From the NCBI GenBank assembly GCA_025358455.1, contig JANYJP010000133.1:10852-74851 (forward strand): DNA of 64,000 bases. The letters run 5' to 3'. The DNA is from Bacteroidales bacterium. GTDB taxonomy: Bacteria > Bacteroidota > Bacteroidia > Bacteroidales > VadinHA17. The translations under genes and the position numbers were made by a program. A model generated the notes under the pieces. The model saw nothing but the letters and a program-made list of their open reading frames with translations, was not told the origin of the DNA and did not search any database. This document shows positions 1-64,000 of the stretch, piece after piece; positions within the stretch are counted from its first letter, which is position 1, and each line of letters opens with the position of its first letter.

Positions 1-212
1 GTTTGGTATAGAACACTATCTTCAAGATTGCCTTCATATATATTTATCACAGGTGCAGAAACACCCTTATATATGTCAATTTTGATTTTCAGGTTAGCAT
101 TTAGTGGTTCTCCCGATGTACAATCAGAACAATTCACAAACAGCACCTGCTTTTCACATGAGAAGCAGAAAATAAGTACAATCAAAAGCAAATATTTAAT
201 AGTAATTCTCAT
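1..212 (-). CDS. hypothetical lipoprotein, 3' end cut by window edge
   Basis: Not in the ORF track because there is no stop in the window. The reverse complement from the ATG at 212-210 reads MRITIKYLLLIVLIFCFSCEKQVLFVNCSDC..., a signal peptide with a lipobox-like Cys. The frame is open to position 1. It lies 34 nt downstream of the ankyrin gene on the same strand. Confidence 0.4.
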   Translation of the reverse strand, partial: MRITIKYLLLIVLIFCFSCEKQVLFVNCSDCTSGEPLNANLKIKIDIYKGVSAPVINIYEGNLEDSVLYQ

Positions 213-246
213 AGAAAAATTTAATATCTATTTGATATCCTTGTTT

Positions 247-1713
247 TTAATACCACCTTATTGGCCTTACTACTGTCCTTAAATTATCGAAATAATAGTT
301 ATATGATACTCCCAACCTTAGCCACAATGGTCCATTATGATAGAACTCAGTTTTCATATATTCAATCCCAAGATTTAAAGAAAGATTCATCTTTGTCATT
401 TTGAACGATATGGCAGGGATTACTTTGAATTTGTTATCTGTGCCAACCAGCGTCCCTCTCAGTTTATTTCCAAAGGAATAACCGGCCAGGAGCGAACCGG
501 AAAATGAATAATTGAATTTGCCGGGCCAATTTGTTAAAGCAAAATCTTTAAAAACTCCGGCATACGCAACAGAACCTTTGTCCATGTACTGATAGAAGAG
601 GTTTTCAGAGTGTCTGATAAGAACTTTTGTATACCATAATTTAATATCACAACCAACTATAAATCCTGCATTCAGGTATGGCTCTTTAATCGAAAGACTT
701 ATCCCTGTATAAATATCATGTATCAGAAATCTTGTCGAAAGAGAGATCGCAAGCTGGTCAAATTTATAGCTTACGTGTCCGGGGATATTATTTTTCTGAA
801 GGATTTTAATTATCTCCGGTCTGTTATACTTAGCTGCAATATTATAAGGATCGACTGCATCGTTCCCCGGATTTGCCCATTTATTACCGGTTCTTAAAAG
901 ATAATCAATTGCATAAGTCTGTCCAGTTGATATTGTCAGCGATAATGCATTATTATGAGCGTTATTAATTGCATATATATCGGCGCCTTTTTTATATAAG
1001 ATATCCATAATCAGAGTATCGGCATAAAATGAGGCAAGGAGAAAAGGAGTAAACCCATCGTTATCTTTTTCCTCCGGATCTGCCCCTTTCTGAATAAGAA
1101 GATCTGCTACATCGGTATTCCCTGCCCGGATAGCTGCAAGAAGAGGCGTAGTGCCGTCAGTTGATTTCAGATCTATAGCTGCATCATAATATAAAAGCAA
1201 ATCTGCAATATCTGTATATCCGTTTAGTGAAGCAAAGTGAAGAGGAGTCGCGTCATATCTTGAACGAAAATTTACATCTGCTCCAGCCCTGATTAATGCT
1301 TCAGCAACCTCAAAATACCTGTTTTTTACAGCTATCAGAAGAGGTGTTTCAATGTTATTGGTTGGTTTGTCAATAGTTGGTTCATATTGCAGCAGGGCTT
1401 TAACAGCTTCAATCCTGTTATTGGTGACTGCAAAAATCAATGGAGTAGCGCCTTCTTCAGTTTCTGCATTTACATCAGCTCCCTTACTTATCAAACGGTC
1501 AATTTCTGTGCTGTAACCTTTCGAGGCAGCAATCATTAGATTATAATCAAGCGCTCCTGCATAAAAAAATGGAATGTAATCAGTGGTATCTATCTGAGTA
1601 TCTTGAATTAATAAACTATCGCCTGACTTCAATTGGCAATAAGTTTTGCCGGTATTTAAAAGGAAAGCAAAAAGTATAATTGTCCGTATGGCTGTTAGTC
1701 TTATTGATGACAT
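247..1713 (-). CDS. secreted ankyrin-repeat protein with C-terminal beta-barrel-like domain
   Basis: N-terminal signal peptide (MSSIRLTAIRTIILFAFLLNTGKTYCQ). About 7 tandem ANK repeats carry the G-x-TPL-h-x-A...GADVN pattern (e.g. EGATPLIFAV, YDATPLHFAS, DGTTPLLAAI, DGFTPFLLAS). The last ~170 aa show alternating hydrophobic/polar strands and end in an aromatic residue (...PIRWY). Confidence 0.8.
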   Translation of the reverse strand: MSSIRLTAIRTIILFAFLLNTGKTYCQLKSGDSLLIQDTQIDTTDYIPFFYAGALDYNLMIAASKGYSTEIDRLISKGADVNAETEEGATPLIFAVTNNRIEAVKALLQYEPTIDKPTNNIETPLLIAVKNRYFEVAEALIRAGADVNFRSRYDATPLHFASLNGYTDIADLLLYYDAAIDLKSTDGTTPLLAAIRAGNTDVADLLIQKGADPEEKDNDGFTPFLLASFYADTLIMDILYKKGADIYAINNAHNNALSLTISTGQTYAIDYLLRTGNKWANPGNDAVDPYNIAAKYNRPEIIKILQKNNIPGHVSYKFDQLAISLSTRFLIHDIYTGISLSIKEPYLNAGFIVGCDIKLWYTKVLIRHSENLFYQYMDKGSVAYAGVFKDFALTNWPGKFNYSFSGSLLAGYSFGNKLRGTLVGTDNKFKVIPAISFKMTKMNLSLNLGIEYMKTEFYHNGPLWLRLGVSYNYYFDNLRTVVRPIRWY

Positions 1714-1968
1714 GAATGCAAAGTTAATTTTTTGATTCTTATTTTTATAGGTAAACGATCATTAGCCAAAAAAAAATATCCATTCCTGAAGCTATTACCG
1801 TGCAGGTGAACAGTTTTAGTTATATACTGTTATGGAATATCGGTTAGTTATAATCGATGACACAATTTATGGCAAAAACAAGAGTTTTAAATTATAAGGG
1901 GACTGTTATTATTTTTCAGAAACTAAAATTAGTGTACTTTATTGTAAATTTTATAATATACTTGCATT

Positions 1969-3330
1969 GTGAAAAGGAATGGTTTTTATTTTTATATTGC
2001 TAAAAATGATTTATTGTTAGCCAGAAGCAGAAAGATATTGTTGGTGAGCCTGATGCTATTCCTGGTCAGTCTCAACCCTGGTGCACAGGAAAACTGTGTG
2101 CTTGTTACTGATAAACTGGTTCCCCATAATGTGAGACTTGTTAATACCAATTCATCAGGGAATGAGTATGTGGGGCTTGAAAAGACAATTAATTCTTTTT
2201 TGCATAAATGGTCAATTGTCGGAGCATCAGTAGCAATAGCAAAAGATGGGAAACTTGTTTATGCAAAAGGATTCGGATATGCTGATACTGCTTCCAAAGT
2301 TGAAACACAACCATTCAATCAATTCAGAATAGCCAGTATTTCAAAGCTGGTAACTGCGGTCGCAATAATGAAACTCAAGGAAGAGGGTAAGCTATCTCTC
2401 GATGACAAAGTTTTTGGTCCGGATGGAATTCTGAACGATCCCTACTTCGATGAACCAAAAGACAAAAGAGTTTATGAAATTACCGTCGCACACCTTTTAG
2501 GCCATGAGGCAGGATGGTCTCAGCGATATGGTGATCAGATGTTTATGCCTACTTTGATAGCTGATAAGATGGGTGTTAAACCACCTGTTGATACAAAAAC
2601 AATTATCAGGTTCGCTCTGGATAAAAGACTACAGTACAAACCCGGGTCAGGTCGGGCATATTCAAATCTTGGATATAGTGTGCTTGGGCTCATTATTGAA
2701 AAGGTTTCAGGAATGTCATATGATAAATATTGTAAAAAAGCGATCTTTGAGCCACTCGGAATCTACGATATGACAATAGCCGGGAACTTGCCGTCCGATA
2801 AAGCGCTTTTTGAAGTAACATACTATGAACCTTCAGATGTAGTTCTGAAACCTTCAATATACGGGACAGGGGAAATGGTTACACCCAGTTATGGCGGTAA
2901 TGATATAAAATCCCTTGGTGGTGCAGGAGCCTGGCTTGCAACTGCTCCCGACCTGATGCGTCTGATGCTGGCCGTTGATGGATTCAACACGCGACCAGAT
3001 ATTCTCAGCGATGAGAGTATCAGATTTATGACTGACAACAACAATGGTTTTGCACCGGTTGGATGGAAAGCAACAATCATTGATGGTACCTGGTGGAGAA
3101 CAGGATCATTTCCAGGAAGTGCCGGTATGATGAAAAGGCAATCTGATGGTTTATCGTGGGTGGTACTTTTTAACTCGAGCGCCTGGAACGGACCTGAAAT
3201 TTATTCCTATATAAATAATATGATGTACAGGGTGTTTTCGCAGACTAAAACATGGTCAGACATTGATCTGTTCAATTACTCAATTCCTGTACCTCTGAAA
3301 ACTACCCTTGCCGGATATTCAGTAATATAA
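1969..3330 (+). CDS. serine hydrolase, class C beta-lactamase / PBP-like family
   Basis: SxxK nucleophile motif (ASISK) and a Y-x-N motif (YSNLGY). N-terminal hydrophobic signal. The start is GTG and uncertain. Confidence 0.8.
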   Translation: MKRNGFYFYIAKNDLLLARSRKILLVSLMLFLVSLNPGAQENCVLVTDKLVPHNVRLVNTNSSGNEYVGLEKTINSFLHKWSIVGASVAIAKDGKLVYAKGFGYADTASKVETQPFNQFRIASISKLVTAVAIMKLKEEGKLSLDDKVFGPDGILNDPYFDEPKDKRVYEITVAHLLGHEAGWSQRYGDQMFMPTLIADKMGVKPPVDTKTIIRFALDKRLQYKPGSGRAYSNLGYSVLGLIIEKVSGMSYDKYCKKAIFEPLGIYDMTIAGNLPSDKALFEVTYYEPSDVVLKPSIYGTGEMVTPSYGGNDIKSLGGAGAWLATAPDLMRLMLAVDGFNTRPDILSDESIRFMTDNNNGFAPVGWKATIIDGTWWRTGSFPGSAGMMKRQSDGLSWVVLFNSSAWNGPEIYSYINNMMYRVFSQTKTWSDIDLFNYSIPVPLKTTLAGYSVI

Positions 3331-3443
3331 TTATGTGTTTTTCAGTTAATGTCAACCTTGTTAAGGAAGAACTTGAGAACAGATATGGTGCAACCTTAAT
3401 TGACCCTATGGGTTTGCTGCTCGCGCTAAAGACCACATACCTA

Positions 3444-4196
3444 TTACTGGGCCACAAACATATAAGTAAGAGTGCCGGTTTGAGTTTTCGGTAAATTTAT
3501 ATTGGGGCTGAATTTCGACATCAAAGCTGTTGTTACTGCTGTTTCGATCAGGCAATCATCAGTTGTAGTACTATCTCCTACAATTATATGCGCCTTTTCT
3601 ACATCGCCTCTCTGATTGACTTCAATTGAAAGAACAACTTTACCTGACCCCTGGCACATATAAATGGGAAGTGGGAGATAACTGTGAGTCCTTCCGGCCA
3701 GGTCGTAATATATGCGGGTTGGACCTTTATAATTCGCAGCTATTTCCTGTGATTTTTTTGATTTTTCTGTTTTCCTTGAATTTGCCGTGTCTTTTGCAAT
3801 ACTAATCTTTTCATCACCCTTGCTCTCAGCCAGTCTTTTTTGTTCATCGATATAATTATCAACTCCCAGTTTTCCGCTTTGGATCAATTCCTCTTTCACT
3901 TTCTCAATATAATCATCGGGATTTATCTTTTGCTCACTCTTATTTGCAAGATTCCTTGCAATATTAAGCAACTCCTTGTCACCCTGAAGTATTTTCTCAA
4001 TAGATGTAACAGGCTGAATATCAACTGGCTTCATTTTAGCCAGGATTTCCTCGGCTGTAGCAAATTCAACTAAGAACTTATTCTTTTGTTCTTTTTGTAA
4101 TGATTTGATCTGAAATGACATGAAGATAATACCGGCAATAAGATGTATTATTACAGTACCAAGTAACCCAACCACTCTGTCTTCATGTTTTCTCAT
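3444..4196 (-). CDS. TonB/TolA-like energy-transducer family protein
   Basis: Single N-terminal TM helix, a long charged K/E-rich linker and a C-terminal TonB_C-like domain (GSGKVVLSIEVNQRGDV...). Confidence 0.5.
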   Translation of the reverse strand: MRKHEDRVVGLLGTVIIHLIAGIIFMSFQIKSLQKEQKNKFLVEFATAEEILAKMKPVDIQPVTSIEKILQGDKELLNIARNLANKSEQKINPDDYIEKVKEELIQSGKLGVDNYIDEQKRLAESKGDEKISIAKDTANSRKTEKSKKSQEIAANYKGPTRIYYDLAGRTHSYLPLPIYMCQGSGKVVLSIEVNQRGDVEKAHIIVGDSTTTDDCLIETAVTTALMSKFSPNINLPKTQTGTLTYMFVAQ

Positions 4197-4321
4197 AGAA
4201 TGCGAAATTATAAATTATTACTTTTGTAAATCAATTACATTCAATAATTAATTGCCAGCATGCATTTTTATTGAAGATTTTAACATACACGTTTTGATAA
4301 CCTAGATTCAGTTAAGAAAAG

Positions 4322-4900
4322 ATGAAAAAAGAATTAATTCTTGAAATTATTCAGGAAAGATGGAGCCCTTACGCTTTTTCTTCAAATCCAGTGGAGGATT
4401 ATAAATTAAAAGCGATGTTTGAGGCCGCAGGCTATGCTCCGTCATGTAATAATGAACAGCCATGGATGTTCGTTTATACCACCCAACATGATGAAAAGAT
4501 ATTCAGTGATTATCTGGGATTTATGGTTGATTCAAACAAAGTGTGGGCAAAATATGCATATGCTATCGGAATAAGTATGGCCAGAACAAAATTCTTGTAT
4601 AATGGAAAACCAAACCGACATGCCTTCCATGATACGGGAATGGCAGTTTCAAATCTTCTACTTCAGGCTCTTACAATGGATGTGTATGTTCACCAGATGG
4701 CAGGTTTCTCGGTTGAAAAGGTTAGGGAGTATTTTAATCTGACCGATGAAATTGAACCTGTGGCAATGATGGCAATAGGTTATCTTGGCGATGGTAATTC
4801 ACTTTCTCCCGAGCTTTTAAAGAGAGATGAAAAAAGAAGACCAAGAAAATCGGTTAATGAGTTTGTTTTTAAAAATTTACTGAGTAAACCAGCATTTTAA
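4322..4900 (+). CDS. nitroreductase family protein
   Basis: Nitroreductase-fold signatures (RWSPYAFS, PSCNNEQPWMF) and typical length (192 aa). Confidence 0.75.
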   Translation: MKKELILEIIQERWSPYAFSSNPVEDYKLKAMFEAAGYAPSCNNEQPWMFVYTTQHDEKIFSDYLGFMVDSNKVWAKYAYAIGISMARTKFLYNGKPNRHAFHDTGMAVSNLLLQALTMDVYVHQMAGFSVEKVREYFNLTDEIEPVAMMAIGYLGDGNSLSPELLKRDEKRRPRKSVNEFVFKNLLSKPAF

Positions 4901-4903
4901 TTT

Positions 4904-4931
4904 GTAGGGACGTTGCATGCAACGTCCCTAC
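4904..4931. terminator. perfect 28-bp palindrome, probable bidirectional terminator hairpin
   Basis: gtagggacgttgcatgcaacgtccctac equals its own reverse complement. It sits in the 44-bp gap between convergent genes (4322-4900 + and 4945-5625 -). Confidence 0.55.
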
Positions 4932-4944
4932 GCATGCAACGGCC

Positions 4945-5625
4945 CTACTTTTTTATTTTTTTTCTGACCTTGGCATTCACAGGTTTATTAAACTTTTGAT
5001 TTTTAAATAGCCCGTTTTTTATACCTTTAATGAATTTCGACCAGGCAAACGGGTTTAACAGGTTATTGACAGGATATTGGTTTCTTGTGGCCATAGCATT
5101 GAAATTCTGCTCCATAAAATATCTGTAACCTGCTTCAGGTGAGATTTTATAATTCGATTGGTTTGAAATTGAAACATAAATTGAGGCAATGTTATCATTC
5201 ATATTTTCAATTATCGGATCAACCGGATGCTCCCTGGTCATATCTTTAATAAAATCATTGTAACTCTTCCAGGGGAGGATCGTTATCGCATCAATCTGAA
5301 TAGTATCAATATCCAGCACTATATCAACATTACAGTGTCTGTCAGGATATGATTCAGGAATTATTGTATAGTATCTCTTGAATCCCAGAGCTCTGAAAAA
5401 TATTGAGTCTCCCTGTGTACTTGTAATAGAATAGATTCCGGTTGGTTCACTAATGGTTGCCCTGTGAAGTTTCTTTGATATTATAGATACCCCACCAACA
5501 GGTCTGTCTGAAATGTCTGTAATGATTCCACTTACCTGAATATAAATCTTTGTTTCAATCGTCTGGCCAGATATGGCAGATTCATACAAAATAAAGAGTA
5601 ATAGAATATAAGAAAATCTGTTCAA
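4945..5625 (-). CDS. carboxypeptidase-regulatory-like (CarboxypepD_reg) domain protein
   Basis: Signal peptide followed by the typical GIITD..D.PVGGVSI......T.S...G.Y.I beta-sandwich pattern. Confidence 0.6.
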   Translation of the reverse strand: MNRFSYILLLFILYESAISGQTIETKIYIQVSGIITDISDRPVGGVSIISKKLHRATISEPTGIYSITSTQGDSIFFRALGFKRYYTIIPESYPDRHCNVDIVLDIDTIQIDAITILPWKSYNDFIKDMTREHPVDPIIENMNDNIASIYVSISNQSNYKISPEAGYRYFMEQNFNAMATRNQYPVNNLLNPFAWSKFIKGIKNGLFKNQKFNKPVNAKVRKKIKK

Positions 5626-6016
5626 TTAGAACCGGTGTTTTACTTAAATAATTGAATTACGCCTGCAAATTAAGCAATATAGAATGTAATGGTAAAACTT
5701 TTAACTATATTTTAACTTCAGAAAGAAAAGATACCTTTTTAAAACATCTGAAGAACTTAATATTAAAAAATTTAATATCGAAAAACATTTATATGCATTA
5801 TATAATTTTCCGGGAAATTACCTTCGGCTTTCGACCGGTATAGCCGGCTGCATCCGACGAAGTCGGTGCGCTCATACTCAAGTGGATTCAGAGCCGCGAT
5901 ATAATGCTATTATCGATACCTGTTACTCCTAATTTATTTATTTAATCATTCATCATTTTTAAATAGAGAAAATATTCTAATATTTGTTCCCTGGCACTTA
6001 ATACTATATCCACGAT

Positions 6017-7612
6017 ATGAACAGATTACTACTACTTGGAGATGAAGCAATAGCCCAGGCTGCTTTAGATGCCGGTTTAAGCGGAATGTATGCCTACCCG
6101 GGTACTCCTTCAACTGAGATCATGGAGTATATCCAATCGTCAAAAGATGCAGCAGAACGTAAAGTGAGAAGAGACTGGTCATGTAATGAAAAGACTGCCA
6201 TGGAGGCTGCATTAGGAATGTCATATGCAGGTAAAAGGTCAATGGTTGCTATGAAGCATGTCGGTTTGAATGTAGCAGCAGATGGGTTTATTAATTCAGC
6301 CATGACCGGGGTAAATGGTGGTCTTATTGTAGTATCAGCCGATGACCCCTCAATGCATTCTTCTCAGAATGAACAGGATTCAAGGTTTTACGGAAAGTTC
6401 GCTTCGGTGCCTTGTTTCGAACCTTCAAATCAGCAGGAAGCTTACGATATGATTTTTGACGCTTTTGAGGCTTCAGAAAAATATAAAGTACCCATTCTGT
6501 TCAGAATTACCACAAGGCTTGCACATTCAAGGGCAAATGTTGAGCTGCGTGATGCTCTTCCTGAAAGAAAGTTATCCCTGCCCCCTGATCCTTTGCAGTT
6601 TGTTCTTCTGCCCGCGATTGCCAGGAAAAAGTATAAAGGCTTGCTCTCTTCGTACGAATCATTGAAATATGATATAAGACTTTCAAAATACAATTCTTTT
6701 AAGGATGGAAGTAAAAGAGAGCTTGGAATAATCGCCTGTGGAATAGCGTATAACTATCTGATGGAGAATATAAGTGAGGAAACAAACCAAATACCGGTAC
6801 TGAAGATTTCGGCCTATCCTTTTCCCCCGGACCTTATCAGGGAAATTACCTCAAGGTGTAATGAAGTGTTGGTTCTTGAAGAGGGGGCGCCCATTGTTGA
6901 AGAAGCATTACGGGGAATTCTGGATAATGGTATTAAAATATTTGGCAGACTTGACGGAACTGTTCCGCGCGATGGAGAACTAAATCCATCGATTGTTGCC
7001 AAAGCATTGGGTTTGCCTGTTACTTATGGCGAAGCTGTCCCCTCTATTGTTAAAATGAGACCTCCTTCATTTTGTAAGGGTTGTGGCCATGCCGATATGT
7101 TCGATTCATTAATTGAAGCAATTAATTCCTATGGTCCGGGCCGGGTATTTTCCGACATTGGGTGTTATACTCTTGGGGCGTTGCCTCCGTATAGTGCAAT
7201 AAACTCATGTGTTGATATGGGCGCTTCTGTGACGATGGCCATAGGAGCTGATGATGCCGGCTTATTTCCGTCAGTGGCTGTAATAGGCGATTCGACTTTT
7301 ACTCACTCAGGGATGACCGGATTGCTTGATGCCGTAGTAAAAAACTCAAAAATAACAGTTATAATTTCAGATAATTCAACCACGGGAATGACTGGTGGTC
7401 AGCAATCACAGGCTACAGGCAGACTTGTTCAAATTTGCGAAGGTATCGGAGTTATCATGGAACATATCAGGGTAATGGTGCCTTTACGCAGGAATCATGA
7501 GGAAAATGTACGAATAATGAAGGAAGAATTTGACTACAAAGGAGTCTCTGTAATAATTGCTATGCGCGAATGCATTCAAACTGCGTCAAAAAGAAAAAAA
7601 TCTGAAGATTAA
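6017..7612 (+). CDS. iorA: indolepyruvate:ferredoxin oxidoreductase, alpha subunit (TPP-binding)
   Basis: Full-length family resemblance, a CKGCGH cysteine motif and TPP-binding GDSTFTHSGMTGL. The beta subunit follows directly. Confidence 0.85.
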   Translation: MNRLLLLGDEAIAQAALDAGLSGMYAYPGTPSTEIMEYIQSSKDAAERKVRRDWSCNEKTAMEAALGMSYAGKRSMVAMKHVGLNVAADGFINSAMTGVNGGLIVVSADDPSMHSSQNEQDSRFYGKFASVPCFEPSNQQEAYDMIFDAFEASEKYKVPILFRITTRLAHSRANVELRDALPERKLSLPPDPLQFVLLPAIARKKYKGLLSSYESLKYDIRLSKYNSFKDGSKRELGIIACGIAYNYLMENISEETNQIPVLKISAYPFPPDLIREITSRCNEVLVLEEGAPIVEEALRGILDNGIKIFGRLDGTVPRDGELNPSIVAKALGLPVTYGEAVPSIVKMRPPSFCKGCGHADMFDSLIEAINSYGPGRVFSDIGCYTLGALPPYSAINSCVDMGASVTMAIGADDAGLFPSVAVIGDSTFTHSGMTGLLDAVVKNSKITVIISDNSTTGMTGGQQSQATGRLVQICEGIGVIMEHIRVMVPLRRNHEENVRIMKEEFDYKGVSVIIAMRECIQTASKRKKSED

Positions 7613-7638
7613 TCTGTTTAACATCAATCTGAAGTGTA

Positions 7639-8223
7639 ATGAAGAGTGATATAATATTATCAGGAGTAGGCGGACAGGGAATATTATCTATTGCAGCTAC
7701 GATCGGACTTGCTGCTGTTGATAACAATCTTTTTCTAAAACAGGCTGAAGTACATGGAATGAGCCAGAGAGGCGGGGATGTACAATCGCATCTCAGGCTT
7801 TCTGATAAGCCTGTTGCATCTGATCTGATCCCTTATGGGAAAGCCGATCTTATACTATCTGTAGAACCCATGGAATCGCTCCGGTATCTTCCGTGGCTGT
7901 CAAAATCAGGATGGCTTGTTACCAATTCAAATCCTTTTATCAATATTACTGATTATCCGCCTCTCGATGAGATACTTAGCGAGATAAAGAAGATAAAGAA
8001 CCATATTATTATTGATGCTGATGCAATTGCTAAGGAATGCGGATCGGTACGATCGGGTAATCTGGTAATTTTAGGTGCGGCGTCACCATTTATCGATATG
8101 CCATATGAAAGTCTTGAAAATGCAATAAGAAAACTGTTTGGACGCAAAGGGGAGGAGATAGTTGAAATAAACCTGAAGGCTCTCAGAGCAGGAAGAAATT
8201 ATTCAAACGATCTTAAAATTTGA
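7639..8223 (+). CDS. iorB: indolepyruvate oxidoreductase, beta subunit
   Basis: GVGGQGILS gamma-domain motif of 2-oxoacid:ferredoxin oxidoreductases. 26 nt downstream of iorA. Confidence 0.8.
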   Translation: MKSDIILSGVGGQGILSIAATIGLAAVDNNLFLKQAEVHGMSQRGGDVQSHLRLSDKPVASDLIPYGKADLILSVEPMESLRYLPWLSKSGWLVTNSNPFINITDYPPLDEILSEIKKIKNHIIIDADAIAKECGSVRSGNLVILGAASPFIDMPYESLENAIRKLFGRKGEEIVEINLKALRAGRNYSNDLKI

Positions 8224-9202
8224 AAAATCCATTAACATAAATAGCATTTGAATTTTTTGTGCCCGAATCATAAGCATTAGAGCCCTGATAACTTAAAGCC
8301 AATTTTACATTCTGACTGAACGTATACTGTAGGCCATAAACTGCAAAGCTTCCGTCAATCTTATGATGCCATTTGAGTATATCACCAGGTAATATAACTG
8401 AAGTGGAATAATCATAGCGTGCAAAAATTTCTGCCTTTTTAAATATTGTGATCCCGCCGGTTGCGGAGATTCCCCACGCGTCATGTCCTTCGTTCATATC
8501 AAGATTTGTTTTGTAGCTTGCTTCACCGCCGAGAGTTATTAATTCATTCTTAAAACCGACAAATCCAATAAGTGTATATTGCAGAATCCCATTAGGCTTG
8601 TTTACGTCTCCATATAATCTTATTGCAATTTGTTTTATTGGTTTTATGATTAAGCCCATTGAGGTTTTTAGAAAATTATCAAGTTGAAGTTCCGAATAAC
8701 CTTCTCCGTTCATCAGTGTAAAATCAGCAGTAACAAAATCATTAAATTTATAGTCAACTACCAAACCAAGATCCGCAACATACCCATACCCGTTAATTGA
8801 CTGATAAGTATTTGCGATATATCTTTTTCCCCAGAACTTCTGCTGAAAATCAAAAAGGCGGGTAGTTGTTATTCCAAATGACACATTGAGGTTATCTTTT
8901 GAATATGACATTGAAGCCTCTCTGAAATAAGCGTATCTTCGATGAGTTGCATCAGCGCTCAGATCATCCGGACTGCCGATATTAAGAATTAAAGTACCAT
9001 AAAAGTTACCTTCAGGTTGATACCTGTATCCAAGATATGCCCTGTTTAGTCCGAATCCTGTCGTCTTTGATGTATCATTAAGATTATAATGAAAATCAGT
9101 AAAGATTTCAGCAATTGCTTTTCCCTGGGTAACTGTAGTTTGTGCTTTAATTGTTCCAGCATATATGGTACAGAAAAGCAAGACGGAGAGGATTCTTTTC
9201 AT
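8213..9202 (-). CDS. outer-membrane porin (beta-barrel)
   Basis: Signal peptide, alternating beta-strand pattern throughout, FGLNRAYLGYRY motif and a C-terminal Phe. The 3' end overlaps the iorB 3' end by 11 nt (convergent). Confidence 0.6.
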   Translation of the reverse strand: MKRILSVLLFCTIYAGTIKAQTTVTQGKAIAEIFTDFHYNLNDTSKTTGFGLNRAYLGYRYQPEGNFYGTLILNIGSPDDLSADATHRRYAYFREASMSYSKDNLNVSFGITTTRLFDFQQKFWGKRYIANTYQSINGYGYVADLGLVVDYKFNDFVTADFTLMNGEGYSELQLDNFLKTSMGLIIKPIKQIAIRLYGDVNKPNGILQYTLIGFVGFKNELITLGGEASYKTNLDMNEGHDAWGISATGGITIFKKAEIFARYDYSTSVILPGDILKWHHKIDGSFAVYGLQYTFSQNVKLALSYQGSNAYDSGTKNSNAIYVNGFFKF

Positions 9203-9371
9203 TATGGGAAATTCAATAATAGCTTAAGTTAGAATACGCAAATGTAAAATTTTAATATTTATACATAGAGGTATCGTAATATTTTTTAATCTTTTATAGA
9301 AACAACATCTGAAAACAGCATAATTCAAAAGATTTATTGTTTTATTTGATAAAGATTTTAAATCAATTGAA

Positions 9372-11705
9372 ATGCATATGAAACGCTTATTGATTTTTCT
9401 TATTCCATTAAGTTTTTCTCTTTTTTCAATAGCCCAGAAAGCTGATTTTAAAGCTGCTGAAAAATTCAGGGAAGATAACATTACAACAAAATATGGTGAT
9501 CTTGAAGTTGATGCAAACTGGATTGAAGGAAGCGATGTTTTCTGGTACTCATTTAAAACTTCAGGGGGAAGGAATTTTTATTATGTTAATGCTGCAACCA
9601 GATCAAAACAACAATTGTTCGATAGAAGATACATGGCTGCCGAATTGAATAAGATAACCCACCATCCCTACAATGAACTGGATTTACCTGTTAAGGATAT
9701 TAAGTTCGAAAAGAAAAGTACTACCAGGTTTACTTTTGTTGTAGAATCCGTCAGGTTTAATTTCGATATATCAAATCAGAAGCTGGTAATTACAGATACT
9801 GTTAAAAAGCCGAAGAGAAGGCAGGTATGGGCGAACTATTCTCCTGACAGCACCTGGATTGCTTTTTCCAAGAACTATAATCTGTTCCTGATGAAAGCAA
9901 AAGATAAAGACAGCACTGAGTATCAGCTCACTAACGATGGGGAGCGATATTATAGTTTCGGCGGTTATTATAATTCTAATGACACTGCCCTGAATAAAAG
10001 GGTCAGGGCAAACATCCACTGGTTCAAAAATTCGAAAAAAATCTATATAGTACGACAGGATATGAGGAAGGTTAAAGACCTGTATCTGGTGAATATTCTT
10101 GTGCAACCCAGGCCTAAACTAGAAACTTACAAATACGCCATGCCGGGAGAGGAGTTTGTGCCTCAGTCTGAACTTATAGTTTTTGATGTTGCTTCAAAAA
10201 AGAGGTTAAATATTGAACTTAAAAAATGGAAAGATCAAACAATAAATGTAGAATGGGCGTCACAGAAAAGTGCAGACAAGCTGATCCTCGTAAGAACTGA
10301 TCGTCCTTTGAAAAATCTGGATGTATGCAGGGTGAATACCGAAACAGGTGAGGTTACTGTATTATTCAGCGAACAGACATGGCCATATTTCAATAATGAT
10401 TATTCTAATATTTCTATCTTAAATGAGGGTAATGACATAATCTGGTGGTCAGAAAGAACAGGTTGGGGGCAGCTTTATCTTTACGATGGGAAAGGAACAC
10501 TGAAAAACCAGATTACAGACGGGTATTATGTTACAGGTAAGGTCGAACGGATTGATACAGCCGGAAGAGTGGTTTATTTTGAAGCTTTTGGGAAGGAACA
10601 GGGCGTACATCCCTACTACAGCATGAAATATAAAGCTTCAATTGATAAAGGAGGAGTGACCCTTCTAACTAAGGAGGCTGCGAACCATTCATTTTCAATG
10701 TCAAAGTCGAACAAATATTTTATTGATACTTATTCAACAGTTAATATGGCTCCTCTGGCCGTTCTCAGGGATAATAACGGGAACATAATTATGAATCTCG
10801 AGAAAGCTGATCTGTCACAATTGTTCAAGTCAGGCTGGAAAATGCCTGAGACGTTTGTAGGAAAAGCTATGGATGGAGTTACTGATCTGTTTGGAGTAAT
10901 GTACAAACCATTTGATTTTGATTCCACAAAGAGTTATCCTGTTATATCATGTGTTTATCCCGGGCCCCAGTATGAAAGAGTTCCTTATCAGTTTTCCGTT
11001 AGTAATGAAAAAAACGTGGCCCTTGCTCAAGTTGGATTTATAGTAGTCTGTTTCGGCCACCGGGGTGGTAGTCCGATGAGAAGCAGTTATTACCATACCT
11101 TTGGTTACAATAATCTTCGCGATTACGCACTGGCCGACGATAAATATGGAATTGAACAACTGGCTGACAAGTACAAATTCATCGATATAAATCGCGTTGG
11201 TATTTATGGCCGTTCAGGTGGAGGGTTCATGTCAACTGCTGCAATTTTTTCTTATCCCGGTTTCTATAAGGTTTCTGTATCTTCAGCCGGCAATCATGAT
11301 AATAATATCTATAACCAATGGTGGGGCGAGACCCATAATGGCGTGACGCAGATTGAAAAGAAAGTATCCGGTAAAAGCGAGTCAACGGACAGTCTTAATA
11401 TAAAGCAAGAAGTCGTTGTGTCTTTCAAAAGTGAGATTGCGAAAAACCAGGACATTGCGAAAAACCTTAAAGGGCATCTTCTTCTTATCCATGGCGATAT
11501 GGATAATAATGTACACCCCGGAAATACTCTCAGAGTGGTTGACGAACTCATTAAAGCAAACAAACGTTTTGACTTAATGATTGTACCCGGACAGGGCCAT
11601 ACCTATGGAGAGGATACGCCATATCTTGACAGGATGATGTGGTATTATTTTGCTGAACATCTGCTTGGTGATTACAGAACTAATGTTGATCAGCTTGATT
11701 TTTAA
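9372..11705 (+). CDS. S9-family serine peptidase, dipeptidyl-peptidase IV-like
   Basis: N-terminal beta-propeller-like region and a C-terminal alpha/beta hydrolase. The hydrolase has the nucleophile elbow GRSGGGF, Asp in HGDMDNNVH and His in GQGH. A signal peptide is present. Confidence 0.85.
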   Translation: MHMKRLLIFLIPLSFSLFSIAQKADFKAAEKFREDNITTKYGDLEVDANWIEGSDVFWYSFKTSGGRNFYYVNAATRSKQQLFDRRYMAAELNKITHHPYNELDLPVKDIKFEKKSTTRFTFVVESVRFNFDISNQKLVITDTVKKPKRRQVWANYSPDSTWIAFSKNYNLFLMKAKDKDSTEYQLTNDGERYYSFGGYYNSNDTALNKRVRANIHWFKNSKKIYIVRQDMRKVKDLYLVNILVQPRPKLETYKYAMPGEEFVPQSELIVFDVASKKRLNIELKKWKDQTINVEWASQKSADKLILVRTDRPLKNLDVCRVNTETGEVTVLFSEQTWPYFNNDYSNISILNEGNDIIWWSERTGWGQLYLYDGKGTLKNQITDGYYVTGKVERIDTAGRVVYFEAFGKEQGVHPYYSMKYKASIDKGGVTLLTKEAANHSFSMSKSNKYFIDTYSTVNMAPLAVLRDNNGNIIMNLEKADLSQLFKSGWKMPETFVGKAMDGVTDLFGVMYKPFDFDSTKSYPVISCVYPGPQYERVPYQFSVSNEKNVALAQVGFIVVCFGHRGGSPMRSSYYHTFGYNNLRDYALADDKYGIEQLADKYKFIDINRVGIYGRSGGGFMSTAAIFSYPGFYKVSVSSAGNHDNNIYNQWWGETHNGVTQIEKKVSGKSESTDSLNIKQEVVVSFKSEIAKNQDIAKNLKGHLLLIHGDMDNNVHPGNTLRVVDELIKANKRFDLMIVPGQGHTYGEDTPYLDRMMWYYFAEHLLGDYRTNVDQLDF

Positions 11706-11742
11706 TAAAATAATCTATCTAACTAATATTAAATTCCAAAAA

Positions 11743-12261
11743 ATGAAAACAATTAATATTCCTAAAGCATTCATAATGTTTATTCTGATTATCTCATTCA
11801 CAATCGTTAATGCACAGGAAACAAAGAAACTTTATGACCCTTCTCTGGACGGCATGAAACAGATTAAAGATGCAGTTTCTCTTGCTGCAAAAGAAGGAAA
11901 ACATGTGTTGATTCAGTATGGTGGCAATTGGTGCAGCTGGTGCATAAAGTTTGATGCGTTCTGTAAATCAGACACTTCAATCACCAGGATTATTGCAGCA
12001 AACTATATTCCAGTTAAACTAAACTATGATCCGGCTAATAAAAACGATGCAGCAAATTCATACCTGGGCAATCCTTCAAGATTCGGATTTCCTGTTTTCA
12101 TCATTGTGGATGGCAAAGGAAATGTAATGCACATTCAGGATAGTAGTTTGCTGGAAGAAAACGCCGGTTACAGTAAACAAAAAGTTACTGGATTCTTCAG
12201 CCAGTGGACACCAGCCGCAATAAAACCTAAAGTCTCAAAACCTCTTCCTGCTAAAATATAG
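11743..12261 (+). CDS. secreted thioredoxin-fold protein
   Basis: The internal ATG at 11743 gives a signal peptide (MKTINIPKAFIMFILIISFTIVNAQ). There is a CxxC redox motif (WCSWC). The track start at 11650 would overlap the peptidase gene. Confidence 0.7.
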   Translation: MKTINIPKAFIMFILIISFTIVNAQETKKLYDPSLDGMKQIKDAVSLAAKEGKHVLIQYGGNWCSWCIKFDAFCKSDTSITRIIAANYIPVKLNYDPANKNDAANSYLGNPSRFGFPVFIIVDGKGNVMHIQDSSLLEENAGYSKQKVTGFFSQWTPAAIKPKVSKPLPAKI

Positions 12262-12467
12262 AAGACGGCAAAAAACAACCTTCATGAGGCCATCTCAATT
12301 CTTAAGGAACTTGATATTCACACTATCAGCGTATTATCAGAAAACGAAACATTATGGCGCCAGGCACACAAATTCCTGTTCGAAATGATTGAAAAGACAC
12401 CTTATGATCAGTCTATTGTCGTAGCTACGGCTAATGCGATTGAGAATCGTTATAAATAGATAACACA

Positions 12468-12500
12468 AAGAGGCTGCACCTATAAATGGCACAGCCTCTT
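12468..12500. terminator. hairpin between convergent genes
   Basis: A 9-bp stem, aagaggctg / cagcctctt, with a 15-nt loop, located upstream of the ssb stop codon region. Confidence 0.45.
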
Positions 12501-12538
12501 GTGATTGAAAATTTAGAGAATGATTTCCAACCGGCTTG

Positions 12539-12910
12539 TTACTCCTCTTTTTCCGGATCTTCTTTAACCTGATCCTTTGCTGATCTGAGAAGGATCAGAT
12601 CATTCAATACAATCTCGGTAATGTATTTAGTTACCCCGGCTTTATCTTCATAAGTCCGGTAAACGATCCTTCCTTCAACAGCTACTTCCTTGCCTTTTTT
12701 CAGATATTTTCCGGCAATCTCAGCAATACCGTTCCATGCTACAATATTGTGCCATGTGGTTTCGCTTACCTTTTGTCCATCGGCATTTTTGTAACCGTCT
12801 TTGGTAGCAAGTGTGAAATGGGTAAATTTTTTACCAGTTTCAGTTGTTTTCGTTTCTGGATCCTGACCAAGATTTCCGATCAGAGTGACTCTGTTTTTTA
12901 ATGAGTTCAT
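12539..12910 (-). CDS. ssb: single-stranded DNA-binding protein
   Basis: OB-fold N-terminus NRVTLIGNLGQDPE, the W..I..W pattern (TTWHNIVAWN) and an acidic tail. Confidence 0.85.
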   Translation of the reverse strand: MNSLKNRVTLIGNLGQDPETKTTETGKKFTHFTLATKDGYKNADGQKVSETTWHNIVAWNGIAEIAGKYLKKGKEVAVEGRIVYRTYEDKAGVTKYITEIVLNDLILLRSAKDQVKEDPEKEE

Positions 12911-13023
12911 GATTTCTAAATTTTAGTTTGACAAAAAATAATTTCTTAGCAAACTTAAGTTAGCCTCACGTACTGTTCCGGTTATTAATCATTTATACAC
13001 GTTTTGGAATCATTTATAATCGT

Positions 13024-13440
13024 TTGTATCCGTTTGAAAACGTTTTTTTATATCTTTATCAAAACATTAGTGCTGTGGAAAAGAAATGTCTCGATTGCGG
13101 CGACACCATACGTGGCCGAACCGATAAGAAATTCTGTTCTGATCAGTGCCGGAATAATTTCAACAACAAGATAAACCGTGATTCAAACAATTTTGTAAGA
13201 AATGTTCATGGATTGTTGAGAAAGAACAGAAGAATTCTTGCGGATCTTTATTCTGATGGTAAAGTAAAAGTACATAAAGATGCTCTTTTTGCCCTGGGCT
13301 ATAACTTTAGCTTCTTTACTCATATTATTGAAACATCAAAGGGTCATACCTATCATTATTGCTTTGAATATGGTTACTGCGAAACAGGTGATGATTTCCT
13401 GGAATTAAAGGAAAATAGCCAGTATATAGAATATCAATAA
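13024..13440 (+). CDS. zinc-ribbon-containing hypothetical protein
   Basis: CLDCG...CSDQC four-Cys motif. The true start is probably the internal GTG near 13075; the first ~17 codons look non-coding. Confidence 0.45.
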   Translation: MYPFENVFLYLYQNISAVEKKCLDCGDTIRGRTDKKFCSDQCRNNFNNKINRDSNNFVRNVHGLLRKNRRILADLYSDGKVKVHKDALFALGYNFSFFTHIIETSKGHTYHYCFEYGYCETGDDFLELKENSQYIEYQ

Positions 13441-13481
13441 TGTATCAGATAGGGAAGGTATGGCTTTTGTTTTTCTGACTT

Positions 13482-14024
13482 TCAGATAGCATCACCATTC
13501 TGAAGATATTCGCCTGGTTTATCACTGATTGGAACTACATATCCTCGGTATCTTACATTACTGATTTTAAGGCTATTAACAGATGCATTGCAGTTTCCGT
13601 CTTTCCCGATCGTAAGATATACATCAAATGATGCAGTTTTATTTGAGACCTTCATTTTTATCTCGTATTTCCCCTTTGACAGGTTTGAAGTCACTGCATA
13701 ATTCTCGGCTACTCCATGAATATTTATTCCTGCTATTGGTTTGAAATCGTATTGTCTTCCAAAATAGGCCGCTGCGATTATGGCCTTTTGTCCGTCAACA
13801 ATAATATAATTAGCTCTTGGAATCAGATCGATCATACCACGTGTCAGATAAATTCTGTCAAGTTTTATAATGAATCTTCTAGACTCAACAGCCTGCTTAA
13901 TCACTACCTGTTCAGCAAGTTTATTTTCTTTATTGAGTTCAGCTTTTGCTGTGCGTGCTTCTTTTGTAGAGGAACATGATGATAACAGGAGAACGCAAAA
14001 TCCAATTAATACTAACTTTTTCAT
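13482..14024 (-). CDS. lipoprotein of unknown function (possibly DUF4251-like)
   Basis: Lipoprotein signal peptide with lipobox (LLLSSCSS). The family assignment is from memory only. Confidence 0.5.
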   Translation of the reverse strand: MKKLVLIGFCVLLLSSCSSTKEARTAKAELNKENKLAEQVVIKQAVESRRFIIKLDRIYLTRGMIDLIPRANYIIVDGQKAIIAAAYFGRQYDFKPIAGINIHGVAENYAVTSNLSKGKYEIKMKVSNKTASFDVYLTIGKDGNCNASVNSLKISNVRYRGYVVPISDKPGEYLQNGDAI

Positions 14025-14197
14025 GGCAGTATATTTTACCTGTTATATTCAAATATCATGCCATACTTCTCCACTATGAATGATGCTTCCGGCCCTTTAT
14101 TTCTATATTTAAAGGCCGTGCATTATTCACGTTCAAATCATCTTAGTTTCATACTATGGATTTCGAACCCCTGATATTAAATTTCAGATTTTGCTTA

Positions 14198-15085
14198 CTA
14201 TTTCAGGAACGGAAAGTAGTAACTCATATTCTCTTTCGTTAGAGCTGCGCCATACCCGGAATCCTCAAATGCTTCACAATATTTTATTTTTGATCCTCTT
14301 ACTTCTCCGTAAAGCTCTATCAGTTTACCGCGATAGGGATCAGCATTAGAATCATCTTTTCTTGTTTTCCCAAGCCAGGCTCTGCGATCAGAATCAGCTG
14401 CCGGAACCTGATCAAGAATCCCCTGGTTAAAGGGAAGCCACTCATACATCTGAGATTTATGCTGATGATACATATCCATCTTCTTTTCAATTGCATCATC
14501 AATATCGATGCATACATCTGCCTTAAAAGCTTCCGGATGAATAAACTCATCGCTCATAAACAGAAACATAGGATTCTTTTTCAGAAAAGGAACCTCGGGT
14601 AGTATTGTCGGTACAGTAACCATGTAGGCTGCATCGAGGACCAAAACACCCGTATACCTGTGATCGGGATGATAATCGTAGGGCCGGGGAAATATAACAA
14701 TATCAGCTTTTTGCTCCCTTATAAGTTTTATAACCTGCAACCGGTTCTCATATGTTGGCATCAGCTGTCCGTCATGATTATCCAAAGTAATATATCTGAC
14801 TCCAATTACTTCCCCGGCATTCCTGGCTTCTTCACGACGTATTTTTGCCAGCTCTGCAGCTTTAATACTCTGATGGCCGGCATCGCCATTAGTAAGAGAA
14901 ACCATTAACACGTCGTAGCCCAGCTGGGCCCATTTATATGCAGTTCCTCCTACTTTATCAGGATCATCAGGATGAGCGCCGATAATAATAATGTGCAGTT
15001 TCTGTGCCTGCTTGTTCTGGGCCTGTAAAACAGGGAAAATAGCCAGCATTAAAACGATCTGAAACAGAGAAATTAGTGATTTCAT
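14198..15085 (-). CDS. PIG-L / LmbE family deacetylase
   Basis: GAHPDDPD and HPDH zinc-binding motifs, plus a signal peptide. Confidence 0.75.
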   Translation of the reverse strand: MKSLISLFQIVLMLAIFPVLQAQNKQAQKLHIIIIGAHPDDPDKVGGTAYKWAQLGYDVLMVSLTNGDAGHQSIKAAELAKIRREEARNAGEVIGVRYITLDNHDGQLMPTYENRLQVIKLIREQKADIVIFPRPYDYHPDHRYTGVLVLDAAYMVTVPTILPEVPFLKKNPMFLFMSDEFIHPEAFKADVCIDIDDAIEKKMDMYHQHKSQMYEWLPFNQGILDQVPAADSDRRAWLGKTRKDDSNADPYRGKLIELYGEVRGSKIKYCEAFEDSGYGAALTKENMSYYFPFLK

Positions 15086-15416
15086 ATTATAGATTTTATA
15101 TATATTCCAAAGTTAGGAAAATGGAACTCAGAAAATAAACTGTACTTGATTTATTTTATTTCCCCATTTGCAGTACAGGGAAGATCATTTTTCCTGCCGG
15201 CCTTTATGACCCCGTTAGAATTTGACAAAATGAAGAGGATGAGTTTTGCTGAGCTGAATATAAAATAAATGAACTTTTCTTGCGTTCAATAAATAAAGGA
15301 TGATAAAAAAAAGATGCAGAACCGAAACCTTTTCTCAATTTAAAACGTTATATATTTTTTGTGGTCATTTTAACAATTGATTTCAACATGTTCAAGAAAA
15401 CTTAATACCGAAGATT

Positions 15417-16061
15417 ATGAAAAAACTATTAGCAATTTTAGTGGTAGTACTTATTACTGTTCCTGCCATGTCGCAACTTAAATTTGGAATTAAGGGAGGT
15501 GTAAGTACAACCTCGCTGACGATGAATGATGTTAAAACGGTTACTTCAGGGTCCACAACATACACAGTTGATGCAATTTCAACGGCAAAATATGGTTTCC
15601 ATGGAGGTGCATTTGTCAGACTCAGCCTATTTGGTGTTTATATTCAACCTGAACTATTATTCACAACGCGAACCAATGAATATACTGTTACTGATATAAC
15701 AAATCAGGCCAAACCTGTACCATATGTTGCTAAACAGAATTTTAATAAACTCGATATCCCGGTTATGGTTGGATTGAAACTTGGTCCGCTTCGTCTGAAT
15801 GCCGGTCCTGTTGCGTCTATGCTTATCAATTCTCCCAAGTCTATTATAATAAATCCGGATTATAAAAATAATTATAAGAAAATGACAATTGGCTACCAGG
15901 CAGGTATTGGTATTGACCTTTTAAATACTCTTACTTTTGATCTTAGATACGAAGGTAGCCTTAAAAAGTACCAGAACCAGATCCAGAATACAACAGGAAA
16001 GAAATTTAACCTTGATGACCGTCCAAATGCCTTCCTTTTAAGCATTGGTCTTATGTTCTAA
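15417..16061 (+). CDS. small outer-membrane beta-barrel protein
   Basis: Signal peptide, alternating strands and a terminal ...LSIGLMF aromatic residue. Confidence 0.65.
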   Translation: MKKLLAILVVVLITVPAMSQLKFGIKGGVSTTSLTMNDVKTVTSGSTTYTVDAISTAKYGFHGGAFVRLSLFGVYIQPELLFTTRTNEYTVTDITNQAKPVPYVAKQNFNKLDIPVMVGLKLGPLRLNAGPVASMLINSPKSIIINPDYKNNYKKMTIGYQAGIGIDLLNTLTFDLRYEGSLKKYQNQIQNTTGKKFNLDDRPNAFLLSIGLMF

Positions 16062-16111
16062 AATTAATTATTAAAAATATTTTTCCGGGGCATGCTTTGG
16101 CATGTCCCTTT

Positions 16112-16486
16112 TTATTTTGAAAACAGCATTTTTGCAGCTACCAGAAGCAACAGTACTCCGAAAATTTTCTTAAGAAGAGCTTGAGGAATAGTCAATGACA
16201 ATTTTGATCCAAAATATGACCCAATAAGGAAACATATTGCAAGGATTATCGCAAATCTGATGTTTACCTCTCCGGCTTTATAATAGTTGTATGCGGCAAT
16301 GATGCCTATCGGAGGAAGCATTACTGCAAGACTGGTACCCTGTGCTGTCAGCTGACTAACTCCAAGAAGATACACAAGAGCCGGAATCATTATTATAGCT
16401 CCTCCAATTCCAAGCATACCTGCCATTACCCCGGTTATGATCCCTATTACTATAAGAATCAGTATCATTGATGTTGCCATTTTCAT
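16112..16486 (-). CDS. TauE/SafE (TSUP) family membrane protein, half-size
   Basis: Four predicted TM helices with G-rich motifs (GMLGIGGAIIMIPALVYL). Confidence 0.65.
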   Translation of the reverse strand: MKMATSMILILIVIGIITGVMAGMLGIGGAIIMIPALVYLLGVSQLTAQGTSLAVMLPPIGIIAAYNYYKAGEVNIRFAIILAICFLIGSYFGSKLSLTIPQALLKKIFGVLLLLVAAKMLFSK

Positions 16487-16638
16487 AAGGAATTAATTTA
16501 AAATCAACAGGAACAAATTTATGATTAAATTGGAAATAATTGAAAAAGATTAATAATTATTGGCAGCAATAAATGATGCCTGAACTAATTGTTTTGCGCT
16601 ATCAACAAGATTAGTAAATTTGCAGACATTGAAAGACA

Positions 16639-17670
16639 ATGAAGAAAAAGCTCATTATATATAGTTTGTCGGGTATCGGGGTTGTGATACTGATCATTGT
16701 GGTACTGATCTATAGAAGTTTATTTGCTTTAAATATCAGGGTGCAGAAAAATAGTAAGGTTATTTTAATTCCAACAGGTTCATCCTATGATCAGGTACTC
16801 GTGACACTTAATTCAACCCTTAATATCAAGGATCCCGGAGTTCTTGACTGGGTGGCAAGGGAAAAGAATTATCCTGCCTTAATAAAGCCCGGAAGGTATG
16901 TGATCAGTTCTGACATGAGTTATGTTAATCTGATTAATCTTTTGAGATCAGGCAGTCAAAAACCGGTGAAAATTACTTTTAATAATGTCCGCACAATTAA
17001 CCAACTGGCCGGAAAGATCGGAGATCAGATTGAAGCTGATTCTGTCAGTCTTCTGAATTTTTTGTCCGATGAATCCAATTTTAAGCCTGACGGATTTAAA
17101 AAAGAGGATATTATCTCCATATTTATTCCAAATACCTATGAATTGTACTGGAACACTAATGCAAAAGGTCTTTTTACAAGAATGTTAAAGGAATACAACA
17201 TGTTCTGGAATAAACAGCGCATTGAAAAAGCTAAAGAGAAGGGACTCAATCCGAAAGAGGTTGCTATACTGGCATCTATTATTGATGACGAAGTTGCAAA
17301 GCCTGACGAAAAGCCTCGGATTGCCGGGGTCTACCTTAACAGGTTAAAGAGAGGAATCCCACTTCAGTCTTGTCCGACTATAAAATTTGCTTTAAATGAT
17401 TTTACAATTACCAGGGTGTTAAAAAAATACCTTCTTGTAGATTCTCCTTACAACACTTATAAACATAATGGTTTTCCTCCGGGACCAATAGGCTGCCCGT
17501 CTGTTGACGGCCTTGAAGCAGTTTTAAATGCTGAAAAGCATGATTACCTTTTTTTTGCTGCCAAAGCTGATTTTTCAGGATATCATAACTTTTCAAGAAC
17601 TCTGGCCGAGCATAACAGGTATGCTTTATTATATCAGAAAGAACTTGATAAGAGGAAGATATTCAGATAG
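16639..17670 (+). CDS. mltG: endolytic murein transglycosylase MltG (YceG-like)
   Basis: N-terminal TM helix and the YceG signature ...SPYNTYKHNGFPPGPIGCP... Confidence 0.85.
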   Translation: MKKKLIIYSLSGIGVVILIIVVLIYRSLFALNIRVQKNSKVILIPTGSSYDQVLVTLNSTLNIKDPGVLDWVAREKNYPALIKPGRYVISSDMSYVNLINLLRSGSQKPVKITFNNVRTINQLAGKIGDQIEADSVSLLNFLSDESNFKPDGFKKEDIISIFIPNTYELYWNTNAKGLFTRMLKEYNMFWNKQRIEKAKEKGLNPKEVAILASIIDDEVAKPDEKPRIAGVYLNRLKRGIPLQSCPTIKFALNDFTITRVLKKYLLVDSPYNTYKHNGFPPGPIGCPSVDGLEAVLNAEKHDYLFFAAKADFSGYHNFSRTLAEHNRYALLYQKELDKRKIFR

Positions 17671-18688
17671 TACCAATTACTTCTACCTCACGTTCAAGTT
17701 CCACCCCGAACTTCTCATTAACTGATTTTTGTATCGCCTGCGAAAGTTCGTAAATCTCTTTTCCGGTAGCTTTTCCATAATTAATGAGGACTAATGCCTG
17801 TTTATCGTGGACTCCGGCATCTCCTATTCTTTTCCCTTTCCAGCCACACTGATCTATAAGCCACCCTGCTGCCAGCTTCGTTAATCCGGACTGATCTTCA
17901 AACAATGGCATTAAAATATACTCTTTTTTAAGAGTGTCGGCCATGGAACGGGATACAACAGGGTTCTTAAAAAAGCTTCCTGCATTACCAATTATTTGGG
18001 GATCTGGTAATTTATTTCTTCTGATATTAATAACTGCCTGTCTGACATTCTTCAAACTTTCACTTCCCAGTCTGCTGACTTCTTCTTTCAAAGATCCATA
18101 GGCTAGATTGAGCAAAGGCTTTTTGATGAGCTTGTAGTAAACCCTTGTAACCAGATAATGACCCTTTTCTTCTTTTTTGAAGATACTGTTACGATAACCA
18201 AATTTACATTCTGAATTTTGGAATATTCGTACCGTTCCATCGCTGATACGGATAGTTTTAACTTTTTCTATGAAATCTTTTACCTCCGTCCCATAAGCGC
18301 CAATATTCTGAACAGGACTGGCGCCGACTGTACCTGGTATCAGCGAGAGGTTTTCTAACCCGGAATAACCATTCTCAACTGTCCATTCGACCAGTTTGTC
18401 CCATATCACTCCGGCCCCGGCTGAAATTATTACGCTTTCTTTGTTCTGTTTCTGCTCTTCAATTTTAATTCCTTCCAGTTCATGATAGAGTATTGTCCCT
18501 TTGAAATCGTCGATAAAAAGAATATTACTTCCACTCCCTAAAATCAGAAGAGGTTTTTTCCAATCAGCAGATCCATTGAAAAGAGAAGAAGCTTCCTTTT
18601 CAGTCTTAATATGAATCAGACATTCAGCCGTGTAATTAAGACCGAAAGTATTATACTTCTTCAACGGGATATTTTTATAAATCTTCAT
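17663..18688 (-). CDS. murB: UDP-N-acetylenolpyruvoylglucosamine reductase
   Basis: FAD-binding GSGSNILF motif and the C-terminal NAGSFFKNP motif. Full length (341 aa). Confidence 0.9.
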   Translation of the reverse strand: MKIYKNIPLKKYNTFGLNYTAECLIHIKTEKEASSLFNGSADWKKPLLILGSGSNILFIDDFKGTILYHELEGIKIEEQKQNKESVIISAGAGVIWDKLVEWTVENGYSGLENLSLIPGTVGASPVQNIGAYGTEVKDFIEKVKTIRISDGTVRIFQNSECKFGYRNSIFKKEEKGHYLVTRVYYKLIKKPLLNLAYGSLKEEVSRLGSESLKNVRQAVINIRRNKLPDPQIIGNAGSFFKNPVVSRSMADTLKKEYILMPLFEDQSGLTKLAAGWLIDQCGWKGKRIGDAGVHDKQALVLINYGKATGKEIYELSQAIQKSVNEKFGVELEREVEVIGTI

Positions 18689-18786
18689 CCTGGTATTTTA
18701 TGTAAAAATAATTTAATTTACCTTTCAATGAAAATCAGATGGAGATGTACCTTAAATCCCGTGAAGAATGGCATGAATGGCTTGAA

Positions 18787-18830
18787 GATATTCCTCGCTG
18801 GCGATCGGAATGACAATGCCCTTGAGGAGC
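18787..18830. repeat. solo copy of dispersed GC-rich repeat unit
   Basis: gatattcctcgctggcgatcggaatgacaatgcccttgaggagc closely matches 35411-35459 (gggagatccttcgctgacgctcaggatgacaatgcccttgatgatcaca). Confidence 0.7.
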
Positions 18831-18949
18831 CTTTAATAATTTTATCAACTCCTGGTTCATAATTATTATTGTTTACCAATACTCAATTGAATAAAATACT
18901 AATTTGCGGATAAATAAATTTATTGAAATAACCTGAAAATATTTTTATC

Positions 18950-20440
18950 ATGACAACTAACCGTCGTAATTTCCTAAAGACAGCAACATTTGCCGGAGCC
19001 GGGGCTATGGCCGGCGGTTTAATTTCCAGCTGTGCACCGAAACAAACTGAATCAAATCTTGCCACTATTCTTGAATCAGTGAAAAGACCTCATACACAGA
19101 AGTTTAATATGTCTGGATATGCTGCTCCTGCAATCCCGGTTGTCAGAATTGGAATTATCGGACTTGGCGACAGGGGAAGTGGAGCCGTTGAAAGGTTATC
19201 TTATATCGAAGGAGTAGAAATTAAAGCTCTGTGTGATAAGAGAGAGGTTGCAGTAAAAGAATCACAGAAATATCTTAATAAAATAGGCAGGCCTGCCGCA
19301 CAGGAATTTTATGGTTCTGAGGATGGATGGAAGAAACTTGTTGAACTTCCTGATCTGGATCTGATCTACACCTGTACTCCATGGGTTTTACACACACCTA
19401 TATCAGTCTATTCGATGGAACATGGAAAACATATTGCCTGTGAAGTTCCTATAGCAAGAACGATTGATGAATCGTGGCAGTTGGTAGAGACCTCAGAAAG
19501 AACAAAAAAGCACTGTATGATGCTTGAGAACTGCTGCTATGATTTCTTTGAACTTCTTACTCTGAATATGGCGCGACAGGGAATGTTTGGTGATATAATT
19601 CATGGGGAGGGTGCATATATTCACAACCTTATGGGCTACAATTTCAAGAAGCCTCTCAACGACCAGCAATCTGACGGCGCATATACCGATATGTGGAGAC
19701 TGAAAGAAAATGCTACCCGTAATGGTAATCTTTATCCTACTCATGGACTGGGTCCGATCTGTCAGGTACAGAATATAAACAGGGGTGATAAGATGGAATA
19801 TCTATCATCAATGTCAACAATTGATTATACTATGGGGCCAAGGGAAAAGGATCTTGTTGCTAACGATTCATTTTATGCTGAATGGAAAGATTCAAAGTTC
19901 CGTGGAAATATGAATACAACGATGGTAAAAACTTCACTTGGAAAGACAATAATGGTACAGCACGATGTTTCGTCCACTCAACCATACTCAAGAATACACC
20001 TGGTAAAAGGCACTCAGGGTATGGCCCGTAAATACCCTGAAGAACTCATTGCATTAGGTGAAAGCTGGGCCACCGGTGATGAAATGAAAACAATTCTTGA
20101 AAAATTCACACCTGAAATTGTTAAAAGAGTAGGGGAGCAGGCTAAAAAAGTTGGCGGCCACGGAGGAATGGACTTTATTATGGACTGGCGATTAATGGAT
20201 TGCCTGCGGAACGGGTTGCCTCTTGATCAGGATGTATACGATGGGGCCCTCTGGAGTTCAATTGCCCCATTGAGTGAATGGTCGGTTGCAAACAGGTCAC
20301 AGTCAATTGATGTTCCGGACTTTACCGGAGGCTCATGGAAAACTAATGTTCCTCATGGTATTAATCTTGAAACAGGAGGAACTACAAAAGTTCTTGAGAT
20401 TCCCGAGGCTAAGGAAGAGATGCAATTAAATGTTAAATAA
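18950..20440 (+). CDS. TAT-exported Gfo/Idh/MocA oxidoreductase, GH109-like
   Basis: Twin-arginine signal (NRRNFLKTATFAGAGA) and a Rossmann motif (IGIIGLGDRGSG). Length and C-terminal region are typical of NAD-dependent glycosidase-like family members. Confidence 0.75.
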   Translation: MTTNRRNFLKTATFAGAGAMAGGLISSCAPKQTESNLATILESVKRPHTQKFNMSGYAAPAIPVVRIGIIGLGDRGSGAVERLSYIEGVEIKALCDKREVAVKESQKYLNKIGRPAAQEFYGSEDGWKKLVELPDLDLIYTCTPWVLHTPISVYSMEHGKHIACEVPIARTIDESWQLVETSERTKKHCMMLENCCYDFFELLTLNMARQGMFGDIIHGEGAYIHNLMGYNFKKPLNDQQSDGAYTDMWRLKENATRNGNLYPTHGLGPICQVQNINRGDKMEYLSSMSTIDYTMGPREKDLVANDSFYAEWKDSKFRGNMNTTMVKTSLGKTIMVQHDVSSTQPYSRIHLVKGTQGMARKYPEELIALGESWATGDEMKTILEKFTPEIVKRVGEQAKKVGGHGGMDFIMDWRLMDCLRNGLPLDQDVYDGALWSSIAPLSEWSVANRSQSIDVPDFTGGSWKTNVPHGINLETGGTTKVLEIPEAKEEMQLNVK

Positions 20441-20640
20441 TCATATTTTCAATCCGATAACCAATACATCATCGACCTGGGAGAAATCACCCTTCCATTT
20501 TATGAGTTCGCTTTCAAGTTTTTCTTTTTGTTCCATTTAATTCATTTTTCCTGATAAGATAAAGATTATTGTGCGCACCTGAATACTGAATGGAATTCCC
20601 CTTCTTATTTATTACGCAAATGGGAATATCCATACCATCC
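20441..20640 (-). pseudogene. relic of a PP2C/SpoIIE-type phosphatase domain gene
   Basis: Minus-strand fragments DGMDIPICVINKKGNSIQYSGAHNNLYLIRKNEL and ...WKGDFSQVDDVLVIGLKI* lie in two different frames only ~10 codons apart. In intact homologues these motifs are >100 aa apart. There is no N-terminal part. Confidence 0.45.
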
Positions 20641-20767
20641 TTTGCTTCATCTGATCAGCTAAATAAAGATGTTTTGAAAAAAATTGTTAGTTTATAAAAT
20701 ATACGAACTAGTAAATATATTAAAAATGATATGCTACATTTAAGTCTTCATATCAAAAACTTCAACT

Positions 20768-22189
20768 TTAAAGAAGGTTTTTTACAGCTTCCTGAATAAG
20801 ATTAATCATCCCTGATGGAGGATTTATTCCTAAATAAAATACCAGCGCTAAAAGAAAATACTGAGTCAATGTTTCTGAAGGATTTGGTTTTTCCTGAGCA
20901 GGAAGCAGATCTTTCGTCTGGTTAAACAAGATATATAAAAAGTTTTTTGCCAGGCTGTACATTGCAATTGAAAGAAAGAACAATACCAGTATAAAAATGA
21001 AGATGTGTTCAGATGTAAACAAAGCTTTAAATATCCAGAATTCAGTTACAAATAAACCAGATGGAGGCATAGCCGTTATTGAAATTAGTATCAATAGAAA
21101 GACCAGAGCCCCGGGCAGATTTCTGTTAAAGTAATTTCCGGTTTCATTGATCATATACGTTTTGAAATTGCGGTGAAACTGGTCAATCTGATAGAAAACG
21201 CTCGCTTTCACAAATGAGTGAAGTATCATATGAAAAATAGCTGCAAAGTAGCCTATGCCTCCTGAAGCGATCCCTATTGCTGCCAGGCCCATGTGTTCAA
21301 TGCTTGAATAGGCGCTCATCCGTTTCAGATGAGTCACTTTTAACAGATAAGCTGCTGAAACAATTATGGAAATCAGGCCGCATAAAAATAATATAGTGTT
21401 CATCCATGGCAGGATAGATGTATGAGCAAAAATTGAATAAGTGCGAAAGATGGAAACGAATCCTACATTCATCAGTGTGGTTGAAATAAATGCGCTTATA
21501 GGAGGAGGAGCCACAGTATGTGCGTCAATTGCGGCGGTGTGCATCGGGAAAAGACCCATCTTTGTACAAAAGCCGACTATCATAAAAAGAAAAATCATTT
21601 TCAGCCATGATGTATTTACACGAAGCAACTGAGCCGGAATTGCATTAAATGAGAAATTGGTTATTTCTGTTTCACCAATGGCAATACTTAACAGGATGAT
21701 ACCGATAAAAGTTATTGTTATTCCAATGGAACATATAAATACATATTTCCATGTTGCTTCAAGAGAAAGTGGAGTCCGTTCATGATATATTAACACTGCG
21801 ACACTCAGTGTAGTCAATTCAATAAAAACCCACATTACCCCAAGGTGTGAAGCCAGATAGGCACAAGTCATTACAATTATCAGCATAATCAACGCTGCAA
21901 AGTAAAAGCTTTGAGAACGGCTGCTGTCTTTCCTGTGCTTAAGATAGATGAAGCTATGATAAAAAGTTGTAAAACTTAATATTGTAAGCACACACAAAAA
22001 TATAACCCCAAGAGCATCGGATTTAAAATATCCGGAACTTATTTCATTCAGATGAAAGTATGCGTAAACGGTAATGGCTGTTTGTACGGCCAAAAACGTG
22101 CTAAGTAGAATAATGCGAACCATACAGTTTCGGTTGAGCATTGAAACTATTCCTATCAGAAAACCTATAATAAGATAATAACCAAACAT
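20768..22189 (-). CDS. HyfF / NuoN-like antiporter-type membrane subunit (Ehr-like, copy 1)
   Basis: Proton_antipo_M-type polytopic protein. About 14 TM helices. Conserved FIELTTLS, TKMGLFPMH and HSFVKA motifs. Confidence 0.8.
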   Translation of the reverse strand: MFGYYLIIGFLIGIVSMLNRNCMVRIILLSTFLAVQTAITVYAYFHLNEISSGYFKSDALGVIFLCVLTILSFTTFYHSFIYLKHRKDSSRSQSFYFAALIMLIIVMTCAYLASHLGVMWVFIELTTLSVAVLIYHERTPLSLEATWKYVFICSIGITITFIGIILLSIAIGETEITNFSFNAIPAQLLRVNTSWLKMIFLFMIVGFCTKMGLFPMHTAAIDAHTVAPPPISAFISTTLMNVGFVSIFRTYSIFAHTSILPWMNTILFLCGLISIIVSAAYLLKVTHLKRMSAYSSIEHMGLAAIGIASGGIGYFAAIFHMILHSFVKASVFYQIDQFHRNFKTYMINETGNYFNRNLPGALVFLLILISITAMPPSGLFVTEFWIFKALFTSEHIFIFILVLFFLSIAMYSLAKNFLYILFNQTKDLLPAQEKPNPSETLTQYFLLALVFYLGINPPSGMINLIQEAVKNLL

Positions 22190-22194
22190 TTATA

Positions 22195-22824
22195 CTAATC
22201 CTTTAAATTGGTTAAGTTATCAACATTCATCTCCTCAAAGGTGTTCCCTATCCGGTTTACAAAAACACCCAGGACAAGCACACTTACAAATATGTCAAGC
22301 GTTATTCCTGAATTCACAAGCATTGGCATTTTGTTACCTGCCGAAAGGGATAAAATGAATACTCCGTTTTCTATTACCAGGTAACCCATTATATGGGTAA
22401 TAATCTTTTTTCGGGTGATGATAATAAACAACCCTGATAACAATGCAGAAATTGCTACTAAAAAGAACATTTTACGGATATGTACACCGGTTATAATATT
22501 TGACAAAATGAAGGACCCGAGCAGGAAGCAGGTTATAATAACAACAGAAAGAAAATCAGGCAGATAAGGTTGTGCTTCCCTGACGATATTATTCTTTTTA
22601 ATAACATAATTCAGAAATAACGGAATAGCAAGAGTTTTAAAAACAATTGTCTCAAATAAAATAAAAATCAGGTTGATAGTATTGATCTGGATAAGTTCAA
22701 TGAATGATACTCCAAAAAGAATGATTCCCTGCACTGCAAGTATGTTAATATAGGTAGAAAGTCTGTTTGCAATTCCCATGTAAATAAGGCTGATGGCAAA
22801 TGTTATAAGCAGAATATTGACCAT
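22195..22824 (-). CDS. HyfE-like small membrane subunit (copy 1)
   Basis: 209-aa polytopic protein, paralogous to 30883-31515. It occupies the HyfE position between the HyfC-like and HyfF-like genes. Confidence 0.7.
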   Translation of the reverse strand: MVNILLITFAISLIYMGIANRLSTYINILAVQGIILFGVSFIELIQINTINLIFILFETIVFKTLAIPLFLNYVIKKNNIVREAQPYLPDFLSVVIITCFLLGSFILSNIITGVHIRKMFFLVAISALLSGLFIIITRKKIITHIMGYLVIENGVFILSLSAGNKMPMLVNSGITLDIFVSVLVLGVFVNRIGNTFEEMNVDNLTNLKD

Positions 22825-22838
22825 TTATGATTCTCTTG

Positions 22839-23753
22839 TTAAAAATATTTACCCAATATCAGGAGCACAGCAAAAAATATTAATAGCGAAATAGAACTAA
22901 TAGTGAAAATGAACTGAGGATTATGATTCATCCTGAACCTGGCAATGAAGGATTCTAAAGTTCCAACGACAACAGCAAAAAGAGCCTGTACTCCAATAAA
23001 AATTGGAATGGAATAGTACCATTCTCTTCCCGGTGTAAGAAAAAAGTTAGCTATTAAAGCCCCGTACATGGCAAATTTCAGATTGGTGGCATGAAGGATG
23101 AGTCCAAGATCAAATCCACTGTTGTCAAGGACCATAACCTCATGAATCATAGTCAGCTCAAGATGTGTCTTCGGGTCATCAACAGGCATCCGGCTGTTTT
23201 CGATCATAGCAATTAAAACCAGGACGAATGAAGCCAAGATCCCTATAGCGTAGGAAATATACGAACCAAACTGGATGCCACTAAAAATATCTGCGAAGGA
23301 ACTATATCCGGTAAGAAGAGCCAGTGAACCCATAAGAATGAAGAATGCGGGTTCGGCAAGAAAAGAATACAATGCTTCACGACTGGCTCCCATACCTTCA
23401 AAACTGCTACCGGTATCTAAAGCGCCGATAATACTGAAAAATTTGCCTACAGCCAGTATATAGGCAAAAAACACAAAATCACCATCAAACGAGAATATTC
23501 CTTTCTGATTTCCAAAAGGAATTAGCATGATAGCAATCAATACTGAAGCAAAATAAATATCAGGGGCAATTTTAAAAATAAAACTTGTAGTCTGGCTGTA
23601 CACATTTTCTTTCCGTAATAATCGCCAGATATCTTTCATGGGCTGAAAGATGCCGGGACCCTTTCTGCCTGAGAAAATGCTTTTTGTCCGGATGACTATT
23701 CCTAGGAAGAAGAAGCTTGTTATAATGATAAGAATAAAAACTAACCCGGCCAT
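22839..23753 (-). CDS. HyfC / HycD / NuoH-like membrane subunit (copy 1)
   Basis: NADHdh-family pattern including ENSRMPVDDPKTHLELTMIHEVMVLDNSG. 304 aa. Confidence 0.8.
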   Translation of the reverse strand: MAGLVFILIIITSFFFLGIVIRTKSIFSGRKGPGIFQPMKDIWRLLRKENVYSQTTSFIFKIAPDIYFASVLIAIMLIPFGNQKGIFSFDGDFVFFAYILAVGKFFSIIGALDTGSSFEGMGASREALYSFLAEPAFFILMGSLALLTGYSSFADIFSGIQFGSYISYAIGILASFVLVLIAMIENSRMPVDDPKTHLELTMIHEVMVLDNSGFDLGLILHATNLKFAMYGALIANFFLTPGREWYYSIPIFIGVQALFAVVVGTLESFIARFRMNHNPQFIFTISSISLLIFFAVLLILGKYF

Positions 23754-23754
23754 A

Positions 23755-25797
23755 TTACATCTGTTTTATAAGGTTAAACAAATAAGCCGCTATACCACTT
23801 AAAAGCGAAATAATCATGATGATAAATATGAAAATCACCCCGTATAATATATAATAACGCATATTCCCGTTTTGAATAAACCGGACACGCGCCATTATTT
23901 TATTCATGATTTTCAATGGAAAATCAACAAAGGCAGCTTCAATCTTATCATAAGGATGTGTCTCGGAATGAATCGGACTTGAAAATACTCCTTTTATATC
24001 TCCCTCCTTTTTATTCATTAACAGAAACGGTCTAATCAGCTTTCTGTATGAGCGTACATATGAGCTGGCGGTGTATTGCATTTTACTGTTAGGTGCAACA
24101 TAACCGCAAGCCCAGGTTGGTGTTATAACCTCTTTTTTATTACGAAGAACAAATCGTTTTATTGTCGCTATCAATGCAATTGCTAGTATAAATGCCCAGG
24201 TTACCAGGCTTATCGACCGAAGATTATTGCCGATCATTACTGCCGGGAACCCATCCTTTAAACCGGATGTAAATAAACTTACCGGGTTGGTCAGGAGCTT
24301 TAAGATAAGCTGAGGAAACAGTCCGATAAAAATAATAAATATGACTATAAGATAACCAGGAAATAGTTTTGATTTTTCTGCTTCCTTAATATCATTATCG
24401 AACTGGCTTCTTGCCTCTCCAAGAAATATAATGCCAAAAGCCTTTGTAAAACACAGAAGCGCCAGACCTCCTATCAGAGCAAGTCCGGCAATACATAAAA
24501 TACAAAATGTAGTAATTGATAAAGATCCCGAATGGACACCTTCAAAAAGGCCAAGGTAGATCAAAAACTCTGAAACAAATCCATTGAATGGCGGCAGGCC
24601 GCAGATAGCCATAGCGGAAACAAGGAACAGGAAAGCTGTATGTGGCATTTTTTTGATCAAACCTCCCATACTGTCGATATTTAATGTATGAATTGCCTGA
24701 TAAACTGTTCCGGCCCCGTAAAACAATAATGATTTAAACAACGAATGGTTAAGCACATGCAATAATGCCCCTGCAAAACCGGCAAAAGCCAGGTACGGGT
24801 TTTTTATTCCAATGCCAATCGCCCCGATTCCGATTCCGATTCCGATAATGCCAATATTTTCAATACTATGATATGCAAGCAATTTCTTTAGATTATGCTG
24901 AATAATAGCCAATACCACACCATACACCCCGGATATTATTGAAATAGTTAAAATAATATATCCGATAGTCAGGTAATTCTGGTTCACTAATAGAAGCATT
25001 CTTAAAATACCGAAAATACCCAGCTTGATCATGACCCCCGACATTACTCCTGAAACATGAGCTGGTGCCACAGGATGGGCATATGGAAGCCATGTATGGA
25101 AAGGTACAAAACCAGCTTTAATTGCAAAACCGATAAAAAAACACAGGTACAGGGTAAGGCTAATCAAAGGTGATACTGACGCGCTGTATGCGGTAATTGT
25201 GTTAAAGTCATATGACCCCGTATGCGAACTGATCCATATAAGCCCAATGGTAAGTAATAAAATGCATATATGCGATTGTATCAGGAAGTTGACCGCTGCT
25301 CTTAAAGTTTCCGGTTTTTTGTATTCAAAAATAACCATTATAAACGTCGACAGAGCCATAATTTCCCAGTCATAAAGAAATGCAAGACTGTTCTGTATGG
25401 CAAAAATTCCAATCATACTTGCATGATTGATAATAAAACATACAAAATGCAATGGGATCATTCCGGACTTATTTTCATATTGCTTCATGTAACGCCTGCC
25501 ATAAAGTATGCCGGTAAGAACAGTGAAGTTCATCATTAAAATAAACCAGCCTGAAAGAGCATCTATCCTTATTGGAATTTCGCCAAAAACAGGACCCCCA
25601 TGTATAATTTCAATGTAAGAGTGTCCTAAAACGGCATTGACAGCAACCCATGAACTAATTCCTGCATTAATTATTACGGCGCCAAGAGCAATGTTACCTG
25701 ACCATGCCTCTTTGGAAAAGCTGATAAACAGTATAAATAATGCAGTTACTAAAAGTATGCAGATACTCAAACTCATTTGTGAATGGTAAAATTTCAA
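23755..25797 (-). CDS. HyfB / NuoL-like antiporter-type membrane subunit (copy 1)
   Basis: 680 aa. Motifs WEIMALS, IKAGFVPFHTWLPYAHP and NHSLFKSLLF. The true start may be the internal MSLSICILL. Confidence 0.85.
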   Translation of the reverse strand: MKFYHSQMSLSICILLVTALFILFISFSKEAWSGNIALGAVIINAGISSWVAVNAVLGHSYIEIIHGGPVFGEIPIRIDALSGWFILMMNFTVLTGILYGRRYMKQYENKSGMIPLHFVCFIINHASMIGIFAIQNSLAFLYDWEIMALSTFIMVIFEYKKPETLRAAVNFLIQSHICILLLTIGLIWISSHTGSYDFNTITAYSASVSPLISLTLYLCFFIGFAIKAGFVPFHTWLPYAHPVAPAHVSGVMSGVMIKLGIFGILRMLLLVNQNYLTIGYIILTISIISGVYGVVLAIIQHNLKKLLAYHSIENIGIIGIGIGIGAIGIGIKNPYLAFAGFAGALLHVLNHSLFKSLLFYGAGTVYQAIHTLNIDSMGGLIKKMPHTAFLFLVSAMAICGLPPFNGFVSEFLIYLGLFEGVHSGSLSITTFCILCIAGLALIGGLALLCFTKAFGIIFLGEARSQFDNDIKEAEKSKLFPGYLIVIFIIFIGLFPQLILKLLTNPVSLFTSGLKDGFPAVMIGNNLRSISLVTWAFILAIALIATIKRFVLRNKKEVITPTWACGYVAPNSKMQYTASSYVRSYRKLIRPFLLMNKKEGDIKGVFSSPIHSETHPYDKIEAAFVDFPLKIMNKIMARVRFIQNGNMRYYILYGVIFIFIIMIISLLSGIAAYLFNLIKQM

Positions 25798-25921
25798 TAA
25801 GATAAAAGTCGCAAATGCAACTTTTGTAAACTTTCTTAAAAGTATGTAAAGTGGTTGAATAACACAAATTATTTATTAAATTCGCACCCTGTTTAAAACA
25901 GCCGGTTGAACTAATCAAAGC
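25798..25921. promoter_or_regulatory. 124-bp divergent control region shared by the two Hyf/Ehr-like operons
   Basis: This is the only non-coding DNA between the two divergently oriented first genes. It is AT-rich. Specific promoter elements were not confidently identified. Confidence 0.4.
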
Positions 25922-27946
25922 ATGATGTTTTATGAGGGTAAAGAATTAATTGGTCTTTTATTCAGATTATATGTAATAGTCTTGTTTTCAGGGATAATTG
26001 TGCTCCCGTTTATTCCTCTAAGATTTAAGTCAATCATTAGTATCATTTCTGTTTTCCTAATCGCATTAATTACCAGTTTTATTGCCTTAAATGGATTTTC
26101 AGGCGACGGAATTGAATTTTTGGTCAACGGTGGATCATTTTTCGGTGAAATTCCTTTAAGAATTGATGCCCTGGCGGCATGGTTTATTCTGATAATCAAT
26201 TTTACATCTGTTACAGGGGTATTATATGGTGCGGGATATCTTAAATCATCAACTGTTCACCCTTCTGTAATTAGTTTCCATTGGATCTTATATATTGTAT
26301 TTCAATCATCGATGCTGATAGTGTGCATGGTGCAGCACAGTATAGCATTCATACTGGCGTGGGAGGTTATGTCGTTGTCGTCATTATTCCTTGTGTTATT
26401 TGATTATACGAATCCTAAAGTGCTTAAAGCAGGAATAAACTATCTTGTTCAGATGCATCTGAGTGTAGTTCTCTTAACAGTTGCATTTATCTGGGTTTAT
26501 TTCAAAACCGGCACTTTCGACTTTAAAGGTATAAGTGTATTTTTTGGGTCGAACCCGAACATCTGGCTATTCTTGTTATTCTTCACCGGATTCGGTTTGA
26601 AGGCTGGATTTATTGGATTACATACCTGGTTGCCGCAAGCCCATCCTGCTGCTCCATCACACATTTCAGGAGTTATGTCAGGGGTTATTGTTAAAATGGG
26701 GATTTTTGGTATTTTCAGGATAATAGCCTGTCTGAAAGCCGATTATATTATCCTTGGAGAGATTATTATAACGATATCATTATTAACCGGCCTGTTCGGG
26801 ATAATGAATGCTGCTGTTCACAGGGATTTCAAAAAAATGCTGGCCTATTGTACGATAGAAAATATAGGTATAATAGGTATTGGTATCGGCCTTGGACTGA
26901 TAGGTATGGGCACAGGACAGGGTTTATTGAGTTTTCTTGGATTTGGTGGTGCATTACTGCATGTGCTTAACCATTCGTTATTTAAGTCACTTCTCTTCTA
27001 TTCCGCAGGCTCAGTTTACCGGCAGACTCATACCCGCGATATGGATAAACTAGGTGGATTAATAAAGAAGATGCCAAAGAGCGCTTTATTATTTCTTACC
27101 GGTGCCATAGCTATCGGAGGTATCCCTCCACTCAACGGATTTATTTCTGAGTTTTTGATCTATTGCGGGATTCTTAATGGCATAAATTCTGCTGGTATTT
27201 CGCAGATAACTTTAATGGTAATATTATTTGCAGGTCTCAGTATGATAGGTGGCATATCGTTACTTACTTTTACAAAGGCTTTCAGTACTGTCTTTTTGGG
27301 AACACCTCGTCAGGAATTGAAACACGAACCGGTTGAAGTTTCATTGTTAATGCTTTTACCGCAATATTTTATAGTTGCTGCAATGATTATTATCGCTTTT
27401 TTCCCCGGCTATTTTATTGGGATTATTGGAACTGTGCTTAATAATAATACATTCAATAGTGTCAATTTCAATATTCCTGATTTGCAAAGATATATTGGAA
27501 TACTTAAGAATATTAGTCTGGCTTCATTTCTGTTGATTGCAGTTATTGGTTTTGTATTTCTACTCAGATGGTTTTTTACCAGAGGGAGTGAAGTAAAATA
27601 TTCTTCTACATGGGGTTGTGCATATCCTGCAGCCGGAGACCGGATGCAATATACAGGCAAGTCCTTTTCAAAATCATTCGGGAAACTCTTTAATTTTTTA
27701 ATGATTGAGAAGAAGGGGTATGATGAAATCAGACAAGATGAAACTTTTCCTGAGTCACGAAAGTACCGGTCGTTTTATATCGATATTTTTGAAGCTAAAA
27801 TAATAGGTCCGGTGATGCATCAGATTACACGATTTATCAATCTTTTCCAGTTTATTCAGAATGGGAAGATCCAGGCATATGTTATCTATGGTATCGTATT
27901 TATTCTTGCTATCTTTATTGGAACAATTTTAAACCTTTGGCATTGA
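25922..27946 (+). CDS. HyfB / NuoL-like antiporter-type membrane subunit (plus-strand copy B1, most divergent)
   Basis: 674 aa. Motifs WEVMSLS, LKAGFIGLHTWLPQAHP and NHSLFKSLLF. Confidence 0.85.
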   Translation: MMFYEGKELIGLLFRLYVIVLFSGIIVLPFIPLRFKSIISIISVFLIALITSFIALNGFSGDGIEFLVNGGSFFGEIPLRIDALAAWFILIINFTSVTGVLYGAGYLKSSTVHPSVISFHWILYIVFQSSMLIVCMVQHSIAFILAWEVMSLSSLFLVLFDYTNPKVLKAGINYLVQMHLSVVLLTVAFIWVYFKTGTFDFKGISVFFGSNPNIWLFLLFFTGFGLKAGFIGLHTWLPQAHPAAPSHISGVMSGVIVKMGIFGIFRIIACLKADYIILGEIIITISLLTGLFGIMNAAVHRDFKKMLAYCTIENIGIIGIGIGLGLIGMGTGQGLLSFLGFGGALLHVLNHSLFKSLLFYSAGSVYRQTHTRDMDKLGGLIKKMPKSALLFLTGAIAIGGIPPLNGFISEFLIYCGILNGINSAGISQITLMVILFAGLSMIGGISLLTFTKAFSTVFLGTPRQELKHEPVEVSLLMLLPQYFIVAAMIIIAFFPGYFIGIIGTVLNNNTFNSVNFNIPDLQRYIGILKNISLASFLLIAVIGFVFLLRWFFTRGSEVKYSSTWGCAYPAAGDRMQYTGKSFSKSFGKLFNFLMIEKKGYDEIRQDETFPESRKYRSFYIDIFEAKIIGPVMHQITRFINLFQFIQNGKIQAYVIYGIVFILAIFIGTILNLWH

Positions 27947-29964
27947 TTAATATTCTAATTATCATATTATTATCATCCATCATCTCTGTGCTGTTTGTCA
28001 GTACAAAAAGTAAAGGTATTATTACAGTTGCAACAGTAATTGTCATTGCGTCCCTCAGCAGCTTTTTTTCAATAAAAGCGCTCTTTGGTGAAAGTTATCA
28101 GGTTGTTTTATCAGGAACAATAATGTTTGGAAAAGTGCCGGTAATTATTGATTCTTTATCCGCATGGTTTATACTTACAATTAATTTCACAATTGTGACC
28201 GGCGCTATGTATGGTTTTAATTATATGAAAAAGTACAGGGAAAAGAAGAATGAGATCACACTACACTGCATCGCTTTCCTGCTGGTTTATTTCGCATTAT
28301 TGGGAATAAGTTCTGTTCAAAACGGATTTATCTTTCTTTTACTATGGGAATTAATGGCGCTTTCAGCTTTTACTCTTGTAATATTTGAACACGAAAAACC
28401 TGAAACAATTAAAGCCGGGCTTAATTATCTTATTCAATCACATTTCAGTATCGTTTTCATAATGCTGGGGTTTATATACGTTGCTTTCAAAACAGGAAGT
28501 TACGGGTTTGATGCAATTGTTAGTTTTTCGGGTAATCAATCAGTGCTGGCAGGAACAGTGCTTTTTCTCTGCTTCTTTATAGGTTTTGCTATAAAATCAG
28601 GTTTCGTTCCCTTCCATACCTGGCTTCCTTATGCTCACCCGGCTGCACCTACACATGTTTCCGGAATAATGTCCGGTGTTCTTATTAAGATTGGTATTTA
28701 TGGTATCCTCAGGATGTTACTGTTAATCAGAACCGACTACACTACAATTGGTTATATAATATTGTTTATATCATTATTTACAGGGATTTATGGCGTAATG
28801 CTGGCTACTATCCAACACAACCTTAAGAAGTTACTTGCATACCATAGTGTCGAAAACATTGGTATAATAGGAATAGGAATAGGATTAGGTTGCATAGGAT
28901 TAGGGTCATCAAATAAATGGATGGCAATATTAGGATTCTCCGGTGCATTACTTCATACATTGAATCATTCATTATTTAAATCTCTTCTGTTTTACAGTGC
29001 CGGTAATATTTATCAGGCGGCTCATACACTAAATGTGGAGCGCTTAGGTGGATTAATTAAAAAGATGCCACAAACTGCTGTTCTGTTCCTGGTTGCTTCG
29101 ATTGCCATTTGTGGACTGCCACCTTTGAACGGTTTTATCTCGGAATTTCTTATTTATGGGGGGTTGTACAATTGGCTTTACAGCGCAAATCTGATTTCAC
29201 TCATAGCAATAGTGTTTTCAATAGGTGGATTAGTATTGATAGGAGGTCTGGCACTACTCTGTTTTACAAAAGCATTCAGTATCGTGTTCCTTGGAAATTC
29301 ACGAGAGAAACATGATGATGAAATTTACGAAACAGGTTTCTGGCAGTTATTCCCGATGTATCTTACGGTTTCGTTAATGATATTAATTGGCCTGTTCCCG
29401 TCTTTTTTCATAAATGCATTAAAACGACCTGTTGCCCTTTATTTGCAGAGTGCAGTTTTTGACCAGAATATTATTAAGGTTGGTGTAGTTGATTCGCTTC
29501 AGACTATTAGTTGGTTATTCTTCGGACTTATATTATTTGTATTAGTTATTGTTGGACTAAGAAAACTTATTACCAGGAAAAAAAATATTGAAATTGGATC
29601 AACCTGGGGTTGTGCTTATAACAATCCAACGAGTAAACTACAATATACAGCCAGTTCTTACGTCCGCAGTTACTCAAAACTTGCTAAACCTCTTCTGGAT
29701 ATAGAGAAAAATGAGGTCGGGATTGACGAGGTTTTTCCGGCAGAGAAACATTATGAAACAGATCCTTATGATAAAATTGAGCGCATTTTTATTGACAAAC
29801 CATTAAAACTGATAAACAGGATTACCGATCCGTTTCTATTTCTTCAGAATGGACGTTTACAGACATACATTCTGTATGGAATTATCTTTATTGCCTCTGT
29901 AATTGGCCTTCCTCTTATTATTGAAAAGATAATATCAATTTTTCATTTTTTAAATAATTTGTAA
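27937..29964 (+). CDS. HyfB / NuoL-like antiporter-type membrane subunit (plus-strand copy B2)
   Basis: 675 aa. The TTG start overlaps the upstream stop by 10 nt. Motifs WELMALS, IKSGFVPFHTWLPYAHP and NHSLFKSLLF. This is the closest paralogue of 23755-25797. Confidence 0.85.
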   Translation: MALINILIIILLSSIISVLFVSTKSKGIITVATVIVIASLSSFFSIKALFGESYQVVLSGTIMFGKVPVIIDSLSAWFILTINFTIVTGAMYGFNYMKKYREKKNEITLHCIAFLLVYFALLGISSVQNGFIFLLLWELMALSAFTLVIFEHEKPETIKAGLNYLIQSHFSIVFIMLGFIYVAFKTGSYGFDAIVSFSGNQSVLAGTVLFLCFFIGFAIKSGFVPFHTWLPYAHPAAPTHVSGIMSGVLIKIGIYGILRMLLLIRTDYTTIGYIILFISLFTGIYGVMLATIQHNLKKLLAYHSVENIGIIGIGIGLGCIGLGSSNKWMAILGFSGALLHTLNHSLFKSLLFYSAGNIYQAAHTLNVERLGGLIKKMPQTAVLFLVASIAICGLPPLNGFISEFLIYGGLYNWLYSANLISLIAIVFSIGGLVLIGGLALLCFTKAFSIVFLGNSREKHDDEIYETGFWQLFPMYLTVSLMILIGLFPSFFINALKRPVALYLQSAVFDQNIIKVGVVDSLQTISWLFFGLILFVLVIVGLRKLITRKKNIEIGSTWGCAYNNPTSKLQYTASSYVRSYSKLAKPLLDIEKNEVGIDEVFPAEKHYETDPYDKIERIFIDKPLKLINRITDPFLFLQNGRLQTYILYGIIFIASVIGLPLIIEKIISIFHFLNNL

Positions 29965-29965
29965 A

Positions 29966-30871
29966 ATGTTAAGTATAATACTAATACTATTCACCAGCAT
30001 TTTCTTTACAGGGATAATCATCAGAACCAAAAGCATCGTTTCAGGTAGAAAAGGCCCCGTTATTTTGCAGCCAGTTAAAGATGTGGTCAGGTTATTTAAA
30101 AAAGGTGCTATTTACAGTGAAACAACAAGTATTATTTTCAGAATAGCCCCGGTAATCTACTTTTCCACAGTATTTATGGCTTGCCTTGTTGTTCCGTTTG
30201 GATCATATAAGGGCATTGTAAGTTTCGACGGAGATTTTATTTTCTTCGCATACATTCTTGCTTTAGGTAAATTCTTTAGCATTATTTCAGCTATGGATAC
30301 GGGAAGTAGTTTTGAAGGGATGGGGGCAAGCCGTGAAGCATTATTCTCAATGTTTGCCGAACCTGCCTTCTTCATTCTTATAGGTTCTTTTGCTCTGTTT
30401 ACCGGCAATACATCATTCCATAATATCTTTTCAACATTACATCTTGGCTCGTCAATAACGTATATGTTGGGAGGACTGGCCGCTTTTGTATTGCTGATGA
30501 TTTCAATGATCGAAAATAGCAGAATGCCTGTGGATGACCCCAAAACCCATCTTGAACTAACTATGATCCACGAGGTTATGATACTTGATAACAGTGGTTT
30601 TGATCTTGGTTTAATACTTTCAACCGGATACCTTAAATTTGCAATGTATGGAGCAATTATTGCTGATTTCTTTATAGGCGGATTATTCCTGATTTGGGCT
30701 ATTCCTTTATTTTTAATGATACAGGTACTATATGCAATAATGATAGGGTTAATTGAATCCTTTATGGCTCGCTTCAGAATGAACCATAACCCTCAGTTTA
30801 TATTGACCCTTTCGTCGGTCAGCTTTCTAATCTTCCTGGGCGTGCTACTTGTTTTGGACAAATTTGTTTAA
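29966..30871 (+). CDS. HyfC / HycD / NuoH-like membrane subunit (copy 2)
   Basis: 301 aa. About 70% identical to 22839-23753 over a hand-counted 146-residue stretch. It carries the same ENSRMPVDDPKTHLELTMIHEVM motif. Confidence 0.8.
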   Translation: MLSIILILFTSIFFTGIIIRTKSIVSGRKGPVILQPVKDVVRLFKKGAIYSETTSIIFRIAPVIYFSTVFMACLVVPFGSYKGIVSFDGDFIFFAYILALGKFFSIISAMDTGSSFEGMGASREALFSMFAEPAFFILIGSFALFTGNTSFHNIFSTLHLGSSITYMLGGLAAFVLLMISMIENSRMPVDDPKTHLELTMIHEVMILDNSGFDLGLILSTGYLKFAMYGAIIADFFIGGLFLIWAIPLFLMIQVLYAIMIGLIESFMARFRMNHNPQFILTLSSVSFLIFLGVLLVLDKFV

Positions 30872-30882
30872 TATTTTATATA

Positions 30883-31515
30883 ATGACAAACGTCTTATTA
30901 ATTATATTCATTATCAGCCTTTTATATGTTGCAATTGCTAACAGGATCATTACCTATGTGAGAGTTCTTGCGTTGCAGGGATGTCTGCTCTTTGGCGTTA
31001 CATTCCTTCAGTTGCGTGAAATACAGACATGGAACCTGGTCCTTATCCTGCTCGAGACTATTGTTTTTAAAGCCGTGGCTGTTCCGGTATTTTTGGGTTA
31101 TCTGATTAAGAGAAACAAGATTACCAGGGAAACTGAACCTTATTTGCCGCACTTCATCTCACTGATAATAATTACAATGATTGTAGTTATAACGGTCCTG
31201 CTCGCGAATTCAATACAGGATACCCATCTTGATAAAATATTCTTCATAGTATCTCTCTCAACTCTATTTACCGGGTTGTACTTCATAGCCACAAGGAAAA
31301 AGATTATTACACATGTTATGGGATATCTGATGATTGAGAATGGAGTTTTTGTTCTCTCCCTGGCAGTCGGTAACGAAATGCCAAACCTTGTCAACCTGGG
31401 TATAATGCTTGATGTATTTGCCAGTGTATTGATACTGGGGATTTTCCTCAACAAAATAGGTGATGTTTTTAAAGATGTTGATGTTGACAAGCTTACCAAT
31501 TTGAAAGATTATTAA
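30883..31515 (+). CDS. HyfE-like small membrane subunit (copy 2)
   Basis: 210 aa, a paralogue of 22195-22824. The shared C-terminus is ...KKIITH.MGYL.IENGVF.LSL...LTNLKD. Confidence 0.7.
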   Translation: MTNVLLIIFIISLLYVAIANRIITYVRVLALQGCLLFGVTFLQLREIQTWNLVLILLETIVFKAVAVPVFLGYLIKRNKITRETEPYLPHFISLIIITMIVVITVLLANSIQDTHLDKIFFIVSLSTLFTGLYFIATRKKIITHVMGYLMIENGVFVLSLAVGNEMPNLVNLGIMLDVFASVLILGIFLNKIGDVFKDVDVDKLTNLKDY

Positions 31516-31526
31516 TCACTGAAATA

Positions 31527-32954
31527 ATGACTTTGATATATCTGATATGTGCTTTTGTAATTGCCGGATTACTTTTGATAAACAGGAATACTGTTTTAAA
31601 TTATATAATGGTTATTCTCTTTGGTATTATTCAAACCGGATTTACTATCTACGCAGGGTTTCATTATAAAAATACAGTTTTAGAATATTTTTCTTTCGAT
31701 TCTTTAGGATTGCTTCTTCTGGTTGCTTTGAGCATTGTGACTATTCCAGCCCTTATTCACAGCTATTTGTATATTAAAAGGCACAATGAGACACCCCAGT
31801 CCAGGGCTATATATTTTTCAGCAATTGTCATCCTTTTAACGTCAATCAGCGCTGCTTATCTTGCCAACCATATTGCTGTTATATGGATTTTTACAGAGAT
31901 GACAACATTATCGGCTTCTATGCTGATTTATCATCACAGGAATAAACTTGCATTGGAGGGAACCTGGAAGTATGTGTTTATATGTGCAATAAGTATCACT
32001 TTTGTTTTTATCGGGATTCTTTTTCTAAGCCTTTCGCTTCAGCATGCCGGATCAACTGATCTCTCTTTTTCCAACCTGATGGCTCATAAAGATCAGCTGA
32101 ACACATTCTGGCTTAAACTGGCATTTCTTTTTATTTTTACAGGTTTTACAGCAAAGCTCGGATTGGTCCCGATGTATACAGCTGGTATAGATGCAAAGGA
32201 TAAAGCGCCAGCCCCTGCAGGTGCTTTACTTGCAAGCGTACTGATGAATCTTGGGTTTGTCGGAATATTCAGGTTCTATGCAGTTATTGCTCATACATCT
32301 ATTTTTCACTGGGCTAATCTGATCATCTTTTTTGCGGCTTTTATTTCAATATTTGTTGCAACTGTATACATGACTAAGGTTATGAATATTAAAAGAATGT
32401 TAGCCTATTCCGGAATTGAACATATGGGTATTGTAATGCTTGGAATAGCAGCAGGGGGAATTGGCTATTATGCAGCTATTCTGCATATTATATTGCACAC
32501 TTTTGTGAAATCGGGTATATTTTTTCAATACAATCAGTTATACAGAACGTTTCAGAGCAAAAGTATTCAGCACGTGGGCAACTATTTTAAGTATAATCCC
32601 ACAGGAGCAATTGTGTTGCTTATAGGGTTTATAAGTGCAACTGCTATGCCCCCTTCCGGATTGTTTGTAAGTGAGTTCCTGATCTTCAAATCACTCTTTG
32701 ATGGCAACTATATAGTGTTACTGGTTCTTGTATTACTTTTATTGACGATTGTTATATGGGCCTTTGGAAAGAATATCTTGAAAATTCTGTTCCTTCCCGT
32801 GCCTGATATAGATGAGAGTAAAATACCAAAAATAAGCCCTTGGGAATCATTAACTCAGTATGTATTGATGTTTACAGCAATCTGGCTGGGACTAAATCCA
32901 CCGGCAATATTTGTTCAGTTAATTCAGGATGCAGTTAAAATCTTACCTAATTAA
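31527..32954 (+). CDS. HyfF / NuoN-like antiporter-type membrane subunit (copy 2)
   Basis: 475 aa. Motifs FTEMTTLS, AKLGLVPMY and HTFVKS. Confidence 0.8.
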   Translation: MTLIYLICAFVIAGLLLINRNTVLNYIMVILFGIIQTGFTIYAGFHYKNTVLEYFSFDSLGLLLLVALSIVTIPALIHSYLYIKRHNETPQSRAIYFSAIVILLTSISAAYLANHIAVIWIFTEMTTLSASMLIYHHRNKLALEGTWKYVFICAISITFVFIGILFLSLSLQHAGSTDLSFSNLMAHKDQLNTFWLKLAFLFIFTGFTAKLGLVPMYTAGIDAKDKAPAPAGALLASVLMNLGFVGIFRFYAVIAHTSIFHWANLIIFFAAFISIFVATVYMTKVMNIKRMLAYSGIEHMGIVMLGIAAGGIGYYAAILHIILHTFVKSGIFFQYNQLYRTFQSKSIQHVGNYFKYNPTGAIVLLIGFISATAMPPSGLFVSEFLIFKSLFDGNYIVLLVLVLLLLTIVIWAFGKNILKILFLPVPDIDESKIPKISPWESLTQYVLMFTAIWLGLNPPAIFVQLIQDAVKILPN

Positions 32955-32955
32955 A

Positions 32956-34455
32956 ATGAGCTTCATAACAATAAAAAACCATCAACCAGTTCCGGTTAAC
33001 ACAATACCGGAACTAGAGTATGATATATTTTATAATCTAAATATATCCTTGCTCGCGGAACATCCTGAAAGACATTGCGTTTTGTATTTTGGTTACAGGG
33101 TGCTTGATGTAATACGACTAATGTGTTGTGTTGCAGATGATATTCAGCATAATATCCTGATTTCTTCTTCGATTGTCAGAAGCGATTCCAAACTCAATTC
33201 TTTTTCTGCAAAAAACCTTTCTTTCGAAAGATTTGAACGCGAAATTCATGAAAACTTCGGTATTGATTATATCGATCATCCATGGCTAAAACCGGTTCGT
33301 TATTCTGAATATAGGATTGATAAATCCAAGACGATTCATAACTATCCGTTTTTCAGCATTGAAAGTGAAGAACTTCATGAGGTGGGAGTAGGGCCGGTGC
33401 ATGCAGGTATAATAGAACCCGGACATTTCAGGTTTATATGTAATGGCGAACAGATATTGCATCTTGAAATTCAGTTAGGTTATCAACACAGGGGCTTGGA
33501 ACAATTACTCCTTGATAAAACAAAACTAATTCAGCGAACTACCTTGGCTGAATCCATAGCAGGCGATAGTGTTATTGGCCATACAACAGCATTTGCATAT
33601 TTATTAGAAAGCCTCAGCGGAACAGTACCTGAGAGTGAAGTCATCTATTCACGAACACTTGCACAGGAACTGGAACGAATTGCGGTTCATACCGGCGACT
33701 TAAGCGGAATTTGCACCGATGTTGCCTATCAACTGGGTAGTTCTGTATTCGGAAGACTCAGAACCCCAATAATCAATTTTTTCCAGGAATGGTGCGGGAA
33801 CCGTCTGGCTAAAGGATTAATCCGTACCGGTTACAACCCATTTCCATTTAGCAAAGCTCTGTCTGAAAGGTTAACTACAATATTAGATGCATTTGAACCA
33901 GATTTTGTTGAAATGAATGGCGAGCTTTCAAAACTACCAAGCTCTTTATCGAGATTTGAGAGAACCGGCACCTTGAAATATGATCAGTTATTGTCAATCG
34001 GCACAGTTGGAATGTCAGCCAGGATGAATGCCCTGAACAGGGATATAAGAATGTCGCACCCTTATGGCAGATATCCTGAGTTAAATCACGAACCAATTCT
34101 AAAGCATCATGGTGATGTATATTCAAAAGTACAGATCAGAAAACAGGAGGTATTGCAGTCAATAGAATATATAAGGAAATGGTTGAATCAGATTCCTGAA
34201 TCAACAAAGACTCAACCTCAACCAGTTACTCTGAAGCCTGATTTATTTGCAATCTCTCTGACAGAAGGGTGGAGGGGTGAAATATGCCATGCTGCCGTGA
34301 CAAACAATAAAGGTGAACTGGTGATTTATAAGATTAAGGATCCTTCGTTCCACAACTGGCTTGCGTTGGCATTATCGGTAAGAAACAATGAAATTTCTGA
34401 TTTCCCGGTAATTAATAAAAGTTTTGATTTGTCGTATTGCGGACATGATCTTTAA
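32956..34455 (+). CDS. NuoC-NuoD / HycE-like 'large subunit' homologue lacking [NiFe] ligands (EhrL-like)
   Basis: The ATG at 32956 lies 1 nt after the upstream stop. There is a NuoC-like FERFEREIHENFGI...HPW segment and then GPVHAGIIEPGHFRF...YQHRGLE, as in HycE. The metal-ligand motifs are mutated: SIAGDSVIGH instead of RVCGICGFAH, and DLSYCGHDL* instead of DPCYSCTDR. Confidence 0.8.
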   Translation: MSFITIKNHQPVPVNTIPELEYDIFYNLNISLLAEHPERHCVLYFGYRVLDVIRLMCCVADDIQHNILISSSIVRSDSKLNSFSAKNLSFERFEREIHENFGIDYIDHPWLKPVRYSEYRIDKSKTIHNYPFFSIESEELHEVGVGPVHAGIIEPGHFRFICNGEQILHLEIQLGYQHRGLEQLLLDKTKLIQRTTLAESIAGDSVIGHTTAFAYLLESLSGTVPESEVIYSRTLAQELERIAVHTGDLSGICTDVAYQLGSSVFGRLRTPIINFFQEWCGNRLAKGLIRTGYNPFPFSKALSERLTTILDAFEPDFVEMNGELSKLPSSLSRFERTGTLKYDQLLSIGTVGMSARMNALNRDIRMSHPYGRYPELNHEPILKHHGDVYSKVQIRKQEVLQSIEYIRKWLNQIPESTKTQPQPVTLKPDLFAISLTEGWRGEICHAAVTNNKGELVIYKIKDPSFHNWLALALSVRNNEISDFPVINKSFDLSYCGHDL

Positions 34456-34473
34456 ACCTAAAAGACAAAAACG

Positions 34474-35226
34474 ATGTTAAAGACATTACAAATTCTGTAT
34501 CATCAGGGCAAACAATACATTCCGGATCTAAGAAAAGCAAAAGTTCCCGGAATATTCAGGGGTCGCCCTGAAATCAGCTCTGAAAAAGTTGACGAAAAGA
34601 CTTTAGCGGATATTTGTCCGACAAATGCAATTTTGGGAAATCCTGTAAGGATTGATCTGGGTAAGTGTACTTTTTGTGCAGAATGTTCAAGGCTTTATCC
34701 TGGTAAAATTCATTTTACTACAGATTACAGGATGGCTGTAAATGAAAGAGAAAGGTTGATAATTTCTGAAGGTGTTTTAACCCCGATTACACTGAACCCC
34801 GGTCTGATAAGAAATGAAATTCATAGATTATTTCATGGATCTCTTAAGCTCAGGCAGGTTTCAGCAGCAGGTGACAATAGTTGTGAACTGGAGCTTAATG
34901 CTGCAGGAAATGTAAATTTTGATATAGGTCGGTATGGAATAGAGTTTGTTGCATCACCCCGTCATGCTGATGGGATTGTGATTACCGGACCTGTATCCAA
35001 AAACATGGCTGAACCATTACAGATTACTTATGATGCCATACCGTCACCTAAAATAATTATTCTCGTGGGGACTGATGCAATAAGCGGCGGTATTTTTGAT
35101 AGCAGCCCGGCACTTGACAGAAGATTTATTGAGGAAAACCATATTGATTTGTATGTACCAGGGAATCCGGCTCACCCGCTAACTTTCATAAATGGGATAA
35201 TGGATTTATTAGGAATAAACACCTAA
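34474..35226 (+). CDS. fused HycF(NuoI)-like half-ferredoxin + HycG(NuoB)-like 'small subunit' with degenerate cluster ligands (EhrS-like)
   Basis: The N-terminal part reads FRGRPE...ADICPTNAI...CTFCAECSRLYP. The C-terminal part has the Oxidored_q6-type SPRHADGIVITG motif. Its cluster motifs are altered to GDNSCELE, GTDAISGGIF and PGNPAHP. Confidence 0.75.
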   Translation: MLKTLQILYHQGKQYIPDLRKAKVPGIFRGRPEISSEKVDEKTLADICPTNAILGNPVRIDLGKCTFCAECSRLYPGKIHFTTDYRMAVNERERLIISEGVLTPITLNPGLIRNEIHRLFHGSLKLRQVSAAGDNSCELELNAAGNVNFDIGRYGIEFVASPRHADGIVITGPVSKNMAEPLQITYDAIPSPKIIILVGTDAISGGIFDSSPALDRRFIEENHIDLYVPGNPAHPLTFINGIMDLLGINT

Positions 35227-35353
35227 ATTCCCCTTAGTTTTACCTCCCAACCACCTAACGGGCATAGCCGGTAAAGCTAAGGTTTTAAATATAGTAAAAT
35301 AGTGCCCTTTATACACATCTTAGTAAACTGGTTTTCTCACTCTTTGCAGAGCA

Positions 35354-35640
35354 GGAGATCCTTCGCTGGCGCTACTAACAAACCCCTTTCAGGAGTACCA
35401 TAATGGGATCGGGAGATCCTTCGCTGACGCTCAGGATGACAATGCCCTTGATGATCACAGGGGGCAGAAGTGGCGATTCGCAGGCGAATTGCTTAATTAA
35501 AAAGGTAACTCGAATCGCCACTTCTGCCCCCCATAACCACCTAATTGCCATGTCATTCCGAGCCCCGGCGAGGAATCTCCACTAGCCGTTACAGATCTTT
35601 GTAAATAATGTCATATTGTTTGGTGTGCAAATTTGTATAG
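35354..35640. repeat. composite GC-rich palindromic repeat cluster (MITE/REP-like)
   Basis: Direct-orientation units lie at 35354-35380 and 35411-35459. An inverted unit at 35551-35580 (tgtcattccgagccccggcgaggaatctcc) is followed by a ~60-nt tail. The same module recurs at 61549-61637. Confidence 0.7.
35460..35531. other. perfect 21-bp-stem hairpin nested inside the repeat cluster
   Basis: gggggcagaagtggcgattcg (35460-35480) is the exact reverse complement of cgaatcgccacttctgccccc (35511-35531). The loop is 30 nt. Confidence 0.8.
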
Positions 35641-35671
35641 TAACTTATACAAACTATAGTTTATATAACCC

Positions 35672-35725
35672 CACCCTGTCTGCCGGCAGGCAGGGTGCAT
35701 TTTGCATTTTTACTTTTTACTTTTG
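35672..35725 (+). terminator. putative rho-independent terminator
   Basis: The near-palindrome caccctgtctgcc/ggcaggcagggtg has one mismatch. It is followed by a T-rich tract, cattttgcatttttactttttacttttg. Confidence 0.4.
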
Positions 35726-35742
35726 TCTTTTGTCTTTTAATA

Positions 35743-35786
35743 CCCTTGGCCCTGCGCTCTGTGCCCTTGGCCCTGCGCCCTGCGCC
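35743..35786. repeat. short GC-rich tandem repeat
   Basis: cccttggccctgcgc occurs at 35743-35757 and 35764-35778, followed by a further cctgcgcc. It abuts the ggt stop codon. Confidence 0.7.
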
Positions 35787-35788
35787 TC

Positions 35789-37477
35789 TCAATACCCTGC
35801 CGCCTGTCCGTCTTTTCTTGACTCAGATGCACCGAACCACACTTTGTTTTTATCATCCCACATAATGGCCTGGTAACCACCATAATCACCAAGATTCCAC
35901 TGAACAGTATGTCCCATTTTGATCAGTTTTTGAATTACCTCCCAACGGAACCCGTTCTCAAGCTGAAGGATCCCGCCATCTGTCATCTGTTGTCCTGTTG
36001 GCTCTGATGATCCTACATGATGTATCCTTGGAGCGTCACCTGCCTCCTGCAGGTTCATTCTAAAATCAATAAGGTTAACTACAATCTGAACATGTCCCTG
36101 AGGCTGCATATCTCCGCCCATGACCCCAAAACTGATCCATGGCTTGCCATTTTTAGTTATGAAGGAAGGGATTATTGTATGAAACGGCCTTTTTCCCGGT
36201 GCGTATACATTATTATGACCTTCTTCAAGTGTAAACATCTCACCTCTGTCCTGCAGAACGAAACCAAGTCCGGTAGGACACATACCTGAACCCATTCCGC
36301 GATAGTTGCTCTGTATCAGAGAAACCATATTGCCAAATTTATCAGCTACGGTGAGATATATTGTATTTCCTGCTTCAATTCTCCCGGGATCATAGATTCT
36401 TGCAGCCTTATTTAGATCAATTAGCTTCCGTCTTTCAGCAGCGTATTTTTTTGAGATAAGTTGTGCTACAGGTATTTTACTGAAAACCGGGTCAGCGTAA
36501 TATTTTGCACGATCTTCGAATGCCAGCTTCTTTGCTTCGGTGAAAACGTGAATATATTCTGAAGAACCAAATCCCATTGAAGTAATATCAAATCCCTCAA
36601 GAATATTAAGCATTTGCAGGGCAGCAATTCCCTGTCCGTTTGGTGGAAGTTCCCAAACTTCATAACCACGATAAGTTGTGCTTATCGGCTCCACCCATTC
36701 AGAATGATGACGTGATAAATCATCATAAGACAGGAATCCACCCTGTTTTTTCATGAATGCATCAATATCTCTTGCTATGCTTCCCCTGTAAAACTCATTT
36801 CTTCCTCCTCTGGCAATTTTATCCAGCGTATTGGCGAGCATTGGGTTTCTGAATACCTGGCCTTTTGCAGGGGCCTTACCCCCAGGCATATATACCTCTT
36901 TAATATTAGGATATTCTTTCAGAAGTTCGGTATTTTTGCTGAGTGCATAAGCAATGACTTCAGTCACTGGAAATCCTTCCCTTGCATAATTGATAGCTGG
37001 CTGAAGAAGCTCTTTCATTGGAAGCTTGCCAAACATATCATGCATTTCATACCAGCCATCTACACATCCCGGAACCGAAACAGGCAGTGGACCAAATGAA
37101 GGAATAAACTGGTACCCTTTTTCCCTGAAATATTCAAGTTTAAGTGATCTTGGCGATCTACCGCTTCCATTAAGACCATACAGTTTGCCTTTTTCCACGC
37201 TCCATATAATGGCAAACAGATCACCTCCCACGCCTGAGCCGGTTGGTTCTACTACCCCCAGAACTGCATTGGCAGCAATTGCGGCATCGATTGCATTCCC
37301 TCCTTTTTTCAGGATATCCAGCGCCACCTGAGTAGCAAGGGGTTGACTTGTTGCTGCCATTCCGCCCCGTGCAATTACCTCGGATCTTGTCGCAAAGTCA
37401 TGACCCGTTACTCTATCCTGGGAAATGGCAAAGCCCGGTATTAACAAAGCAATTAATAATAAAAAAAATCTTATCAT
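35789..37477 (-). CDS. ggt: gamma-glutamyltransferase
   Basis: Full-length GGT family resemblance, with signal peptide MIRFFLLLIALLIPGFAISQ from the ATG at 37477. The Ntn-hydrolase processing region is GNTIYLTVAD, and a MGGDMQPQGH motif is present. Confidence 0.9.
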   Translation of the reverse strand: MIRFFLLLIALLIPGFAISQDRVTGHDFATRSEVIARGGMAATSQPLATQVALDILKKGGNAIDAAIAANAVLGVVEPTGSGVGGDLFAIIWSVEKGKLYGLNGSGRSPRSLKLEYFREKGYQFIPSFGPLPVSVPGCVDGWYEMHDMFGKLPMKELLQPAINYAREGFPVTEVIAYALSKNTELLKEYPNIKEVYMPGGKAPAKGQVFRNPMLANTLDKIARGGRNEFYRGSIARDIDAFMKKQGGFLSYDDLSRHHSEWVEPISTTYRGYEVWELPPNGQGIAALQMLNILEGFDITSMGFGSSEYIHVFTEAKKLAFEDRAKYYADPVFSKIPVAQLISKKYAAERRKLIDLNKAARIYDPGRIEAGNTIYLTVADKFGNMVSLIQSNYRGMGSGMCPTGLGFVLQDRGEMFTLEEGHNNVYAPGKRPFHTIIPSFITKNGKPWISFGVMGGDMQPQGHVQIVVNLIDFRMNLQEAGDAPRIHHVGSSEPTGQQMTDGGILQLENGFRWEVIQKLIKMGHTVQWNLGDYGGYQAIMWDDKNKVWFGASESRKDGQAAGY

Positions 37478-37538
37478 TCTTAAGTTAATTATATTCTGAA
37501 GATGAAAATAACCATGTAAAGGTAAGAAAGGGAACAAA

Positions 37539-38246
37539 TTATTTTGCCATTGCCATGGCTTTTAATTCGAAAGGCATTTTCTCTATTGCGTATCTTAAAG
37601 AGGTTCTGGGCATTGATGATTTTTTACTGATAACATAATCGAATACTTCCTTTTGGTGAGCCTGACTGGCTGCTTTAAGCATCCATCCATAACCTTTTTG
37701 AACCATATCATCTTTGTCATACAAAAGGATATCAGCTATTTCAAAAATGTCCTTCAGAAATTTGCCTCCGCGGGCTGGAATTATCAACGACACTGAAGAT
37801 GCTCGTTTAACCCAGCGGTTTTTGGATTTTGCCCAATGTTTTAATTCTGAAACAAGTTCAGGATACATTTCAACAATCGTGCCTGCTGTGTGGTTACAGA
37901 GTGTGTCGCATGTTGCCCAGTTACTTATATAGTTGTTCACCCATCCTTCAAAAACATAAAAATCATCATGCACATATTGTTTGTTTACATTGTATGACCA
38001 ATTACATGCTACAAAAGCTTCCTCCATAATACCGGATTGCCATAATTCATTGCATAAAGTGAAGATATTTAATTTGTCCTTATCATTTATCTCTTTATAA
38101 TGTGTTTTACCGATTCTGATCACTGTGGCAGATTTGATACCATACATTCTGACTTTTTCCTTAAAGAAATGTTCACCGGATTGTTTAGTCTTTTCATCTG
38201 CATTCCGGATCAATTCGGATCTTAAGTCTTCAATAATTTTGTTCAT
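37539..38246 (-). CDS. DNA alkylation repair protein (AlkD-like HEAT-repeat family)
   Basis: Length and pattern are typical of the family (...W..S.N.W..R........KGYGWMLK...). Confidence 0.7.
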   Translation of the reverse strand: MNKIIEDLRSELIRNADEKTKQSGEHFFKEKVRMYGIKSATVIRIGKTHYKEINDKDKLNIFTLCNELWQSGIMEEAFVACNWSYNVNKQYVHDDFYVFEGWVNNYISNWATCDTLCNHTAGTIVEMYPELVSELKHWAKSKNRWVKRASSVSLIIPARGGKFLKDIFEIADILLYDKDDMVQKGYGWMLKAASQAHQKEVFDYVISKKSSMPRTSLRYAIEKMPFELKAMAMAK

Positions 38247-38299
38247 GTTTATTTTTTTGTATTAAGTATCCCAAAGTTAGAAAGAAGTATCTCAAATCT

Positions 38300-40351
38300 T
38301 TGCGATCTTTGCGTAAAAACTTTTATATATTCTTTTACATTATGGTAATACTGAGTCAAAATGCCGGCAGCGATACTAAAAAGTCAGCAGGTGTTGTAAC
38401 TGATGATTTTAACTACTTTGTAGAACAGTTCGATGATATCAGGGTTCTGAAATATAATCTCCCTGGTTTTGAAAACTTATCCCTTAAGCAAAAAGAGTAC
38501 ATTTATTACCTGAGTCAGGCAGCTCTTGCTGGCAGGGATATCTTATGGGATCAAAACTTCAGGCACAATCTGCTTATAAGAAAAACTCTTGAAGCCATAA
38601 TAGAAAGTTATTCCGGCAATAGAGAAACACTTGAATACAAAGCATTCCTGATATATGCAAAGAAGGTGTTTTTTGCTAATGGAATTCATCATCATTATTC
38701 AAGTGATAAGTTTAACCCTGGCTTTTCTGCTGCATCTTTTGCAAACCTGATAAATTCCTCTGAAAAAGAAAAGTTGCCTCTGGCAAAAGGCGAAAGTTCT
38801 GATCAGCTTATTAACCTTCTGACACCAGTTATATTTGACGAAAAGTTGTTTCCGAGGAAAGTGGAGCAGAAGGCAGGTACCGATATGGTTTCCGGATCTT
38901 CATCGAACTTTTATGAAGGAGTAACACAGAAAGAAGTTGAAGAGTTTTATGCCGCGAAGACAAGCTTAAATGATCCTCACCCGATTTCACTGGGTTTAAA
39001 TTCAAGGGTTGTAAAAGTTAAAGGAAAACTAACCGAAGAGATCTATAAGTCCGGAGGGAAATATGGTAAAGCCATTGATAATATAATTCAATGGATTGAG
39101 AAGGCAATCAATTCAGCTGAAACAGCGAAACAGAAGGATGAGCTTAAAATTCTGATAGAATACTATCGGACTGGTGATCTTAAAAAGTGGGATGAATATA
39201 ATATTGCATGGGCAAAAAACACCGATCCGATGGTTGATTACATCAATGGCTTTATTGAAAATTATGAAGATCCACTGGGCATGAAAGCTACCTGGGAGGC
39301 AATCGTTGATTATACTGACATTGAGGCGACAAAACGTTCGAAAATAATAACAGCTAATGCACAGTGGTTTGAAGATAACTCACCAATCCATCCGAAGTAC
39401 AGGAAGGAAAAAGTTAAAGGTGTAGCTGCAAGGGTAATAAATATTGCTATGCTTGGAGGTGATTGCTATCCGGCTTCTCCTCTGGGAATAAACCTTCCAA
39501 ATGCCAACTGGATAAGGAAAGAGATTGGCTCTAAATCAGTTACTCTTGCAAATATTACAATCGCCTATGATGTGGCATCGCGGGGCAACGGCTTTCTTGA
39601 GGAATTTGCATTTGATCAGTCAGAAGTTGACCGGATTAAAAAGTATGGATCAGTTTCAGATGCTTTGCATACTGATCTTCATGAGTGTGTAGGTCATGCA
39701 AGCGGAAAGCTTGCTCATGGTACTGATCCTAATGCACTTAAAAATTACGCATCTCCACTTGAAGAAGCACGGGCAGATCTATTCGCCCTTTATTATATCA
39801 TGGACCTGAAGATTATAGAACTTCGCTTGCTTCCTGGTGAAGACGCTGCAAAAGCATCATACGATGCATATTTACGCAATGGATTGCTGACACAGATTGT
39901 CAGAATAAAACCCGGAAAAGATATCGAAGAAGCACATATGAGAAACAGATCGGCTATATGTCATTGGGTTTTTGAGAAGGGCAAAGCTGGCAAAGTAGTT
40001 GAGTTTGTTCATCGGGAGAACAAAACTTTTGTCAAAATAAATGATTATAAAAAACTACAAATACTGTTTGGAGAGTTGTTAAAAGAGATTCAGCGGGTTA
40101 AGTCTGAAGGTGATTTTGAGGCCGGAAAGAAGTTGATTGAAGATTATGGTGTCAAAATTGATGCGCGGCTTCATAGTGAAATTCTGGAACGGTACGCAAA
40201 ACTGAACCTTGCTCCGTATACAGGCTTTGTAAACCCTTACCTGACTTTGAAATTTGATGCAAATGGCTCTATTAAAGATGTTTGCGTTGAGTATACAAGC
40301 GATTTCCTTAGTCAGATGATCTATTACGGAAAGAAATATTCGTTTCTTTGA
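38300..40351 (+). CDS. dipeptidyl-peptidase III (M49 metallopeptidase)
   Basis: The M49 zinc motifs HECVGH and EEARAD are present. The start is uncertain. The TTG at 38300 lies inside a tandem 9-mer repeat but would give a signal-peptide-like N-terminus. The first ATG is at 38342. Confidence 0.85.
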   Translation: MRSLRKNFYIFFYIMVILSQNAGSDTKKSAGVVTDDFNYFVEQFDDIRVLKYNLPGFENLSLKQKEYIYYLSQAALAGRDILWDQNFRHNLLIRKTLEAIIESYSGNRETLEYKAFLIYAKKVFFANGIHHHYSSDKFNPGFSAASFANLINSSEKEKLPLAKGESSDQLINLLTPVIFDEKLFPRKVEQKAGTDMVSGSSSNFYEGVTQKEVEEFYAAKTSLNDPHPISLGLNSRVVKVKGKLTEEIYKSGGKYGKAIDNIIQWIEKAINSAETAKQKDELKILIEYYRTGDLKKWDEYNIAWAKNTDPMVDYINGFIENYEDPLGMKATWEAIVDYTDIEATKRSKIITANAQWFEDNSPIHPKYRKEKVKGVAARVINIAMLGGDCYPASPLGINLPNANWIRKEIGSKSVTLANITIAYDVASRGNGFLEEFAFDQSEVDRIKKYGSVSDALHTDLHECVGHASGKLAHGTDPNALKNYASPLEEARADLFALYYIMDLKIIELRLLPGEDAAKASYDAYLRNGLLTQIVRIKPGKDIEEAHMRNRSAICHWVFEKGKAGKVVEFVHRENKTFVKINDYKKLQILFGELLKEIQRVKSEGDFEAGKKLIEDYGVKIDARLHSEILERYAKLNLAPYTGFVNPYLTLKFDANGSIKDVCVEYTSDFLSQMIYYGKKYSFL

Positions 40352-40493
40352 TATGTCCCTCCTGACACTTCGCGACATCTCCCCAAAGGATGAGAAAACT
40401 CTGCAATTTTTATGTCACTTAAACTAAAACGGTAAGATTTTTATACATCACAGGGGGATCATAAATGGGTTCATATCTTCTTCAAAGTAATAT

Positions 40494-41738
40494 TTATTTC
40501 ATATTCATCCAGAATTTTTCCTCAGATTTCTGAAGACCCATTTTTTTCTTTCTTGTCAGTAGAAGATAATATGCTATCCCGATTGTCCCAAATATAAAAA
40601 TACCCAGGAGGAAATACTTTATTATTGATGACGCATAGGCCTGACTGTAATTCATAGTATTGGTGATCTGTTCAGCTGCAGCGATTTGTTCACCGGTATT
40701 TGATCCTACATTAATATTGAAGATATTCTTCATGAAGAAGAGTAGAAAAAATGTCAATAAACCCGATGCAACAGGTGAAATTAACCATGCCAGACCTATT
40801 TCCCCAAGCACTTTAAAATTAATATTTCTCACCCCTTTATATAAACCAATTCCCAGAATGCAGCCAACAATAACCTGCGAACTTGAAACCGGGACCATTG
40901 GAATACGTGGAAGGCCTATTGATACGATAAAATCGGACAAACCTGTCGATGAAAAAATGAATAGCACCAACGACTGGGCTAGAACGACCACCAATGCTGC
41001 TTCCGAAGAAAGTTCTAAAATGTTACTCCCTATTGTGTCCATTACTTTCCAGGAATAGGTAATAATGCCTGTCGAGATTGCAAGTCCTCCCAGAAGAAAA
41101 AGTTGCTGGTTTGAATTAAGGGTTATGATCCACAGGTTAAGATCTTGTAGATTGAAAGCCGGAATAAATACACCCATAACATTGGCAATGTTGTTTGCAC
41201 CAAGACTATAAGCCCCGAAAGCCCCTACAACTACCAATCCCGTTTTAATATATGACTCAAATCTGATAAGATGTATCCTGACTGATCTTTTAAATTTTTT
41301 AAAAAGTATATATAGTGCAATTGAGAAAACAGCCCCTATAACCGGTCCTGCAATCCAGGCTGCTACAATAGTTGACAAGGTTTTGCTGTCCGTCCTGTTT
41401 CCGGTGAAAAAGTTCCATCCGATTATTGCACCTACGATCGCCTGCGTTGTGGAAATAGGGAGTGCAAATTTTGTCATCATATAGATTGTAATAGCAGCAG
41501 CGAGCGCTACTGTGAACGATCCTCCGATCGCATTAACAGCTCCAAGTTTTCCCAATGTTTGCGAGGTTCCTGATCCCTGAATAACAGCACCAAGGATAAA
41601 AAAAACAGACGCTATAATAGCTGCTTTTCTGAAAGTTACCATCTTCGAGCCAACCGCTGACCCGAAAATATGGGAAGCGTCATTAGCTCCGAGTGACCAA
41701 CCCAGAAATAGACCGCTGGTAAGGAAGAAGAGGATCAT
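40494..41738 (-). CDS. inorganic phosphate transporter, PiT family
   Basis: Duplicated PHO4 signature (GANDASHIFGSAVG and GANNIANVMG). Polytopic. Confidence 0.85.
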   Translation of the reverse strand: MILFFLTSGLFLGWSLGANDASHIFGSAVGSKMVTFRKAAIIASVFFILGAVIQGSGTSQTLGKLGAVNAIGGSFTVALAAAITIYMMTKFALPISTTQAIVGAIIGWNFFTGNRTDSKTLSTIVAAWIAGPVIGAVFSIALYILFKKFKRSVRIHLIRFESYIKTGLVVVGAFGAYSLGANNIANVMGVFIPAFNLQDLNLWIITLNSNQQLFLLGGLAISTGIITYSWKVMDTIGSNILELSSEAALVVVLAQSLVLFIFSSTGLSDFIVSIGLPRIPMVPVSSSQVIVGCILGIGLYKGVRNINFKVLGEIGLAWLISPVASGLLTFFLLFFMKNIFNINVGSNTGEQIAAAEQITNTMNYSQAYASSIIKYFLLGIFIFGTIGIAYYLLLTRKKKMGLQKSEEKFWMNMK

Positions 41739-41796
41739 TTTATTTAAGATAAATGAGCTTGTTTTATTTAATTTTGCTTGTTCTCACTCCTTGCGC

Positions 41797-42447
41797 CTAC
41801 ATAACTATCTTAATCGCCATCCCCGAAAGCAGATCTGCCGCTTTCTGTGCCAGATCTGAAATGTTTTCTACATGATGGATTATATACCTCAGATGTGCCT
41901 TATGTGCAAGATCAAGTTCTTTCATTTCCTGAAAGATGATCCTTTTCATGTTAAAGGATATCTTATCTGTCTCGCTTTCAAAATAATAGACTTTTAGTAA
42001 TTTTTCCCTTACAGTATATGGTGCCTTGAAGTAAGCCCTTGCGGCGGGAATAAGTTCTTCTGCAGCGCTTACTGATGTTTCGGAGAGACTGATGAAGTTC
42101 TTATTTAGCGATGACGGGATATCCGGCATCTCAATACATATCTCGTTTAAAGAGCTTTTAAGAGCATCTATTATCTCATCCAGTTCGTCAATGAGAGTAC
42201 TGACCTCTGCTCTGTGTTGCGGCAGGATAGAATGTGTTATCATTTCATTTTCAATCGAACGCTGAAGCCTGTCGGCATTATTTTCAAGCGAATCAACCTT
42301 CTGAAGATGCCTGTTAAAGGCTTCCATATCTTTATCCAGAAATGCTTTTATAGCCTCCTTGAAAACCAGCAGACCCAGATCGATATTATCAAAGAACTCA
42401 TCGATCTTTAGTATCAGGTTTTTAGTTGTTCTTGTAAAAACAGGCAT
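41797..42447 (-). CDS. DUF47 / PhoU-like phosphate-transport regulator partner of PiT
   Basis: All-helical 216-aa protein from the ATG at 42447 (MPVFTRTTK...). It sits in the canonical position upstream of a PiT gene. Confidence 0.7.
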   Translation of the reverse strand: MPVFTRTTKNLILKIDEFFDNIDLGLLVFKEAIKAFLDKDMEAFNRHLQKVDSLENNADRLQRSIENEMITHSILPQHRAEVSTLIDELDEIIDALKSSLNEICIEMPDIPSSLNKNFISLSETSVSAAEELIPAARAYFKAPYTVREKLLKVYYFESETDKISFNMKRIIFQEMKELDLAHKAHLRYIIHHVENISDLAQKAADLLSGMAIKIVM

Positions 42448-42758
42448 TTTACTAAGTTTTAGGTTAGATAAACAAATATAAAACAAAAGCCCTTAACCGC
42501 AAAACGACACCATGGCTCATCGGCTCTAAGGCTCAATAGTTACATATCTCAACTTAATACCCATTAAGCCGTTACGCCAATATGCCTTTGCCCTGTTTTG
42601 CCGTATCATCTTTATGAAATCTTTATATGTTATTAAGTAATCCTTATATATTCCTTATGGGCATTGCATTATTTTCGCACGATATACATGCATCAGAAGT
42701 TGATTTATGAAAACCTTTAACTGAAAAAATTGTTATTGGGATTACTGACAGGAAGAAT

Positions 42759-44765
42759 ATGGTGACTTCAACTGAAGGATTTACATTTCCAGAAAAACTA
42801 AAAAACACTTTTATCGGAAGGGCCAAGGCTATTCATGATAAAGGAATTTTCCATAAACTAACCCTGGTTGCCTTTTTTGCATGGATAGGCCTTGGTTCTG
42901 ATGGCATTTCATCATCGTGCTATGGCCCGGAGGAGGCGTACCGGAATTTACTGGGGCATACGAGTTTAGCGATATTTGTTGCCCTTGGCACAGTATTTAC
43001 AATCATAATCATTAGTTCAAGTTATAACCAGATTGTGCGCCTTTTCCCGCATGGCGGAGGAGGATATCTGGTTGGCAGTAAACTTTTGTCACCAATGGTA
43101 GGGATGATTTCCGGTTCAGCCCTAATAATAGACTACGTACTTACAATTACTATATCTGTCTCCAGTGGCGCTGACGCCCTGTTTAGTTTTTTCCCGGTCG
43201 CATGGTTGCCTTACAAACTGACTTTTGCGCTTGCAGGGGTGTGTTTTCTTATTTTATTGAACTTAAGAGGAGTTAAGGAATCTGTACTCTCGCTCACTCC
43301 GATATTTATAATTTTTATTACTACACACGTAATTGCCATCTTATATGGCATATTTATTCATTCCTCAAATTTTGCAGCAGTTGCCAGCCATACAACCCAG
43401 GAAATTCATTCAACTGTCTCGCAATTTGGTTTTTTTGCCACATTCTTTATAATTCTTCGTGCTTACAGCATGGGGGCAGGGACTTATACTGGAATTGAAG
43501 CTGTAAGTAATGGTATGCCGATACTACGTGAGCCAAAAGTTGCTACTGCACGAAAAACTATGTTTTTAATGATGATTTCACTTTCCTTCATGGTGTTAGG
43601 TTTGATGATTTGTTATATGCTTTTTAATGTACAACTGGATTCTCACAAAACGTTAAATGCAGTATTACTTAATAATCTGACAGCAGGATGGGGCTTTTTC
43701 TGGTCAAGAAGTTTCGTTATGATAACTCTTATATCGGAAGCAGCTCTATTGTTAGTTGCTGCACAAACAGGCTTTATTGATGGCCCGAGGATTATGGCAA
43801 ATATGGCAATTGATCATTGGCTGCCTAAACGTTTTGCATCTCTCAGCGATAGGCTGGTAACAATGAACGGAGTCTTGTTAATGGGTATGGGAGCTCTTAT
43901 TATGATGGTCATATCAAAAGGCTCAGTTGCATTACTGGTTGTTCTGTATAGCATTAACGTGTTTATAACTTTTACGATTTCGCAGGTAGGAATGGTGAAA
44001 CACTGGTGGCAGATGAGAGGCAGGCACGTTCCATGGAAACGTAAATTAGCCATTAACGGTATAGGATTAATACTAACTTCTTTCATTCTGTGTTCAGTTA
44101 TTATTCTGAAATTTGGTCAGGGTGGTTGGGTAACCATAGTCATTACAGGTTTACTTATCTTGCTGGCAATTAATATTAAACGTCACTATTTTAAAACTGC
44201 CCTAAAACTGCAGAAGCTGAGATTAACTGCCTTCAAGGAAATTGAAAAATTAATCGGGCAACGTCCGTGCGAAGACAGAAATCTGAAAAAAATCAAATTT
44301 AATAAGGAAGGTAAAACTGCAATTATATTAGTCAGTGGTTTTGGAGGGACAGGATTATATACCTTTTTACGGATTCTTGAGAATTTTAAAGGTGTTTATA
44401 GCAATATCGTATTTATTCGAATCGGAATCATTAATTCTAAAATTTACAGAGGTACGGTGGAACTCGAACATTTTACAAAGCAGGTAAAAGAAGACGGAGA
44501 AAAGTATGTTACCATTGCCAATCAATTCGGTTTGTATGGAAAGAGTCTCTGGACAATTGGTACTGATCCGGTAAATGAAATATACAGGATTGTGAAAAGA
44601 TTAAGGCCCAGATTAACGGGCGCAGCTTTCTTTGGTGGTCAACTAGTGTTCTCTAAAACATTTTACCTTTCGAAGTTGCTTCATAACCATACTATTTTTT
44701 CTATTCAGAAGAGATTCTTTAAATTTGGAATACCGATTGTTATCTTCCCGATTAAGATTGAATAA
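42759..44765 (+). CDS. APC-superfamily permease with large C-terminal cytoplasmic domain, KimA-like (putative K+ importer)
   Basis: The motifs PHGGGGYLV, IDYVLTITISVSSGADA, LNLRGVKES, YTGIEAVSNGMP and AAQTGF match my recollection of B. subtilis KimA. There is a ~200-aa soluble C-terminal extension. The gene is adjacent to kdp. Confidence 0.55.
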   Translation: MVTSTEGFTFPEKLKNTFIGRAKAIHDKGIFHKLTLVAFFAWIGLGSDGISSSCYGPEEAYRNLLGHTSLAIFVALGTVFTIIIISSSYNQIVRLFPHGGGGYLVGSKLLSPMVGMISGSALIIDYVLTITISVSSGADALFSFFPVAWLPYKLTFALAGVCFLILLNLRGVKESVLSLTPIFIIFITTHVIAILYGIFIHSSNFAAVASHTTQEIHSTVSQFGFFATFFIILRAYSMGAGTYTGIEAVSNGMPILREPKVATARKTMFLMMISLSFMVLGLMICYMLFNVQLDSHKTLNAVLLNNLTAGWGFFWSRSFVMITLISEAALLLVAAQTGFIDGPRIMANMAIDHWLPKRFASLSDRLVTMNGVLLMGMGALIMMVISKGSVALLVVLYSINVFITFTISQVGMVKHWWQMRGRHVPWKRKLAINGIGLILTSFILCSVIILKFGQGGWVTIVITGLLILLAINIKRHYFKTALKLQKLRLTAFKEIEKLIGQRPCEDRNLKKIKFNKEGKTAIILVSGFGGTGLYTFLRILENFKGVYSNIVFIRIGIINSKIYRGTVELEHFTKQVKEDGEKYVTIANQFGLYGKSLWTIGTDPVNEIYRIVKRLRPRLTGAAFFGGQLVFSKTFYLSKLLHNHTIFSIQKRFFKFGIPIVIFPIKIE

Positions 44766-44905
44766 TTCTGAATATTTTCGAATATCTCCGCCATCAATAT
44801 CTTCCTGGCAGCAAATATTTATAAATTCTTTATGAATTTTATATTCTATTTTACGAAACCCTTATAAGTTTTGGTGTAATATTGTATCATACAAACCCAA
44901 TTTTT

Positions 44906-45055
44906 ATGATAGCAACAGTTTTGTTAACAATTGCACCTTCCTTCCCGGAAGCATCAGTCTCAAAAGGCCCTTCAGGTTATATTATCGGAGGTATTATAGC
45001 CCTTCTTATCATGGGTTATTTGATTTACACTTTATTAAGGCCTGATAAATTCTAA
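44906..45055 (+). CDS. kdpF: K+-transporting ATPase subunit F
   Basis: A 49-codon ORF below the track cut-off: MIATVLLTIAPSFPEASVSKGPSGYIIGGIIALLIMGYLIYTLLRPDKF. The C-terminal GYL.Y.LLRP.KF is the KdpF signature. It ends 11 nt before kdpA. Confidence 0.7.
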   Translation: MIATVLLTIAPSFPEASVSKGPSGYIIGGIIALLIMGYLIYTLLRPDKF

Positions 45056-45066
45056 AACAAATAAAT

Positions 45067-46752
45067 ATGAATGAAGCTATTCAATTGATTCTTTTCCTGG
45101 TTTTACTGGCTGTACTTTCGCCCTTGCTAGGCAAGTATATGGCTAAGGTATTCATGGGTGAAAAGCATATGATGAAGCCGGTTTTTGGCTGGCTTGAAAA
45201 ACTTGTTTACCGGTTATCCGGAATCAAAAGTGAGGAGGAAATGAACTGGAAAACATATATCTATGGAGTTCTCCTTTTCAACTTGTTTGGCTTTATCCTT
45301 TTGTTTCTTTTGCAGATGTTTCAGACATATCTGCCACTTAACACAGAAAAATTGCCAAATGTTTCATGGCATCTTGCATTTAATACGGCTATGAGTTTTA
45401 CTACCAATACCAACTGGCAATCTTACAGCGGTGAAAATACTCTGAGTTATTTGGTACAGATGCTGGGACTCACTGTACAGAATTTTGTCAGCGCGGCAAC
45501 AGGTATTGCAGTTGTACTCGCACTTATTCGCGGGTTGACCAGGAAAACAACCGATGCTCTTGGTAATTTTTGGGTTGACATGACAAGAAGTGTGCTATAT
45601 GTATTATTGCCTTTATCAATTATTTTTACAATAGCTCTGGTTGGGCAGGGTGCTGTTCAGACTTTTTCGCACTATGTAAAAGCAACCACTTTACAGGGAA
45701 CTGAGCAGGTTATTCCTCTGGGACCTGCTGCATCTCAAATTGCCATAAAACAACTTGGCACAAACGGAGGCGGTTTCTTTGGAGCTAACAGTGCACATCC
45801 CTTTGAAAATCCAACTCCTTTTTCCAACTTTTTAGAGTTGTTTTCAATGATTATCATTTCAGCTGGTTTAGTGTTTACGTTCGGATATTATATGAAGTCA
45901 AAACGGCAGGCCAGGGCCATTTTTATTACAATGTTTATCCTCTTTGCCATGGGCCTTGCAATATCACTCTGGTCTGAATATGGTCATAACAATGTATTGA
46001 ATGTAGCAGGCTCAATGGAAGGGAAGGAAACCCGTTTTGGAGTGATGAACAGTGTCCTCTGGTCTGTTACTACAACCGTTACTTCTAATGGTTCTGTGAA
46101 TGCCATGCATGATAGCTTATCACCTCTGTCAGGGCTGGTTGCCATGTTCAATCTGATGCTGGGCGAAATCATTTTTGGAGGTGTGGGCCCGGGATTATAT
46201 GGGATAATAATCTTCGTCATACTTACAGTGTTTATTGCAGGACTTATGGTTGGACGTACTCCCGAGTATCTTGGTAAAAAAATTGAAGCTTTTGAGATTA
46301 AAATGGCCATTCTTGCCGTTTTAGCTCCAAGTATCGTAATCAAGATATTTTCAGCGATTGCCTGCTCAATTCCTGCAGGGTTATCAACACTCAATAATGG
46401 AGGGCCACACGGCCTTTCAGAAATATTATACACGTTCAGTTCCGCTGCCGGGAATAATGGCAGCGCTTTTGGAGGGCTCAACACAAACACGGTTTTTTAC
46501 AACCTGATGATTGGATTTGGAATGCTTATAGGCCGTTTTGGGATAATCGTTCCGGTAATGGCTATTGCAGGGAGCATGGCTAAGAAAAAGATCACTCCTG
46601 TATCATCAGGCACTTTCAGAACCGACAACTGGTTGTTTGTTATGTTGTTGATAAGCGTTATTCTCATTGTCGGGGGGCTGACCTTTTTCCCTCCTCTGGC
46701 CTTAGGCCCAATAGTTGAACATTTGTTAATGAATTTAGGTGTAACGTTTTAA
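45067..46752 (+). CDS. kdpA: K+-transporting ATPase subunit A
   Basis: 561-aa polytopic protein. N-terminus and selectivity-filter-like NGGGF and TNGS segments are as in KdpA. Confidence 0.9.
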
Positions 46753-46760
46753 TCTCTAAG

Positions 46761-48860
46761 ATGAATAACATGGAAAAACGGGATATTAATCGCCTCATTA
46801 CTAATAAAATTGCGATACAGGCTTTAAAAGATTCTTTTCTCAAACTGAACCCGGGTGTTCTGGTGAAAAACCCGGTTATTTTCATTGTAGCCATCGGAGC
46901 CCTTATTACAACAGTTGTGGTATTTACTGATATTTTCAATAGTAATTTTTCTAACTTTAACTTTCAGATCACACTGTGGCTTTGGTTTACAGTATTGTTT
47001 GCTAATTTCGCTGAAGCAGTTGCTGAAGGCCGCGGCAAGGCTCAGGCAGATAGCTTACGTAAAAGCCGTACCCAGACTATGGCCCGAAAACTGGTTCATA
47101 GTAAAGAAGAACTTGTATCGGCAAATGATTTAAGAAAAGGAGATGTTGTGATCTGTGACGCCGGTGAGATTATCCCTGCAGACGGAGATGTAATCGGCGG
47201 AATTGCCAGTGTTGACGAATCGGCAATTACGGGAGAATCGGCACCAGTAATCCGTGAGAGTGGGGGCGACCGTTGCGCAGTGACCGGGGGTACTAAAGTT
47301 ATAAGTGACCGGATTACGATTAAAGTAACATCTGAACCGGGTTTTACATTTCTTGACCGTATGATCGCATTGGTCGAAGGAGCAAAACGACAAAAGACGC
47401 CTAACGAAATTGCCTTAATCATTCTACTTTCAGGTCTGACCATTATATTCCTCCTGGTGGTTGTTTCTTTGCCGGCATATTTTGGTTATAGTCTGAAGGC
47501 TTCAGGTCTGCCGGCAAGTCACAACCTTACTCTGCCTGTCTTGATTTCACTTCTTGTTTGTCTTATTCCAACAACAATCGGGGGATTACTGAGCGCTATC
47601 GGAATAAGTGGAATGGACAGGTTATTGCGCAAAAATGTTATTGCAACAAGTGGAAAAGCTATTGAAGCAGCTGGGGATACAGATGTTTTGCTTCTTGATA
47701 AAACCGGAACAATTACATTAGGGAACCGCATGGCCACCGAGTTTATTCCTGCAGAAGGCATTACAAAAGAACAACTGGCTGATGCAGCTCAACTAGCTTC
47801 ACTTGCTGATGAGACGCCCGAAGGCCGGTCGATTGTCATATTGGCAAAAGAACAGTTTAATATCAGGGCCAGGGAAATGCAGGATTTAGATACTGTGTTT
47901 GTCCCTTTTACTGCACTGACCAGCATGAGTGGCCTTGACTTAAAGAATCCTGATGGTCGGTTACGTAGTATCCGGAAGGGCTCCTCCACCGCCATAAGGA
48001 AATTCATCGAAAATAACAACGGATTTTTTCCTAAAAATGTGGAGGATATTGTTTCTGAACTTTCACGCCAGGGTGCCACACCTCTTGTTGTGGCAGAAAA
48101 TAACCAGGTACTCGGTGTCATCCATCTTAAAGATATAGTAAAGGGTGGTATTAAGAAGCGTTTTGCACAGCTCCGTATGATGGGAATCCGGACAATTATG
48201 ATCACAGGCGACAATCCGCAAACTGCTGCTGCTATTGCTGCTGAGGCCGGAGTAGATGATTTTCTGGCTGAAGCAAAACCCGAAGATAAGCTTTATCGCA
48301 TAAGGGAAGAACAAGCCAATGGTCATCTTGTAGGAATGATCGGAGATGGCACCAATGACGCACCAGCTCTTGCCCAGGCTGATGTAGGACTGGCAATGAA
48401 CACAGGGACCCAGGCTGCACGCGAAGCCGGAAACATGGTTGATCTCGACAGTAATCCTACAAAGCTGATAGAAGTAGTTGAAACGGGGAAACAACTGCTT
48501 ATGACACGCGGCGCCCTGACAACCTTTAGCATTGCAAATGATGTTGCTAAATATTTTGCAATAATTCCTGCTATATCCACTTCTTTGTACGTCACATCTT
48601 CAGGTGTGTCGCCGTTAGGTGTCCTTAATATAATGAAGCTTACCTCTCCTGAAAGCGCTATTTTAAGCGCAGTTATTTTCAACGCCTTGATTATTGTCGC
48701 TCTTATACCGCTTGCACTCAGAGGAGTGAAATACCGGCCAATTTCAGCCAACCGGGTACTTGCTTTGAACATAGTTATCTATGGTATTGGAGGAATTATT
48801 GTTCCATTTATTGGAATCAAGATGATTGATATGTTACTTGTTTCCATGCACATGATATAG
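46761..48860 (+). CDS. kdpB: K+-transporting ATPase subunit B (P-type ATPase)
   Basis: DKTGTIT phosphorylation site, TGDN and [10 protein letters not shown] motifs. Confidence 0.95.
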
Positions 48861-48894
48861 AAGAGCAGGAAGTGTAAAATTAACTTAGATTATT

Positions 48895-49467
48895 ATGAAA
48901 ACACAAGCTAAAATAGCATTAAAATTCTTGCTGGTCATGACAATACTGACAGGTATTATATATCCCCTTTTAATGACCGGTCTGGCGCAGTTGGGTTTTC
49001 CACACAAAGCTAATGGAAGCCTTATAATACAGGATGGTAAAATAATAGGCTCGGAGCTTATTGGACAGAAGTTCGATAGTATTATATATTTCTGTTCAAG
49101 ACCGTCAGCCATAGGATATAATCCAATTCCATCAGGAGCTTCAAACTACGGACCAACGAGTGATACCTTAAAAAAGCAGGTCGCTGCACGTCGTGTTTTA
49201 TTTGCGAAAATGAATTCAATACCGTATGAATCTGTTATCCCGAAAGAAATGATTTTTGCATCGGGAAGCGGACTCGATCCACATATATCACCTGAAGCAG
49301 CTTTAATGCAGGTTGATCGCATTTCCCAGTCCAGGCATTTCAGCATTACCAGGAAAGAAGAACTTTTGAAAATAATAAAGGATATGACTGAGGCGCCGCA
49401 GTTTTTATGTATGGGCGAGCCGCGGATTAATGTGCTTTTATTAAATTTAATGCTTGATAAAATTTAG
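48895..49467 (+). CDS. kdpC: K+-transporting ATPase subunit C
   Basis: 190 aa with a single N-terminal TM helix and the SGSGLDPHISP motif. Confidence 0.9.
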   Translation: MKTQAKIALKFLLVMTILTGIIYPLLMTGLAQLGFPHKANGSLIIQDGKIIGSELIGQKFDSIIYFCSRPSAIGYNPIPSGASNYGPTSDTLKKQVAARRVLFAKMNSIPYESVIPKEMIFASGSGLDPHISPEAALMQVDRISQSRHFSITRKEELLKIIKDMTEAPQFLCMGEPRINVLLLNLMLDKI

Positions 49468-49550
49468 CACAATTAACTGATAACGCATAACCCAATATGG
49501 AAGAACAGGCAGCAGCATTAATTTACAGATTTGAAAAAAGGTAGGACTCT

Positions 49551-52238
49551 ATGGACTTTAAAGACAACCGTCCGGATCCCGACGAACTTTTAGCCTCTTT
49601 AAAGTTGGAGGAAGAAAAAAGCAAGAGGGGCAAACTTAAGATATTCTTTGGTATGTGTGCCGGTGTGGGTAAGACTTATACCATGCTTCAAACAGCGCAT
49701 GCTGAAAAATTAAAAGGCTGCGATATTATTATAGGTTATGTTGAAACGCACAACCGGAAGGAAACAGCTGATTTGGTCGAGGGCTTTGAATTGATTCCAC
49801 GTAAAACCTATTATTACAAATCGACTGCAGTTAACGAGATGGATCTGGATGCAATAATAGCCCGGAAGCCCTGGCTTGTAATTGTCGATGAACTTGCACA
49901 TACTAATGCACCAGGCAGCAGGCATGCAAAGAGGTTCCAGGATGTCATGGAAATTCTTGATAACGGCATTAATGTTTATACCACAGTTAATGTTCAGCAT
50001 CTTGAAAGCCGTTCAGATACCGTTGCGCAGATCACAGGTATTATTGTACGTGAAACAGTGCCGGATGAAATCTTTGAAAATGCCGATGATATTGAAGTTA
50101 TTGATCTGACTCCTGATGAACTGCTGCAAAGGCTTTCAGATGGGAAAGTATATACACCAGAACGATCAAAAGAAGCTGTCGAGAGCTTTTTTCGCAAAGG
50201 AAACATAACAGCTTTACGGGAAATGGCGTTGCGAATAGTTGCCGACCGGGTGGACAAACAGCTGCATGAATACATGCAACTAAAACGCATAAAAGGTCCC
50301 TGGAAATCAGGCCTGCATCTATTGGTTGCAGTCAGTCATACCCAGCAATCCGCTAAATTACTCAGATGGGCAAAAAACCTTTCCTACACAATGGGTGCAG
50401 ATCTTCAGGCCATTTATGTGGAAACATCTCATAAACCTGATACGAAGGAAAGTGAACAACTTAATAAGAATATCAGCCTTGCCAGACAGTTAGGTATTAA
50501 ATTCCGCTTTGTTACCAATAGTGATATGGTTAAAGCAATTGTGGATTTTGCTCAGAAAGAAAATATTACACATATAATCATTGGTAAACCTCGCGTTCGC
50601 AACCTGTTAACGTTATTACGGCTTGGCAACTTTGTGAACAGGCTAATAAGATATAGCGGTAACATAGATGTGTACATATTGGGTTCTGATAATCAGAAGA
50701 AAGACAGGTTTAAGGAAAATGTCTCTTTACCTTCTTTCACTTCTAACATCCGGCAATATTTTTTAGCTTCGCTGATAGTTTTTCTTACAGCAACAATATG
50801 CTTTTTCATTAAAGAATTTATTGGTTACCAGGTCGTTTCTTTTGCATTATTGTTCGTTGTTTCGACGCTTGCATTCTTCTTTGGTACCGGGCCAATTCTT
50901 GTTGCTGCCACATTAAGTGCGCTTATCTGGGATTTCTTTTTTATACCTCCGCCCTATACTCTGCATGTCGATAAGCCGGAAGATATGCTTATGCTCATAA
51001 TGTTTTTCATTATCGCTTTACTCAGTGGGGTGCTCACATCCAGGATCAAGAGGCAGGAAATGAAGATCAGGATAAGGGAGGAGCGCACAAATGCTCTTTA
51101 CCAGCTTACCAGAGAACTATCTACTGCAACAGGTGTCGAAGAAGTAATAGTTATAGCAAAAAACGACATTAAGAAATATTTTAATCTTAAAAGCCGGATC
51201 TTACTCAAAAATGACGATAATAAGCTGGCTTATGTTAATCAGAAAGATACCGATTTTACCCTTTCAAAAAACGATTTGAGTATTGCAGAATGGACATACC
51301 ATCATTCTGCCAAGGCAGGAAAACACACTGATACTTTACCCTCAGGCAGTTTTACATTTTACCCTTTAAAAGGAAATCAAATGAACCTGGGAGTTATTGC
51401 GATTCAACAGGAAATTGTATTTACTCAGGGTGAAGAGCAATTCTGGGAGACTTTTATTTCGCAGATATCAGGAAAGTTCGAACGTGAATACTTACGCAAT
51501 ATGGCAAAGCAGGCCTTTGTATTAAACGAATCCGATAAACTTTACAAGACGCTTTTTAACTCCATATCGCATGAGTTGAGGATACCTGTTGCAACTATTA
51601 TGGGCGCATCGGACTCCCTGATCACAACCCGGCATCCGGAGGAAATAACCAAAGAACTTTCAAATGAAATATTTAAGGCATCCAAAAGATTAAACCGCCT
51701 AATTGAAAATCTTCTTAATATGTCTAGGCTGGAAAGCGGAAGGATAACTCTTCGGCTTGATTGGTGTGATATTCATGACCTGATAAATAAAGTCACCGAG
51801 AGCCTTAAGGAGGAGTTAAAATCATTTAGCCTGCATGTGGTTATTCCGGATGATATGCCTTTTGTAAAAATGGATTTCGGGTTAATGGAACAGGTTCTCT
51901 ATAACCTGATGTACAATGCAACACAATATGCTTCCTCTTCAAATAATCTCCGGGTTAAAGCATTCTATGACAATGGTATAATGACTTTACAGGTTATGGA
52001 TAGAGGTCCTGGTTTTCCTGCTAAGGAAATATCTCTTATATTTAATAAGTTTTACAGAGTTGAGGGATCAGGTGTAGGAGGCACTGGATTGGGTCTTTCA
52101 ATTGCTAAAGGCTTTACAGAAGCTCACAAGGGAACAATAACCGTTGAGAACAGACAAAATGGAGGCGCAAAGTTCACGATTAAAATACCAACAGAAATAC
52201 CTGAGATAGAATTTAAGGGAGAAATAATTAATAAATGA
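49551..52238 (+). CDS. kdpD: sensor histidine kinase KdpD
   Basis: N-terminal KdpD domain with a P-loop (GMCAGVGKT), a Usp-like domain and 4 TM helices. H-box SHELRIPV and ATP-binding GTGLGLSI. Confidence 0.9.
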   Translation: MDFKDNRPDPDELLASLKLEEEKSKRGKLKIFFGMCAGVGKTYTMLQTAHAEKLKGCDIIIGYVETHNRKETADLVEGFELIPRKTYYYKSTAVNEMDLDAIIARKPWLVIVDELAHTNAPGSRHAKRFQDVMEILDNGINVYTTVNVQHLESRSDTVAQITGIIVRETVPDEIFENADDIEVIDLTPDELLQRLSDGKVYTPERSKEAVESFFRKGNITALREMALRIVADRVDKQLHEYMQLKRIKGPWKSGLHLLVAVSHTQQSAKLLRWAKNLSYTMGADLQAIYVETSHKPDTKESEQLNKNISLARQLGIKFRFVTNSDMVKAIVDFAQKENITHIIIGKPRVRNLLTLLRLGNFVNRLIRYSGNIDVYILGSDNQKKDRFKENVSLPSFTSNIRQYFLASLIVFLTATICFFIKEFIGYQVVSFALLFVVSTLAFFFGTGPILVAATLSALIWDFFFIPPPYTLHVDKPEDMLMLIMFFIIALLSGVLTSRIKRQEMKIRIREERTNALYQLTRELSTATGVEEVIVIAKNDIKKYFNLKSRILLKNDDNKLAYVNQKDTDFTLSKNDLSIAEWTYHHSAKAGKHTDTLPSGSFTFYPLKGNQMNLGVIAIQQEIVFTQGEEQFWETFISQISGKFEREYLRNMAKQAFVLNESDKLYKTLFNSISHELRIPVATIMGASDSLITTRHPEEITKELSNEIFKASKRLNRLIENLLNMSRLESGRITLRLDWCDIHDLINKVTESLKEELKSFSLHVVIPDDMPFVKMDFGLMEQVLYNLMYNATQYASSSNNLRVKAFYDNGIMTLQVMDRGPGFPAKEISLIFNKFYRVEGSGVGGTGLGLSIAKGFTEAHKGTITVENRQNGGAKFTIKIPTEIPEIEFKGEIINK

Positions 52239-52918
52239 ATTTGCCCGAAACAATACTGGTAATTGATGATGAAGTGCAGATACGACGTTTACTTGAAATA
52301 ACACTCTCATCAAATGGCTTTAAGATATCCGAGGCTGGAACCGGAAAAGATGGTCTTATTGCAGCGGCAACACATCCACCTGCACTCGTTATTCTTGACC
52401 TTGGATTGCCTGATTCTGATGGCATTGAGATTCTGAAAAAATTCAGGGAATGGTATCAGAAACCAATCATTATTCTTTCGGTAAGGAATTCGGAGGAAGA
52501 TATTATTAATGCACTCGATAATGGAGCCAATGATTATTTGACTAAACCATTCAGAACAGGTGAGCTTCTGGCACGTATCAGAGTTGCTCTGAGAAAGAGC
52601 CAGGAATCAGATGATAACCCCAATTTGACCTTTGGTTCACTTTCCATTGACCTGGTTAATCATATCGTACGCAAAGAAGGAATTATTCTTAAGCTTACAA
52701 CAACAGAATTTTCATTATTGTCACTACTGTCGCGGAATTCCGGCAGAGTATTAACTCATCATACTATCCTAAAAGAAATATGGGGATTCGGCTATGTCGG
52801 GCAAACACAATATTTAAGAGTATTCATCGCCCAGCTTCGTAAGAAAATTGAGGACGATCCGGCTAAACCTAAATATCTGATAACCGAATCAGGAATAGGA
52901 TACCGGTTCCATGAATAG
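52235..52918 (+). CDS. kdpE: response regulator KdpE (OmpR family)
   Basis: Receiver domain (VIDDE...DLGLPDSDG...K) plus a winged helix (GIGYRF). ATGA overlap with kdpD. Confidence 0.9.
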   Translation: MNLPETILVIDDEVQIRRLLEITLSSNGFKISEAGTGKDGLIAAATHPPALVILDLGLPDSDGIEILKKFREWYQKPIIILSVRNSEEDIINALDNGANDYLTKPFRTGELLARIRVALRKSQESDDNPNLTFGSLSIDLVNHIVRKEGIILKLTTTEFSLLSLLSRNSGRVLTHHTILKEIWGFGYVGQTQYLRVFIAQLRKKIEDDPAKPKYLITESGIGYRFHE

Positions 52919-52936
52919 CAGTCCCCGCAAAATGGT

Positions 52937-54307
52937 TCAGAATTCGATAATCTTCTCCACCCTGTTGATTTTAAGATATTGTTTCAATATTCCCTGAATA
53001 TCGTGGTTGTCGATGGATTGTACTATACAATCATGCACGGCAGAAAGCCCAAACCCCATATCATTAATATTAAAGTATCCGAAACCGGAATATTTCCCGT
53101 TAACGATTTTCACTGCGCACCGTTCTTCCTTATCCCGTCCCCTGTCAATAATAAAAAAGTTGCGTCTTGAAAAAATAAACTCTTCTGTGGCCTTTATAGC
53201 CCTCTCATTATATGCCTCTGCAGATTCCTTCCCGATACAGGCGCCATGACAGATCCCTACCTGGTAATGAAAACATGCTCCATCAGTTTCATATAAACCT
53301 GATAATTTCTGACAAAGACTATATGTTTCTACCAGTGAGTTTAGCTTTGATTTGGTTTTTTCTTTTGAGGTGAACACTGATACAGGCAAATCATCATTGT
53401 TAAGTTGTCCATATCTGTAGTTTATATATCCATTAGTATCAGTGAACCTGAAAATGCCCCACTGGAATCCTGATCTTCTCTGTAACCTGTTATATACAGG
53501 CTTATTAAGTTTGATTTCGTATGACTCTTTGAGAAGTGCAATCAGTTCACTGCCTGTTCTTTCCCAGTCAATATCCGCAATCTGGTCGCGCATCTCCATC
53601 GCCCTGTTGGTAGAATTATTTGAGAGATGAGTGCTTACTCTTTGCGAAAGATTCCGGCTTTTACCTATGTATATCAAGTCGCCATTCTCATTATAAAAGT
53701 AATAGACACCGGGCTCATCCGGTATCTTATCTAACTTACTGATATCGAGTTTTGGATTCAGCTTTGACACCTTTGTATTCTTCATCAGGGCTTCTTTGCT
53801 GCCATTGACTTCCCTGTCTTTTTCCATCAATATCTCAAAAAGCTTTACTGTAGCCAGGGCATCTCCCGACGCTCTGTGTCTCCCGTTTATGGAAATCCTC
53901 AGATCATTACAGATATTGCCCAGGCTGTATGACTTATGACCAGGTAGAAGTTTCCTGCTAAGGGCAACAGTATCAAGAATGCTTCTCCTGAAATTAAAAC
54001 CAAGTGACTTAAACTCCTCACGAATAAAAGAATAGTCAAACCTTGCATTATGAGCAACAAATGTTCTTCCTTCAGTTAATTCAACTATTTGTTTGGCAAT
54101 CTCATAAAAGCGGGGAGCATCTTCAACCATTTCATTTGTTATACCTGTAAGGTTTGTGATGAAATATGGAATATTCCTTTCGGGATTGACCAATGATACA
54201 AATTCTCCGGTTATCTGGTTACCATCATGAATATAAATGGCTATCTCAGTGATTTTCTCAATCCGCGCACTTCCTCCGGTTGTTTCAATATCAATAATCG
54301 CATACAT
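52937..54307 (-). CDS. DnaQ-like 3'-5' exonuclease fused to GIY-YIG (UvrC/Cho N-terminal-like) nuclease domain
   Basis: Exo I motif AIIDIETTG, later HNARFDYSF and H..SGDA. These are followed by GIY-YIG (PGVYYFYNENGDLIYIGKSRNLSQRV) and a Cys-rich CFHYQVGICHGAC segment. Confidence 0.75.
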   Translation of the reverse strand: MYAIIDIETTGGSARIEKITEIAIYIHDGNQITGEFVSLVNPERNIPYFITNLTGITNEMVEDAPRFYEIAKQIVELTEGRTFVAHNARFDYSFIREEFKSLGFNFRRSILDTVALSRKLLPGHKSYSLGNICNDLRISINGRHRASGDALATVKLFEILMEKDREVNGSKEALMKNTKVSKLNPKLDISKLDKIPDEPGVYYFYNENGDLIYIGKSRNLSQRVSTHLSNNSTNRAMEMRDQIADIDWERTGSELIALLKESYEIKLNKPVYNRLQRRSGFQWGIFRFTDTNGYINYRYGQLNNDDLPVSVFTSKEKTKSKLNSLVETYSLCQKLSGLYETDGACFHYQVGICHGACIGKESAEAYNERAIKATEEFIFSRRNFFIIDRGRDKEERCAVKIVNGKYSGFGYFNINDMGFGLSAVHDCIVQSIDNHDIQGILKQYLKINRVEKIIEF

Positions 54308-54405
54308 GGGTTGAATTCTCCAGTGAATTATAGGGTACGAATATAATCACAAATGAGGCAGATTGACTGATAGTTTGTATTTTTGTTCTCCTAAATAGTG
54401 GTGTA

Positions 54406-55236
54406 ATGAATGAATGTTTCGGGAAGAAATTTATACTTAACGGAGAGCTTCATCCGTCAGAATTATTTGATAATTCGCTTATCTATGAAGGGGATTCAAT
54501 TTACGAGGTTATCAGGATGGTTAAGGGCGTTCCTGTCTTTTTCCCTGATCATCTGGAACGTTTATCCACAAGTGTAAAGCTTCAGCACAAGAGCATGCTG
54601 ACTGATGCAGCTGAGCTGAAAAATAATATAATTCAGCTTACGCGATCGGATAAGAAAAAGGAATCAAATATTAAAATTGTCTTTAATTATAATAAAGGAG
54701 TAATAAACTATCTCATATATTTTATTGAACCAATTTATCCTTCCGATGAACAATATAAAAAAGGTGTCAAGGGCATACTTTTTTTTGCTGAGAGGAAAGA
54801 TCCGGAATCCAAAGTAATAAATCACAAACTAAGATCTTCAATTTATCATAAACTCATTCAGGATGGTGGTTATGAAGCTCTTCTTGTAAATGCGAAAAAT
54901 TTAATAACCGAGGGAAGCAGATCAAATATCTTTTTTCTAAGGAACGAAACCCTTATAACCGCACCGGATAATCTTATTCTGAATGGAATTACAAGGAAAT
55001 ATGTTCTTGAAATCTGCAGGGAAAACAAAATTAATGTAGAATTAGCTTGCGTTAATGCTGATCATATTTTGGAATATGAAGCGGTTTTTATGACGGGTAC
55101 TTCTCCGATGGTACTACCGTTTTATTGTATCAATGATAAATTATTTAATGTCCGCCTTCCTCTAATGGAAAAGCTTAGAAAACTATATATGTTAAAGGTA
55201 AAAGAGAGTATCCTTCTTTTCAGACCTGAATTTTGA
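54406..55236 (+). CDS. class IV aminotransferase family protein (branched-chain/D-amino-acid aminotransferase or ADC lyase-like)
   Basis: Fold-type IV pattern (...EGSRSNIFF...T.....LNGITR...). Substrate cannot be determined. Confidence 0.65.
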   Translation: MNECFGKKFILNGELHPSELFDNSLIYEGDSIYEVIRMVKGVPVFFPDHLERLSTSVKLQHKSMLTDAAELKNNIIQLTRSDKKKESNIKIVFNYNKGVINYLIYFIEPIYPSDEQYKKGVKGILFFAERKDPESKVINHKLRSSIYHKLIQDGGYEALLVNAKNLITEGSRSNIFFLRNETLITAPDNLILNGITRKYVLEICRENKINVELACVNADHILEYEAVFMTGTSPMVLPFYCINDKLFNVRLPLMEKLRKLYMLKVKESILLFRPEF

Positions 55237-55302
55237 TGACCTTTGAAAAGACTGTAGGATAATTTATTATATTTGTGCTTTATTAATCCAATCCTCTGTA
55301 GT

Positions 55303-55596
55303 ATGGCAAGTGTAAGAAGTCTGAAAAAAGATATTGATTACCTGATTTTTGAAGTTATTTCTGATTGTTTTGCTTATTCAGGTATTCATCCTGATAATAA
55401 ATCAGATGAGTTATCCGCAATTATTTCGGATGCTGTTAATTTCAGAAATGATCTTATTGCCCGTGTAAATAATCCTGACGGCAAGGATAATCCTAAAATT
55501 GTAAAAGCTTTTTATAAGTCAGTTGAAAAAGACCTTATTACCGGTGTCGATAAACTTTTTGACAGACTAAGCGCTTTGTCAGCTAAGAAAAAGTAA
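55303..55596 (+). CDS. hypothetical protein (97 aa)
   Basis: ORF from the ATG at 55303 (MASVRSLKKDIDYLIFEVISDC...). No recognisable motif. Its 3' end overlaps the convergent radical SAM gene by 14 nt. Confidence 0.4.
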   Translation: MASVRSLKKDIDYLIFEVISDCFAYSGIHPDNKSDELSAIISDAVNFRNDLIARVNNPDGKDNPKIVKAFYKSVEKDLITGVDKLFDRLSALSAKKK

Positions 55597-56605
55597 CGTG
55601 GCTGAAGATAAGTGTTCCGCATTCAGAACATTTTCCTTGCTTATCCAGGTTTAGTAATTTTGTTTTATATCCCGATCTGATAGTAACCGTGGTACCACAT
55701 TTCGGACAATTTGTATTTTGTCCGGCATCTGAGTGTGTATTACCCATGTATACATAATCGAGTCTCCCCGAAGCTATTTCAAATAGTCTCTCAAGAGTCT
55801 CCTGCTTAGTTGCCGGATCGTCCCTTCGGTACATCGGAAAATACCTGCTTAAATGCAATGGTACGCCTTTTCCCAGTTCGCCGGCTATCCACTCTGCCTG
55901 CTTATCCATTTCCTCCTCACTATCATTTTGTCCTGGTATAATCAGCGAGGTGATTTCCAGATGCTTACCTGATTCTGCAATCTGCTTTAATCCATTCCTG
56001 ACCGGATCCATACTTACTCCGGTTAATTTTCTGTAAGTATCATTATTAAATGCTTTCAGATCAATGTTAAACGCGTCAATGAACTGAATGATTTCATTTA
56101 AAGGTTCATGGTTTACATATCCATTACTGACCATTACATTAAACAATCCTTCATTTTTCGACATTATAGCAGCATCTCTCATAAACTCAAACCATATAAT
56201 TGGTTCGTTGTATGTGAATGCCAGTCCTATATTCCTTTCGGTTTTTAGTGCTGAAGCGACTAATTTTTCAGGTGTCATTTCGTTTTCAATGATTTCAGGA
56301 ACTTTTTGGGATATATTGAAGTTCTGACAAAAATCACACTTCATATTACAGCCATATGATCCCACTGATAAGATATTATGCCCAGGGAAAAAGTGGTAAA
56401 GAGGCTTCTTTTCAACCGGATCCAACGAGTAGCCTGAAATAACTCCATACGTGATTAACTCTATTTTTCCACCCGTATTCTTACGAACGCCGCAAATACC
56501 TGTTTTTCCTTCTGATAATTTGCAGAAGTGGGGGCAGAGCAGACACTCAGTTTTCCCCCCATTAATTCTATATAATGGTGTCATAATTTTATTTTTGATG
56601 TACAA
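55583..56605 (-). CDS. AmmeMemoRadiSam-system-type radical SAM enzyme
   Basis: CNMKCDFCQN radical-SAM cluster motif, an N-terminal CLLCPHFC motif and a C-terminal zinc ribbon (CPKCG...CSECG), as in this subfamily. Confidence 0.7.
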   Translation of the reverse strand: MYIKNKIMTPLYRINGGKTECLLCPHFCKLSEGKTGICGVRKNTGGKIELITYGVISGYSLDPVEKKPLYHFFPGHNILSVGSYGCNMKCDFCQNFNISQKVPEIIENEMTPEKLVASALKTERNIGLAFTYNEPIIWFEFMRDAAIMSKNEGLFNVMVSNGYVNHEPLNEIIQFIDAFNIDLKAFNNDTYRKLTGVSMDPVRNGLKQIAESGKHLEITSLIIPGQNDSEEEMDKQAEWIAGELGKGVPLHLSRYFPMYRRDDPATKQETLERLFEIASGRLDYVYMGNTHSDAGQNTNCPKCGTTVTIRSGYKTKLLNLDKQGKCSECGTLIFSHVTFS

Positions 56606-56824
56606 AATTACAATAAATAATACTTTAAAACAGATATTACAGAGGAACTGGTGTCAGCATTTAACACCTTTATTTTCAGTCTTAATTTGTCAGGTAAATT
56701 CTGGATGATCAGATAATGAACCCTGTCTACACATTTATTATTTCCCGCGGATCTCGCTGATCTTCGCAGATTAATGTATTAACATATGAGCCAATTAAAG
56801 TGAAAATATTAAAATTCTTTCTCA

Positions 56825-57316
56825 CTAAATTTTTTCTTCAATAATTTCGAAAGGAATGTTATTTAATTCTGCAAAACTAATCAGCTCATCCACTATCTTT
56901 TCATTTGTCTCATAATAGAGAGTTCCAAAACGGAGAAGAGTCCTCTTTTTAGATCTAAAATGAAAAATCACACTTAGCGGGAAGAAATCAATCTTTTCAA
57001 TATCTCCCGTCATCAGCTTAACAGGAGGAAGAATAACATTTTTCTTTAAGGCTATGCTCTCACCGGAAATTTCAATAAACCTTGTTGCCTGGCCAGCCCC
57101 TGACCAGATCATATAAATTCCGAATCCGGTAAGGAAAATAACTGTTATCCATGGCGTTTTATCGGATTTTAGTGAATTGGGATTGAAAAATAGCCAGAAA
57201 ATGGCAACTGCTATACAAACAATTCCAAAACATACCTGCAATATTTTTACAGTTCTGTTGTTTTCAACCGCACCAAGTGTAAAATATTTCTTTTCCATTT
57301 CAATTATTTCCGGCAA
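56825..57316 (-). CDS. hypothetical two-TM membrane protein
   Basis: Two hydrophobic helices followed by a ~90-aa soluble domain. No motif recognised. Confidence 0.45.
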   Translation of the reverse strand: MPEIIEMEKKYFTLGAVENNRTVKILQVCFGIVCIAVAIFWLFFNPNSLKSDKTPWITVIFLTGFGIYMIWSGAGQATRFIEISGESIALKKNVILPPVKLMTGDIEKIDFFPLSVIFHFRSKKRTLLRFGTLYYETNEKIVDELISFAELNNIPFEIIEEKI

Positions 57317-57443
57317 TTTATCTCATTTTCATTAGAATCCAAAAACCATTTCTTTATTAAGTTAAAATATAATTGTTTCATTATATTTCAGATAAATATT
57401 ATTTAACTTTAATGCGAAATAATACCAAACTATAGTTTATAAA

Positions 57444-57680
57444 ATGAGTTCCTGTGTTAACAAGAACATCGAAGTAGCCTGCCTTGCAAAGCTCAATATT
57501 AAGAATTTCAGGAAAGTAGCCCTGATTGATTCATCAAAATTCCGTACTATGGGTATTACAACAATTACTGTACTTAGGGAAACTGATACTTTAATTACTG
57601 ACCGTGGAATTTTTCACGGGATTATTAATGAGACCAGAAGTCCGGGAGCCGATGTTCCTGTTGTGAATTGGACTTATTAA
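57444..57680 (+). pseudogene. 5'-truncated DeoR-family regulator (C-terminal effector-domain fragment only)
   Basis: VALIDSSKFRTMGITTITVLRETDTLITDRG matches the C-terminal end of DeoR/GlpR sugar-binding domains. There is no HTH and no remainder upstream. Confidence 0.5.
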
Positions 57681-57697
57681 TTCATTATAAATAATTT

Positions 57698-58960
57698 ATG
57701 AAACGAAACTACTATATCGTTATACTCATTTTTCTGATATTCTTTGCCATTTCTTTTTTAACGAATATTCTGGGCTCAATCAATCCAAATGTCAGTGATA
57801 GTTTTGCTTTGAACGGAACCATGACCGGTCTGCTTCCATTTTCATTTTTTATTGCATATGCCTTAATGTCAATTCCTTCCGGAATGATTGTTCAGAAATA
57901 TGATGAGAAAAAAAGCTTGGTTTTTGCCTGGATACTTGCTTTTTCCGGAGCGCTCTTGTTTTCACTCTTTCCTTCCTTCCCAATATTCCTGTGTTCTCTG
58001 TTTCTGATTGGTTGCGGAATGGCTCTCTTACAGGTTGCATTGTTCCCATTGCTCAGAGTAACAGGAGGTGAGGAACACTTTGCGTTTAACAATCTCATTA
58101 TTCAGCTTGTTTTCGGAATTGCTTCATTCCTGAGCCCTTTTGTGTATTCCTATCTTGTTTCTAATCTCAGTAATCAACAGATCAATAGTGGACCATTTAT
58201 CAATATCATGTCATTTCTGACGCCTGATAAATTGCCATGGGTTTCAATATACTGGATTTTTGCTTTCATAAGTTTTCTGATGGTGTTAGTAATTTTGTCA
58301 GTGCGTTTTCCGAAGGTTATTAGAAAAGAAGATGAAATTGTAGGAGCATGGGAAACTCATGTTGAACTGTTCAGACAAAAGACTGTTATACTTTATTTTC
58401 TGGGGATATTTGCATATGTAGGCATGGAACAGGGAATTGCAAATTGGATTTCAGAGTTCTTGCGTACATACCATGGTTTTAAACCGGAAGCAGAAGGAGC
58501 TGCAACAGTCGGCTTATTCTGGGGTATGATGACGATCGGTTGTATTCTCGGGTTGGTATTACTAAAAATTATTGATAGTAAAATTGTGTTACGCATTTTT
58601 GCTGCAGCCTCATTTATTGTCCTGACATTCACACTTTTCGGAAGTGCAAAAATCGCATTGATTGGTTTTCCGGCTCTCGGTTTTTGCCTGTCGGTAATGT
58701 ATGGCATCATATTTTCACTTGCTCTTAACAGCATTTCACGATTCCATGGATCGTTTGCGGGAATCCTGTGCACTGCGATTGCCGGTGGAGCAATCTTCTC
58801 CTTACTTATAGGAAAGATGAAAGATCTCATCGGATTACAGGCGGGGATGATGATTTTGTATTTACCTTTGATCTATATTCTGAGTTTAAGTTTCTGGGCA
58901 AAACCAATTGTCAGAAACGCTGTTATAAAAAGAAAAAATCAATTAAACATCAAAAATTAA
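57698..58960 (+). CDS. sugar MFS transporter (FucP / glucose-galactose-type)
   Basis: 12-TM MFS, with N-terminal region typical of the FucP-like subfamily. Confidence 0.75.
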   Translation: MKRNYYIVILIFLIFFAISFLTNILGSINPNVSDSFALNGTMTGLLPFSFFIAYALMSIPSGMIVQKYDEKKSLVFAWILAFSGALLFSLFPSFPIFLCSLFLIGCGMALLQVALFPLLRVTGGEEHFAFNNLIIQLVFGIASFLSPFVYSYLVSNLSNQQINSGPFINIMSFLTPDKLPWVSIYWIFAFISFLMVLVILSVRFPKVIRKEDEIVGAWETHVELFRQKTVILYFLGIFAYVGMEQGIANWISEFLRTYHGFKPEAEGAATVGLFWGMMTIGCILGLVLLKIIDSKIVLRIFAAASFIVLTFTLFGSAKIALIGFPALGFCLSVMYGIIFSLALNSISRFHGSFAGILCTAIAGGAIFSLLIGKMKDLIGLQAGMMILYLPLIYILSLSFWAKPIVRNAVIKRKNQLNIKN

Positions 58961-58965
58961 ATGCT

Positions 58966-59700
58966 ATGAAACAAAAATCAAATCGTTGGCTGGAAATTTA
59001 CAAAAAGATATTTTCAGCAAAAACTGTAATGTCAGTAATAACTGCTTGTATACTGCTGATACTGAGCTCAGGTATCTCCTCGAACGGACAGGATAAGAGC
59101 GAATGGAGGCAACTTTTCAATGGGAAGGACCTTACGGGATGGAAACAGGTAGGACCCGGAAGTCATTATGTTGAAAATGGTTTAGTAAAATCAAAAGGCG
59201 GAATGGGACTTTTGGTATGGCAGGGAGAAAAATTCCAGAATTGTATAATCAGGGTCGTATTTGCAATGCGTGACTCAAATAGTAATTCAGGTGTTTTCAT
59301 ACGTATCCCGACCATGCCGACAGAAGAATGGATGCCAGTAAATAAAGGCTATGAAGTTCAGATTGATAATGCTCCTGAAAAATCGGGTGAAGATGATTAT
59401 CATTATACCGGCATGTTGTACTCACTTACAAAACCTCTGGCAAAAACAGGTAAACCCGGCCCCCAATGGAACACAATGGAAATTACTCTTGATGGACCAC
59501 GGACAATTGTTTTCCTCAATGGAGTTAAAGTAACAGATTTTAAGGAGGGTGATCCGGTACCTGCAAAGAAGTTTGACTTCGAACCTGAACGCGGACCTCG
59601 TCCCGAATCAGGCTTTATGGGTATTCAGAACCATAGCGATACAGATGTAGTCTTTTTTAAAGAAGTTTCTGTTAAACCTTTGATGAAGTCAACGAAATAA
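58966..59700 (+). CDS. DUF1080 (3-keto-disaccharide hydrolase-like) domain protein
   Basis: From the ATG at 58966: signal anchor, then WRQLFNGKDLTGWK...GVFIR...YEVQIDN...GIQNH..., the characteristic DUF1080 pattern. Confidence 0.75.
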   Translation: MKQKSNRWLEIYKKIFSAKTVMSVITACILLILSSGISSNGQDKSEWRQLFNGKDLTGWKQVGPGSHYVENGLVKSKGGMGLLVWQGEKFQNCIIRVVFAMRDSNSNSGVFIRIPTMPTEEWMPVNKGYEVQIDNAPEKSGEDDYHYTGMLYSLTKPLAKTGKPGPQWNTMEITLDGPRTIVFLNGVKVTDFKEGDPVPAKKFDFEPERGPRPESGFMGIQNHSDTDVVFFKEVSVKPLMKSTK

Positions 59701-59747
59701 TTTTCAGAATACGTTAGCTGATTTTTTAACTTATTAAAATTATAGCA

Positions 59748-61268
59748 ATGAATTATAAATCCAGGATATCCAAAGGGATTTCCAGACGGAATTTTGTTAA
59801 GACGGCTGCCACAGGGGCAGTCGGTTTAACAATTCTTCCTAATTTCACGGTAAGCGGACTGGGTCATGTTGCTCCAAGCGATAAATTGCTTATTGCTGCT
59901 GTAGGATGTGGAGGCGAAGCGGCTGATGACATTCGTCATTATGCAATTGCTCCGAAGAAAAATGCGGAAATAGCCTTTTTGTGCGATGTTGACGACAGAC
60001 CGGCAGCATCTAAAAGAAAAGAATTTCCAAAAGCAAAATTCTATTATGACTGGCGTGAGATGTTTGATAAGGAAAGCAAAAACTTTGATGCTGTGTCAGT
60101 TGCAATTCCCGATCACAATCATGCACTGGTTGGCCTTAGTGCAATGCAGCTTCATAAACACCTGTATCTGCAAAAACCTTTGACACATGATATCTACGAA
60201 GCCCGTATTCTTACTCAGGCATCTGAAAAATATAAAGTAGTCACTCAGATGGGTGATCAGGGTGCTTCATGCGATGGAATGCGTACTTTGAGGGAATGGA
60301 TTGAAGCCGATATCCTGGGTGACATTCAGAAAGTCTTTTGCTGGACTGACCGGCCTGTGTGGCCACAGGGAATCGCGTGGCCAAAGGTACATCCTCCGGT
60401 ACCAAAGGAACTTAAGTGGGATCTCTGGCTGGGAACAGCTGAAGAAACAGAATATATCGATAATATGGTTCCTTTCAACTGGAGGGGCTGGTGGCGTTTT
60501 GGTACTGGTGCATTGGGTGACATGGGTTGCCACATTATGGGCCCGCCATTCAAATTGCTGAATCTTGGATACCCCACAGATGTGTCGTGTAGTGCAAGTA
60601 CTGTTTATAGCGGTATTTTTATCGAAGGACTTTACCCTGAAAGCGGACCTGTATCTAGTTCAGTACGGTTCAAATACAAGCTTAAAAATGGCAAAGATCT
60701 TGACCTTTACTGGATGGATGGGGGAATAACTCCTGAACGCCCATATGAGATTGATCCTGATGTGAATATGAATGAAATAATGTGCGATTACCCGTTGGGA
60801 CTGAATGATTACGAGGGAGGAACATTATTCATTGGAACTAAAGGAAAAGCAGCGTGTGGATGGGGTGGACGTAATCCAGTTCTTTTACCGCTATCCAGAA
60901 ACAAAGATGTTTCTGTTCCAAAAAAATATCCGCGTGTTGTAGGCGATATGGATGGCCATTGGTGGCAATGGATAGATGCCTGTATTGCTGGTTATGGAAA
61001 TGCAGAAGTTGATTCACCCTTCGTAGGATATGCAGGACCTCTGACAGAGACTGTACTGATGGGTAATTTGCTGTTAAGGAGCTTCAATATCCGTGAAAAA
61101 ATAAGCAGAACTGACCCTGTTTACGGGAAGATGGAAGGATTTAATTTTCCCGGTAGGTATATCAATTACAAATGGGATGGACCTAACATGAGAATAACAA
61201 ATTTCGAACAGGCCAATCAGTTTGTAAAAAGAGAGTACAGAAAAGGCTGGGGAGAGCTGAAACTTTGA
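59748..61268 (+). CDS. TAT-exported Gfo/Idh/MocA family oxidoreductase
   Basis: Twin-arginine signal (SRRNFVKTAATGAVG) and a Rossmann-type N-terminus (LLIAAVGCGGEAADD). Confidence 0.8.
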   Translation: MNYKSRISKGISRRNFVKTAATGAVGLTILPNFTVSGLGHVAPSDKLLIAAVGCGGEAADDIRHYAIAPKKNAEIAFLCDVDDRPAASKRKEFPKAKFYYDWREMFDKESKNFDAVSVAIPDHNHALVGLSAMQLHKHLYLQKPLTHDIYEARILTQASEKYKVVTQMGDQGASCDGMRTLREWIEADILGDIQKVFCWTDRPVWPQGIAWPKVHPPVPKELKWDLWLGTAEETEYIDNMVPFNWRGWWRFGTGALGDMGCHIMGPPFKLLNLGYPTDVSCSASTVYSGIFIEGLYPESGPVSSSVRFKYKLKNGKDLDLYWMDGGITPERPYEIDPDVNMNEIMCDYPLGLNDYEGGTLFIGTKGKAACGWGGRNPVLLPLSRNKDVSVPKKYPRVVGDMDGHWWQWIDACIAGYGNAEVDSPFVGYAGPLTETVLMGNLLLRSFNIREKISRTDPVYGKMEGFNFPGRYINYKWDGPNMRITNFEQANQFVKREYRKGWGELKL

Positions 61269-61337
61269 TTTACAACACCGGATTATAGACAAAAGTGAAA
61301 ACCAAAATATTAATTAAATTGCAGGTAAAAGAGTGGG

Positions 61338-61637
61338 GGATTCCTCGCTGGCGCCGCTAATGACAATATTTCATAAATCAAACATTATATGATACTTGCA
61401 TAATTAACATAATACTTGGTATTCAAATTTGTCTATGGACTCGGGATGACAACATTTTATAAATCACTGATTATATAAAACATGAATGTTCTTTGAATGT
61501 CTGTTTTGGATAGTACTGTAATAAGATAATGAGATCCCTCGCTGGCGCTGTCATCCCGAGCTCCCGCGAGGGATCTCCACTAGTCGTTACAGGTCTTTGC
61601 AAATAATGTCATTTTGTTTGGGGTACATATTTTTATA
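61338..61637. repeat. second cluster of the GC-rich palindromic repeat family
   Basis: Repeat units lie at 61338-61366 and 61440-61452. A compact hairpin gagatccctcgc...gcgagggatctc spans 61531-61578. Its tail to 61637 is about 85-90% identical by eye to 35551-35640. Confidence 0.7.
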
Positions 61638-61725
61638 TCGAGGAATCTCCCTCTAATAACAAGAAGAATAAATGATTTCATTTAACTTAGATCTGCTAAT
61701 AGATAAACCGGATAAAGATTCAGTT

Positions 61726-61917
61726 ATGAGAATAAAATTGTACTATGTCTATATTTTGACGAACGCCAATAATAGAGTCCTATACACAGGTGTAACAAAT
61801 GATTTAGATAGAAGGTGTTATGAGCATAAACACTTATCGTATCGAGGAATCTCCTCTTCTATATCTGATTATGTAATATATTTTAAGCCATCAAAAAATG
61901 AAACAAATAATCTATAA
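61726..61917 (+). pseudogene. truncated GIY-YIG nuclease (URI-type) gene
   Basis: MRIKLYYVYILTNANNRVLYTGVTNDLDRRCYEHKH is the N-terminal half of the small GIY-YIG family. Similarity stops at ~61833. The remainder reads through repeat-like sequence and overlaps the next gene. Confidence 0.6.
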
Positions 61918-62620
61918 TGACTATACCGAATTATCGGTTAAAACTGCAGAACAGATTGCCGCGATAGTTTCGGAAAAACCAGATGCTCTACTCTGTTTTC
62001 CTGCAGGAGAAACATCAGTCGGAACTTTTAAACAACTTATTGAACTTAATAAAAAAGGGAAAATCAGTTTTAAGAAGTGTAAAATTGTCGGATTGGATGA
62101 ATGGGCAAACATTGGAGAGATGAAAAAGGAAAACTGTTTCTCTTTTCTGAAGAAACATCTGTTTGATCATATTGATTATACTGAAAAGAATCTCTGCTTC
62201 TTCAATGGTGAATCATCTGATCTGGCAGAAGAATGTAAAAAGACTGACAATTTTATTAAAAAACATGGTCCGATTGATATGATCCTGCTTGGCGCAGGTA
62301 TGAATGGTCACCTTGGATTAAATGAACCTGGTACATCCTTCGATTTGTATTCACATGTTGTAAATCTTGATGAAACTACTAAAACTGTAGGCCAGAAATA
62401 CTTCTCATCTAAAGTAATCCTGACCAAAGGAATTTCTTTGGGAGTGAAATATTTTATGGAGGCTAAAACAGCTATTTTACAACTGAATGGTACCAGAAAA
62501 GCAGAGCTTGTCAAACGATTGATAGATAGTAAGATATCTCCTGCCTTTCCAGCCTCTGCTTTAAAAGCTCACATAAATTCTTTTCTGCTTCTTGATAAGG
62601 AAGCTGCTAAGTATCTCTAA
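61898..62620 (+). CDS. glucosamine-6-phosphate deaminase / 6-phosphogluconolactonase family protein (NagB-like)
   Basis: GLDEW and LLGAGMNGHLGLNEP motifs. Confidence 0.75.
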   Translation: MKQIIYNDYTELSVKTAEQIAAIVSEKPDALLCFPAGETSVGTFKQLIELNKKGKISFKKCKIVGLDEWANIGEMKKENCFSFLKKHLFDHIDYTEKNLCFFNGESSDLAEECKKTDNFIKKHGPIDMILLGAGMNGHLGLNEPGTSFDLYSHVVNLDETTKTVGQKYFSSKVILTKGISLGVKYFMEAKTAILQLNGTRKAELVKRLIDSKISPAFPASALKAHINSFLLLDKEAAKYL

Positions 62621-62624
62621 AAGC

Positions 62625-63755
62625 GTGATTGTGGATAAAAAAATATCAGATGCTATTCCTGCGATTGTATCTAAACTTAGCCGCACTAATGTTACCGCCG
62701 GAACAGCTTTCCTGGGTTTTGATGCCTGTATCGACAACATAGTTCGTATTGTACGGGATAAGAAAGATATTGATGAAACAGAATATTTTTCTGATAGCAG
62801 CCAGTTGGGCGATTTTCTTCTAAATCTTAATAATAAAAGTTGCGGAATTGAACTGCAGACTAAATTATCTAAGATAGGTGGTAATATGGTGATTATGGGG
62901 AATGCGCTTGGCAATCTGGGCATTCAGGTTGAATGCATGGGCACTTTTGGCTTTCCTGAAATACTGCCGGTTTTCCATACAATGTCATCAAATTGTTCAC
63001 TTCATACAATAGCGGATACAATAACAGCCACTGCTCTTGAATTTTCCAACTCAAAAGTTATAATGTTTGATCCCGGGCCCTATAATAATCTGACCTGGGA
63101 AGGGATTAAAGATCTAATTGGTAAAGACCAGATCAGGGAGATGCTTTCAGGTAAACAATTGATCTCATTTGTTAACTGGAGTGAGATTGAGAATTCTTCG
63201 CAAATCTGGAAAGGATTTCTGGATGATATTTTACCTGATATTAAAAATACTGAACCAAAACCCTTTTTCTTCACTGATTTTTCCGATTGTTCCCGGAAGT
63301 CAGAGGAAGAAATAAAAAATGCAATATATCTCCTGGGAAGATTCAGAAATTATTTCAAAGTATCTCTGAGTCTGAACCAGAATGAAGCGGCTCTTATTGC
63401 CAGAGCTCTGGAACTTAATGAGAATGTGTCAGATGAAGAGTTTGTAAAATCATTATTCGCGAAATGCAATACTGATACATTGGTTATTCACCGGGTAAAT
63501 GATGCTCTTGCATACAATGGAGAAACTTTTGAAAAATGTGACACTTTTTTCTGCAGGGAACCAAAAATACTTACCGGGGGAGGCGATAACTTCAATGCAG
63601 GATATTGTTATACACTATTTGAGGATTTTAACCTATTTGAATCATTGGTAGTTGCAAATGCTGTTTCAGGAGCTTATGTTAAAACAGGAATAAGCCCGGA
63701 TGTCAGTACCCTTATTGAATTTTTGCAACATTTTCAGGTTAAAAGACAACATTAG
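62625..63755 (+). CDS. PfkB-like carbohydrate kinase
   Basis: NxxE motif (LNQNEAALIA) and a C-terminal anion-hole motif (TGGGDNFNAGY). The start was chosen at the GTG 62625 just after the upstream stop; the track TTG at 62592 would overlap. Confidence 0.6.
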   Translation: MIVDKKISDAIPAIVSKLSRTNVTAGTAFLGFDACIDNIVRIVRDKKDIDETEYFSDSSQLGDFLLNLNNKSCGIELQTKLSKIGGNMVIMGNALGNLGIQVECMGTFGFPEILPVFHTMSSNCSLHTIADTITATALEFSNSKVIMFDPGPYNNLTWEGIKDLIGKDQIREMLSGKQLISFVNWSEIENSSQIWKGFLDDILPDIKNTEPKPFFFTDFSDCSRKSEEEIKNAIYLLGRFRNYFKVSLSLNQNEAALIARALELNENVSDEEFVKSLFAKCNTDTLVIHRVNDALAYNGETFEKCDTFFCREPKILTGGGDNFNAGYCYTLFEDFNLFESLVVANAVSGAYVKTGISPDVSTLIEFLQHFQVKRQH

Positions 63756-63767
63756 CACCAAAAAAAA

Positions 63768-64000
63768 GTGAGCAAAGCTGGTATGGTTACGGTTATCGAT
63801 TATTGTGGTGAGATTGAATTTTATAATAATTCAATAAAGTATCTACATACAGAAGAGGTAACCGAACAGTTGGAGCATAAACCCGGAGAGATCTATGTAA
63901 GACGGATCATCCGCCCGAAATACGCTCCTGAAGAAGGGTCTCTAAGAATGCATCTTTATCAGTTAAATTATCCACAGTTTTACCAGCGTTTTTGTCTGTG
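63768..64000 (+). mobile_element. degenerate IS66-family transposase fragment, runs off window
   Basis: The open frame reads ...DYCGEIEFYNNSIKYLHTEEVTEQLEHKPGEIYVRRIIRPKYAPEEGS... It resembles the IS66 Zn-finger/TE.L...P....V....RPKYAC region. It lacks the first Cys pair and diverges afterwards. Confidence 0.4.

Follow-up and report, generated by a model that had tools for sequence, protein, structure and literature searches.

The closest described systems are the Ehr (Ech/energy-converting-hydrogenase-related) complexes. The ehr cluster of Geobacter (GSU0739-45) comprises seven genes, and its subunits have been detected by proteomics and increase on formate, a hint that at least one Ehr has a redox link. 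The statement of the initial annotation that this class is known purely from comparative genomics was too narrow in this respect. For Bacteroidota, no description of an Ehr was found in the searchable literature.

The window analysed here is a 64,000-nucleotide stretch of a Bacteroidales genome. Positions 20768-35226 carry 11 contiguous genes in two divergent arms, and by Pfam and NCBIfam profiles only complex-I / formate-hydrogenlyase-type subunits are encoded there. The divergent complex-I-like locus proposed in the initial annotation is real by these assignments and by the open reading frames, whose positions agree exactly with those first given. The features are as follows:

20768-22189, minus strand: F_minus, HyfF/NuoN-like antiporter-type subunit, 473 aa (PF00361, E=5e-46), in the orphan 'type II' membrane module
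22195-22824, minus strand: E_minus, HyfE-like small membrane subunit with a NuoK-like C-terminal half, 209 aa (HyfE of NCBIfam, E=9e-19, below cut-off; weak PF00420)
22839-23753, minus strand: C_minus, HyfC/HycD/NuoH-like subunit, 304 aa (PF00146, E=4e-31)
23755-25776, minus strand: B_minus, HyfB/HycC-like large antiporter-type subunit, 673 aa (PF00361; HyfB of NCBIfam, 485 bits against a cut-off of 667)
25777-25921, no strand: putative divergent promoter spacer, 145 bp
25922-27946, plus strand: B1_plus, first HyfB-like subunit, 674 aa (PF00361; HyfB, 459 bits), opening the complete 'type I' Ehr operon
27937-29964, plus strand: B2_plus, second HyfB-like subunit, 675 aa (PF00361), with a 10-nt overlap with B1
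29966-30871, plus strand: C_plus, HycD/NuoH-like subunit, 301 aa (PF00146)
30883-31515, plus strand: E_plus, HyfE-like subunit, 210 aa (HyfE of NCBIfam, E=5e-21; weak PF00420)
31527-32954, plus strand: F_plus, HyfF/NuoN-like subunit, 475 aa (PF00361)
32956-34455, plus strand: L, large subunit (fused NuoC-NuoD / HycE-like) lacking a NiFe site, 499 aa (PF00346 and weak PF00329)
34474-35226, plus strand: S, half-HycF/NuoI domain fused to a HycG/NuoB-like small subunit, 250 aa, retaining the ligands of a single [4Fe-4S] cluster

Two gene starts were assigned by comparison. The open frame of B_minus extends to a TTG at 25797, while the conserved start is the ATG at 25776, which is invariant in relatives ('CAT' in a six-way spacer alignment) and gives the 673 aa also found in them; the spacer is therefore 145 bp (25777-25921) and not 124 bp as annotated at first. 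The open frame of L begins at 32929, and 32956 is its most likely start (499 aa, the length of database protein P0001, which is 100% identical), so that F and L are separated by a 1-nt gap instead of overlapping by 26 nt. The 10-nt overlap of B1 and B2 recurs in the gene calls of a related locus (L081).

In the spacer, the plus arm has a candidate Bacteroidota-type -7 box, TAAATTCG, at about 25877-25884, while a 22-bp palindrome (25804-25825) lies close to the minus-arm start. A block reading ...TTATTAA(A/T)(T/C)T(C/T)GCACCC... aligns in five of six spacers, and a perfect TAGTTTTG is present in the spacer of L082. The spacer had no match in Rfam, and a sigma-70 scan of it gave nothing above chance. 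Such a divergent promoter region would permit co-expression of both arms.

The flanking genes are unrelated: GGT, an AlkD-type protein and an M49 peptidase are encoded on one side, and GH109-like, MurB and YceG proteins on the opposite side. When the remaining 30 large open reading frames of the window were scanned with Pfam, hyp, fdh and nuoEFG genes were not found, and a tblastn search with the 11 locus proteins turned up neither additional copies nor remnants in the window. A 2-oxoacid:ferredoxin oxidoreductase, an example of a ferredoxin-reducing enzyme in this genome, is encoded at 6017-8223. Across about 100 related loci no conserved neighbouring or partner gene was observed, indicating that there is no dedicated electron-input module. 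The absence of feeding and maturation genes noted initially thus extends from the window to the surroundings of the operon in these relatives.

The plus arm, B1-B2-C-E-F-L-S, has the same number of genes as the Geobacter ehr cluster and encodes three antiporter-like subunits (B1, B2 and F), a NuoH-like C, a NuoK-like E and a two-protein cytoplasmic head, L and S. At least 584 stretches of species-representative genomes contain relatives of L, and the best 80 are almost all from Bacteroidota. The best PDB match of L in both sequence and fold is HycE (7z0s_E), with a fold match spanning 497 columns. HycE has four NiFe cysteines, whereas L has none: the aligned positions are A211, S214, S502 and G505, and 0/4 cysteines are present in the window and in 80 orthologs (81 sequences). 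The quinone His and Tyr of complex I are likewise missing from L, with Nqo4 H38 and Y87 aligning with Ile and Gly. The motifs GD[TS]VVGH and F[ND]LSYxGHDL are almost unchanged across the 81 sequences; D213, G505 and D507 are invariant in 80 readable sequences, H218 is present in 80/81 and H506 in 78/80. Six other cysteines of L are also conserved (C50, C171 and C262 in 81/81; C66, C67 and C453 in 80 of 81).

In S, PF01058 covers residues 136-245 and a weak Fer4 match covers 59-72. Alignment with MbhJ and HycG places the proximal-cluster cysteines at D134, C137, D201 and N231, so that this site, which adjoins L, reads D-C-D-N with one of four cysteines left. D134 is invariant, D201 and N231 are present in 77/78 sequences, and C137 is kept in 71/78. 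The remaining cluster is formed by C48 (77/78) and C65, C68 and C71 (78/78), and of the three ancestral Fe-S clusters, S retains the middle one alone. All-Cys relatives carry the ancestral two CxxCxxCxxxCP motifs and four proximal-cluster cysteines, from which S has lost three cysteines of ferredoxin motif 1, the fourth of motif 2 and three of the four proximal ones. The initial report of no intact 2x[4Fe-4S] subunit is borne out, with just C48 (CP motif) and C65xxC68xxC71 left. Among fused S proteins the loss is graded, from three clusters (Nitrospirota, Nannocystis) through two (Cloacimonadota) to one in the clade of the window; one-cluster S proteins also occur in other clades with different replacements, and the N-terminal four cysteines are kept almost everywhere. 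The L'S' proteins of type II operons show the same loss of NiFe, quinone-site and cluster residues. AlphaFold gave a poor model of S (pLDDT 45).

The assignment to Ehr holds on all testable features, namely the HycE/NuoCD-type L, 0/4 NiFe cysteines, the seven-gene set and the lack of maturation and input genes. A genuine hydrogenase-4 / formate hydrogenlyase-2 (Hyf) with partner and maturation genes elsewhere in the genome would fit a gene order like hyfBCDEFGHI and automatic annotations as 'Ni,Fe-hydrogenase III' subunits or 'hydrogenase-4 component F', but the window and 78-81 orthologs lack all four NiFe and three of four proximal-cluster cysteines, the NCBIfam scores all fall far short of their curated cut-offs, and hyp and fdh genes are missing from the window. 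Hyf identity is refuted at the ligand level and has almost no probability.

The membrane subunits keep most of their key charged residues. All five antiporter-like subunits retain Glu in TM5 and TM12 and Lys in TM7 and TM11. The best PDB matches of B2_plus are MbhH (6cfw_H) and HycC (7z0s_C), with E, K, K, K and E aligning in TM5, TM7, TM8, TM11 and TM12, and the Mrp antiporter structures 6z16 and 7qru were also among the matches in this search. F_plus, whose best match is the NuoN homolog NdhB (6hum_B), keeps the key residues and has Asn at the TM8 position. C_plus matches HycD best (7z0s_D, E=2e-23); its TM5-6 loop keeps E, R, P, D and the final E-L, with two Glu replaced by K and H. E_plus had no sequence match in the PDB, and the carboxylates of the E subunit are kept (the 'IENG' Glu and the 'LDIF' Asp).

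A decaying relic, with the minus arm or the whole locus non-functional, might be suspected from the lost cofactor ligands and from a second module without L'S' genes. This is contradicted by 11 intact reading frames, dN/dS of at most 0.08 in all 11 genes of both arms against three relatives (0.03-0.08 for F_minus), conserved functional residues and recurrence of the module in many lineages, and decay is hardly credible. The catalytic subunits had initially been called 'dead'; near-invariant replacement motifs and strong purifying selection (dN/dS ≤0.08) indicate instead that L and S are remodelled.

The identities between the arms are 68% for C/C, 58% for E/E, 53% for B2_plus/B_minus and 47% for F/F, and 44% for B1/B2 within the plus arm, indicating that the divergence between the arms is old, without recent copying. 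F_minus has relatives in about 40 database clusters at ≥69% identity. Of 50 related operons, 43 have B1, six have a single B and one has three. At all 11 evaluable loci, including the window, the orphan B-C-E-F module has either a full operon or a lone L-S pair as its neighbour: it is divergent to the full operon in the window, L081, L082, L087, L094 and L105, follows S in tandem in L049, L092, L095 and L097, and is faced by L-S alone on the 15-kb contig L088. In L095 a chimeric L'/S' deletion remnant lies behind the orphan F, and in the syntenic relatives L003, L005 and L009 the minus arm is absent at the same chromosomal site. These comparisons indicate that the minus arm stems from a full operon, B-C-E-F-L'-S', which is paralogous to the plus arm and has since lost L'S', and not from a partial duplication of the plus arm as first thought. 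The divergent layout recurs in relatives, as a synteny check proposed initially was meant to establish, but it is merely one of several layouts that keep both systems adjacent. Very probably, then, the plus arm encodes a complete, self-contained Ehr-type complex and the minus arm the B-C-E-F membrane half of another Ehr operon ('type II'), an ancient paralog that has lost its head genes in this lineage.

The minus arm might alternatively be an autonomous four-subunit Mrp-like antiporter working without the L-S head, its adjacency being a leftover of tandem duplication. Even without L'S' of its own, the module has stayed intact and under purifying selection, Mrp antiporters function without a peripheral arm, and the adjacency of the two systems could partly reflect such an origin. 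However, the adjacency outlasts at least three rearrangements (divergent, tandem downstream, facing a lone L-S) at 11/11 evaluable loci, and L088 pairs the module with L-S only. In addition, the orphan module has a NuoH-type subunit, of which Mrp has no homolog, and the cytoplasmic loops of C_minus, DTGSSFEGMGASREAL and MIENSRMPVDDPKTHLELTMIHEVM, are identical to those of C_plus despite 68% overall identity. Type I, type II and orphan modules all share these loops in near-invariant form, so that any C could dock the same head. An autonomous antiporter is accordingly a rather unlikely reading.

The reading that we prefer, at a probability of roughly 0.45, is that two alternative ion-translocating membrane modules use one common L-S head with a non-catalytic or gating role. 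Judged from residue conservation, electron transfer by the head would have been abandoned, the NiFe site, the entry cluster and the exit (proximal) cluster all being gone, and the sole surviving middle [4Fe-4S] cluster would probably be structural or redox-sensing. The former proximal-cluster and NiFe sites would now be lined by invariant Asp/His/Asn, located where complex I and hydrogenases pass charge changes to the NuoH-type subunit, and these residues form a putative protonatable or cation-binding trigger site. The near-invariant cluster cysteines, the six further cysteines of L and the conserved L site would fit unrecognised catalytic chemistry equally well.

A rival reading is a ferredoxin-driven redox pump like MBH, MBS or Ech, with an acceptor that is not known, in which reduced ferredoxin would pass electrons through the single [4Fe-4S] of S to a substrate bound where the L/S site has been remodelled, with ion pumping driven by this reaction. 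In its favour, the family hardly varies at the cluster cysteines, which almost all distant fused S proteins also retain, and the L motifs around the former active site are near-invariant as well. By residue conservation the membrane arm is fully competent to pump, formate raises the Geobacter Ehr proteins, and the genome has ferredoxin-reducing enzymes such as the one at 6017-8223. Against this, the ancestral wire is missing at both ends, L has neither a NiFe site nor the quinone-binding Tyr/His, and no conserved partner gene was found. Judging by the geometry of complex I, moreover, the distance between the middle cluster and the L pocket is too large for electrons to pass directly. We regard such a pump as doubtful, to the same degree as the autonomous antiporter.

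Ion-gradient-driven chemistry at a new metal site, with Asp/His of L or D-C-D-N of S binding Zn, Fe or Mn, is a distinctly more remote alternative; examples would be vectorial CO2/bicarbonate conversion, as in cyanobacterial NDH-1/Cup or DAB, or metal handling. The invariant or near-invariant residues of L and S all lie at former metal sites, and in other systems CO2 hydration is known to be powered by PF00361-type subunits. However, the proteins are not homologous to CupA or DabA, Pfam finds no carbonic-anhydrase-like or other catalytic domain, and a conserved partner gene is again missing.

A complete Ehr-type operon beside a headless second membrane module is an arrangement for which no account was found in the searchable literature, in line with the initial annotation, which knew of no description of the divergent arrangement with a second membrane arm. 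Under the shared-head reading, the machine would be an ion-gradient-driven (Mrp-like) or ferredoxin-gated cation/proton translocator and not an oxidoreductase. The second membrane set, intact but headless, probably shares the single head module, and one L-S head docking on either C subunit would give alternative complexes with three or two antiporter-like subunits, which may differ in stoichiometry or ion preference.

The eleven ORFs of the locus (window 20768-35226) were found exactly where the initial annotation had placed them, and Pfam and NCBIfam profiles confirmed a complex-I or formate-hydrogenlyase module for each. All NCBIfam scores of the 11 proteins were far under the curated cut-offs, indicating a divergent family that is neither Hyf nor Nuo proper. 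In the following assignments, the plus arm is a type I operon (B1-B2-C-E-F-L-S) and the minus arm is a divergent B-C-E-F module without a head, the head being L plus S.

B_minus (minus strand), B1 and B2 (plus strand): HyfB-like, PF00361, about 675 aa
C_minus (minus strand) and C_plus (plus strand): HyfC/NuoH-like, PF00146
E, one on each strand: HyfE-like
F, one on each strand: HyfF/NuoN-like, PF00361, about 475 aa
L, 32929-34455, plus strand: fused NuoC-NuoD/HycE-like large subunit, PF00346 (E=2e-29)
S, plus strand: small subunit with a ferredoxin-like N-terminal half and a NuoB/HycG-like C-terminal half

The start of L is most likely at 32956, giving 499 aa and matching P0001, a database protein 100% identical to L; residue numbers for its NiFe positions refer to a 508-aa frame. 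The spacer between the two arms, annotated as 124 bp, was corrected to 145 bp by the conserved ATG of B_minus at 25776. No hyp, fdh or nuoEFG genes were present in the rest of the 64-kb window, in agreement with the annotation, and no further copies of the locus's subunits were detected elsewhere in it. Among PDB entries, the best matches came from E. coli FHL-1 (HycBCDEFG, 7Z0S), with HycE for L (7z0s_E, E=4e-31), HycD for C and HycC for B; MbhL also matched L (E=2e-28), and L is a homolog of the group 4 [NiFe]-hydrogenase large subunit and NuoD. HycE and L also share the fusion of a NuoC-like domain to the large subunit. S matched MbhJ first and HycG second, and MbhH, MbhL and MbhJ from the Pyrococcus furiosus MBH (6CFW) and MBS/Mbx (6U8Y) group were among the top matches to the locus proteins. 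HycE was also the top Foldseek match of the AlphaFold model of L, which was of moderate quality (pLDDT 61); the model of S was poor (pLDDT 45).

The cofactor sites of both head subunits have been rebuilt. When aligned to HycE (7z0s_E), the four NiFe cysteine positions of L are A211, S214, S502 and G505 (0/4 Cys), and over 81 L sequences they read A/T/S, T/S (one C), S and G; the L1 (RxCGxCxxxH) and L2 (DPCxxCxxH/R) metal-binding motifs of group 4 [NiFe]-hydrogenases are both absent from L. The quinone-binding residues H38 and Y87 of T. thermophilus Nqo4 are replaced by Ile and Gly (alignment to 2fug_4). In S, aligned to MbhJ and HycG, the proximal-cluster positions are D134, C137, D201 and N231 (1/4 Cys), and the ligands of cluster N2 in the NuoB homolog are likewise reduced to 1/4 Cys. 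The N-terminal half of S has just C48 (in a CP motif) and C65xxC68xxC71 left. In ferredoxins, exactly one [4Fe-4S] cluster is held by the CP of motif 1 together with three Cys from motif 2, and by this logic the cluster left in S is the equivalent of the middle cluster, N6b in complex I.

These ligand patterns hold over 78-81 orthologs from other species, in which the replacement motifs are nearly unchanged (GD[TS]VVGH and F[ND]LSYxGHDL in L; GDNSCE, GTDAISGG and PGNPxHP in S). L and S had been described as dead catalytic subunits; the loss of the NiFe and proximal ligands stands, but the near-constancy of the replacement motifs indicates subunits that are remodelled and constrained, not dead. 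Six cysteines of L unrelated to the NiFe site (C50, C66, C67, C171, C262 and C453) are kept in at least 80 of 81 orthologs. The pair C66-C67 was considered as a general substitute for cluster N2 and was rejected because the distant orthologs L108 and L111 (L001-L111 denote related loci in other genomes) read G-M at this position.

A search with S against 1.8 billion representative proteins revealed a graded cluster series among fused small subunits. Those of Nitrospirota and Nannocystis carry two full ferredoxin motifs and four proximal Cys (three clusters), the Cloacimonadota form carries a single N-terminal cluster plus the proximal cluster, and the window's clade, together with several other clades with different substitutions, carries the N-terminal cluster only. 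The closest all-Cys fused S proteins were from Nitrospirota, Cloacimonadota and Myxococcota; in contrast to the nearest of them with three clusters (Nitrospirota, Myxococcota), the window's S is without proximal [4Fe-4S] ligands and has one ferredoxin-type cluster.

The membrane subunits retain the complex-I-type core, with homologs of NuoH, NuoK and NuoL/M/N and the conserved Lys/Glu chain. The TM5 Glu, TM7 Lys, TM11 Lys and a TM12 Glu are present in 5/5 antiporter-like proteins, the TM8 Lys is present in all three B and replaced by Asn in both F, and each E has two NuoK-type carboxylates. In both C proteins the cytoplasmic loops still have their Arg, Glu and Asp, although two Glu of the TM5-6 loop are Lys and His in this family. 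In complex I and FHL, it is these loops of the C-type subunit on which the head docks. Here they are the same in C_plus and C_minus and near-invariant in type I, type II and orphan modules, so that the comparison is uninformative about co-adaptation to a shared head.

Relatives of L were found on at least 584 stretches in GTDB species-representative genomes, and the best 80 of these at least 584 stretches were almost all from Bacteroidota (Bacteroidales, Prolixibacteraceae, Paludibacter, Lentimicrobiaceae, Chitinophagales). The clade also accounts for thousands of metagenomic protein clusters, and Draconibacterium is among the genera with relatives. Among the 50 loci with enough upstream sequence, the order B-B-C-E-F-L(-S) was observed in 43, a single B in 6 and three B in 1, indicating that the count of HyfB-like subunits is plastic. 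The three-B case is L053 (a Paludibacter sp. MAG), which reads B-B-B-C-E-F-L-S. When 608 neighbouring ORFs from about 100 loci were clustered, no gene family recurred outside lineage-specific synteny, which reached at most 8 loci, so that a dedicated electron-input or maturation partner is absent. At L015 (2108-2833) and five other Prolixibacteraceae-type loci, the type I operon is preceded at about 120-160 bp by a divergent gene for a Crp/Fnr-family regulator (cNMP_binding plus HTH_Crp_2); this gene is restricted to that sub-lineage and absent from the window. In the close relative L081 (1359-2265), the plus-arm C gene is broken into ORFs of 231 aa and 81 aa, either by a frameshift or by a long-read assembly error.

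F_minus has relatives at 69% identity or more in about 40 database clusters, and their genomic contexts showed that the minus-arm B-C-E-F belongs to a second operon type, type II (B-C-E-F-L'-S'). Complete type II operons are present in L084/L085 and L099, and in L090/L091 a type II operon is followed directly by a type I operon. The ligand pattern of L' and S' is the same as that of the window's L and S. In the complete type II operon of L084/L085, an ORF encoding a PF05635 protein (23S rRNA intervening-sequence protein, 12990-13340) lies between L' and S', and a reverse-transcriptase gene lies downstream (15457-16539). The locus had been annotated as partly duplicated; a paralogous second membrane set is indeed present, but the 42-68% identity within paralog pairs points to an old duplication, and the module derives from a distinct type II operon.

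A module without its own L'S' adjoins a type I operon or an L-S pair in 11/11 evaluable cases, window included, in the following arrangements.

Divergent from type I: the window, L081, L082, L087, L094 and L105
Tandem, after S: L049, L092, L095 and L097
Facing a lone L-S pair: L088, where the pair lacks adjacent type I membrane genes

The lone L and S of L088 are 80-81% identical to those of the window. Regarding conservation of the layout F-E-C-B / B-B-C-E-F-L-S, the divergent pairing thus recurs in five loci, but the others are tandem or have L-S only. At 11495-12034 in L095, after the orphan F, lies a chimeric ORF of 179 aa that joins an L' fragment (VGHSTAFA) to S' residues ~91-250 (the C-terminal two thirds); this ORF is what an in-frame deletion has left of the L'S' genes. 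No L'/S' remnant was found downstream of F_minus or anywhere in the window. In the close syntenic relatives L003, L005 and L009 (GH109, type I operon, GGT/AlkD/M49), the minus arm is missing from the same chromosomal site, indicating that the module is an accessory that may be present or absent. Against L081, L087 and L088, dN/dS was 0.02-0.08 in both arms with dS saturated (above 1), out-of-frame artefacts having been discarded for B_minus vs L087 and L vs L001; both arms are under strong purifying selection. A true hydrogenase is excluded by the ligand data and a decaying relic by the selection data. We are highly confident of the identity and evolutionary origin of the locus as an Ehr-type (energy-converting-hydrogenase-related) operon joined by the membrane half of a type II operon.

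Ehr has been described as a class related to group 4 hydrogenases, without CxxC motifs and with no known function, and has been reported in Geobacter sulfurreducens (GSU0739-45), Nitrospira, Sulfobacillus and Margulisbacteria. In the Geobacter operon, NuoL-like EhrA-1 and HyfE-like EhrC are followed by EhrL and EhrS, and the Ehr proteins were detected in this organism, with levels rising on formate. Like the plus arm, Ehr has seven genes, with NuoL/HyfB-, NuoH-, HyfE- and HyfF-like membrane subunits plus L and S, and no hyp genes attached. The locus shows large-subunit homology, absence of both NiFe CxxC motifs and an operon with a NuoB-type small subunit, and the initial proposal of Ehr as the best fit was borne out in gene content, L homology and CxxC absence, the published Ehr being compared by description. 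Unlike Ehr as described, the locus has a second, head-less membrane module attached. The literature search found no Ehr or Hyf description in Bacteroidota and, as the initial annotation had supposed, none of the divergent arrangement with a second membrane arm.

By their defining features, group 4 hydrogenases, complex I, MBS/Mbx and Mrp all differ from the locus. The gene order is Hyf-like (FHL-2, hyfABCDEFGHI), but compared with FHL-1 and FHL-2 the locus has no NiFe site, HycB/HyfA, formate dehydrogenase or maturation genes, HycF and HycG are fused, and two of three clusters are lost; the metal motifs and the four-Cys proximal cluster that mark group 4 [NiFe]-hydrogenases (Hyf/FHL-2, Ech, MBH) are both missing. 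With complex I (NDH-1) it shares the architecture of NuoH, NuoK, NuoL/M/N, NuoCD and NuoB/I homologs, but not the cluster-N2 ligands, the quinone Tyr/His or NuoEFG. MBH and MBS are ferredoxin-linked complex I relatives whose published structures contain a full three-cluster wire and a Mrp-type Na+ module (MbhA-G; MbsA-G in MBS). MBS resembles the locus system in having descended from a hydrogenase and lost H2 production, but the locus has one cluster motif only, and no Mrp-specific Pfam families occur among its 11 proteins. Alternative membrane modules on a common core have a parallel in cyanobacterial NDH-1L and NDH-1MS, in which NdhD/NdhF paralogs are swapped, whereas the duplication seen here is not confined to the distal antiporter subunits and takes in the entire membrane set, with the NuoH-like subunit.

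Mrp (Mnh/Pha; 6Z16, 7QRU), which carries out transport without redox chemistry, is proposed as a functional analogue. Its MrpA/MrpD-type subunits have the same Lys/Glu chain as the locus and are accompanied by a NuoK/MrpC-like subunit. Families MrpB, MrpE, MrpF and MrpG are, however, missing from the locus proteins, and a NuoH-like subunit and an L-S head, both absent in Mrp, are present. An autonomous Mrp-like role of the minus arm seems unlikely to us, and would be orthogonal to any question of ferredoxin use. The sharing of one L-S head by both membrane modules, to which the 11/11 association points, is rather probable.

The spacer and the remaining window contain further features of possible relevance.

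25804-25825: near-palindrome of 22 bp, AAAAGTCGCAAATGCAACTTTT, shortly upstream of the minus-arm start
35672-35697: strong GC-rich hairpin (11 bp) with a T run after it, separating the end of S from a convergent gamma-glutamyltranspeptidase gene; probably a bidirectional terminator
40494-42486: PHO4 phosphate transporter gene and PhoU-like gene
45067-52918: complete system for K+ uptake (kdpA, kdpB, kdpC, KdpD-type sensor kinase, OmpR-type response regulator), some 10 kb downstream of the locus
6017-8223: two-gene 2-oxoacid (indolepyruvate-type):ferredoxin oxidoreductase (POR_N + TPP_C, then POR gamma domain)
247-1713: 488-aa protein, nearly all ankyrin repeats

Proteins built almost wholly of ankyrin repeats are uncommon in bacteria. 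The palindrome site reads AAAAGCCACAGATGTGACTTTT in L087 and L105, with changes on both half-sites, and could be an operator or a small hairpin. A sigma-70 promoter scan gave 65 sites against 57.7 expected, a chance level from a model that is wrong for Bacteroidota, and the promoter and operator proposed in the spacer are candidates at the level of sequence patterns. No Rfam family matched in the window or spacer, and thus no riboswitch clue to a ligand or ion was obtained.

The 2-oxoacid:ferredoxin oxidoreductase is a possible source of reduced ferredoxin, although its genes are not conserved beside the operon in other genomes. Together with the one cluster surviving in S, it would suit a ferredoxin-driven pump, a reading that names no acceptor; with the clusters at both ends of the wire lost, we regard such a pump as improbable. 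The most economical reading is that the head carries out no electron transfer, because the wire has lost its entry and exit clusters, neither the NiFe site nor the quinone site survives, conserved partner genes are lacking and the pump arm is intact. At the head/NuoH interface, the invariant Asp, His and Asn of the two former metal sites would then act as a trigger that is protonatable or binds cations, and the surviving cluster in S may be structural or a redox sensor. The same invariant residues might instead hold a new metal site for gradient-driven chemistry, which we consider very unlikely. The complex with the trigger would be a gradient-driven or ferredoxin-gated cation/proton translocator, and one L-S head would serve both membrane modules, yielding complexes with three or two antiporter-like subunits. 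For this mechanism as a whole, we infer a probability of about 0.45.

Only tentatively do we extend this to a general proposal, namely that the locus represents a widespread complex I superfamily member without any electron transfer, whose cofactor-poor NuoCD/NuoB-type head, with carboxylate/His replacing the NiFe site and cluster N2, may be a protonation-, cation- or ferredoxin-gated trigger of an ion-translocating arm and exchangeable between two membrane modules. Two features appear to be undescribed: a small subunit with one cluster and a D-C-D-N site, which is the rule across a very large clade of Bacteroidota, and a head-less paralogous membrane module kept beside a head-encoding operon in all evaluable cases.

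To our knowledge, Ehr has been an orphan branch of the complex I/hydrogenase superfamily since about 2005, without a known substrate or role; Ehr complexes are often cited as evolutionary 'missing links'. This very large clade of Bacteroidota combines a pristine pump arm with an electron wire interrupted at both ends, which sharpens the question to whether a complex-I-type coupling machine is able to run without redox chemistry. The head-less module beside a head-encoding operon, together with one decaying head remnant, offers a natural genetic handle on pump-arm exchange, and such modular exchange bears on the evolution of complex I, NDH-1 and Mrp and on the tuning of pumping stoichiometry. 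If the proposal is true, no 'redox-free complex I' with exchangeable pump modules would have been known before this one.

Follow-up and report, generated by a model that had tools for sequence, protein, structure and literature searches.

The window, i.e. the whole 64-kb stretch of DNA analysed here, carries four closely spaced genes on its minus strand, all encoding membrane subunits. The first, mB (23755–25776), encodes a HyfB-like large antiporter-type subunit of 673 aa (NCBIfam hydrogenase-4 subunit B, 3.4e-145), and translation most likely begins at the ATG in position 25776, common to an alignment of nine related loci, rather than at the TTG at 25797 (the ORF limit). It is followed by mC (22839–23753), a NuoH/HyfC/HycD-like subunit of 304 aa (Pfam NADHdh, PF00146, 3.7e-31) that can be aligned over its full length to HycD (7z0s_D, 2.8e-20), by mE (22195–22824), a HyfE-like membrane subunit of 209 aa with a NuoK-type C-terminal half (NCBIfam hydrogenase-4 membrane subunit, 8.8e-19; Pfam Oxidored_q2 under its curated cut-off), and by the final gene of the set, mF (20768–22189), encoding a HyfF/NuoN-like antiporter-type subunit of 473 aa (Pfam Proton_antipo_M, 4.8e-46; NCBIfam hydrogenase-4 subunit F, 3.6e-61).

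On the plus strand lies a p-type operon of seven genes in the order B1-B2-C-E-F-L-S (25922–35226). Its membrane genes, pB1 (25922–27946), pB2 (27937–29964), pC (29966–30871), pE (30883–31515) and pF (31527–32954), were identified with Pfam and NCBIfam models; they are followed by pL (32956–34455), a NuoC/NuoD-like large subunit (Pfam Complex1_49kDa) that probably starts at the ATG at 32956, giving 499 aa as in homologues, and by pS (34474–35226), a NuoB-like small subunit (Pfam Oxidored_q6, 2e-19). When L/S proteins of both the p-type and the m-type were used as tblastn queries against the window, a single L/S pair was retrieved (32929–35226), pL being the sole L gene, and neither an L/S gene nor a remnant of one was detected 3' of mF, in agreement with the preliminary description, in which the minus-strand set had no L/S partner. 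Convergent with this set is a gene for a GH109-family oxidoreductase (18950–20440). The phosphatase gene relic formerly placed between the two (20441–20767) is not confirmed: this segment gave no relevant Pfam match and no significant tblastn match to the SpoIIE protein of a related locus; a by-eye likeness to PP2C/SpoIIE C-terminal motifs is all that remains.

A divergent intergenic region of 145 bp (25777–25921) separates mB from pB1. It contains a conserved box, TTAAATTCGCA (25876–25886), which includes a sequence close to the Bacteroidetes -7 element TAnnTTTG, in a position fitting the plus-strand operon; the box is present in all nine divergent-layout loci aligned, and takes the perfect form TAATTTTG in L024, L030 and L031. 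Upstream of mB, a conserved hairpin, AAAAGTTGCATTTGCGACTTTT (25804–25825), displays two compensatory pair changes in the same nine-locus alignment (in L023 and L049). A scan for sigma-70 sites did not exceed chance (21 sites versus 23.7 expected). We regard box and hairpin as candidate promoter elements.

The minus-strand set parallels pB2-pC-pE-pF in gene order and, approximately, in spacing (intergenic gaps of 1, 14 and 5 nt versus 1, 11 and 11 nt). Global identity between the two arms is highest for the NuoH-like pair (mC–pC, 67.4%, 203/301, close to an earlier hand count of about 70%), followed by the HyfE-like pair (58.4%) and by mF–pF (47.1%), and mB is nearer to pB2 (52.8%) than to pB1 (43.2%), so that the rankings first made by eye are borne out. 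Fixed diagnostic columns separating the two types number only four in C, against 20 in B and 41 in F. Four putative cytoplasmic loops are 85% identical between mC and pC, and the rest of the protein 60%, the loop topology being derived from hydropathy and homology; these loops, which would face L/S, are the best-conserved parts of mC. At the DNA level the arms are 65–69% identical, with a longest exact word in common of 22 nt, consistent with an old divergence and not with a recent repeat, as had been proposed.

Relatives of the locus, all of them uncultured metagenome-assembled genomes or metagenome contigs, help to trace the origin of the minus-strand set. In related Bacteroidota, a complete m-type operon with the order B-C-E-F-L-S occurs either alone or beside the seven-gene p-type operon (complete m-type operons: L010/L101, L013, L019, L041 and L102), and in L101 and L102 both operons are complete and adjacent, one in each order. 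Per-subunit trees group mB, mC, mE and mF with the membrane genes of these six-gene operons, the L and S of which form a clade of their own. Orthologues of mF at 68–90% identity were found in about 45 protein clusters. The arrangement varies among relatives (divergent, tandem after pS, or hybrid), the inverted orientation of the window being one of three layouts, and L001 possesses the seven-gene p-type operon without an m-set, flanked by the same MurB and GH109 genes. On the evidence of the trees, the minus-strand set is no copy of the adjoining operon and is orthologous to the m-type membrane arm. The preliminary description had considered either an acquisition or an inverted duplication of old date: an old, diverged paralogue it indeed is, but trees and complete relatives together show a more specific origin, namely the remnant of an m-type operon whose L/S genes were deleted in the lineage of the window.

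Such a deletion is not restricted to this lineage. In a bootstrapped neighbour-joining tree of concatenated B, C, E and F, three separate orphan groups are interleaved with complete operons with 100% support, and this topology implies no fewer than three separate losses of the m-type L/S genes. The tandem-layout group retains L/S fragments of varying extent directly after mF: larger pieces persist in L011, L033 and L032, and the last approximately 20–28 residues of S alone in L028, L034, L035 and L039. The minus-strand set could be an orphan by position alone, if it were served by another L/S pair (m-type or other) at a different place in the genome. Our view is limited to 64 kb of that genome, and genomes with two complete operons exist; against this, the tandem lineage shows L/S eroded in place and not moved, and the other operons sampled all keep L/S in cis, directly after F. 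Furthermore, 14 m-type L clusters of at least 69% identity appear among the matches listed, and none lies on the 1.9-Mb, 787-kb, 453-kb and 75.7-kb orphan-bearing contigs, which argues weakly, and for those contigs, in the same direction. We thus regard an L/S pair encoded elsewhere as quite unlikely.

Loss of L/S might also suggest that the whole set no longer functions and is being eliminated. Its own L/S genes are gone, other deletions have occurred nearby in relatives (pB1 from L009, the p-arm from L024), and pC of L003 may carry a frameshift. The selection analysis nevertheless contradicts this explanation. Across three independent orphan lineages, dN/dS of the orphan genes lies between 0.02 and 0.15, including unsaturated pairs (dS 0.01–0.6), i.e. 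in the same range as for p-type genes and for m-type genes of complete operons; the values for mF (0.086, versus L009), mE (0.045) and mC (0.040) are examples. Intact versions of all four ORFs occur in more than 20 loci (76–100% identity), the window retains every family-conserved column (mF 59/59, mE 27/27, mC 60/60, mB 102/102; 248/248 in total), and the deletions of the tandem lineage halt again and again at the end of mF. Codon comparisons of this kind demonstrate that the four membrane genes have been kept under purifying selection. Decay of the set in relatives, which according to the preliminary description would have spoken against its interpretation, is not seen, and a mere leftover is hardly credible.

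The L/S chemistry bears on the class to which these operons belong. Relative to HycE (7z0s_E), pL shows AGDS in place of CGIC and, at the C-terminus, DLSYCG in place of DPCYSC, and the replacement of NiFe ligands is common to 52/52 L proteins of the family, m-type L included. Group 4 [NiFe]-hydrogenases (Hyf/Hyc/Mbh/Ech) were rejected on this ground, the RxCGxCxxxH and DPCxxCxxH/R motifs being absent from the large subunit, and also on the small subunit, where the four cysteines of the proximal [4Fe-4S] cluster (N2-equivalent) are not conserved as a set anywhere in the family. Indeed, by comparison with MbhJ (6cfw_J) and HycG (7z0s_G), pS keeps one of these four (in SCELE), with GTDAISGG and PGNPAHP in place of the other sites; it also displays four N-terminal cysteines, C48, C65, C68 and C71, invariant in a family census of 50 sequences. 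Gene order is the same, B-C-E-F-G(L)-I(S), as in E. coli hydrogenase-4/FHL-2 (HyfABCDEFGHI) and FHL-1 (7z0s), and the best NCBIfam and PDB matches are HyfB, HyfF, HyfE, HycD, HycE and HycG. Unlike these systems, however, the present operon lacks the NiFe site, the proximal cluster, the HyfA/HyfH ferredoxin-like subunits, HyfD and an adjoining formate dehydrogenase partner, and its proteins score far under the NCBIfam equivalog cut-offs. Respiratory complex I (Nuo/Nqo) was likewise discarded: neither NuoE/F/G nor NuoI is present in or beside either set, the N2 cysteines are missing, and scores for the NuoH, NuoD and NuoB NCBIfam models fall far under their cut-offs.

A closer likeness is found with the Ehr complexes, which are related to energy-converting hydrogenases without being hydrogenases themselves (Marreiros et al. 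2013, as summarised in PMC6349859 and PMC10284858). As outlined there, these kin of group 4 hydrogenases combine NuoD-, NuoB-, NuoH- and Mrp/Nuo antiporter-like subunits with a large subunit devoid of the CxxC NiFe ligands (PMC6349859, PMC10284858). A cluster of this composition, without NiFe cysteines, is formed by the p-type operon (25922–35226) and by the complete m-type operons L010/L101, L013, L019, L041 and L102. The minus-strand set has no NuoD-like and NuoB-like genes of its own and, since no L/S gene or remnant follows mF, it is best described as a truncated derivative of an Ehr operon and not as a full member. Two traits set the locus apart from the Ehr complexes as those accounts outline them (PMC6349859, PMC10284858): the small subunit here is devoid of three of the four proximal-cluster cysteines and carries the N-terminal four-cysteine motif, and there is a second membrane arm without any L/S genes, of which no description for Ehr was found in the literature searched.

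How such an arm could operate was taken up in the preliminary description, which had set a borrowing of the single L/S pair beside a free-standing Mrp-like transporter. In solved relatives (complex I, MBH, FHL; 7z0s, 6cfw), the NuoB/NuoD-like pair docks on the NuoH-like subunit, one pair each. To our knowledge, the NuoH-like socket and the NuoB/NuoD-like pair are inherited together throughout the structurally known complex I superfamily. Several lines of evidence indirectly suggest that the orphan arm still makes use of such a pair. Outside the m-clade, which includes 19 sets without L, L directly follows F in 52/52 operons for which 1 kb or more could be read downstream, and L/S thus seems indispensable to such membrane arms. 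Sets that have lost L/S always lie beside another operon that provides L/S: all orphan sets with enough readable upstream sequence (13/13) adjoin p-type genes. The small number of fixed differences between mC and pC, and their close agreement in the putative cytoplasmic loops, also speak for a docking subunit compatible with pL/pS. This adjacency could nonetheless reflect inheritance from a two-operon ancestor rather than a functional requirement, and the reciprocal case, loss of pL/pS with mL/mS kept, was not seen among the loci examined.

A further indication comes from L024, a single 15-kb metagenome contig, in which pB1 to pF are lost, the m-arm is intact and, divergent from it, an intact pL-pS is all that is left of the p-type genes. 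A mini-ORF in which the N-terminus of pB1 is fused to a fragment of pF leads through TAA-C-ATG into pL. With its p-arm lost, this locus amounts to a natural hybrid of an m-type membrane arm and a p-type L/S, although the deletion may be recent or non-viable.

In the competing proposal, the orphan arm would be a free-standing Mrp-like cation/proton antiporter without NuoB/NuoD partner, its NuoH-like subunit serving only in the ion path. Without NiFe site and proximal cluster, the L/S of this family may provide little or no redox coupling, and the four genes have stayed intact and constrained while lacking their own L/S. Likewise, the orphan proteins show no convergence toward p-type residues and thus no adaptation to the p-type partner; with respect to a borrowing of L/S, we count this observation as neutral, not as supportive. 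Mrp (Mnh/Pha) antiporters also consist of membrane subunits only, NuoL/M/N-like and NuoK-like, just as the orphan set is devoid of cytoplasmic subunits of its own. Nevertheless, Mrp systems possess MrpB, E, F and G and no NuoH-like subunit, whereas none of the four genes of the minus-strand set matches MrpB, MrpE, MrpF or MrpG, one of them is NuoH-like, and MrpA/D models score far under their cut-offs; the set was therefore not classified as an Mrp antiporter. The constant presence of L after F outside the m-clade, the adjacency of orphans to p-type genes, the intact pL/pS of L024 despite the loss of its own membrane arm and the conservation of the putative L/S-facing loops of mC all stand against a free-standing transporter, which we consider unlikely. 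If true, it would be a NuoH-bearing intermediate between Mrp antiporters and complex-I-like enzymes, and the repeated loss of L/S would represent the passage of a coupled complex into a transporter without coupling. Overall, the comparative evidence favours the borrowing of L/S over this possibility.

We therefore retain, as on balance the probable interpretation, that the m-type remnant arm, kept under selection, assembles with the L/S of its neighbour as a second, alternative complex. Ancestrally, as the data show, an m-type B-C-E-F-L-S operon lay beside a p-type B1-B2-C-E-F-L-S operon. The m-type arm, with two antiporter-like subunits, a NuoH-like and a NuoK-like one, corresponds to the full membrane arm of a second Ehr-like complex and, in the step that we infer, would assemble with pL/pS of the adjoining p-type operon. 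Two alternative complexes would then share a common peripheral module, one with three antiporter-like subunits (B1, B2, F) and the other with two (B, F), as in the canonical form of six subunits; each arm is presumably transcribed from its own promoter within the 145-bp divergent region. Both arms might instead be united in one enlarged complex with a single L/S, for example with a dimeric or branched membrane domain, as the sets are always adjacent in a common divergent or tandem regulatory context. Yet each arm is found alone somewhere (p-type in L001, m-type with pL/pS in L024), and each has its own NuoH-like subunit, of which solved relatives dock one NuoB/NuoD pair apiece, making an enlarged complex very unlikely.

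For alternative complexes on one L/S pair, the closest precedent is provided by cyanobacteria, in which NDH-1L, NDH-1MS and NDH-1MS' share the NDH-1M core and differ by alternative NdhD/NdhF paralogues, i.e. one peripheral/core set combined with alternative antiporter-like subunits (PMC6358722, PMC4786724). There, however, only the distal NdhD/NdhF are swapped and NdhA, the NuoH homologue, is common (PMC6358722, PMC4786724), whereas the cassette exchanged here would include the NuoH-like and NuoK-like subunits, i.e. the membrane arm as a whole. The two cases resemble each other in function only, with no specific homology past a common complex I ancestry.

These observations single out a large and widespread Bacteroidota family of Ehr-like complexes without NiFe site or proximal cluster, in which the L/S pair disappeared on at least three separate occasions and selection preserved the arm that bears the socket. 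If the arms are interchangeable, the exchange would exceed the NdhD/NdhF swapping of cyanobacteria, and would offer a direct view of the recombination of membrane and peripheral modules, a central assumption of models of complex I evolution. In addition, paired arms with three versus two antiporter-like subunits could provide a handle on ion specificity or stoichiometry.

Each of the four minus-strand genes is recognized by Pfam and NCBIfam: a HyfB-like ORF (mB, 23755–25797), a NuoH/HyfC-like ORF (mC, 22839–23753), a HyfE-like ORF (mE, 22195–22824) and a HyfF-like ORF (mF, 20768–22189). Past a short intergenic region, the plus strand carries the seven-gene p-type operon, pB1, pB2, pC, pE, pF, pL (NuoC/D-like) and pS (NuoB-like); the most likely starts of mB and pL are a conserved ATG at 25776 and position 32956, respectively. 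The similarity ranking of the paralogues in the preliminary description was correct: global identities reach 67.4% for mC versus pC, 58.4% for mE versus pE and 47.1% for mF versus pF, and mB is nearer to pB2 (52.8%) than to pB1 (43.2%). At the DNA level, the two arms are 65–69% identical and their longest common exact word is 22 nt, which rules out a recent repeat or gene conversion and bears out the old divergence already proposed. Searches by tblastn with the L and S proteins of both operon types retrieved a single L/S pair in the window (32929–35226), and no L/S remnant 3′ of mF in the window or in clade-A loci. Within the window, the minus-strand set thus has no L/S partner of its own, and the initial observation is confirmed.

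This set had been interpreted as an inverted duplication or an acquisition. Genome and metagenome collections were scanned with mF, and genes were mapped in approximately 100 loci (L001 and following). Homologues of mF at 68–90% identity are numerous, all of them far nearer to mF than pF is. This mapping identifies the orthologues of mB-mC-mE-mF as the leading four genes of a six-gene B-C-E-F-L-S operon (m-type), complete in L019/L020, where it stands alone, and in L013/L036, L041, L010/L026/L101 and L102. The m-type L and S form a clade of their own, 58–61% (L) and 63–68% (S) identical to pL and pS. The minus set is an addition relative to the genome of L001 (pL 77% identical), as the order there is MurB-GH109-B1-B2-C-E-F-L-S and the set is absent. 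In L101, a complete m-type operon comes first, followed by the p-type operon including pL, and L102 shows the opposite order, p-type F-L-S and then a complete m-type operon; from these arrangements, the ancestral state was likely two complete operons side by side. The earlier interpretation is partly supported: the minus set is a diverged, orphan paralogue without L/S, but its orthology to complete m-type operons makes it not a duplicate but a shortened second operon of a distinct type, which has lost L/S selectively and on repeated occasions.

Further features of these loci were noted. The complete m-type operon of L019/L020 holds a 23S rRNA intervening-sequence protein gene (PF05635, 12990–13340) between L and S, with a reverse-transcriptase gene just downstream. 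On a single metagenome contig (L063, 1–13709), a tandem is formed by two six-gene B-C-E-F-L-S operons, both complete and very different in subtype, so that pairs of six-gene operons recur outside the m/p pair. In many seven-gene operons (L004, L014, L006 and others), F is nearer to mF (52–66%) than to pF (48–50%), while their B1 and B2, and in most cases C and E, lie nearer to the p-type; in the F tree, the pF clade is a long-branch outlier.

Sets lacking L/S after mF despite enough sequence were defined as orphan. Their layout is divergent, as in the window (L018, L003, L009, L023, L049, L030, L031), tandem, directly after pS (L012, L028, L032, L034), or hybrid (L024). In a bootstrapped neighbour-joining distance tree of concatenated B+C+E+F (1659 columns, 200 replicates), the window group, whose members are all orphan or hybrid, and the tandem group are each recovered with 100% support, and L030/L031 are sister to the complete L010/L101, also with 100% support. 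Unless L/S were regained, these three separate orphan groups would imply at least three losses of the m-type L/S. The tandem group shows this loss under way immediately behind mF, where L011 retains L residues 132–177 and 238–301, L033 residues 246–308 of L (the contig ends there), L032 L residues approximately 207–243 fused to S residues 80–251, L028 S residues 222–249, L034, L035 and L039 S residues 226–249, and L012 and L038 nothing. Such remnants are confined to the tandem-layout lineage, in which deletions stop again and again at the end of mF. The reciprocal loss (pL/pS gone, mL/mS kept) was not seen among the loci mapped. The seemingly truncated mF of a close relative, L015 (JAYVYS010000460.1, labelled as an Isosphaeraceae MAG), was disregarded as part of a chimeric contig: GC is 0.39 over the initial 864 nt, which match window 21702–22565 at 96% identity, and then jumps to 0.59, the remainder lying at 0.57–0.60.

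Outside the m-clade, L follows F in all 52 operons whose downstream sequence extends for 1 kb or more; within it, 19 F genes are not followed by L, and L/S loss is confined to sets with a second L/S-bearing operon next door. P-type genes adjoin every one of the 13 orphan sets for which the upstream sequence suffices. In eight of these loci (the window, L018, L009, L012, L024, L028, L032 and L034) L and/or S are visible, and the remaining five end within p-type membrane genes. The stand-alone state occurs for complete m-type operons. A hybrid layout is seen in the single contig of L024, in which the five p-type membrane genes are lost: relative to the window, roughly the first 41 nt of pB1 run straight into 50 nt from the 3′ part of pF. 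The resulting mini-ORF of 33 codons closes with TAA-C-ATG, where an intact pL-pS begins, and this pair is divergent from an m-arm that is likewise intact. If this genome makes a working complex, it would consist of an m-type arm and p-type L/S. Taken together, the constancy of L/S after F elsewhere, the consistent vicinity of p-type genes and this hybrid argue that the orphan arm depends on the L/S of the neighbouring operon, a reading that we consider the most probable, with moderate confidence. The adjacency to p-type genes may also be inherited rather than required; the alternative of a free-standing transporter working without L/S, set against the same observations, appears improbable to us.

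The comparison of the membrane subunits also touches on this proposed sharing of L/S. C is the most similar paralogue pair between the arms, and the columns fixed differently in m-type and p-type number 4 in C, 41 in F and 20 in B. Between mC and pC, identity amounts to 85% in four putative cytoplasmic loops, versus 60% for the rest; homology to NuoH and HycD predicts that the loops face the peripheral subunits, and compatibility of mC as docking subunit with pL/pS is plausible. Convergence of the orphan proteins towards p-type residues was dropped as a sign of adaptation to pL/pS, as none was found: almost every diagnostic column still shows the m-type state in them.

Decay of the minus set is ruled out by low dN/dS and intact conserved columns. 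Comparison of the window with L009, each of which has an orphan set, gives a dN/dS of 0.040–0.086 for m genes and 0.019–0.092 for p genes. In unsaturated pairs from the other orphan lineages, m genes give 0.036–0.103 (L032/L034), 0.068–0.152 (L030/L031) and 0–0.12 (L023/L049), values no higher than those of complete-operon m genes (0.05–0.21, L010/L101). The window proteins retain every column conserved in at least 97% of non-orphan family members (102 in B, 60 in C, 27 in E and 59 in F), and other orphan sequences deviate there only sporadically.

Several loci display peculiarities of either arm. In L009 (88% relative, 4240–6417), pB1 is absent and pB2 is directly divergent from mB, the seven-gene operon being now a six-gene one; in its mC, the conserved DTGSSFEG loop has undergone uncommon substitutions (S116N, F118L). 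On the 1.9-Mb contig of L003 (1340–2290), a 1-nt insertion near codon 52 splits the p-type NuoH-like gene into two ORFs; this is either an error of sequencing or a sign that a genome keeping the m-arm has inactivated its p-arm. Between the sister contigs L030 and L031, dS is 0.12–0.23 for m genes versus 0.64–0.78 for adjacent p genes, which suggests recombination or horizontal replacement of one arm.

The 145-bp divergent region contains a box common to all nine aligned loci, 37 nt upstream of pB1; the complement of this box includes the Bacteroidetes −7 element TAnnTTTG in exact or nearly exact form. A hairpin/palindrome (AAAAGTTGCATTTGCGACTTTT, 25804–25825) immediately upstream of the mB start is kept in L023 and L049, where it carries two compensatory pair changes; it may serve the orphan arm specifically, as a 5′-UTR structure, an attenuator or an operator. 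From box and hairpin, separate promoters for the two arms are probable, and a control element particular to the m-arm is possible. A sigma-70 promoter scan of the region, with a model unsuited to Bacteroidota, gave 21 sites versus 23.7 expected, not above chance.

On the other side of the set, the 327-bp spacer after mF (20441–20767) holds short minus-strand ORFs resembling by eye, without statistical support, PP2C/SpoIIE phosphatase C-terminal motifs (YSGAHNNLYLIRKNE, SQVDDVLVIGLKI). The phosphatase gene relic formerly placed there is unconfirmed: Pfam gave no relevant match, tblastn with the SpoIIE protein of L004 was not significant and no nucleotide match occurred in any fetched locus. In L004 itself, a SpoIIE/HATPase_c_2/STAS partner-switching set adjoins the operon. 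Elsewhere in the window (42759–52918), an amino-acid permease gene precedes an intact kdpABC-kdpDE; the 98% identical relative L018 (18551–21500) has KdpC directly after PhoU_div, lacks KdpA and KdpB, and has a KdpD call of 248 aa only.

As for the kind of complex, alignment of pL (32956–34455) with HycE of Escherichia coli FHL (7z0s_E) shows AGDS in place of CGIC and DLSYCG in place of DPCYSC, and pS (34474–35226) keeps one of the four proximal-cluster cysteines of MbhJ and HycG. The same losses occur in all 52 L and 50 S of related loci, m-type included. Complexes of the energy-converting-hydrogenase-related (Ehr) type are related to group 4 hydrogenases, lack the CxxC motifs and have no known function (PMC10284858, PMC6349859); judged from its sequences, the L/S family of both operon types fits this published definition. 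Four N-terminal cysteines of S (C48, C65, C68 and C71, CP...CxxCxxC pattern) are invariant in 50/50 members and may bind the sole Fe-S cluster of the complex; together with C50 and C171, invariant in L, and C262 (51/52), they may be its only cofactor sites. In the literature searched, neither orphan HyfBCEF-like sets nor this Bacteroidota family turned out to be described.

The closest precedent for an exchange of arms on one module is provided by the cyanobacterial NDH-1 isoforms (PMC6358722, PMC4786724). However, only NdhD/NdhF are swapped there and the NuoH homologue is shared, whereas here the NuoH-like subunit would be swapped too. In our working model, two alternative complexes would form on one peripheral L/S module. 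The p-form would contain three antiporter-like subunits, and the m-form, containing two, would have the commonest architecture in the family.

What the first reader, a model, noticed from the sequence alone, without database searches (positions are those of the whole stretch)
32956..34455. Hydrogenase 'large subunit' homologue with all four [NiFe] cysteine ligands replaced and no C-terminal processing peptide
I aligned the protein by eye with E. coli HycE as I recall it. The N-terminal metal motif LSDRVCGICGFAHS reads LAESIAGDSVIGHT here (Cys->Ala, Cys->Ser). The C-terminal motif SLDPCYSCTDR reads SFDLSYCGHDL (Cys->Ser, Cys->Gly, with one out-of-register Cys). The protein ends exactly at the position of the mature HycE C-terminus, so there is no extension for an HycI-type protease. 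The surrounding scaffold is well conserved (GPVHAGIIEPGHFRF, YQHRGLE, and the NuoC-like FERFEREIHENFGI). This looks like a maintained protein that cannot be a [NiFe] hydrogenase, analogous to NuoD/MbsL/EhrL.
Basis: partly seen in the sequence, partly recalled or inferred. Interest (0 to 1): 0.75.

Follow-up and report, generated by a model that had tools for sequence, protein, structure and literature searches.

The report
Cofactor-stripped hydrogenase relative (Ehr) in Bacteroidota
This gene encodes the large subunit of an 'Ehr' membrane complex, a known but functionally unexplained relative of energy-converting hydrogenases and respiratory complex I. It has lost its nickel-iron site, and in this bacterial phylum the partner subunit has also lost two of its three iron-sulfur clusters.

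Summary
The ORF at 32956-34455 (499 aa) is a full-length HycE/NuoCD-fold protein. All four [NiFe] cysteines are replaced (A202, S205, S493, G496), and the protein ends at the position of the mature HycE C-terminus. It is intact in more than 120 related loci and under strong purifying selection (dN/dS about 0.07-0.12).

It is not a new kind of protein. It is the large subunit (EhrL) of an energy-converting-hydrogenase-related (Ehr) complex, a class named in 2005-2013 whose function is still unknown. It sits in a conserved seven-gene operon: two HyfB-like genes, then NuoH-like, HyfE-like, HyfF-like, EhrL and EhrS.

The lack of a C-terminal extension is not diagnostic, because the nearest four-cysteine hydrogenases also lack one.

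What I add concerns the small subunit (34474-35226), a HycF-HycG fusion. In non-Bacteroidota relatives it has all 12 cysteines, enough for three [4Fe-4S] clusters. Throughout Bacteroidota only the middle cluster's four cysteines survive. The N2-type site reads D134/C137/D201/N231. The electron wire is therefore cut at both ends, while the residues of the membrane ion-pumping subunits are conserved.

My best inference is a redox-independent ion-translocating machine with EhrL as a non-catalytic coupling cap. Confidence in that mechanism is low.

The parts
32956..34455 (+). EhrL: a NuoC+NuoD/HycE-fold large subunit without [NiFe] ligands (A202, S205, S493, G496). Invariant pocket residues are E154, E199, D204, H209, R440, Y494 and D498.
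34474..35226 (+). EhrS: a fusion of half a HycF/NuoI-type ferredoxin (residues about 19-99) with a HycG/NuoB-type domain (about 128-245). Only one [4Fe-4S] ligand set is retained (C48, C65, C68, C71). The distal-cluster ligands are lost (V39, E41, L44, Y75). The proximal N2-type ligands are replaced (D134, C137, D201, N231).
31527..32954 (+). HyfF/NuoN-like antiporter-type membrane subunit (EhrD-like). E124, K210, K328 and E383 are conserved.
30883..31515 (+). HyfE-like small membrane subunit (EhrC-like)
29966..30871 (+). HycD/NuoH-like membrane subunit (EhrB-like), which docks the L/S pair. Its TM5-6 loop reads E183..R186-P-V-D190-D191..E197.
27937..29964 (+). Second HyfB/NuoL-like antiporter-type subunit (EhrA-2-like). 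E138, K220, K251, H340/H344/K348 and E403 are conserved.
25922..27946 (+). First HyfB/NuoL-like antiporter-type subunit (EhrA-1-like)
25798..25921 (.). 124-bp divergent intergenic region between the Ehr operon and the second membrane-subunit cassette. It is the presumed promoter region; Bacteroidota promoters are not covered by the scan tool.
20768..25797 (-). Divergently transcribed paralogous membrane-only cassette: HyfB-like 680 aa, NuoH-like 304 aa, HyfE-like 209 aa, HyfF-like 473 aa. They are 47-68% identical to their operon counterparts. The cassette has no large or small subunit.
35672..35697 (+). 11-bp GC-rich hairpin followed by a T-run; a possible terminator of the operon

Best explanation
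The ORF encodes EhrL, the large subunit of an Ehr (energy-converting hydrogenase-related) complex. The complex is encoded by the seven-gene operon at 25922-35226.

EhrL keeps the HycE/NuoCD fold and most non-ligand scaffold residues of group 4 hydrogenases. It has no [NiFe] site, so it neither makes nor consumes H2.

In this Bacteroidota lineage the partner subunit EhrS has also lost the ligands of the distal and proximal [4Fe-4S] clusters. Only the medial cluster remains, so no electron path can reach the EhrL pocket.

I therefore infer that the complex works without through-electron transfer, as an ion-translocating machine (H+/Na+ antiport, or pmf-coupled conformational work). Its membrane arm (two HyfB-like, one HyfF-like, HyfE-like and NuoH-like subunits) keeps the canonical Glu/Lys/His relay. 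EhrL and EhrS would sit on the NuoH-like subunit as a non-catalytic cap. The cap's charged pocket (E154, E199, D204, H209, R440, Y494 and D498 in EhrL; D134, D201 and N231 in EhrS) would gate or sense protons or cations. The lone cluster would be structural or a redox sensor.

Shown here: identity, fold, loss of ligands, conservation and operon structure. Inferred: the absence of redox turnover and the antiporter or gating role.

Confidence splits as about 0.9 for 'EhrL of an Ehr complex, not a hydrogenase', about 0.75 for 'no through-electron wire', and about 0.35 for the redox-independent ion-translocation mechanism.
For: Homology and fold:
- HycE 4e-31, MbhL 2e-28, Nqo4 2e-21.
- Foldseek TM 0.84 to HycE.

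Ligand loss in EhrL.

Operon B1-B2-C-E-F-L-S: conserved in essentially all of about 60 genome loci and about 35 metagenome loci that are long enough to show it.

Purifying selection:
- dN/dS 0.115 for L and 0.227 for S against L081.
- Median 0.072 for L over 19 pairs.

Literature definition of Ehr:
- Group-4-like, lacking the CxxC motifs, associated with Mrp-like subunits, function unknown (PMC6349859, PMC10284858, PMC6728331).
- The G. sulfurreducens Ehr spans seven genes (GSU0739-45). The proteomics paper names four of its subunits: EhrA-1 (NuoL-like), EhrC (HyfE-like), EhrL and EhrS (PMC7894505).

EhrS ligand columns, from HMMER alignments to MbhJ, HycG and Nqo6:
- C48/C65/C68/C71 are invariant in 77 and in 43 orthologues.
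- D134, D201 and N231 are near-invariant replacements.
- The distal ligands are gone.

Outgroups with the same gene order (Sulfurospirillum, Acidobacteriota, Gastranaerophilales) keep all 12 Cys, so the loss is derived.

No conserved electron-input gene flanks the operon in 80 loci.

Membrane relay residues are conserved.
Against: - The four cysteines of the medial cluster are invariant. That would be unnecessary for a purely non-redox machine unless the cluster is structural or regulatory.
- The EhrL pocket signature (GD[ST]…SY.G.DL) is the same in relatives that keep a full three-cluster wire. The pocket may therefore serve a redox substrate there, and something related here.
- D134/C137/D201/N231 could bind an unrecognised cofactor.
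- There are no experimental data for any Ehr complex.
- I could not compare directly with the G. sulfurreducens prototype sequence.
- I had no coordinates for the model, so distances are taken from knowledge of complex I and MBH, not measured.
- Assigning the retained cluster as the medial, N6b-like one rests on the standard 2x[4Fe-4S] ferredoxin ligand rule and on my recollection of Nqo9.
Confidence: 0.45

Rival explanations
1. The complex is still a redox-driven ion pump. A soluble donor (ferredoxin or flavodoxin) reduces the single remaining [4Fe-4S] cluster directly. Electrons then reach an acceptor such as menaquinone, or another small molecule bound near the L/S/NuoH-like interface. This might go through an unrecognised cofactor held by D134/C137/D201/N231.
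For: - The four medial-cluster cysteines are invariant in 120 orthologues.
- Relatives with the same EhrL pocket keep a full three-cluster wire, which suggests the ancestral Ehr function is redox.
- A Crp/Fnr-type regulator lies divergently upstream in 10 of 80 loci.
Against: - Three of the four proximal-cluster ligands are replaced by Asp/Asp/Asn. No Fe-S cluster is known with that ligand set.
- The complex I quinone ligands are absent: G203 stands at the Tyr87 position and I153 at the His38 position of Nqo4 (alignment).
- From knowledge of complex I and MBH, the medial cluster lies more than 20 Å from the pocket, too far without a relay.
- The distal entry cluster is also gone.
- No input module is encoded nearby.
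Confidence: 0.2
2. The complex is a pmf-consuming machine that drives non-redox chemistry or binding at the former active site. An example would be vectorial CO2/bicarbonate conversion, as in cyanobacterial NDH-1MS/CupA or DabAB. Another would be binding and release of a metal or cation at the new Asp-rich sites.
For: - New invariant carboxylates stand exactly where the metal centres were: D204 in EhrL, and D134 and D201 in EhrS. Rikenellaceae keep D and E at the two EhrS positions.
- The pumping residues are intact.
- The peripheral arm is strongly conserved, which argues that it does more than cap the membrane arm.
Against: - There is no carbonic-anhydrase-like domain or His/Cys zinc triad.
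- C495 and H497 vary across the family.
- The S-first Ehr locus L083 has different residues (S, E, N, N) at the EhrS positions.
- No gene-context link to carbon concentrating or metal homeostasis is conserved.
Confidence: 0.15
3. It is a cryptic hydrogenase, or another metalloenzyme, that binds a catalytic metal through non-cysteine ligands.
For: - Many non-ligand hydrogenase scaffold residues persist (E154, R440, H209, D498).
- Public annotation calls it 'Ni,Fe-hydrogenase III large subunit' or 'hydrogenase'.
Against: - All four ligands are replaced by Ala/Thr, Ser/Thr, Ser and Gly, which cannot bind Ni-Fe(CN)2CO.
- No electron wire exists.
- The literature treats such proteins as non-hydrogenases (PMC10284858, PMC6728331).
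Confidence: 0.03
4. It is a decaying relic of a hydrogenase operon with no present function.
For: The cofactor ligands have been lost in two subunits.
Against: - The ORFs are intact in more than 120 loci across several Bacteroidota orders.
- dN/dS is about 0.07-0.12, like the flanking housekeeping genes.
- Identity across the phylum is 62-80%.
- The replacement residues are themselves invariant.
Confidence: 0.02

Closest known systems
[quoted passage not shown] Geobacter sulfurreducens GSU0739-45 (EhrA-1 … EhrL, EhrS)
   Same: - Group-4-hydrogenase-like large subunit lacking both CxxC motifs.
- NuoB-like small subunit.
- NuoH-like, HyfE-like and antiporter-like membrane subunits.
- Seven genes, with the same subunit types as those named for GSU0739-45.
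- Function unknown in the literature.
   Different: In the Bacteroidota version EhrS retains ligands for only one of three [4Fe-4S] clusters. Relatives outside the phylum with the same L-S order keep all three. I could not compare directly with the Geobacter sequences, nor check whether this degeneration has been described; Marreiros 2013 and Coppi 2005 are not held.
E. coli formate hydrogenlyase / hydrogenase-4 large subunits HycE and HyfG (group 4a [NiFe] hydrogenases)
   Same: - Best sequence match (4e-31) and best fold match (TM 0.84).
- NuoC-NuoD fusion architecture.
- The operon resembles hyf (HyfB, C, E, F, G, I-like genes).
- The protein ends at the mature HycE C-terminus.
   Different: - No [NiFe] ligands.
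- No separate HycF/HyfH ferredoxin; a half-copy is fused to the small subunit instead.
- No formate dehydrogenase or hyp genes nearby.
- About 21% identity.
Four-cysteine relatives ending …KSFELCYSC.DR (probably group 4f-type hydrogenases) and the S-first Ehr type (S-B-C-E-F-L order, as in Mycobacterium tuberculosis Rv0082-Rv0087)
   Same: They share the KSF.L.Y…D(L/R) C-terminus with no extension, and a HyfB/C/E/F-like membrane set.
   Different: - They form a separate clade from the window protein in a crude NJ tree, at about 28-32% identity.
- The small subunit is encoded first and lacks the ferredoxin half-domain.
- An ArsR-type regulator lies nearby.
- Some keep the four small-subunit cysteines (L082) and some keep none (L083).
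Respiratory complex I NuoD/Nqo4 with NuoB/Nqo6
   Same: Both are a homologous pair that has lost the [NiFe] site and sits on NuoH to couple events in the cavity to antiporter-like subunits.
   Different: - Complex I keeps cluster N2 and has the quinone ligands Tyr87 and His38.
- Here N2's ligands are D/C/D/N, and the Tyr and His positions are Gly203 and Ile153.
Pyrococcus Mbx/MBS (MbsL)
   Same: Both are hydrogenase-derived, with partial or complete loss of the [NiFe] ligands and an ion-translocating membrane arm.
   Different: - MBS keeps all three [4Fe-4S] clusters and reduces polysulfide (from literature knowledge).
- The sequence match is much weaker (4e-10).
- MBS has a 13-subunit Mrp-type architecture.

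Membership tests
[NiFe] hydrogenase, group 4 large subunit | N-terminal RxCGxCxxxH motif with two Cys ligands | tested here: not met
   HMMER alignments to HycE and MbhL place A202 and S205 at the Cys columns. Among 81 orthologues, 202 is A/T/S/V and 205 is T/S/N, with one C.
[NiFe] hydrogenase, group 4 large subunit | C-terminal DPCxxC motif with two Cys ligands | tested here: not met
   S493 aligns to the third Cys in the HMMER alignment; G496 falls in the fourth Cys column of the MAFFT alignment with the 4-Cys representatives. Both are invariant in the orthologues. C495 is out of register and variable.
[NiFe] hydrogenase, group 4 large subunit | Large-subunit fold and homology | tested here: met
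   Pfam Complex1_49kDa 1.7e-29. Foldseek match to HycE with TM 0.84.
[NiFe] hydrogenase, group 4 | Small subunit with four Cys for the proximal [4Fe-4S] cluster | tested here: not met
   The ligand columns read D134, C137, D201 and N231.
[NiFe] hydrogenase, group 4 | Hyp maturation genes present in the genome | not testable with these tools
   None were seen among the ORFs annotated in the window (not every ORF was scanned) or in the flanks of the 80 loci.
Ehr complex (Coppi 2005; Marreiros 2013) | Group-4-like large subunit lacking the [NiFe]-binding CxxC motifs | tested here: met
   The definition is quoted in PMC6349859 and PMC10284858.
Ehr complex | Encoded together with a NuoB-like small subunit, a NuoH-like subunit, a HyfE-like subunit and Mrp/NuoL-like antiporter subunits | tested here: met
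   The G. sulfurreducens cluster also has seven genes, and the four subunits named in PMC7894505 (EhrA-1, EhrC, EhrL, EhrS) all have counterparts here.
Ehr complex | Sequence or phylogenetic grouping with the prototype EhrL (GSU0744) | not tested
   The prototype sequence could not be obtained with these tools. Indirect support: relatives include a Gastranaerophilales (Melainabacteria) protein, a group in which Ehr was reported (PMC6349859).
Complex I NuoD/NuoB quinone-reduction module | Quinone-binding Tyr87 and His38 (Nqo4 numbering) and a four-Cys N2 cluster in NuoB | tested here: not met
   Alignment to Nqo4 places G203 and I153 at these positions. The N2 ligands are replaced.
Mbx/MBS | Three intact [4Fe-4S] clusters and a Mrp-type 13-subunit membrane arm | tested here: not met
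   Only one ligand set is retained. The operon has seven genes. The match to MbsL is weak at 4e-10.
Mrp cation/proton antiporter | MrpA-G subunit set without NuoH/NuoD/NuoB homologues | tested here: not met
   The operon contains NuoH-, NuoD- and NuoB-like genes and no MrpB/E/F/G-type genes. The resemblance is functional only and is inferred.

The most novel reading that the evidence does not exclude
Across Bacteroidota, a hydrogenase/complex-I-type machine has been stripped of its catalytic metal site and of both ends of its electron wire, yet it is kept under strong selection. It would then be the first complex-I-superfamily member with a full NuoH/NuoD/NuoB-type coupling module that runs without redox chemistry. 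The invariant carboxylate/amide residues that replaced the Fe-S and Ni-Fe ligands (EhrS D134, D201, N231; EhrL D204) would form a proton- or cation-binding gate that controls the antiporter-like subunits.
Probability: 0.3. Interest if true: 0.75.

Novelty: new variant of a known kind. Interest (0 to 1): 0.42.

Why it matters
Ehr complexes are widespread. Here there were more than 8000 database clusters, at least 585 species-level genomes with close relatives of this one, and 436 clusters at 50% identity below E=1e-30. No function has ever been shown for them. They are often cited as a 'missing link' between hydrogenases and complex I.

Public records name this protein 'Ni,Fe-hydrogenase III large subunit', 'hydrogenase' or 'NADH-quinone oxidoreductase subunit C'. 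Metabolic reconstructions of Bacteroidota from sediments, wetlands and guts could therefore wrongly infer H2 metabolism or an extra complex I.

The Bacteroidota form is a natural experiment. The coupling module and pump are conserved, but the electron path is gone. If it still moves ions, that separates the conformational coupling machinery of the complex I superfamily from redox chemistry. It would also offer a simpler system for studying how the NuoH/NuoD/NuoB interface drives antiporter-like subunits. Cultured carriers exist, for example Arcticibacter eurypsychrophilus.

Tried and rejected
- Foundational papers: I tried to read the two founding Ehr papers (Marreiros 2013, Coppi 2005) by DOI. 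Neither is held. I therefore cannot say whether the degenerate EhrS of Bacteroidetes was already noted.
- Literature searches for EhrL/EhrS, Rv0082-87 and group 4/Bacteroidetes found no functional or structural study.
- An exact look-up of the window protein found no record.
- Partner genes: I looked for a conserved partner gene (formate dehydrogenase, NuoEF, CODH, hyp) in the flanks of 80 loci and found none. The only recurrent neighbour is a Crp/Fnr-like regulator, in 10 loci.
- EhrS model: the AlphaFold2 model from a shallow alignment was poor (pLDDT 48.9; only residues 31-80 exceeded 80). I did not use it for fold search.
- Models come without coordinates, so the pocket could not be inspected directly. 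I used alignment to solved homologues instead.
- NCBIfam has no model that reaches its cutoff for any of the seven proteins.
- Rfam and tRNA scans of the window found nothing.
- Cys495 as an alternative ligand: rejected, because it is S or A in 40% of orthologues.
- Missing C-terminal extension as evidence of lost maturation: rejected, because four-cysteine relatives also lack it.
Full report
**1. The observation**

The window carries an intact 499-codon ORF at 32956-34455 on the + strand (ATG start, TAA stop). A longer reading from an ATG at 32929 is not the real start. The preceding gene stops at 32954, and all orthologues begin at the position of 32956.

Pfam finds Complex1_49kDa (1.7e-29) and a sub-threshold Complex1_30kDa hit in the N-terminal part. 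Against solved structures the best matches are:

| Structure | Chain | E-value |
|---|---|---|
| E. coli HycE | 7z0s_E | 4e-31 |
| P. furiosus MbhL | 6cfw_L | 2e-28 |
| T. thermophilus Nqo4 | 2fug_4 | 2e-21 |
| MbsL | 6u8y_L | 4e-10 |

The HMMER alignment to HycE pairs LSDRVCGICGFAHS with LAESIAGDSVIGHT, and the start of DPCYSCTDR with DLSYC. That places A202, S205 and S493 at three of the four ligand columns. The alignment stops at query residue 495. Extending it in register puts G496 at the fourth ligand column and the last residue of the query opposite the Arg after which HycE is processed. The MAFFT alignment with the four-cysteine representatives independently puts their fourth Cys in the G496 column. 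The processing site itself is from the literature as I recall it.

An AlphaFold2 model built on 55 homologues has pLDDT 85.3 and pTM 0.89. Its best PDB matches are HycE (TM 0.84 over 505 alignment columns) and the E. coli NuoCD fusion (TM 0.83). This confirms the NuoC-like N-terminal domain that Pfam only hints at.

**2. Is the protein maintained?**

Protein searches saturate at 8000 hits, and the best 120 are all at least 75% identical. A scan of species-representative genomes found at least 585 relatives. The best 80 are 62-80% identical. Nearly all carry Bacteroidota labels: Bacteroidales, Prolixibacteraceae, Paludibacter, Lentimicrobiaceae, Chitinophagales, Saprospirales, Flavobacteriales, and the isolate Arcticibacter eurypsychrophilus. 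Two MAGs are labelled otherwise (L016 Acidobacteriota, L066 Omnitrophica). The ORF is full length in all of them.

Selection measurements:
- Against a 98%-identical relative (L081), dN/dS is 0.115 for this gene. The other operon genes range from 0.00 to 0.23 and the flanking housekeeping genes from 0.05 to 0.18.
- Over 19 orthologue pairs with unsaturated dS, the median is 0.072.

Residue states across 81 genome-derived and 44 metagenome-derived orthologues:
- Position 202 is A/T/S/V and position 205 is T/S/N, with one Cys.
- S493 and G496 are invariant.
- The out-of-register Cys495 is C/S/A, so it is not a ligand.
- E154, E199, D204, H209, R440, Y494 and D498 are invariant.

The protein is not decaying, and the replacement residues are themselves fixed.

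**3. What it is**

The gene is sixth in a tightly packed operon. Gaps run from -10 to +18 bp. The order is HyfB-like (25922-27946), HyfB-like (27937-29964), HycD/NuoH-like (29966-30871), HyfE-like (30883-31515), HyfF-like (31527-32954), the large subunit, and a NuoB-like small subunit (34474-35226). This order is conserved in essentially every locus long enough to show it.

[quoted passage not shown] They are relatives of group 4 [NiFe] hydrogenases whose large subunit lacks the CxxC motifs. They are encoded with Mrp/NuoL-like subunits. Their function is unknown (PMC6349859, PMC10284858, PMC6728331). The G. sulfurreducens prototype spans seven genes (GSU0739-45). Its named subunits include EhrA-1 (NuoL-like), EhrC (HyfE-like), EhrL and EhrS (PMC7894505). 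The window operon fits this definition and subunit list, so the ORF is an EhrL. I could not obtain the Geobacter sequence for a direct comparison.

An exhaustive search of representatives at 50% identity gave 436 clusters below 1e-30. Of the 128 among the best 150 that cover both motifs:
- 108 have none of the four cysteines.
- 13 have one.
- 7 have all four.

Most share the signature AE[SR][IV][ASC]GD[ST]…H and a C-terminus KSFNLSY[CSA]G.DL with nothing after it. The seven four-cysteine proteins (…KSFELCYSC.DR) also end without a tail. The missing C-terminal extension is therefore a trait of this whole neighbourhood of group 4, not a sign of lost maturation.

Named relatives come from Rikenellaceae, Candidatus Magnetoovum, Acidobacteriota, Sulfurospirillum, Candidatus Binatia and Gastranaerophilales. 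Public names vary: 'Ni,Fe-hydrogenase III large subunit', 'hydrogenase', 'NADH-quinone oxidoreductase subunit C', 'hypothetical protein'.

**4.

The 250-aa product of 34474-35226 is a fusion. Residues 19-99 match the HycF/NuoI-type 2x[4Fe-4S] ferredoxin (NCBIfam PRK12387 3e-6, TIGR01971 6e-5). Residues 128-245 match HycG/MbhJ/NuoB.

HMMER alignments to MbhJ, HycG and Nqo6 put D134, C137, D201 and N231 at the four ligand columns of the proximal (N2-type) cluster.

In the ferredoxin part the first CxxCxxC is gone (V39, E41, L44), and so is the last Cys of the second motif (Y75). C48-P and C65xxC68xxC71 remain. By the standard ligand rule for 2x[4Fe-4S] ferredoxins, these four form one complete cluster. 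From my recollection of Nqo9 it is the N6b-equivalent one, which sits next to N2.

| Cluster | Window residues | State in 77 genome and 43 metagenome orthologues |
|---|---|---|
| Distal | V39, E41, L44, Y75 | Cysteines absent apart from isolated sequences |
| Medial | C48, C65, C68, C71 | Invariant |
| Proximal (N2-type) | D134, C137, D201, N231 | D134 77/77, C137 71/77, D201 76/77, N231 77/77 in the genome set |

Relatives outside the phylum with the same L-then-S order keep all twelve cysteines while their large subunits are already cysteine-less. These are Sulfurospirillum L085, Acidobacteriota L086 and Gastranaerophilales L087, each with a six-gene B-C-E-F-L-S operon. A Rikenellaceae operon (L089) shows the degenerate pattern with different residues (D, V, E, A). 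The loss of the distal and proximal clusters is thus derived within Bacteroidota.

A second architectural type has the order S-B-C-E-F-L, as I recall for M. tuberculosis Rv0082-87, often with an ArsR-type regulator. It lacks the ferredoxin half-domain. Its small subunit has either all four cysteines (L082) or none (L083). In a crude neighbour-joining tree, this type groups with the four-cysteine hydrogenases. The L-S type forms the other clade. The tree is distance-based and midpoint-rooted, so it is only indicative.

**5. The membrane arm**

- The HyfB-like subunits align to MbhH and HycC with the canonical relay preserved. For the second copy this is E138 (TM5), K220 (TM7), K251 (TM8), H340/H344/K348 and E403.
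- Equivalent residues are at least 95% conserved across orthologues in both HyfB-like copies and in the HyfF-like subunit.
- The NuoH-like subunit aligns to HycD (1.6e-23). It keeps the TM1-2 loop and most of the acidic TM5-6 loop, although P-E-A-E reads P-K-T-H here.

The ion-translocation hardware looks functional.

**6. Mechanism**

Shown here:
- There is no [NiFe] site.
- There are no ligands for the cluster that feeds that site in all characterised relatives, and none for the distal entry cluster.
- No complex-I-type quinone ligands are present. G203 and I153 stand where Nqo4 has Tyr87 and His38.
- No electron-input module is encoded nearby in any of 80 loci.
- Both peripheral subunits and the pump residues are strongly conserved.

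Inferred: electrons cannot traverse the peripheral arm, so the complex probably works without redox turnover. My best guess is a cation/proton antiporter or a pmf-coupled conformational device. EhrL and EhrS would form a charged, gated cap on the NuoH-like subunit, and the lone cluster would be structural or a redox sensor. I give this mechanism about 0.35.

Evidence on the other side:
- The medial-cluster cysteines are invariant.
- The same EhrL pocket signature occurs in relatives with an intact wire.

These keep a redox rival alive at about 0.2. A pmf-driven non-redox chemistry at the new Asp-rich sites is possible at about 0.15. A cryptic hydrogenase or a dead relic are effectively excluded.

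**7. Novelty**

I rate the whole as a new variant of a known kind with moderate interest.

It matters mainly for two reasons. Ehr function is an open question, and this lineage offers a coupling module without a wire. The genes are also widely mis-named as hydrogenase or complex I subunits.

Noticed in passing
window 20768-25797 (- strand); also L081, L091 (divergent), L035 and L128 (downstream of EhrS): There is a second, paralogous membrane-only cassette: HyfB-like 680 aa, NuoH-like 304 aa, HyfE-like 209 aa and HyfF-like 473 aa. They are 54%, 68%, 58% and 47% identical to the operon copies. The cassette has no large or small subunit. It lies next to the Ehr operon in a few lineages only. A NuoH-like subunit without its own peripheral partners is odd. 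It may share EhrL/EhrS or work as a membrane-only unit.
   Followed up: partly
L088 10001-11503 (Bacteroidales MAG GCA_017417385.1; protein P0126): This is a stand-alone EhrL homologue, 47% identical, with the motifs AGDS…SYCGHDL. It sits directly after mutS, with no membrane or small-subunit genes within 10 kb on either side. The same protein is seen on 10 contigs.
   Followed up: no
L036 and L130 (Paludibacter-type loci): Three HyfB-like genes lie in tandem before the NuoH-like gene, instead of two. The number of antiporter-like subunits therefore varies within the phylum: one in Rikenellaceae and the outgroups, two in most Bacteroidota, three here.
   Followed up: no
upstream flanks of 10 of 80 genome loci (e.g. 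L073 676-1383, - strand): A Crp/Fnr-family regulator (cNMP-binding domain plus HTH) is divergently transcribed about 200 bp upstream of the operon. It is the only recurrent neighbour. It is not present in the window.
   Followed up: partly
window 29966-30871, residues 183-197 of the NuoH-like subunit: The TM5-6 loop motif E..R.PFD.PEAE.EL of HycD/NuoH reads ENSRMPVDDPKTHLEL. Two conserved glutamates are replaced by Lys and His, and K193 and H195 are conserved in at least 95% of orthologues. This loop faces the large/small-subunit cavity in complex I.
   Followed up: no
window 35227-35788: There is a 560-bp gap with no convincing ORF and no Rfam match between EhrS and the convergent gamma-glutamyltranspeptidase gene. 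It contains an 11-bp GC-rich hairpin with a T-run at 35672-35697.
   Followed up: partly
window 45067-52918: A complete kdpA-kdpB-kdpC operon is followed by the kdpD sensor kinase and a kdpE-type response regulator. A PHO4-type phosphate transporter and a PhoU-like gene lie at 40494-42486. These are ordinary and are not linked to the Ehr operon in more distant relatives.
   Followed up: no
database records for P0010, P0053, P0271, P0298, P0313, P0339 and others: Public names for this one protein family are inconsistent and misleading: 'Ni,Fe-hydrogenase III large subunit', 'hydrogenase', 'NADH-quinone oxidoreductase subunit C', 'NADH dehydrogenase subunit', 'hypothetical protein'. No NCBIfam model reaches its cutoff for any subunit.
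   Followed up: yes
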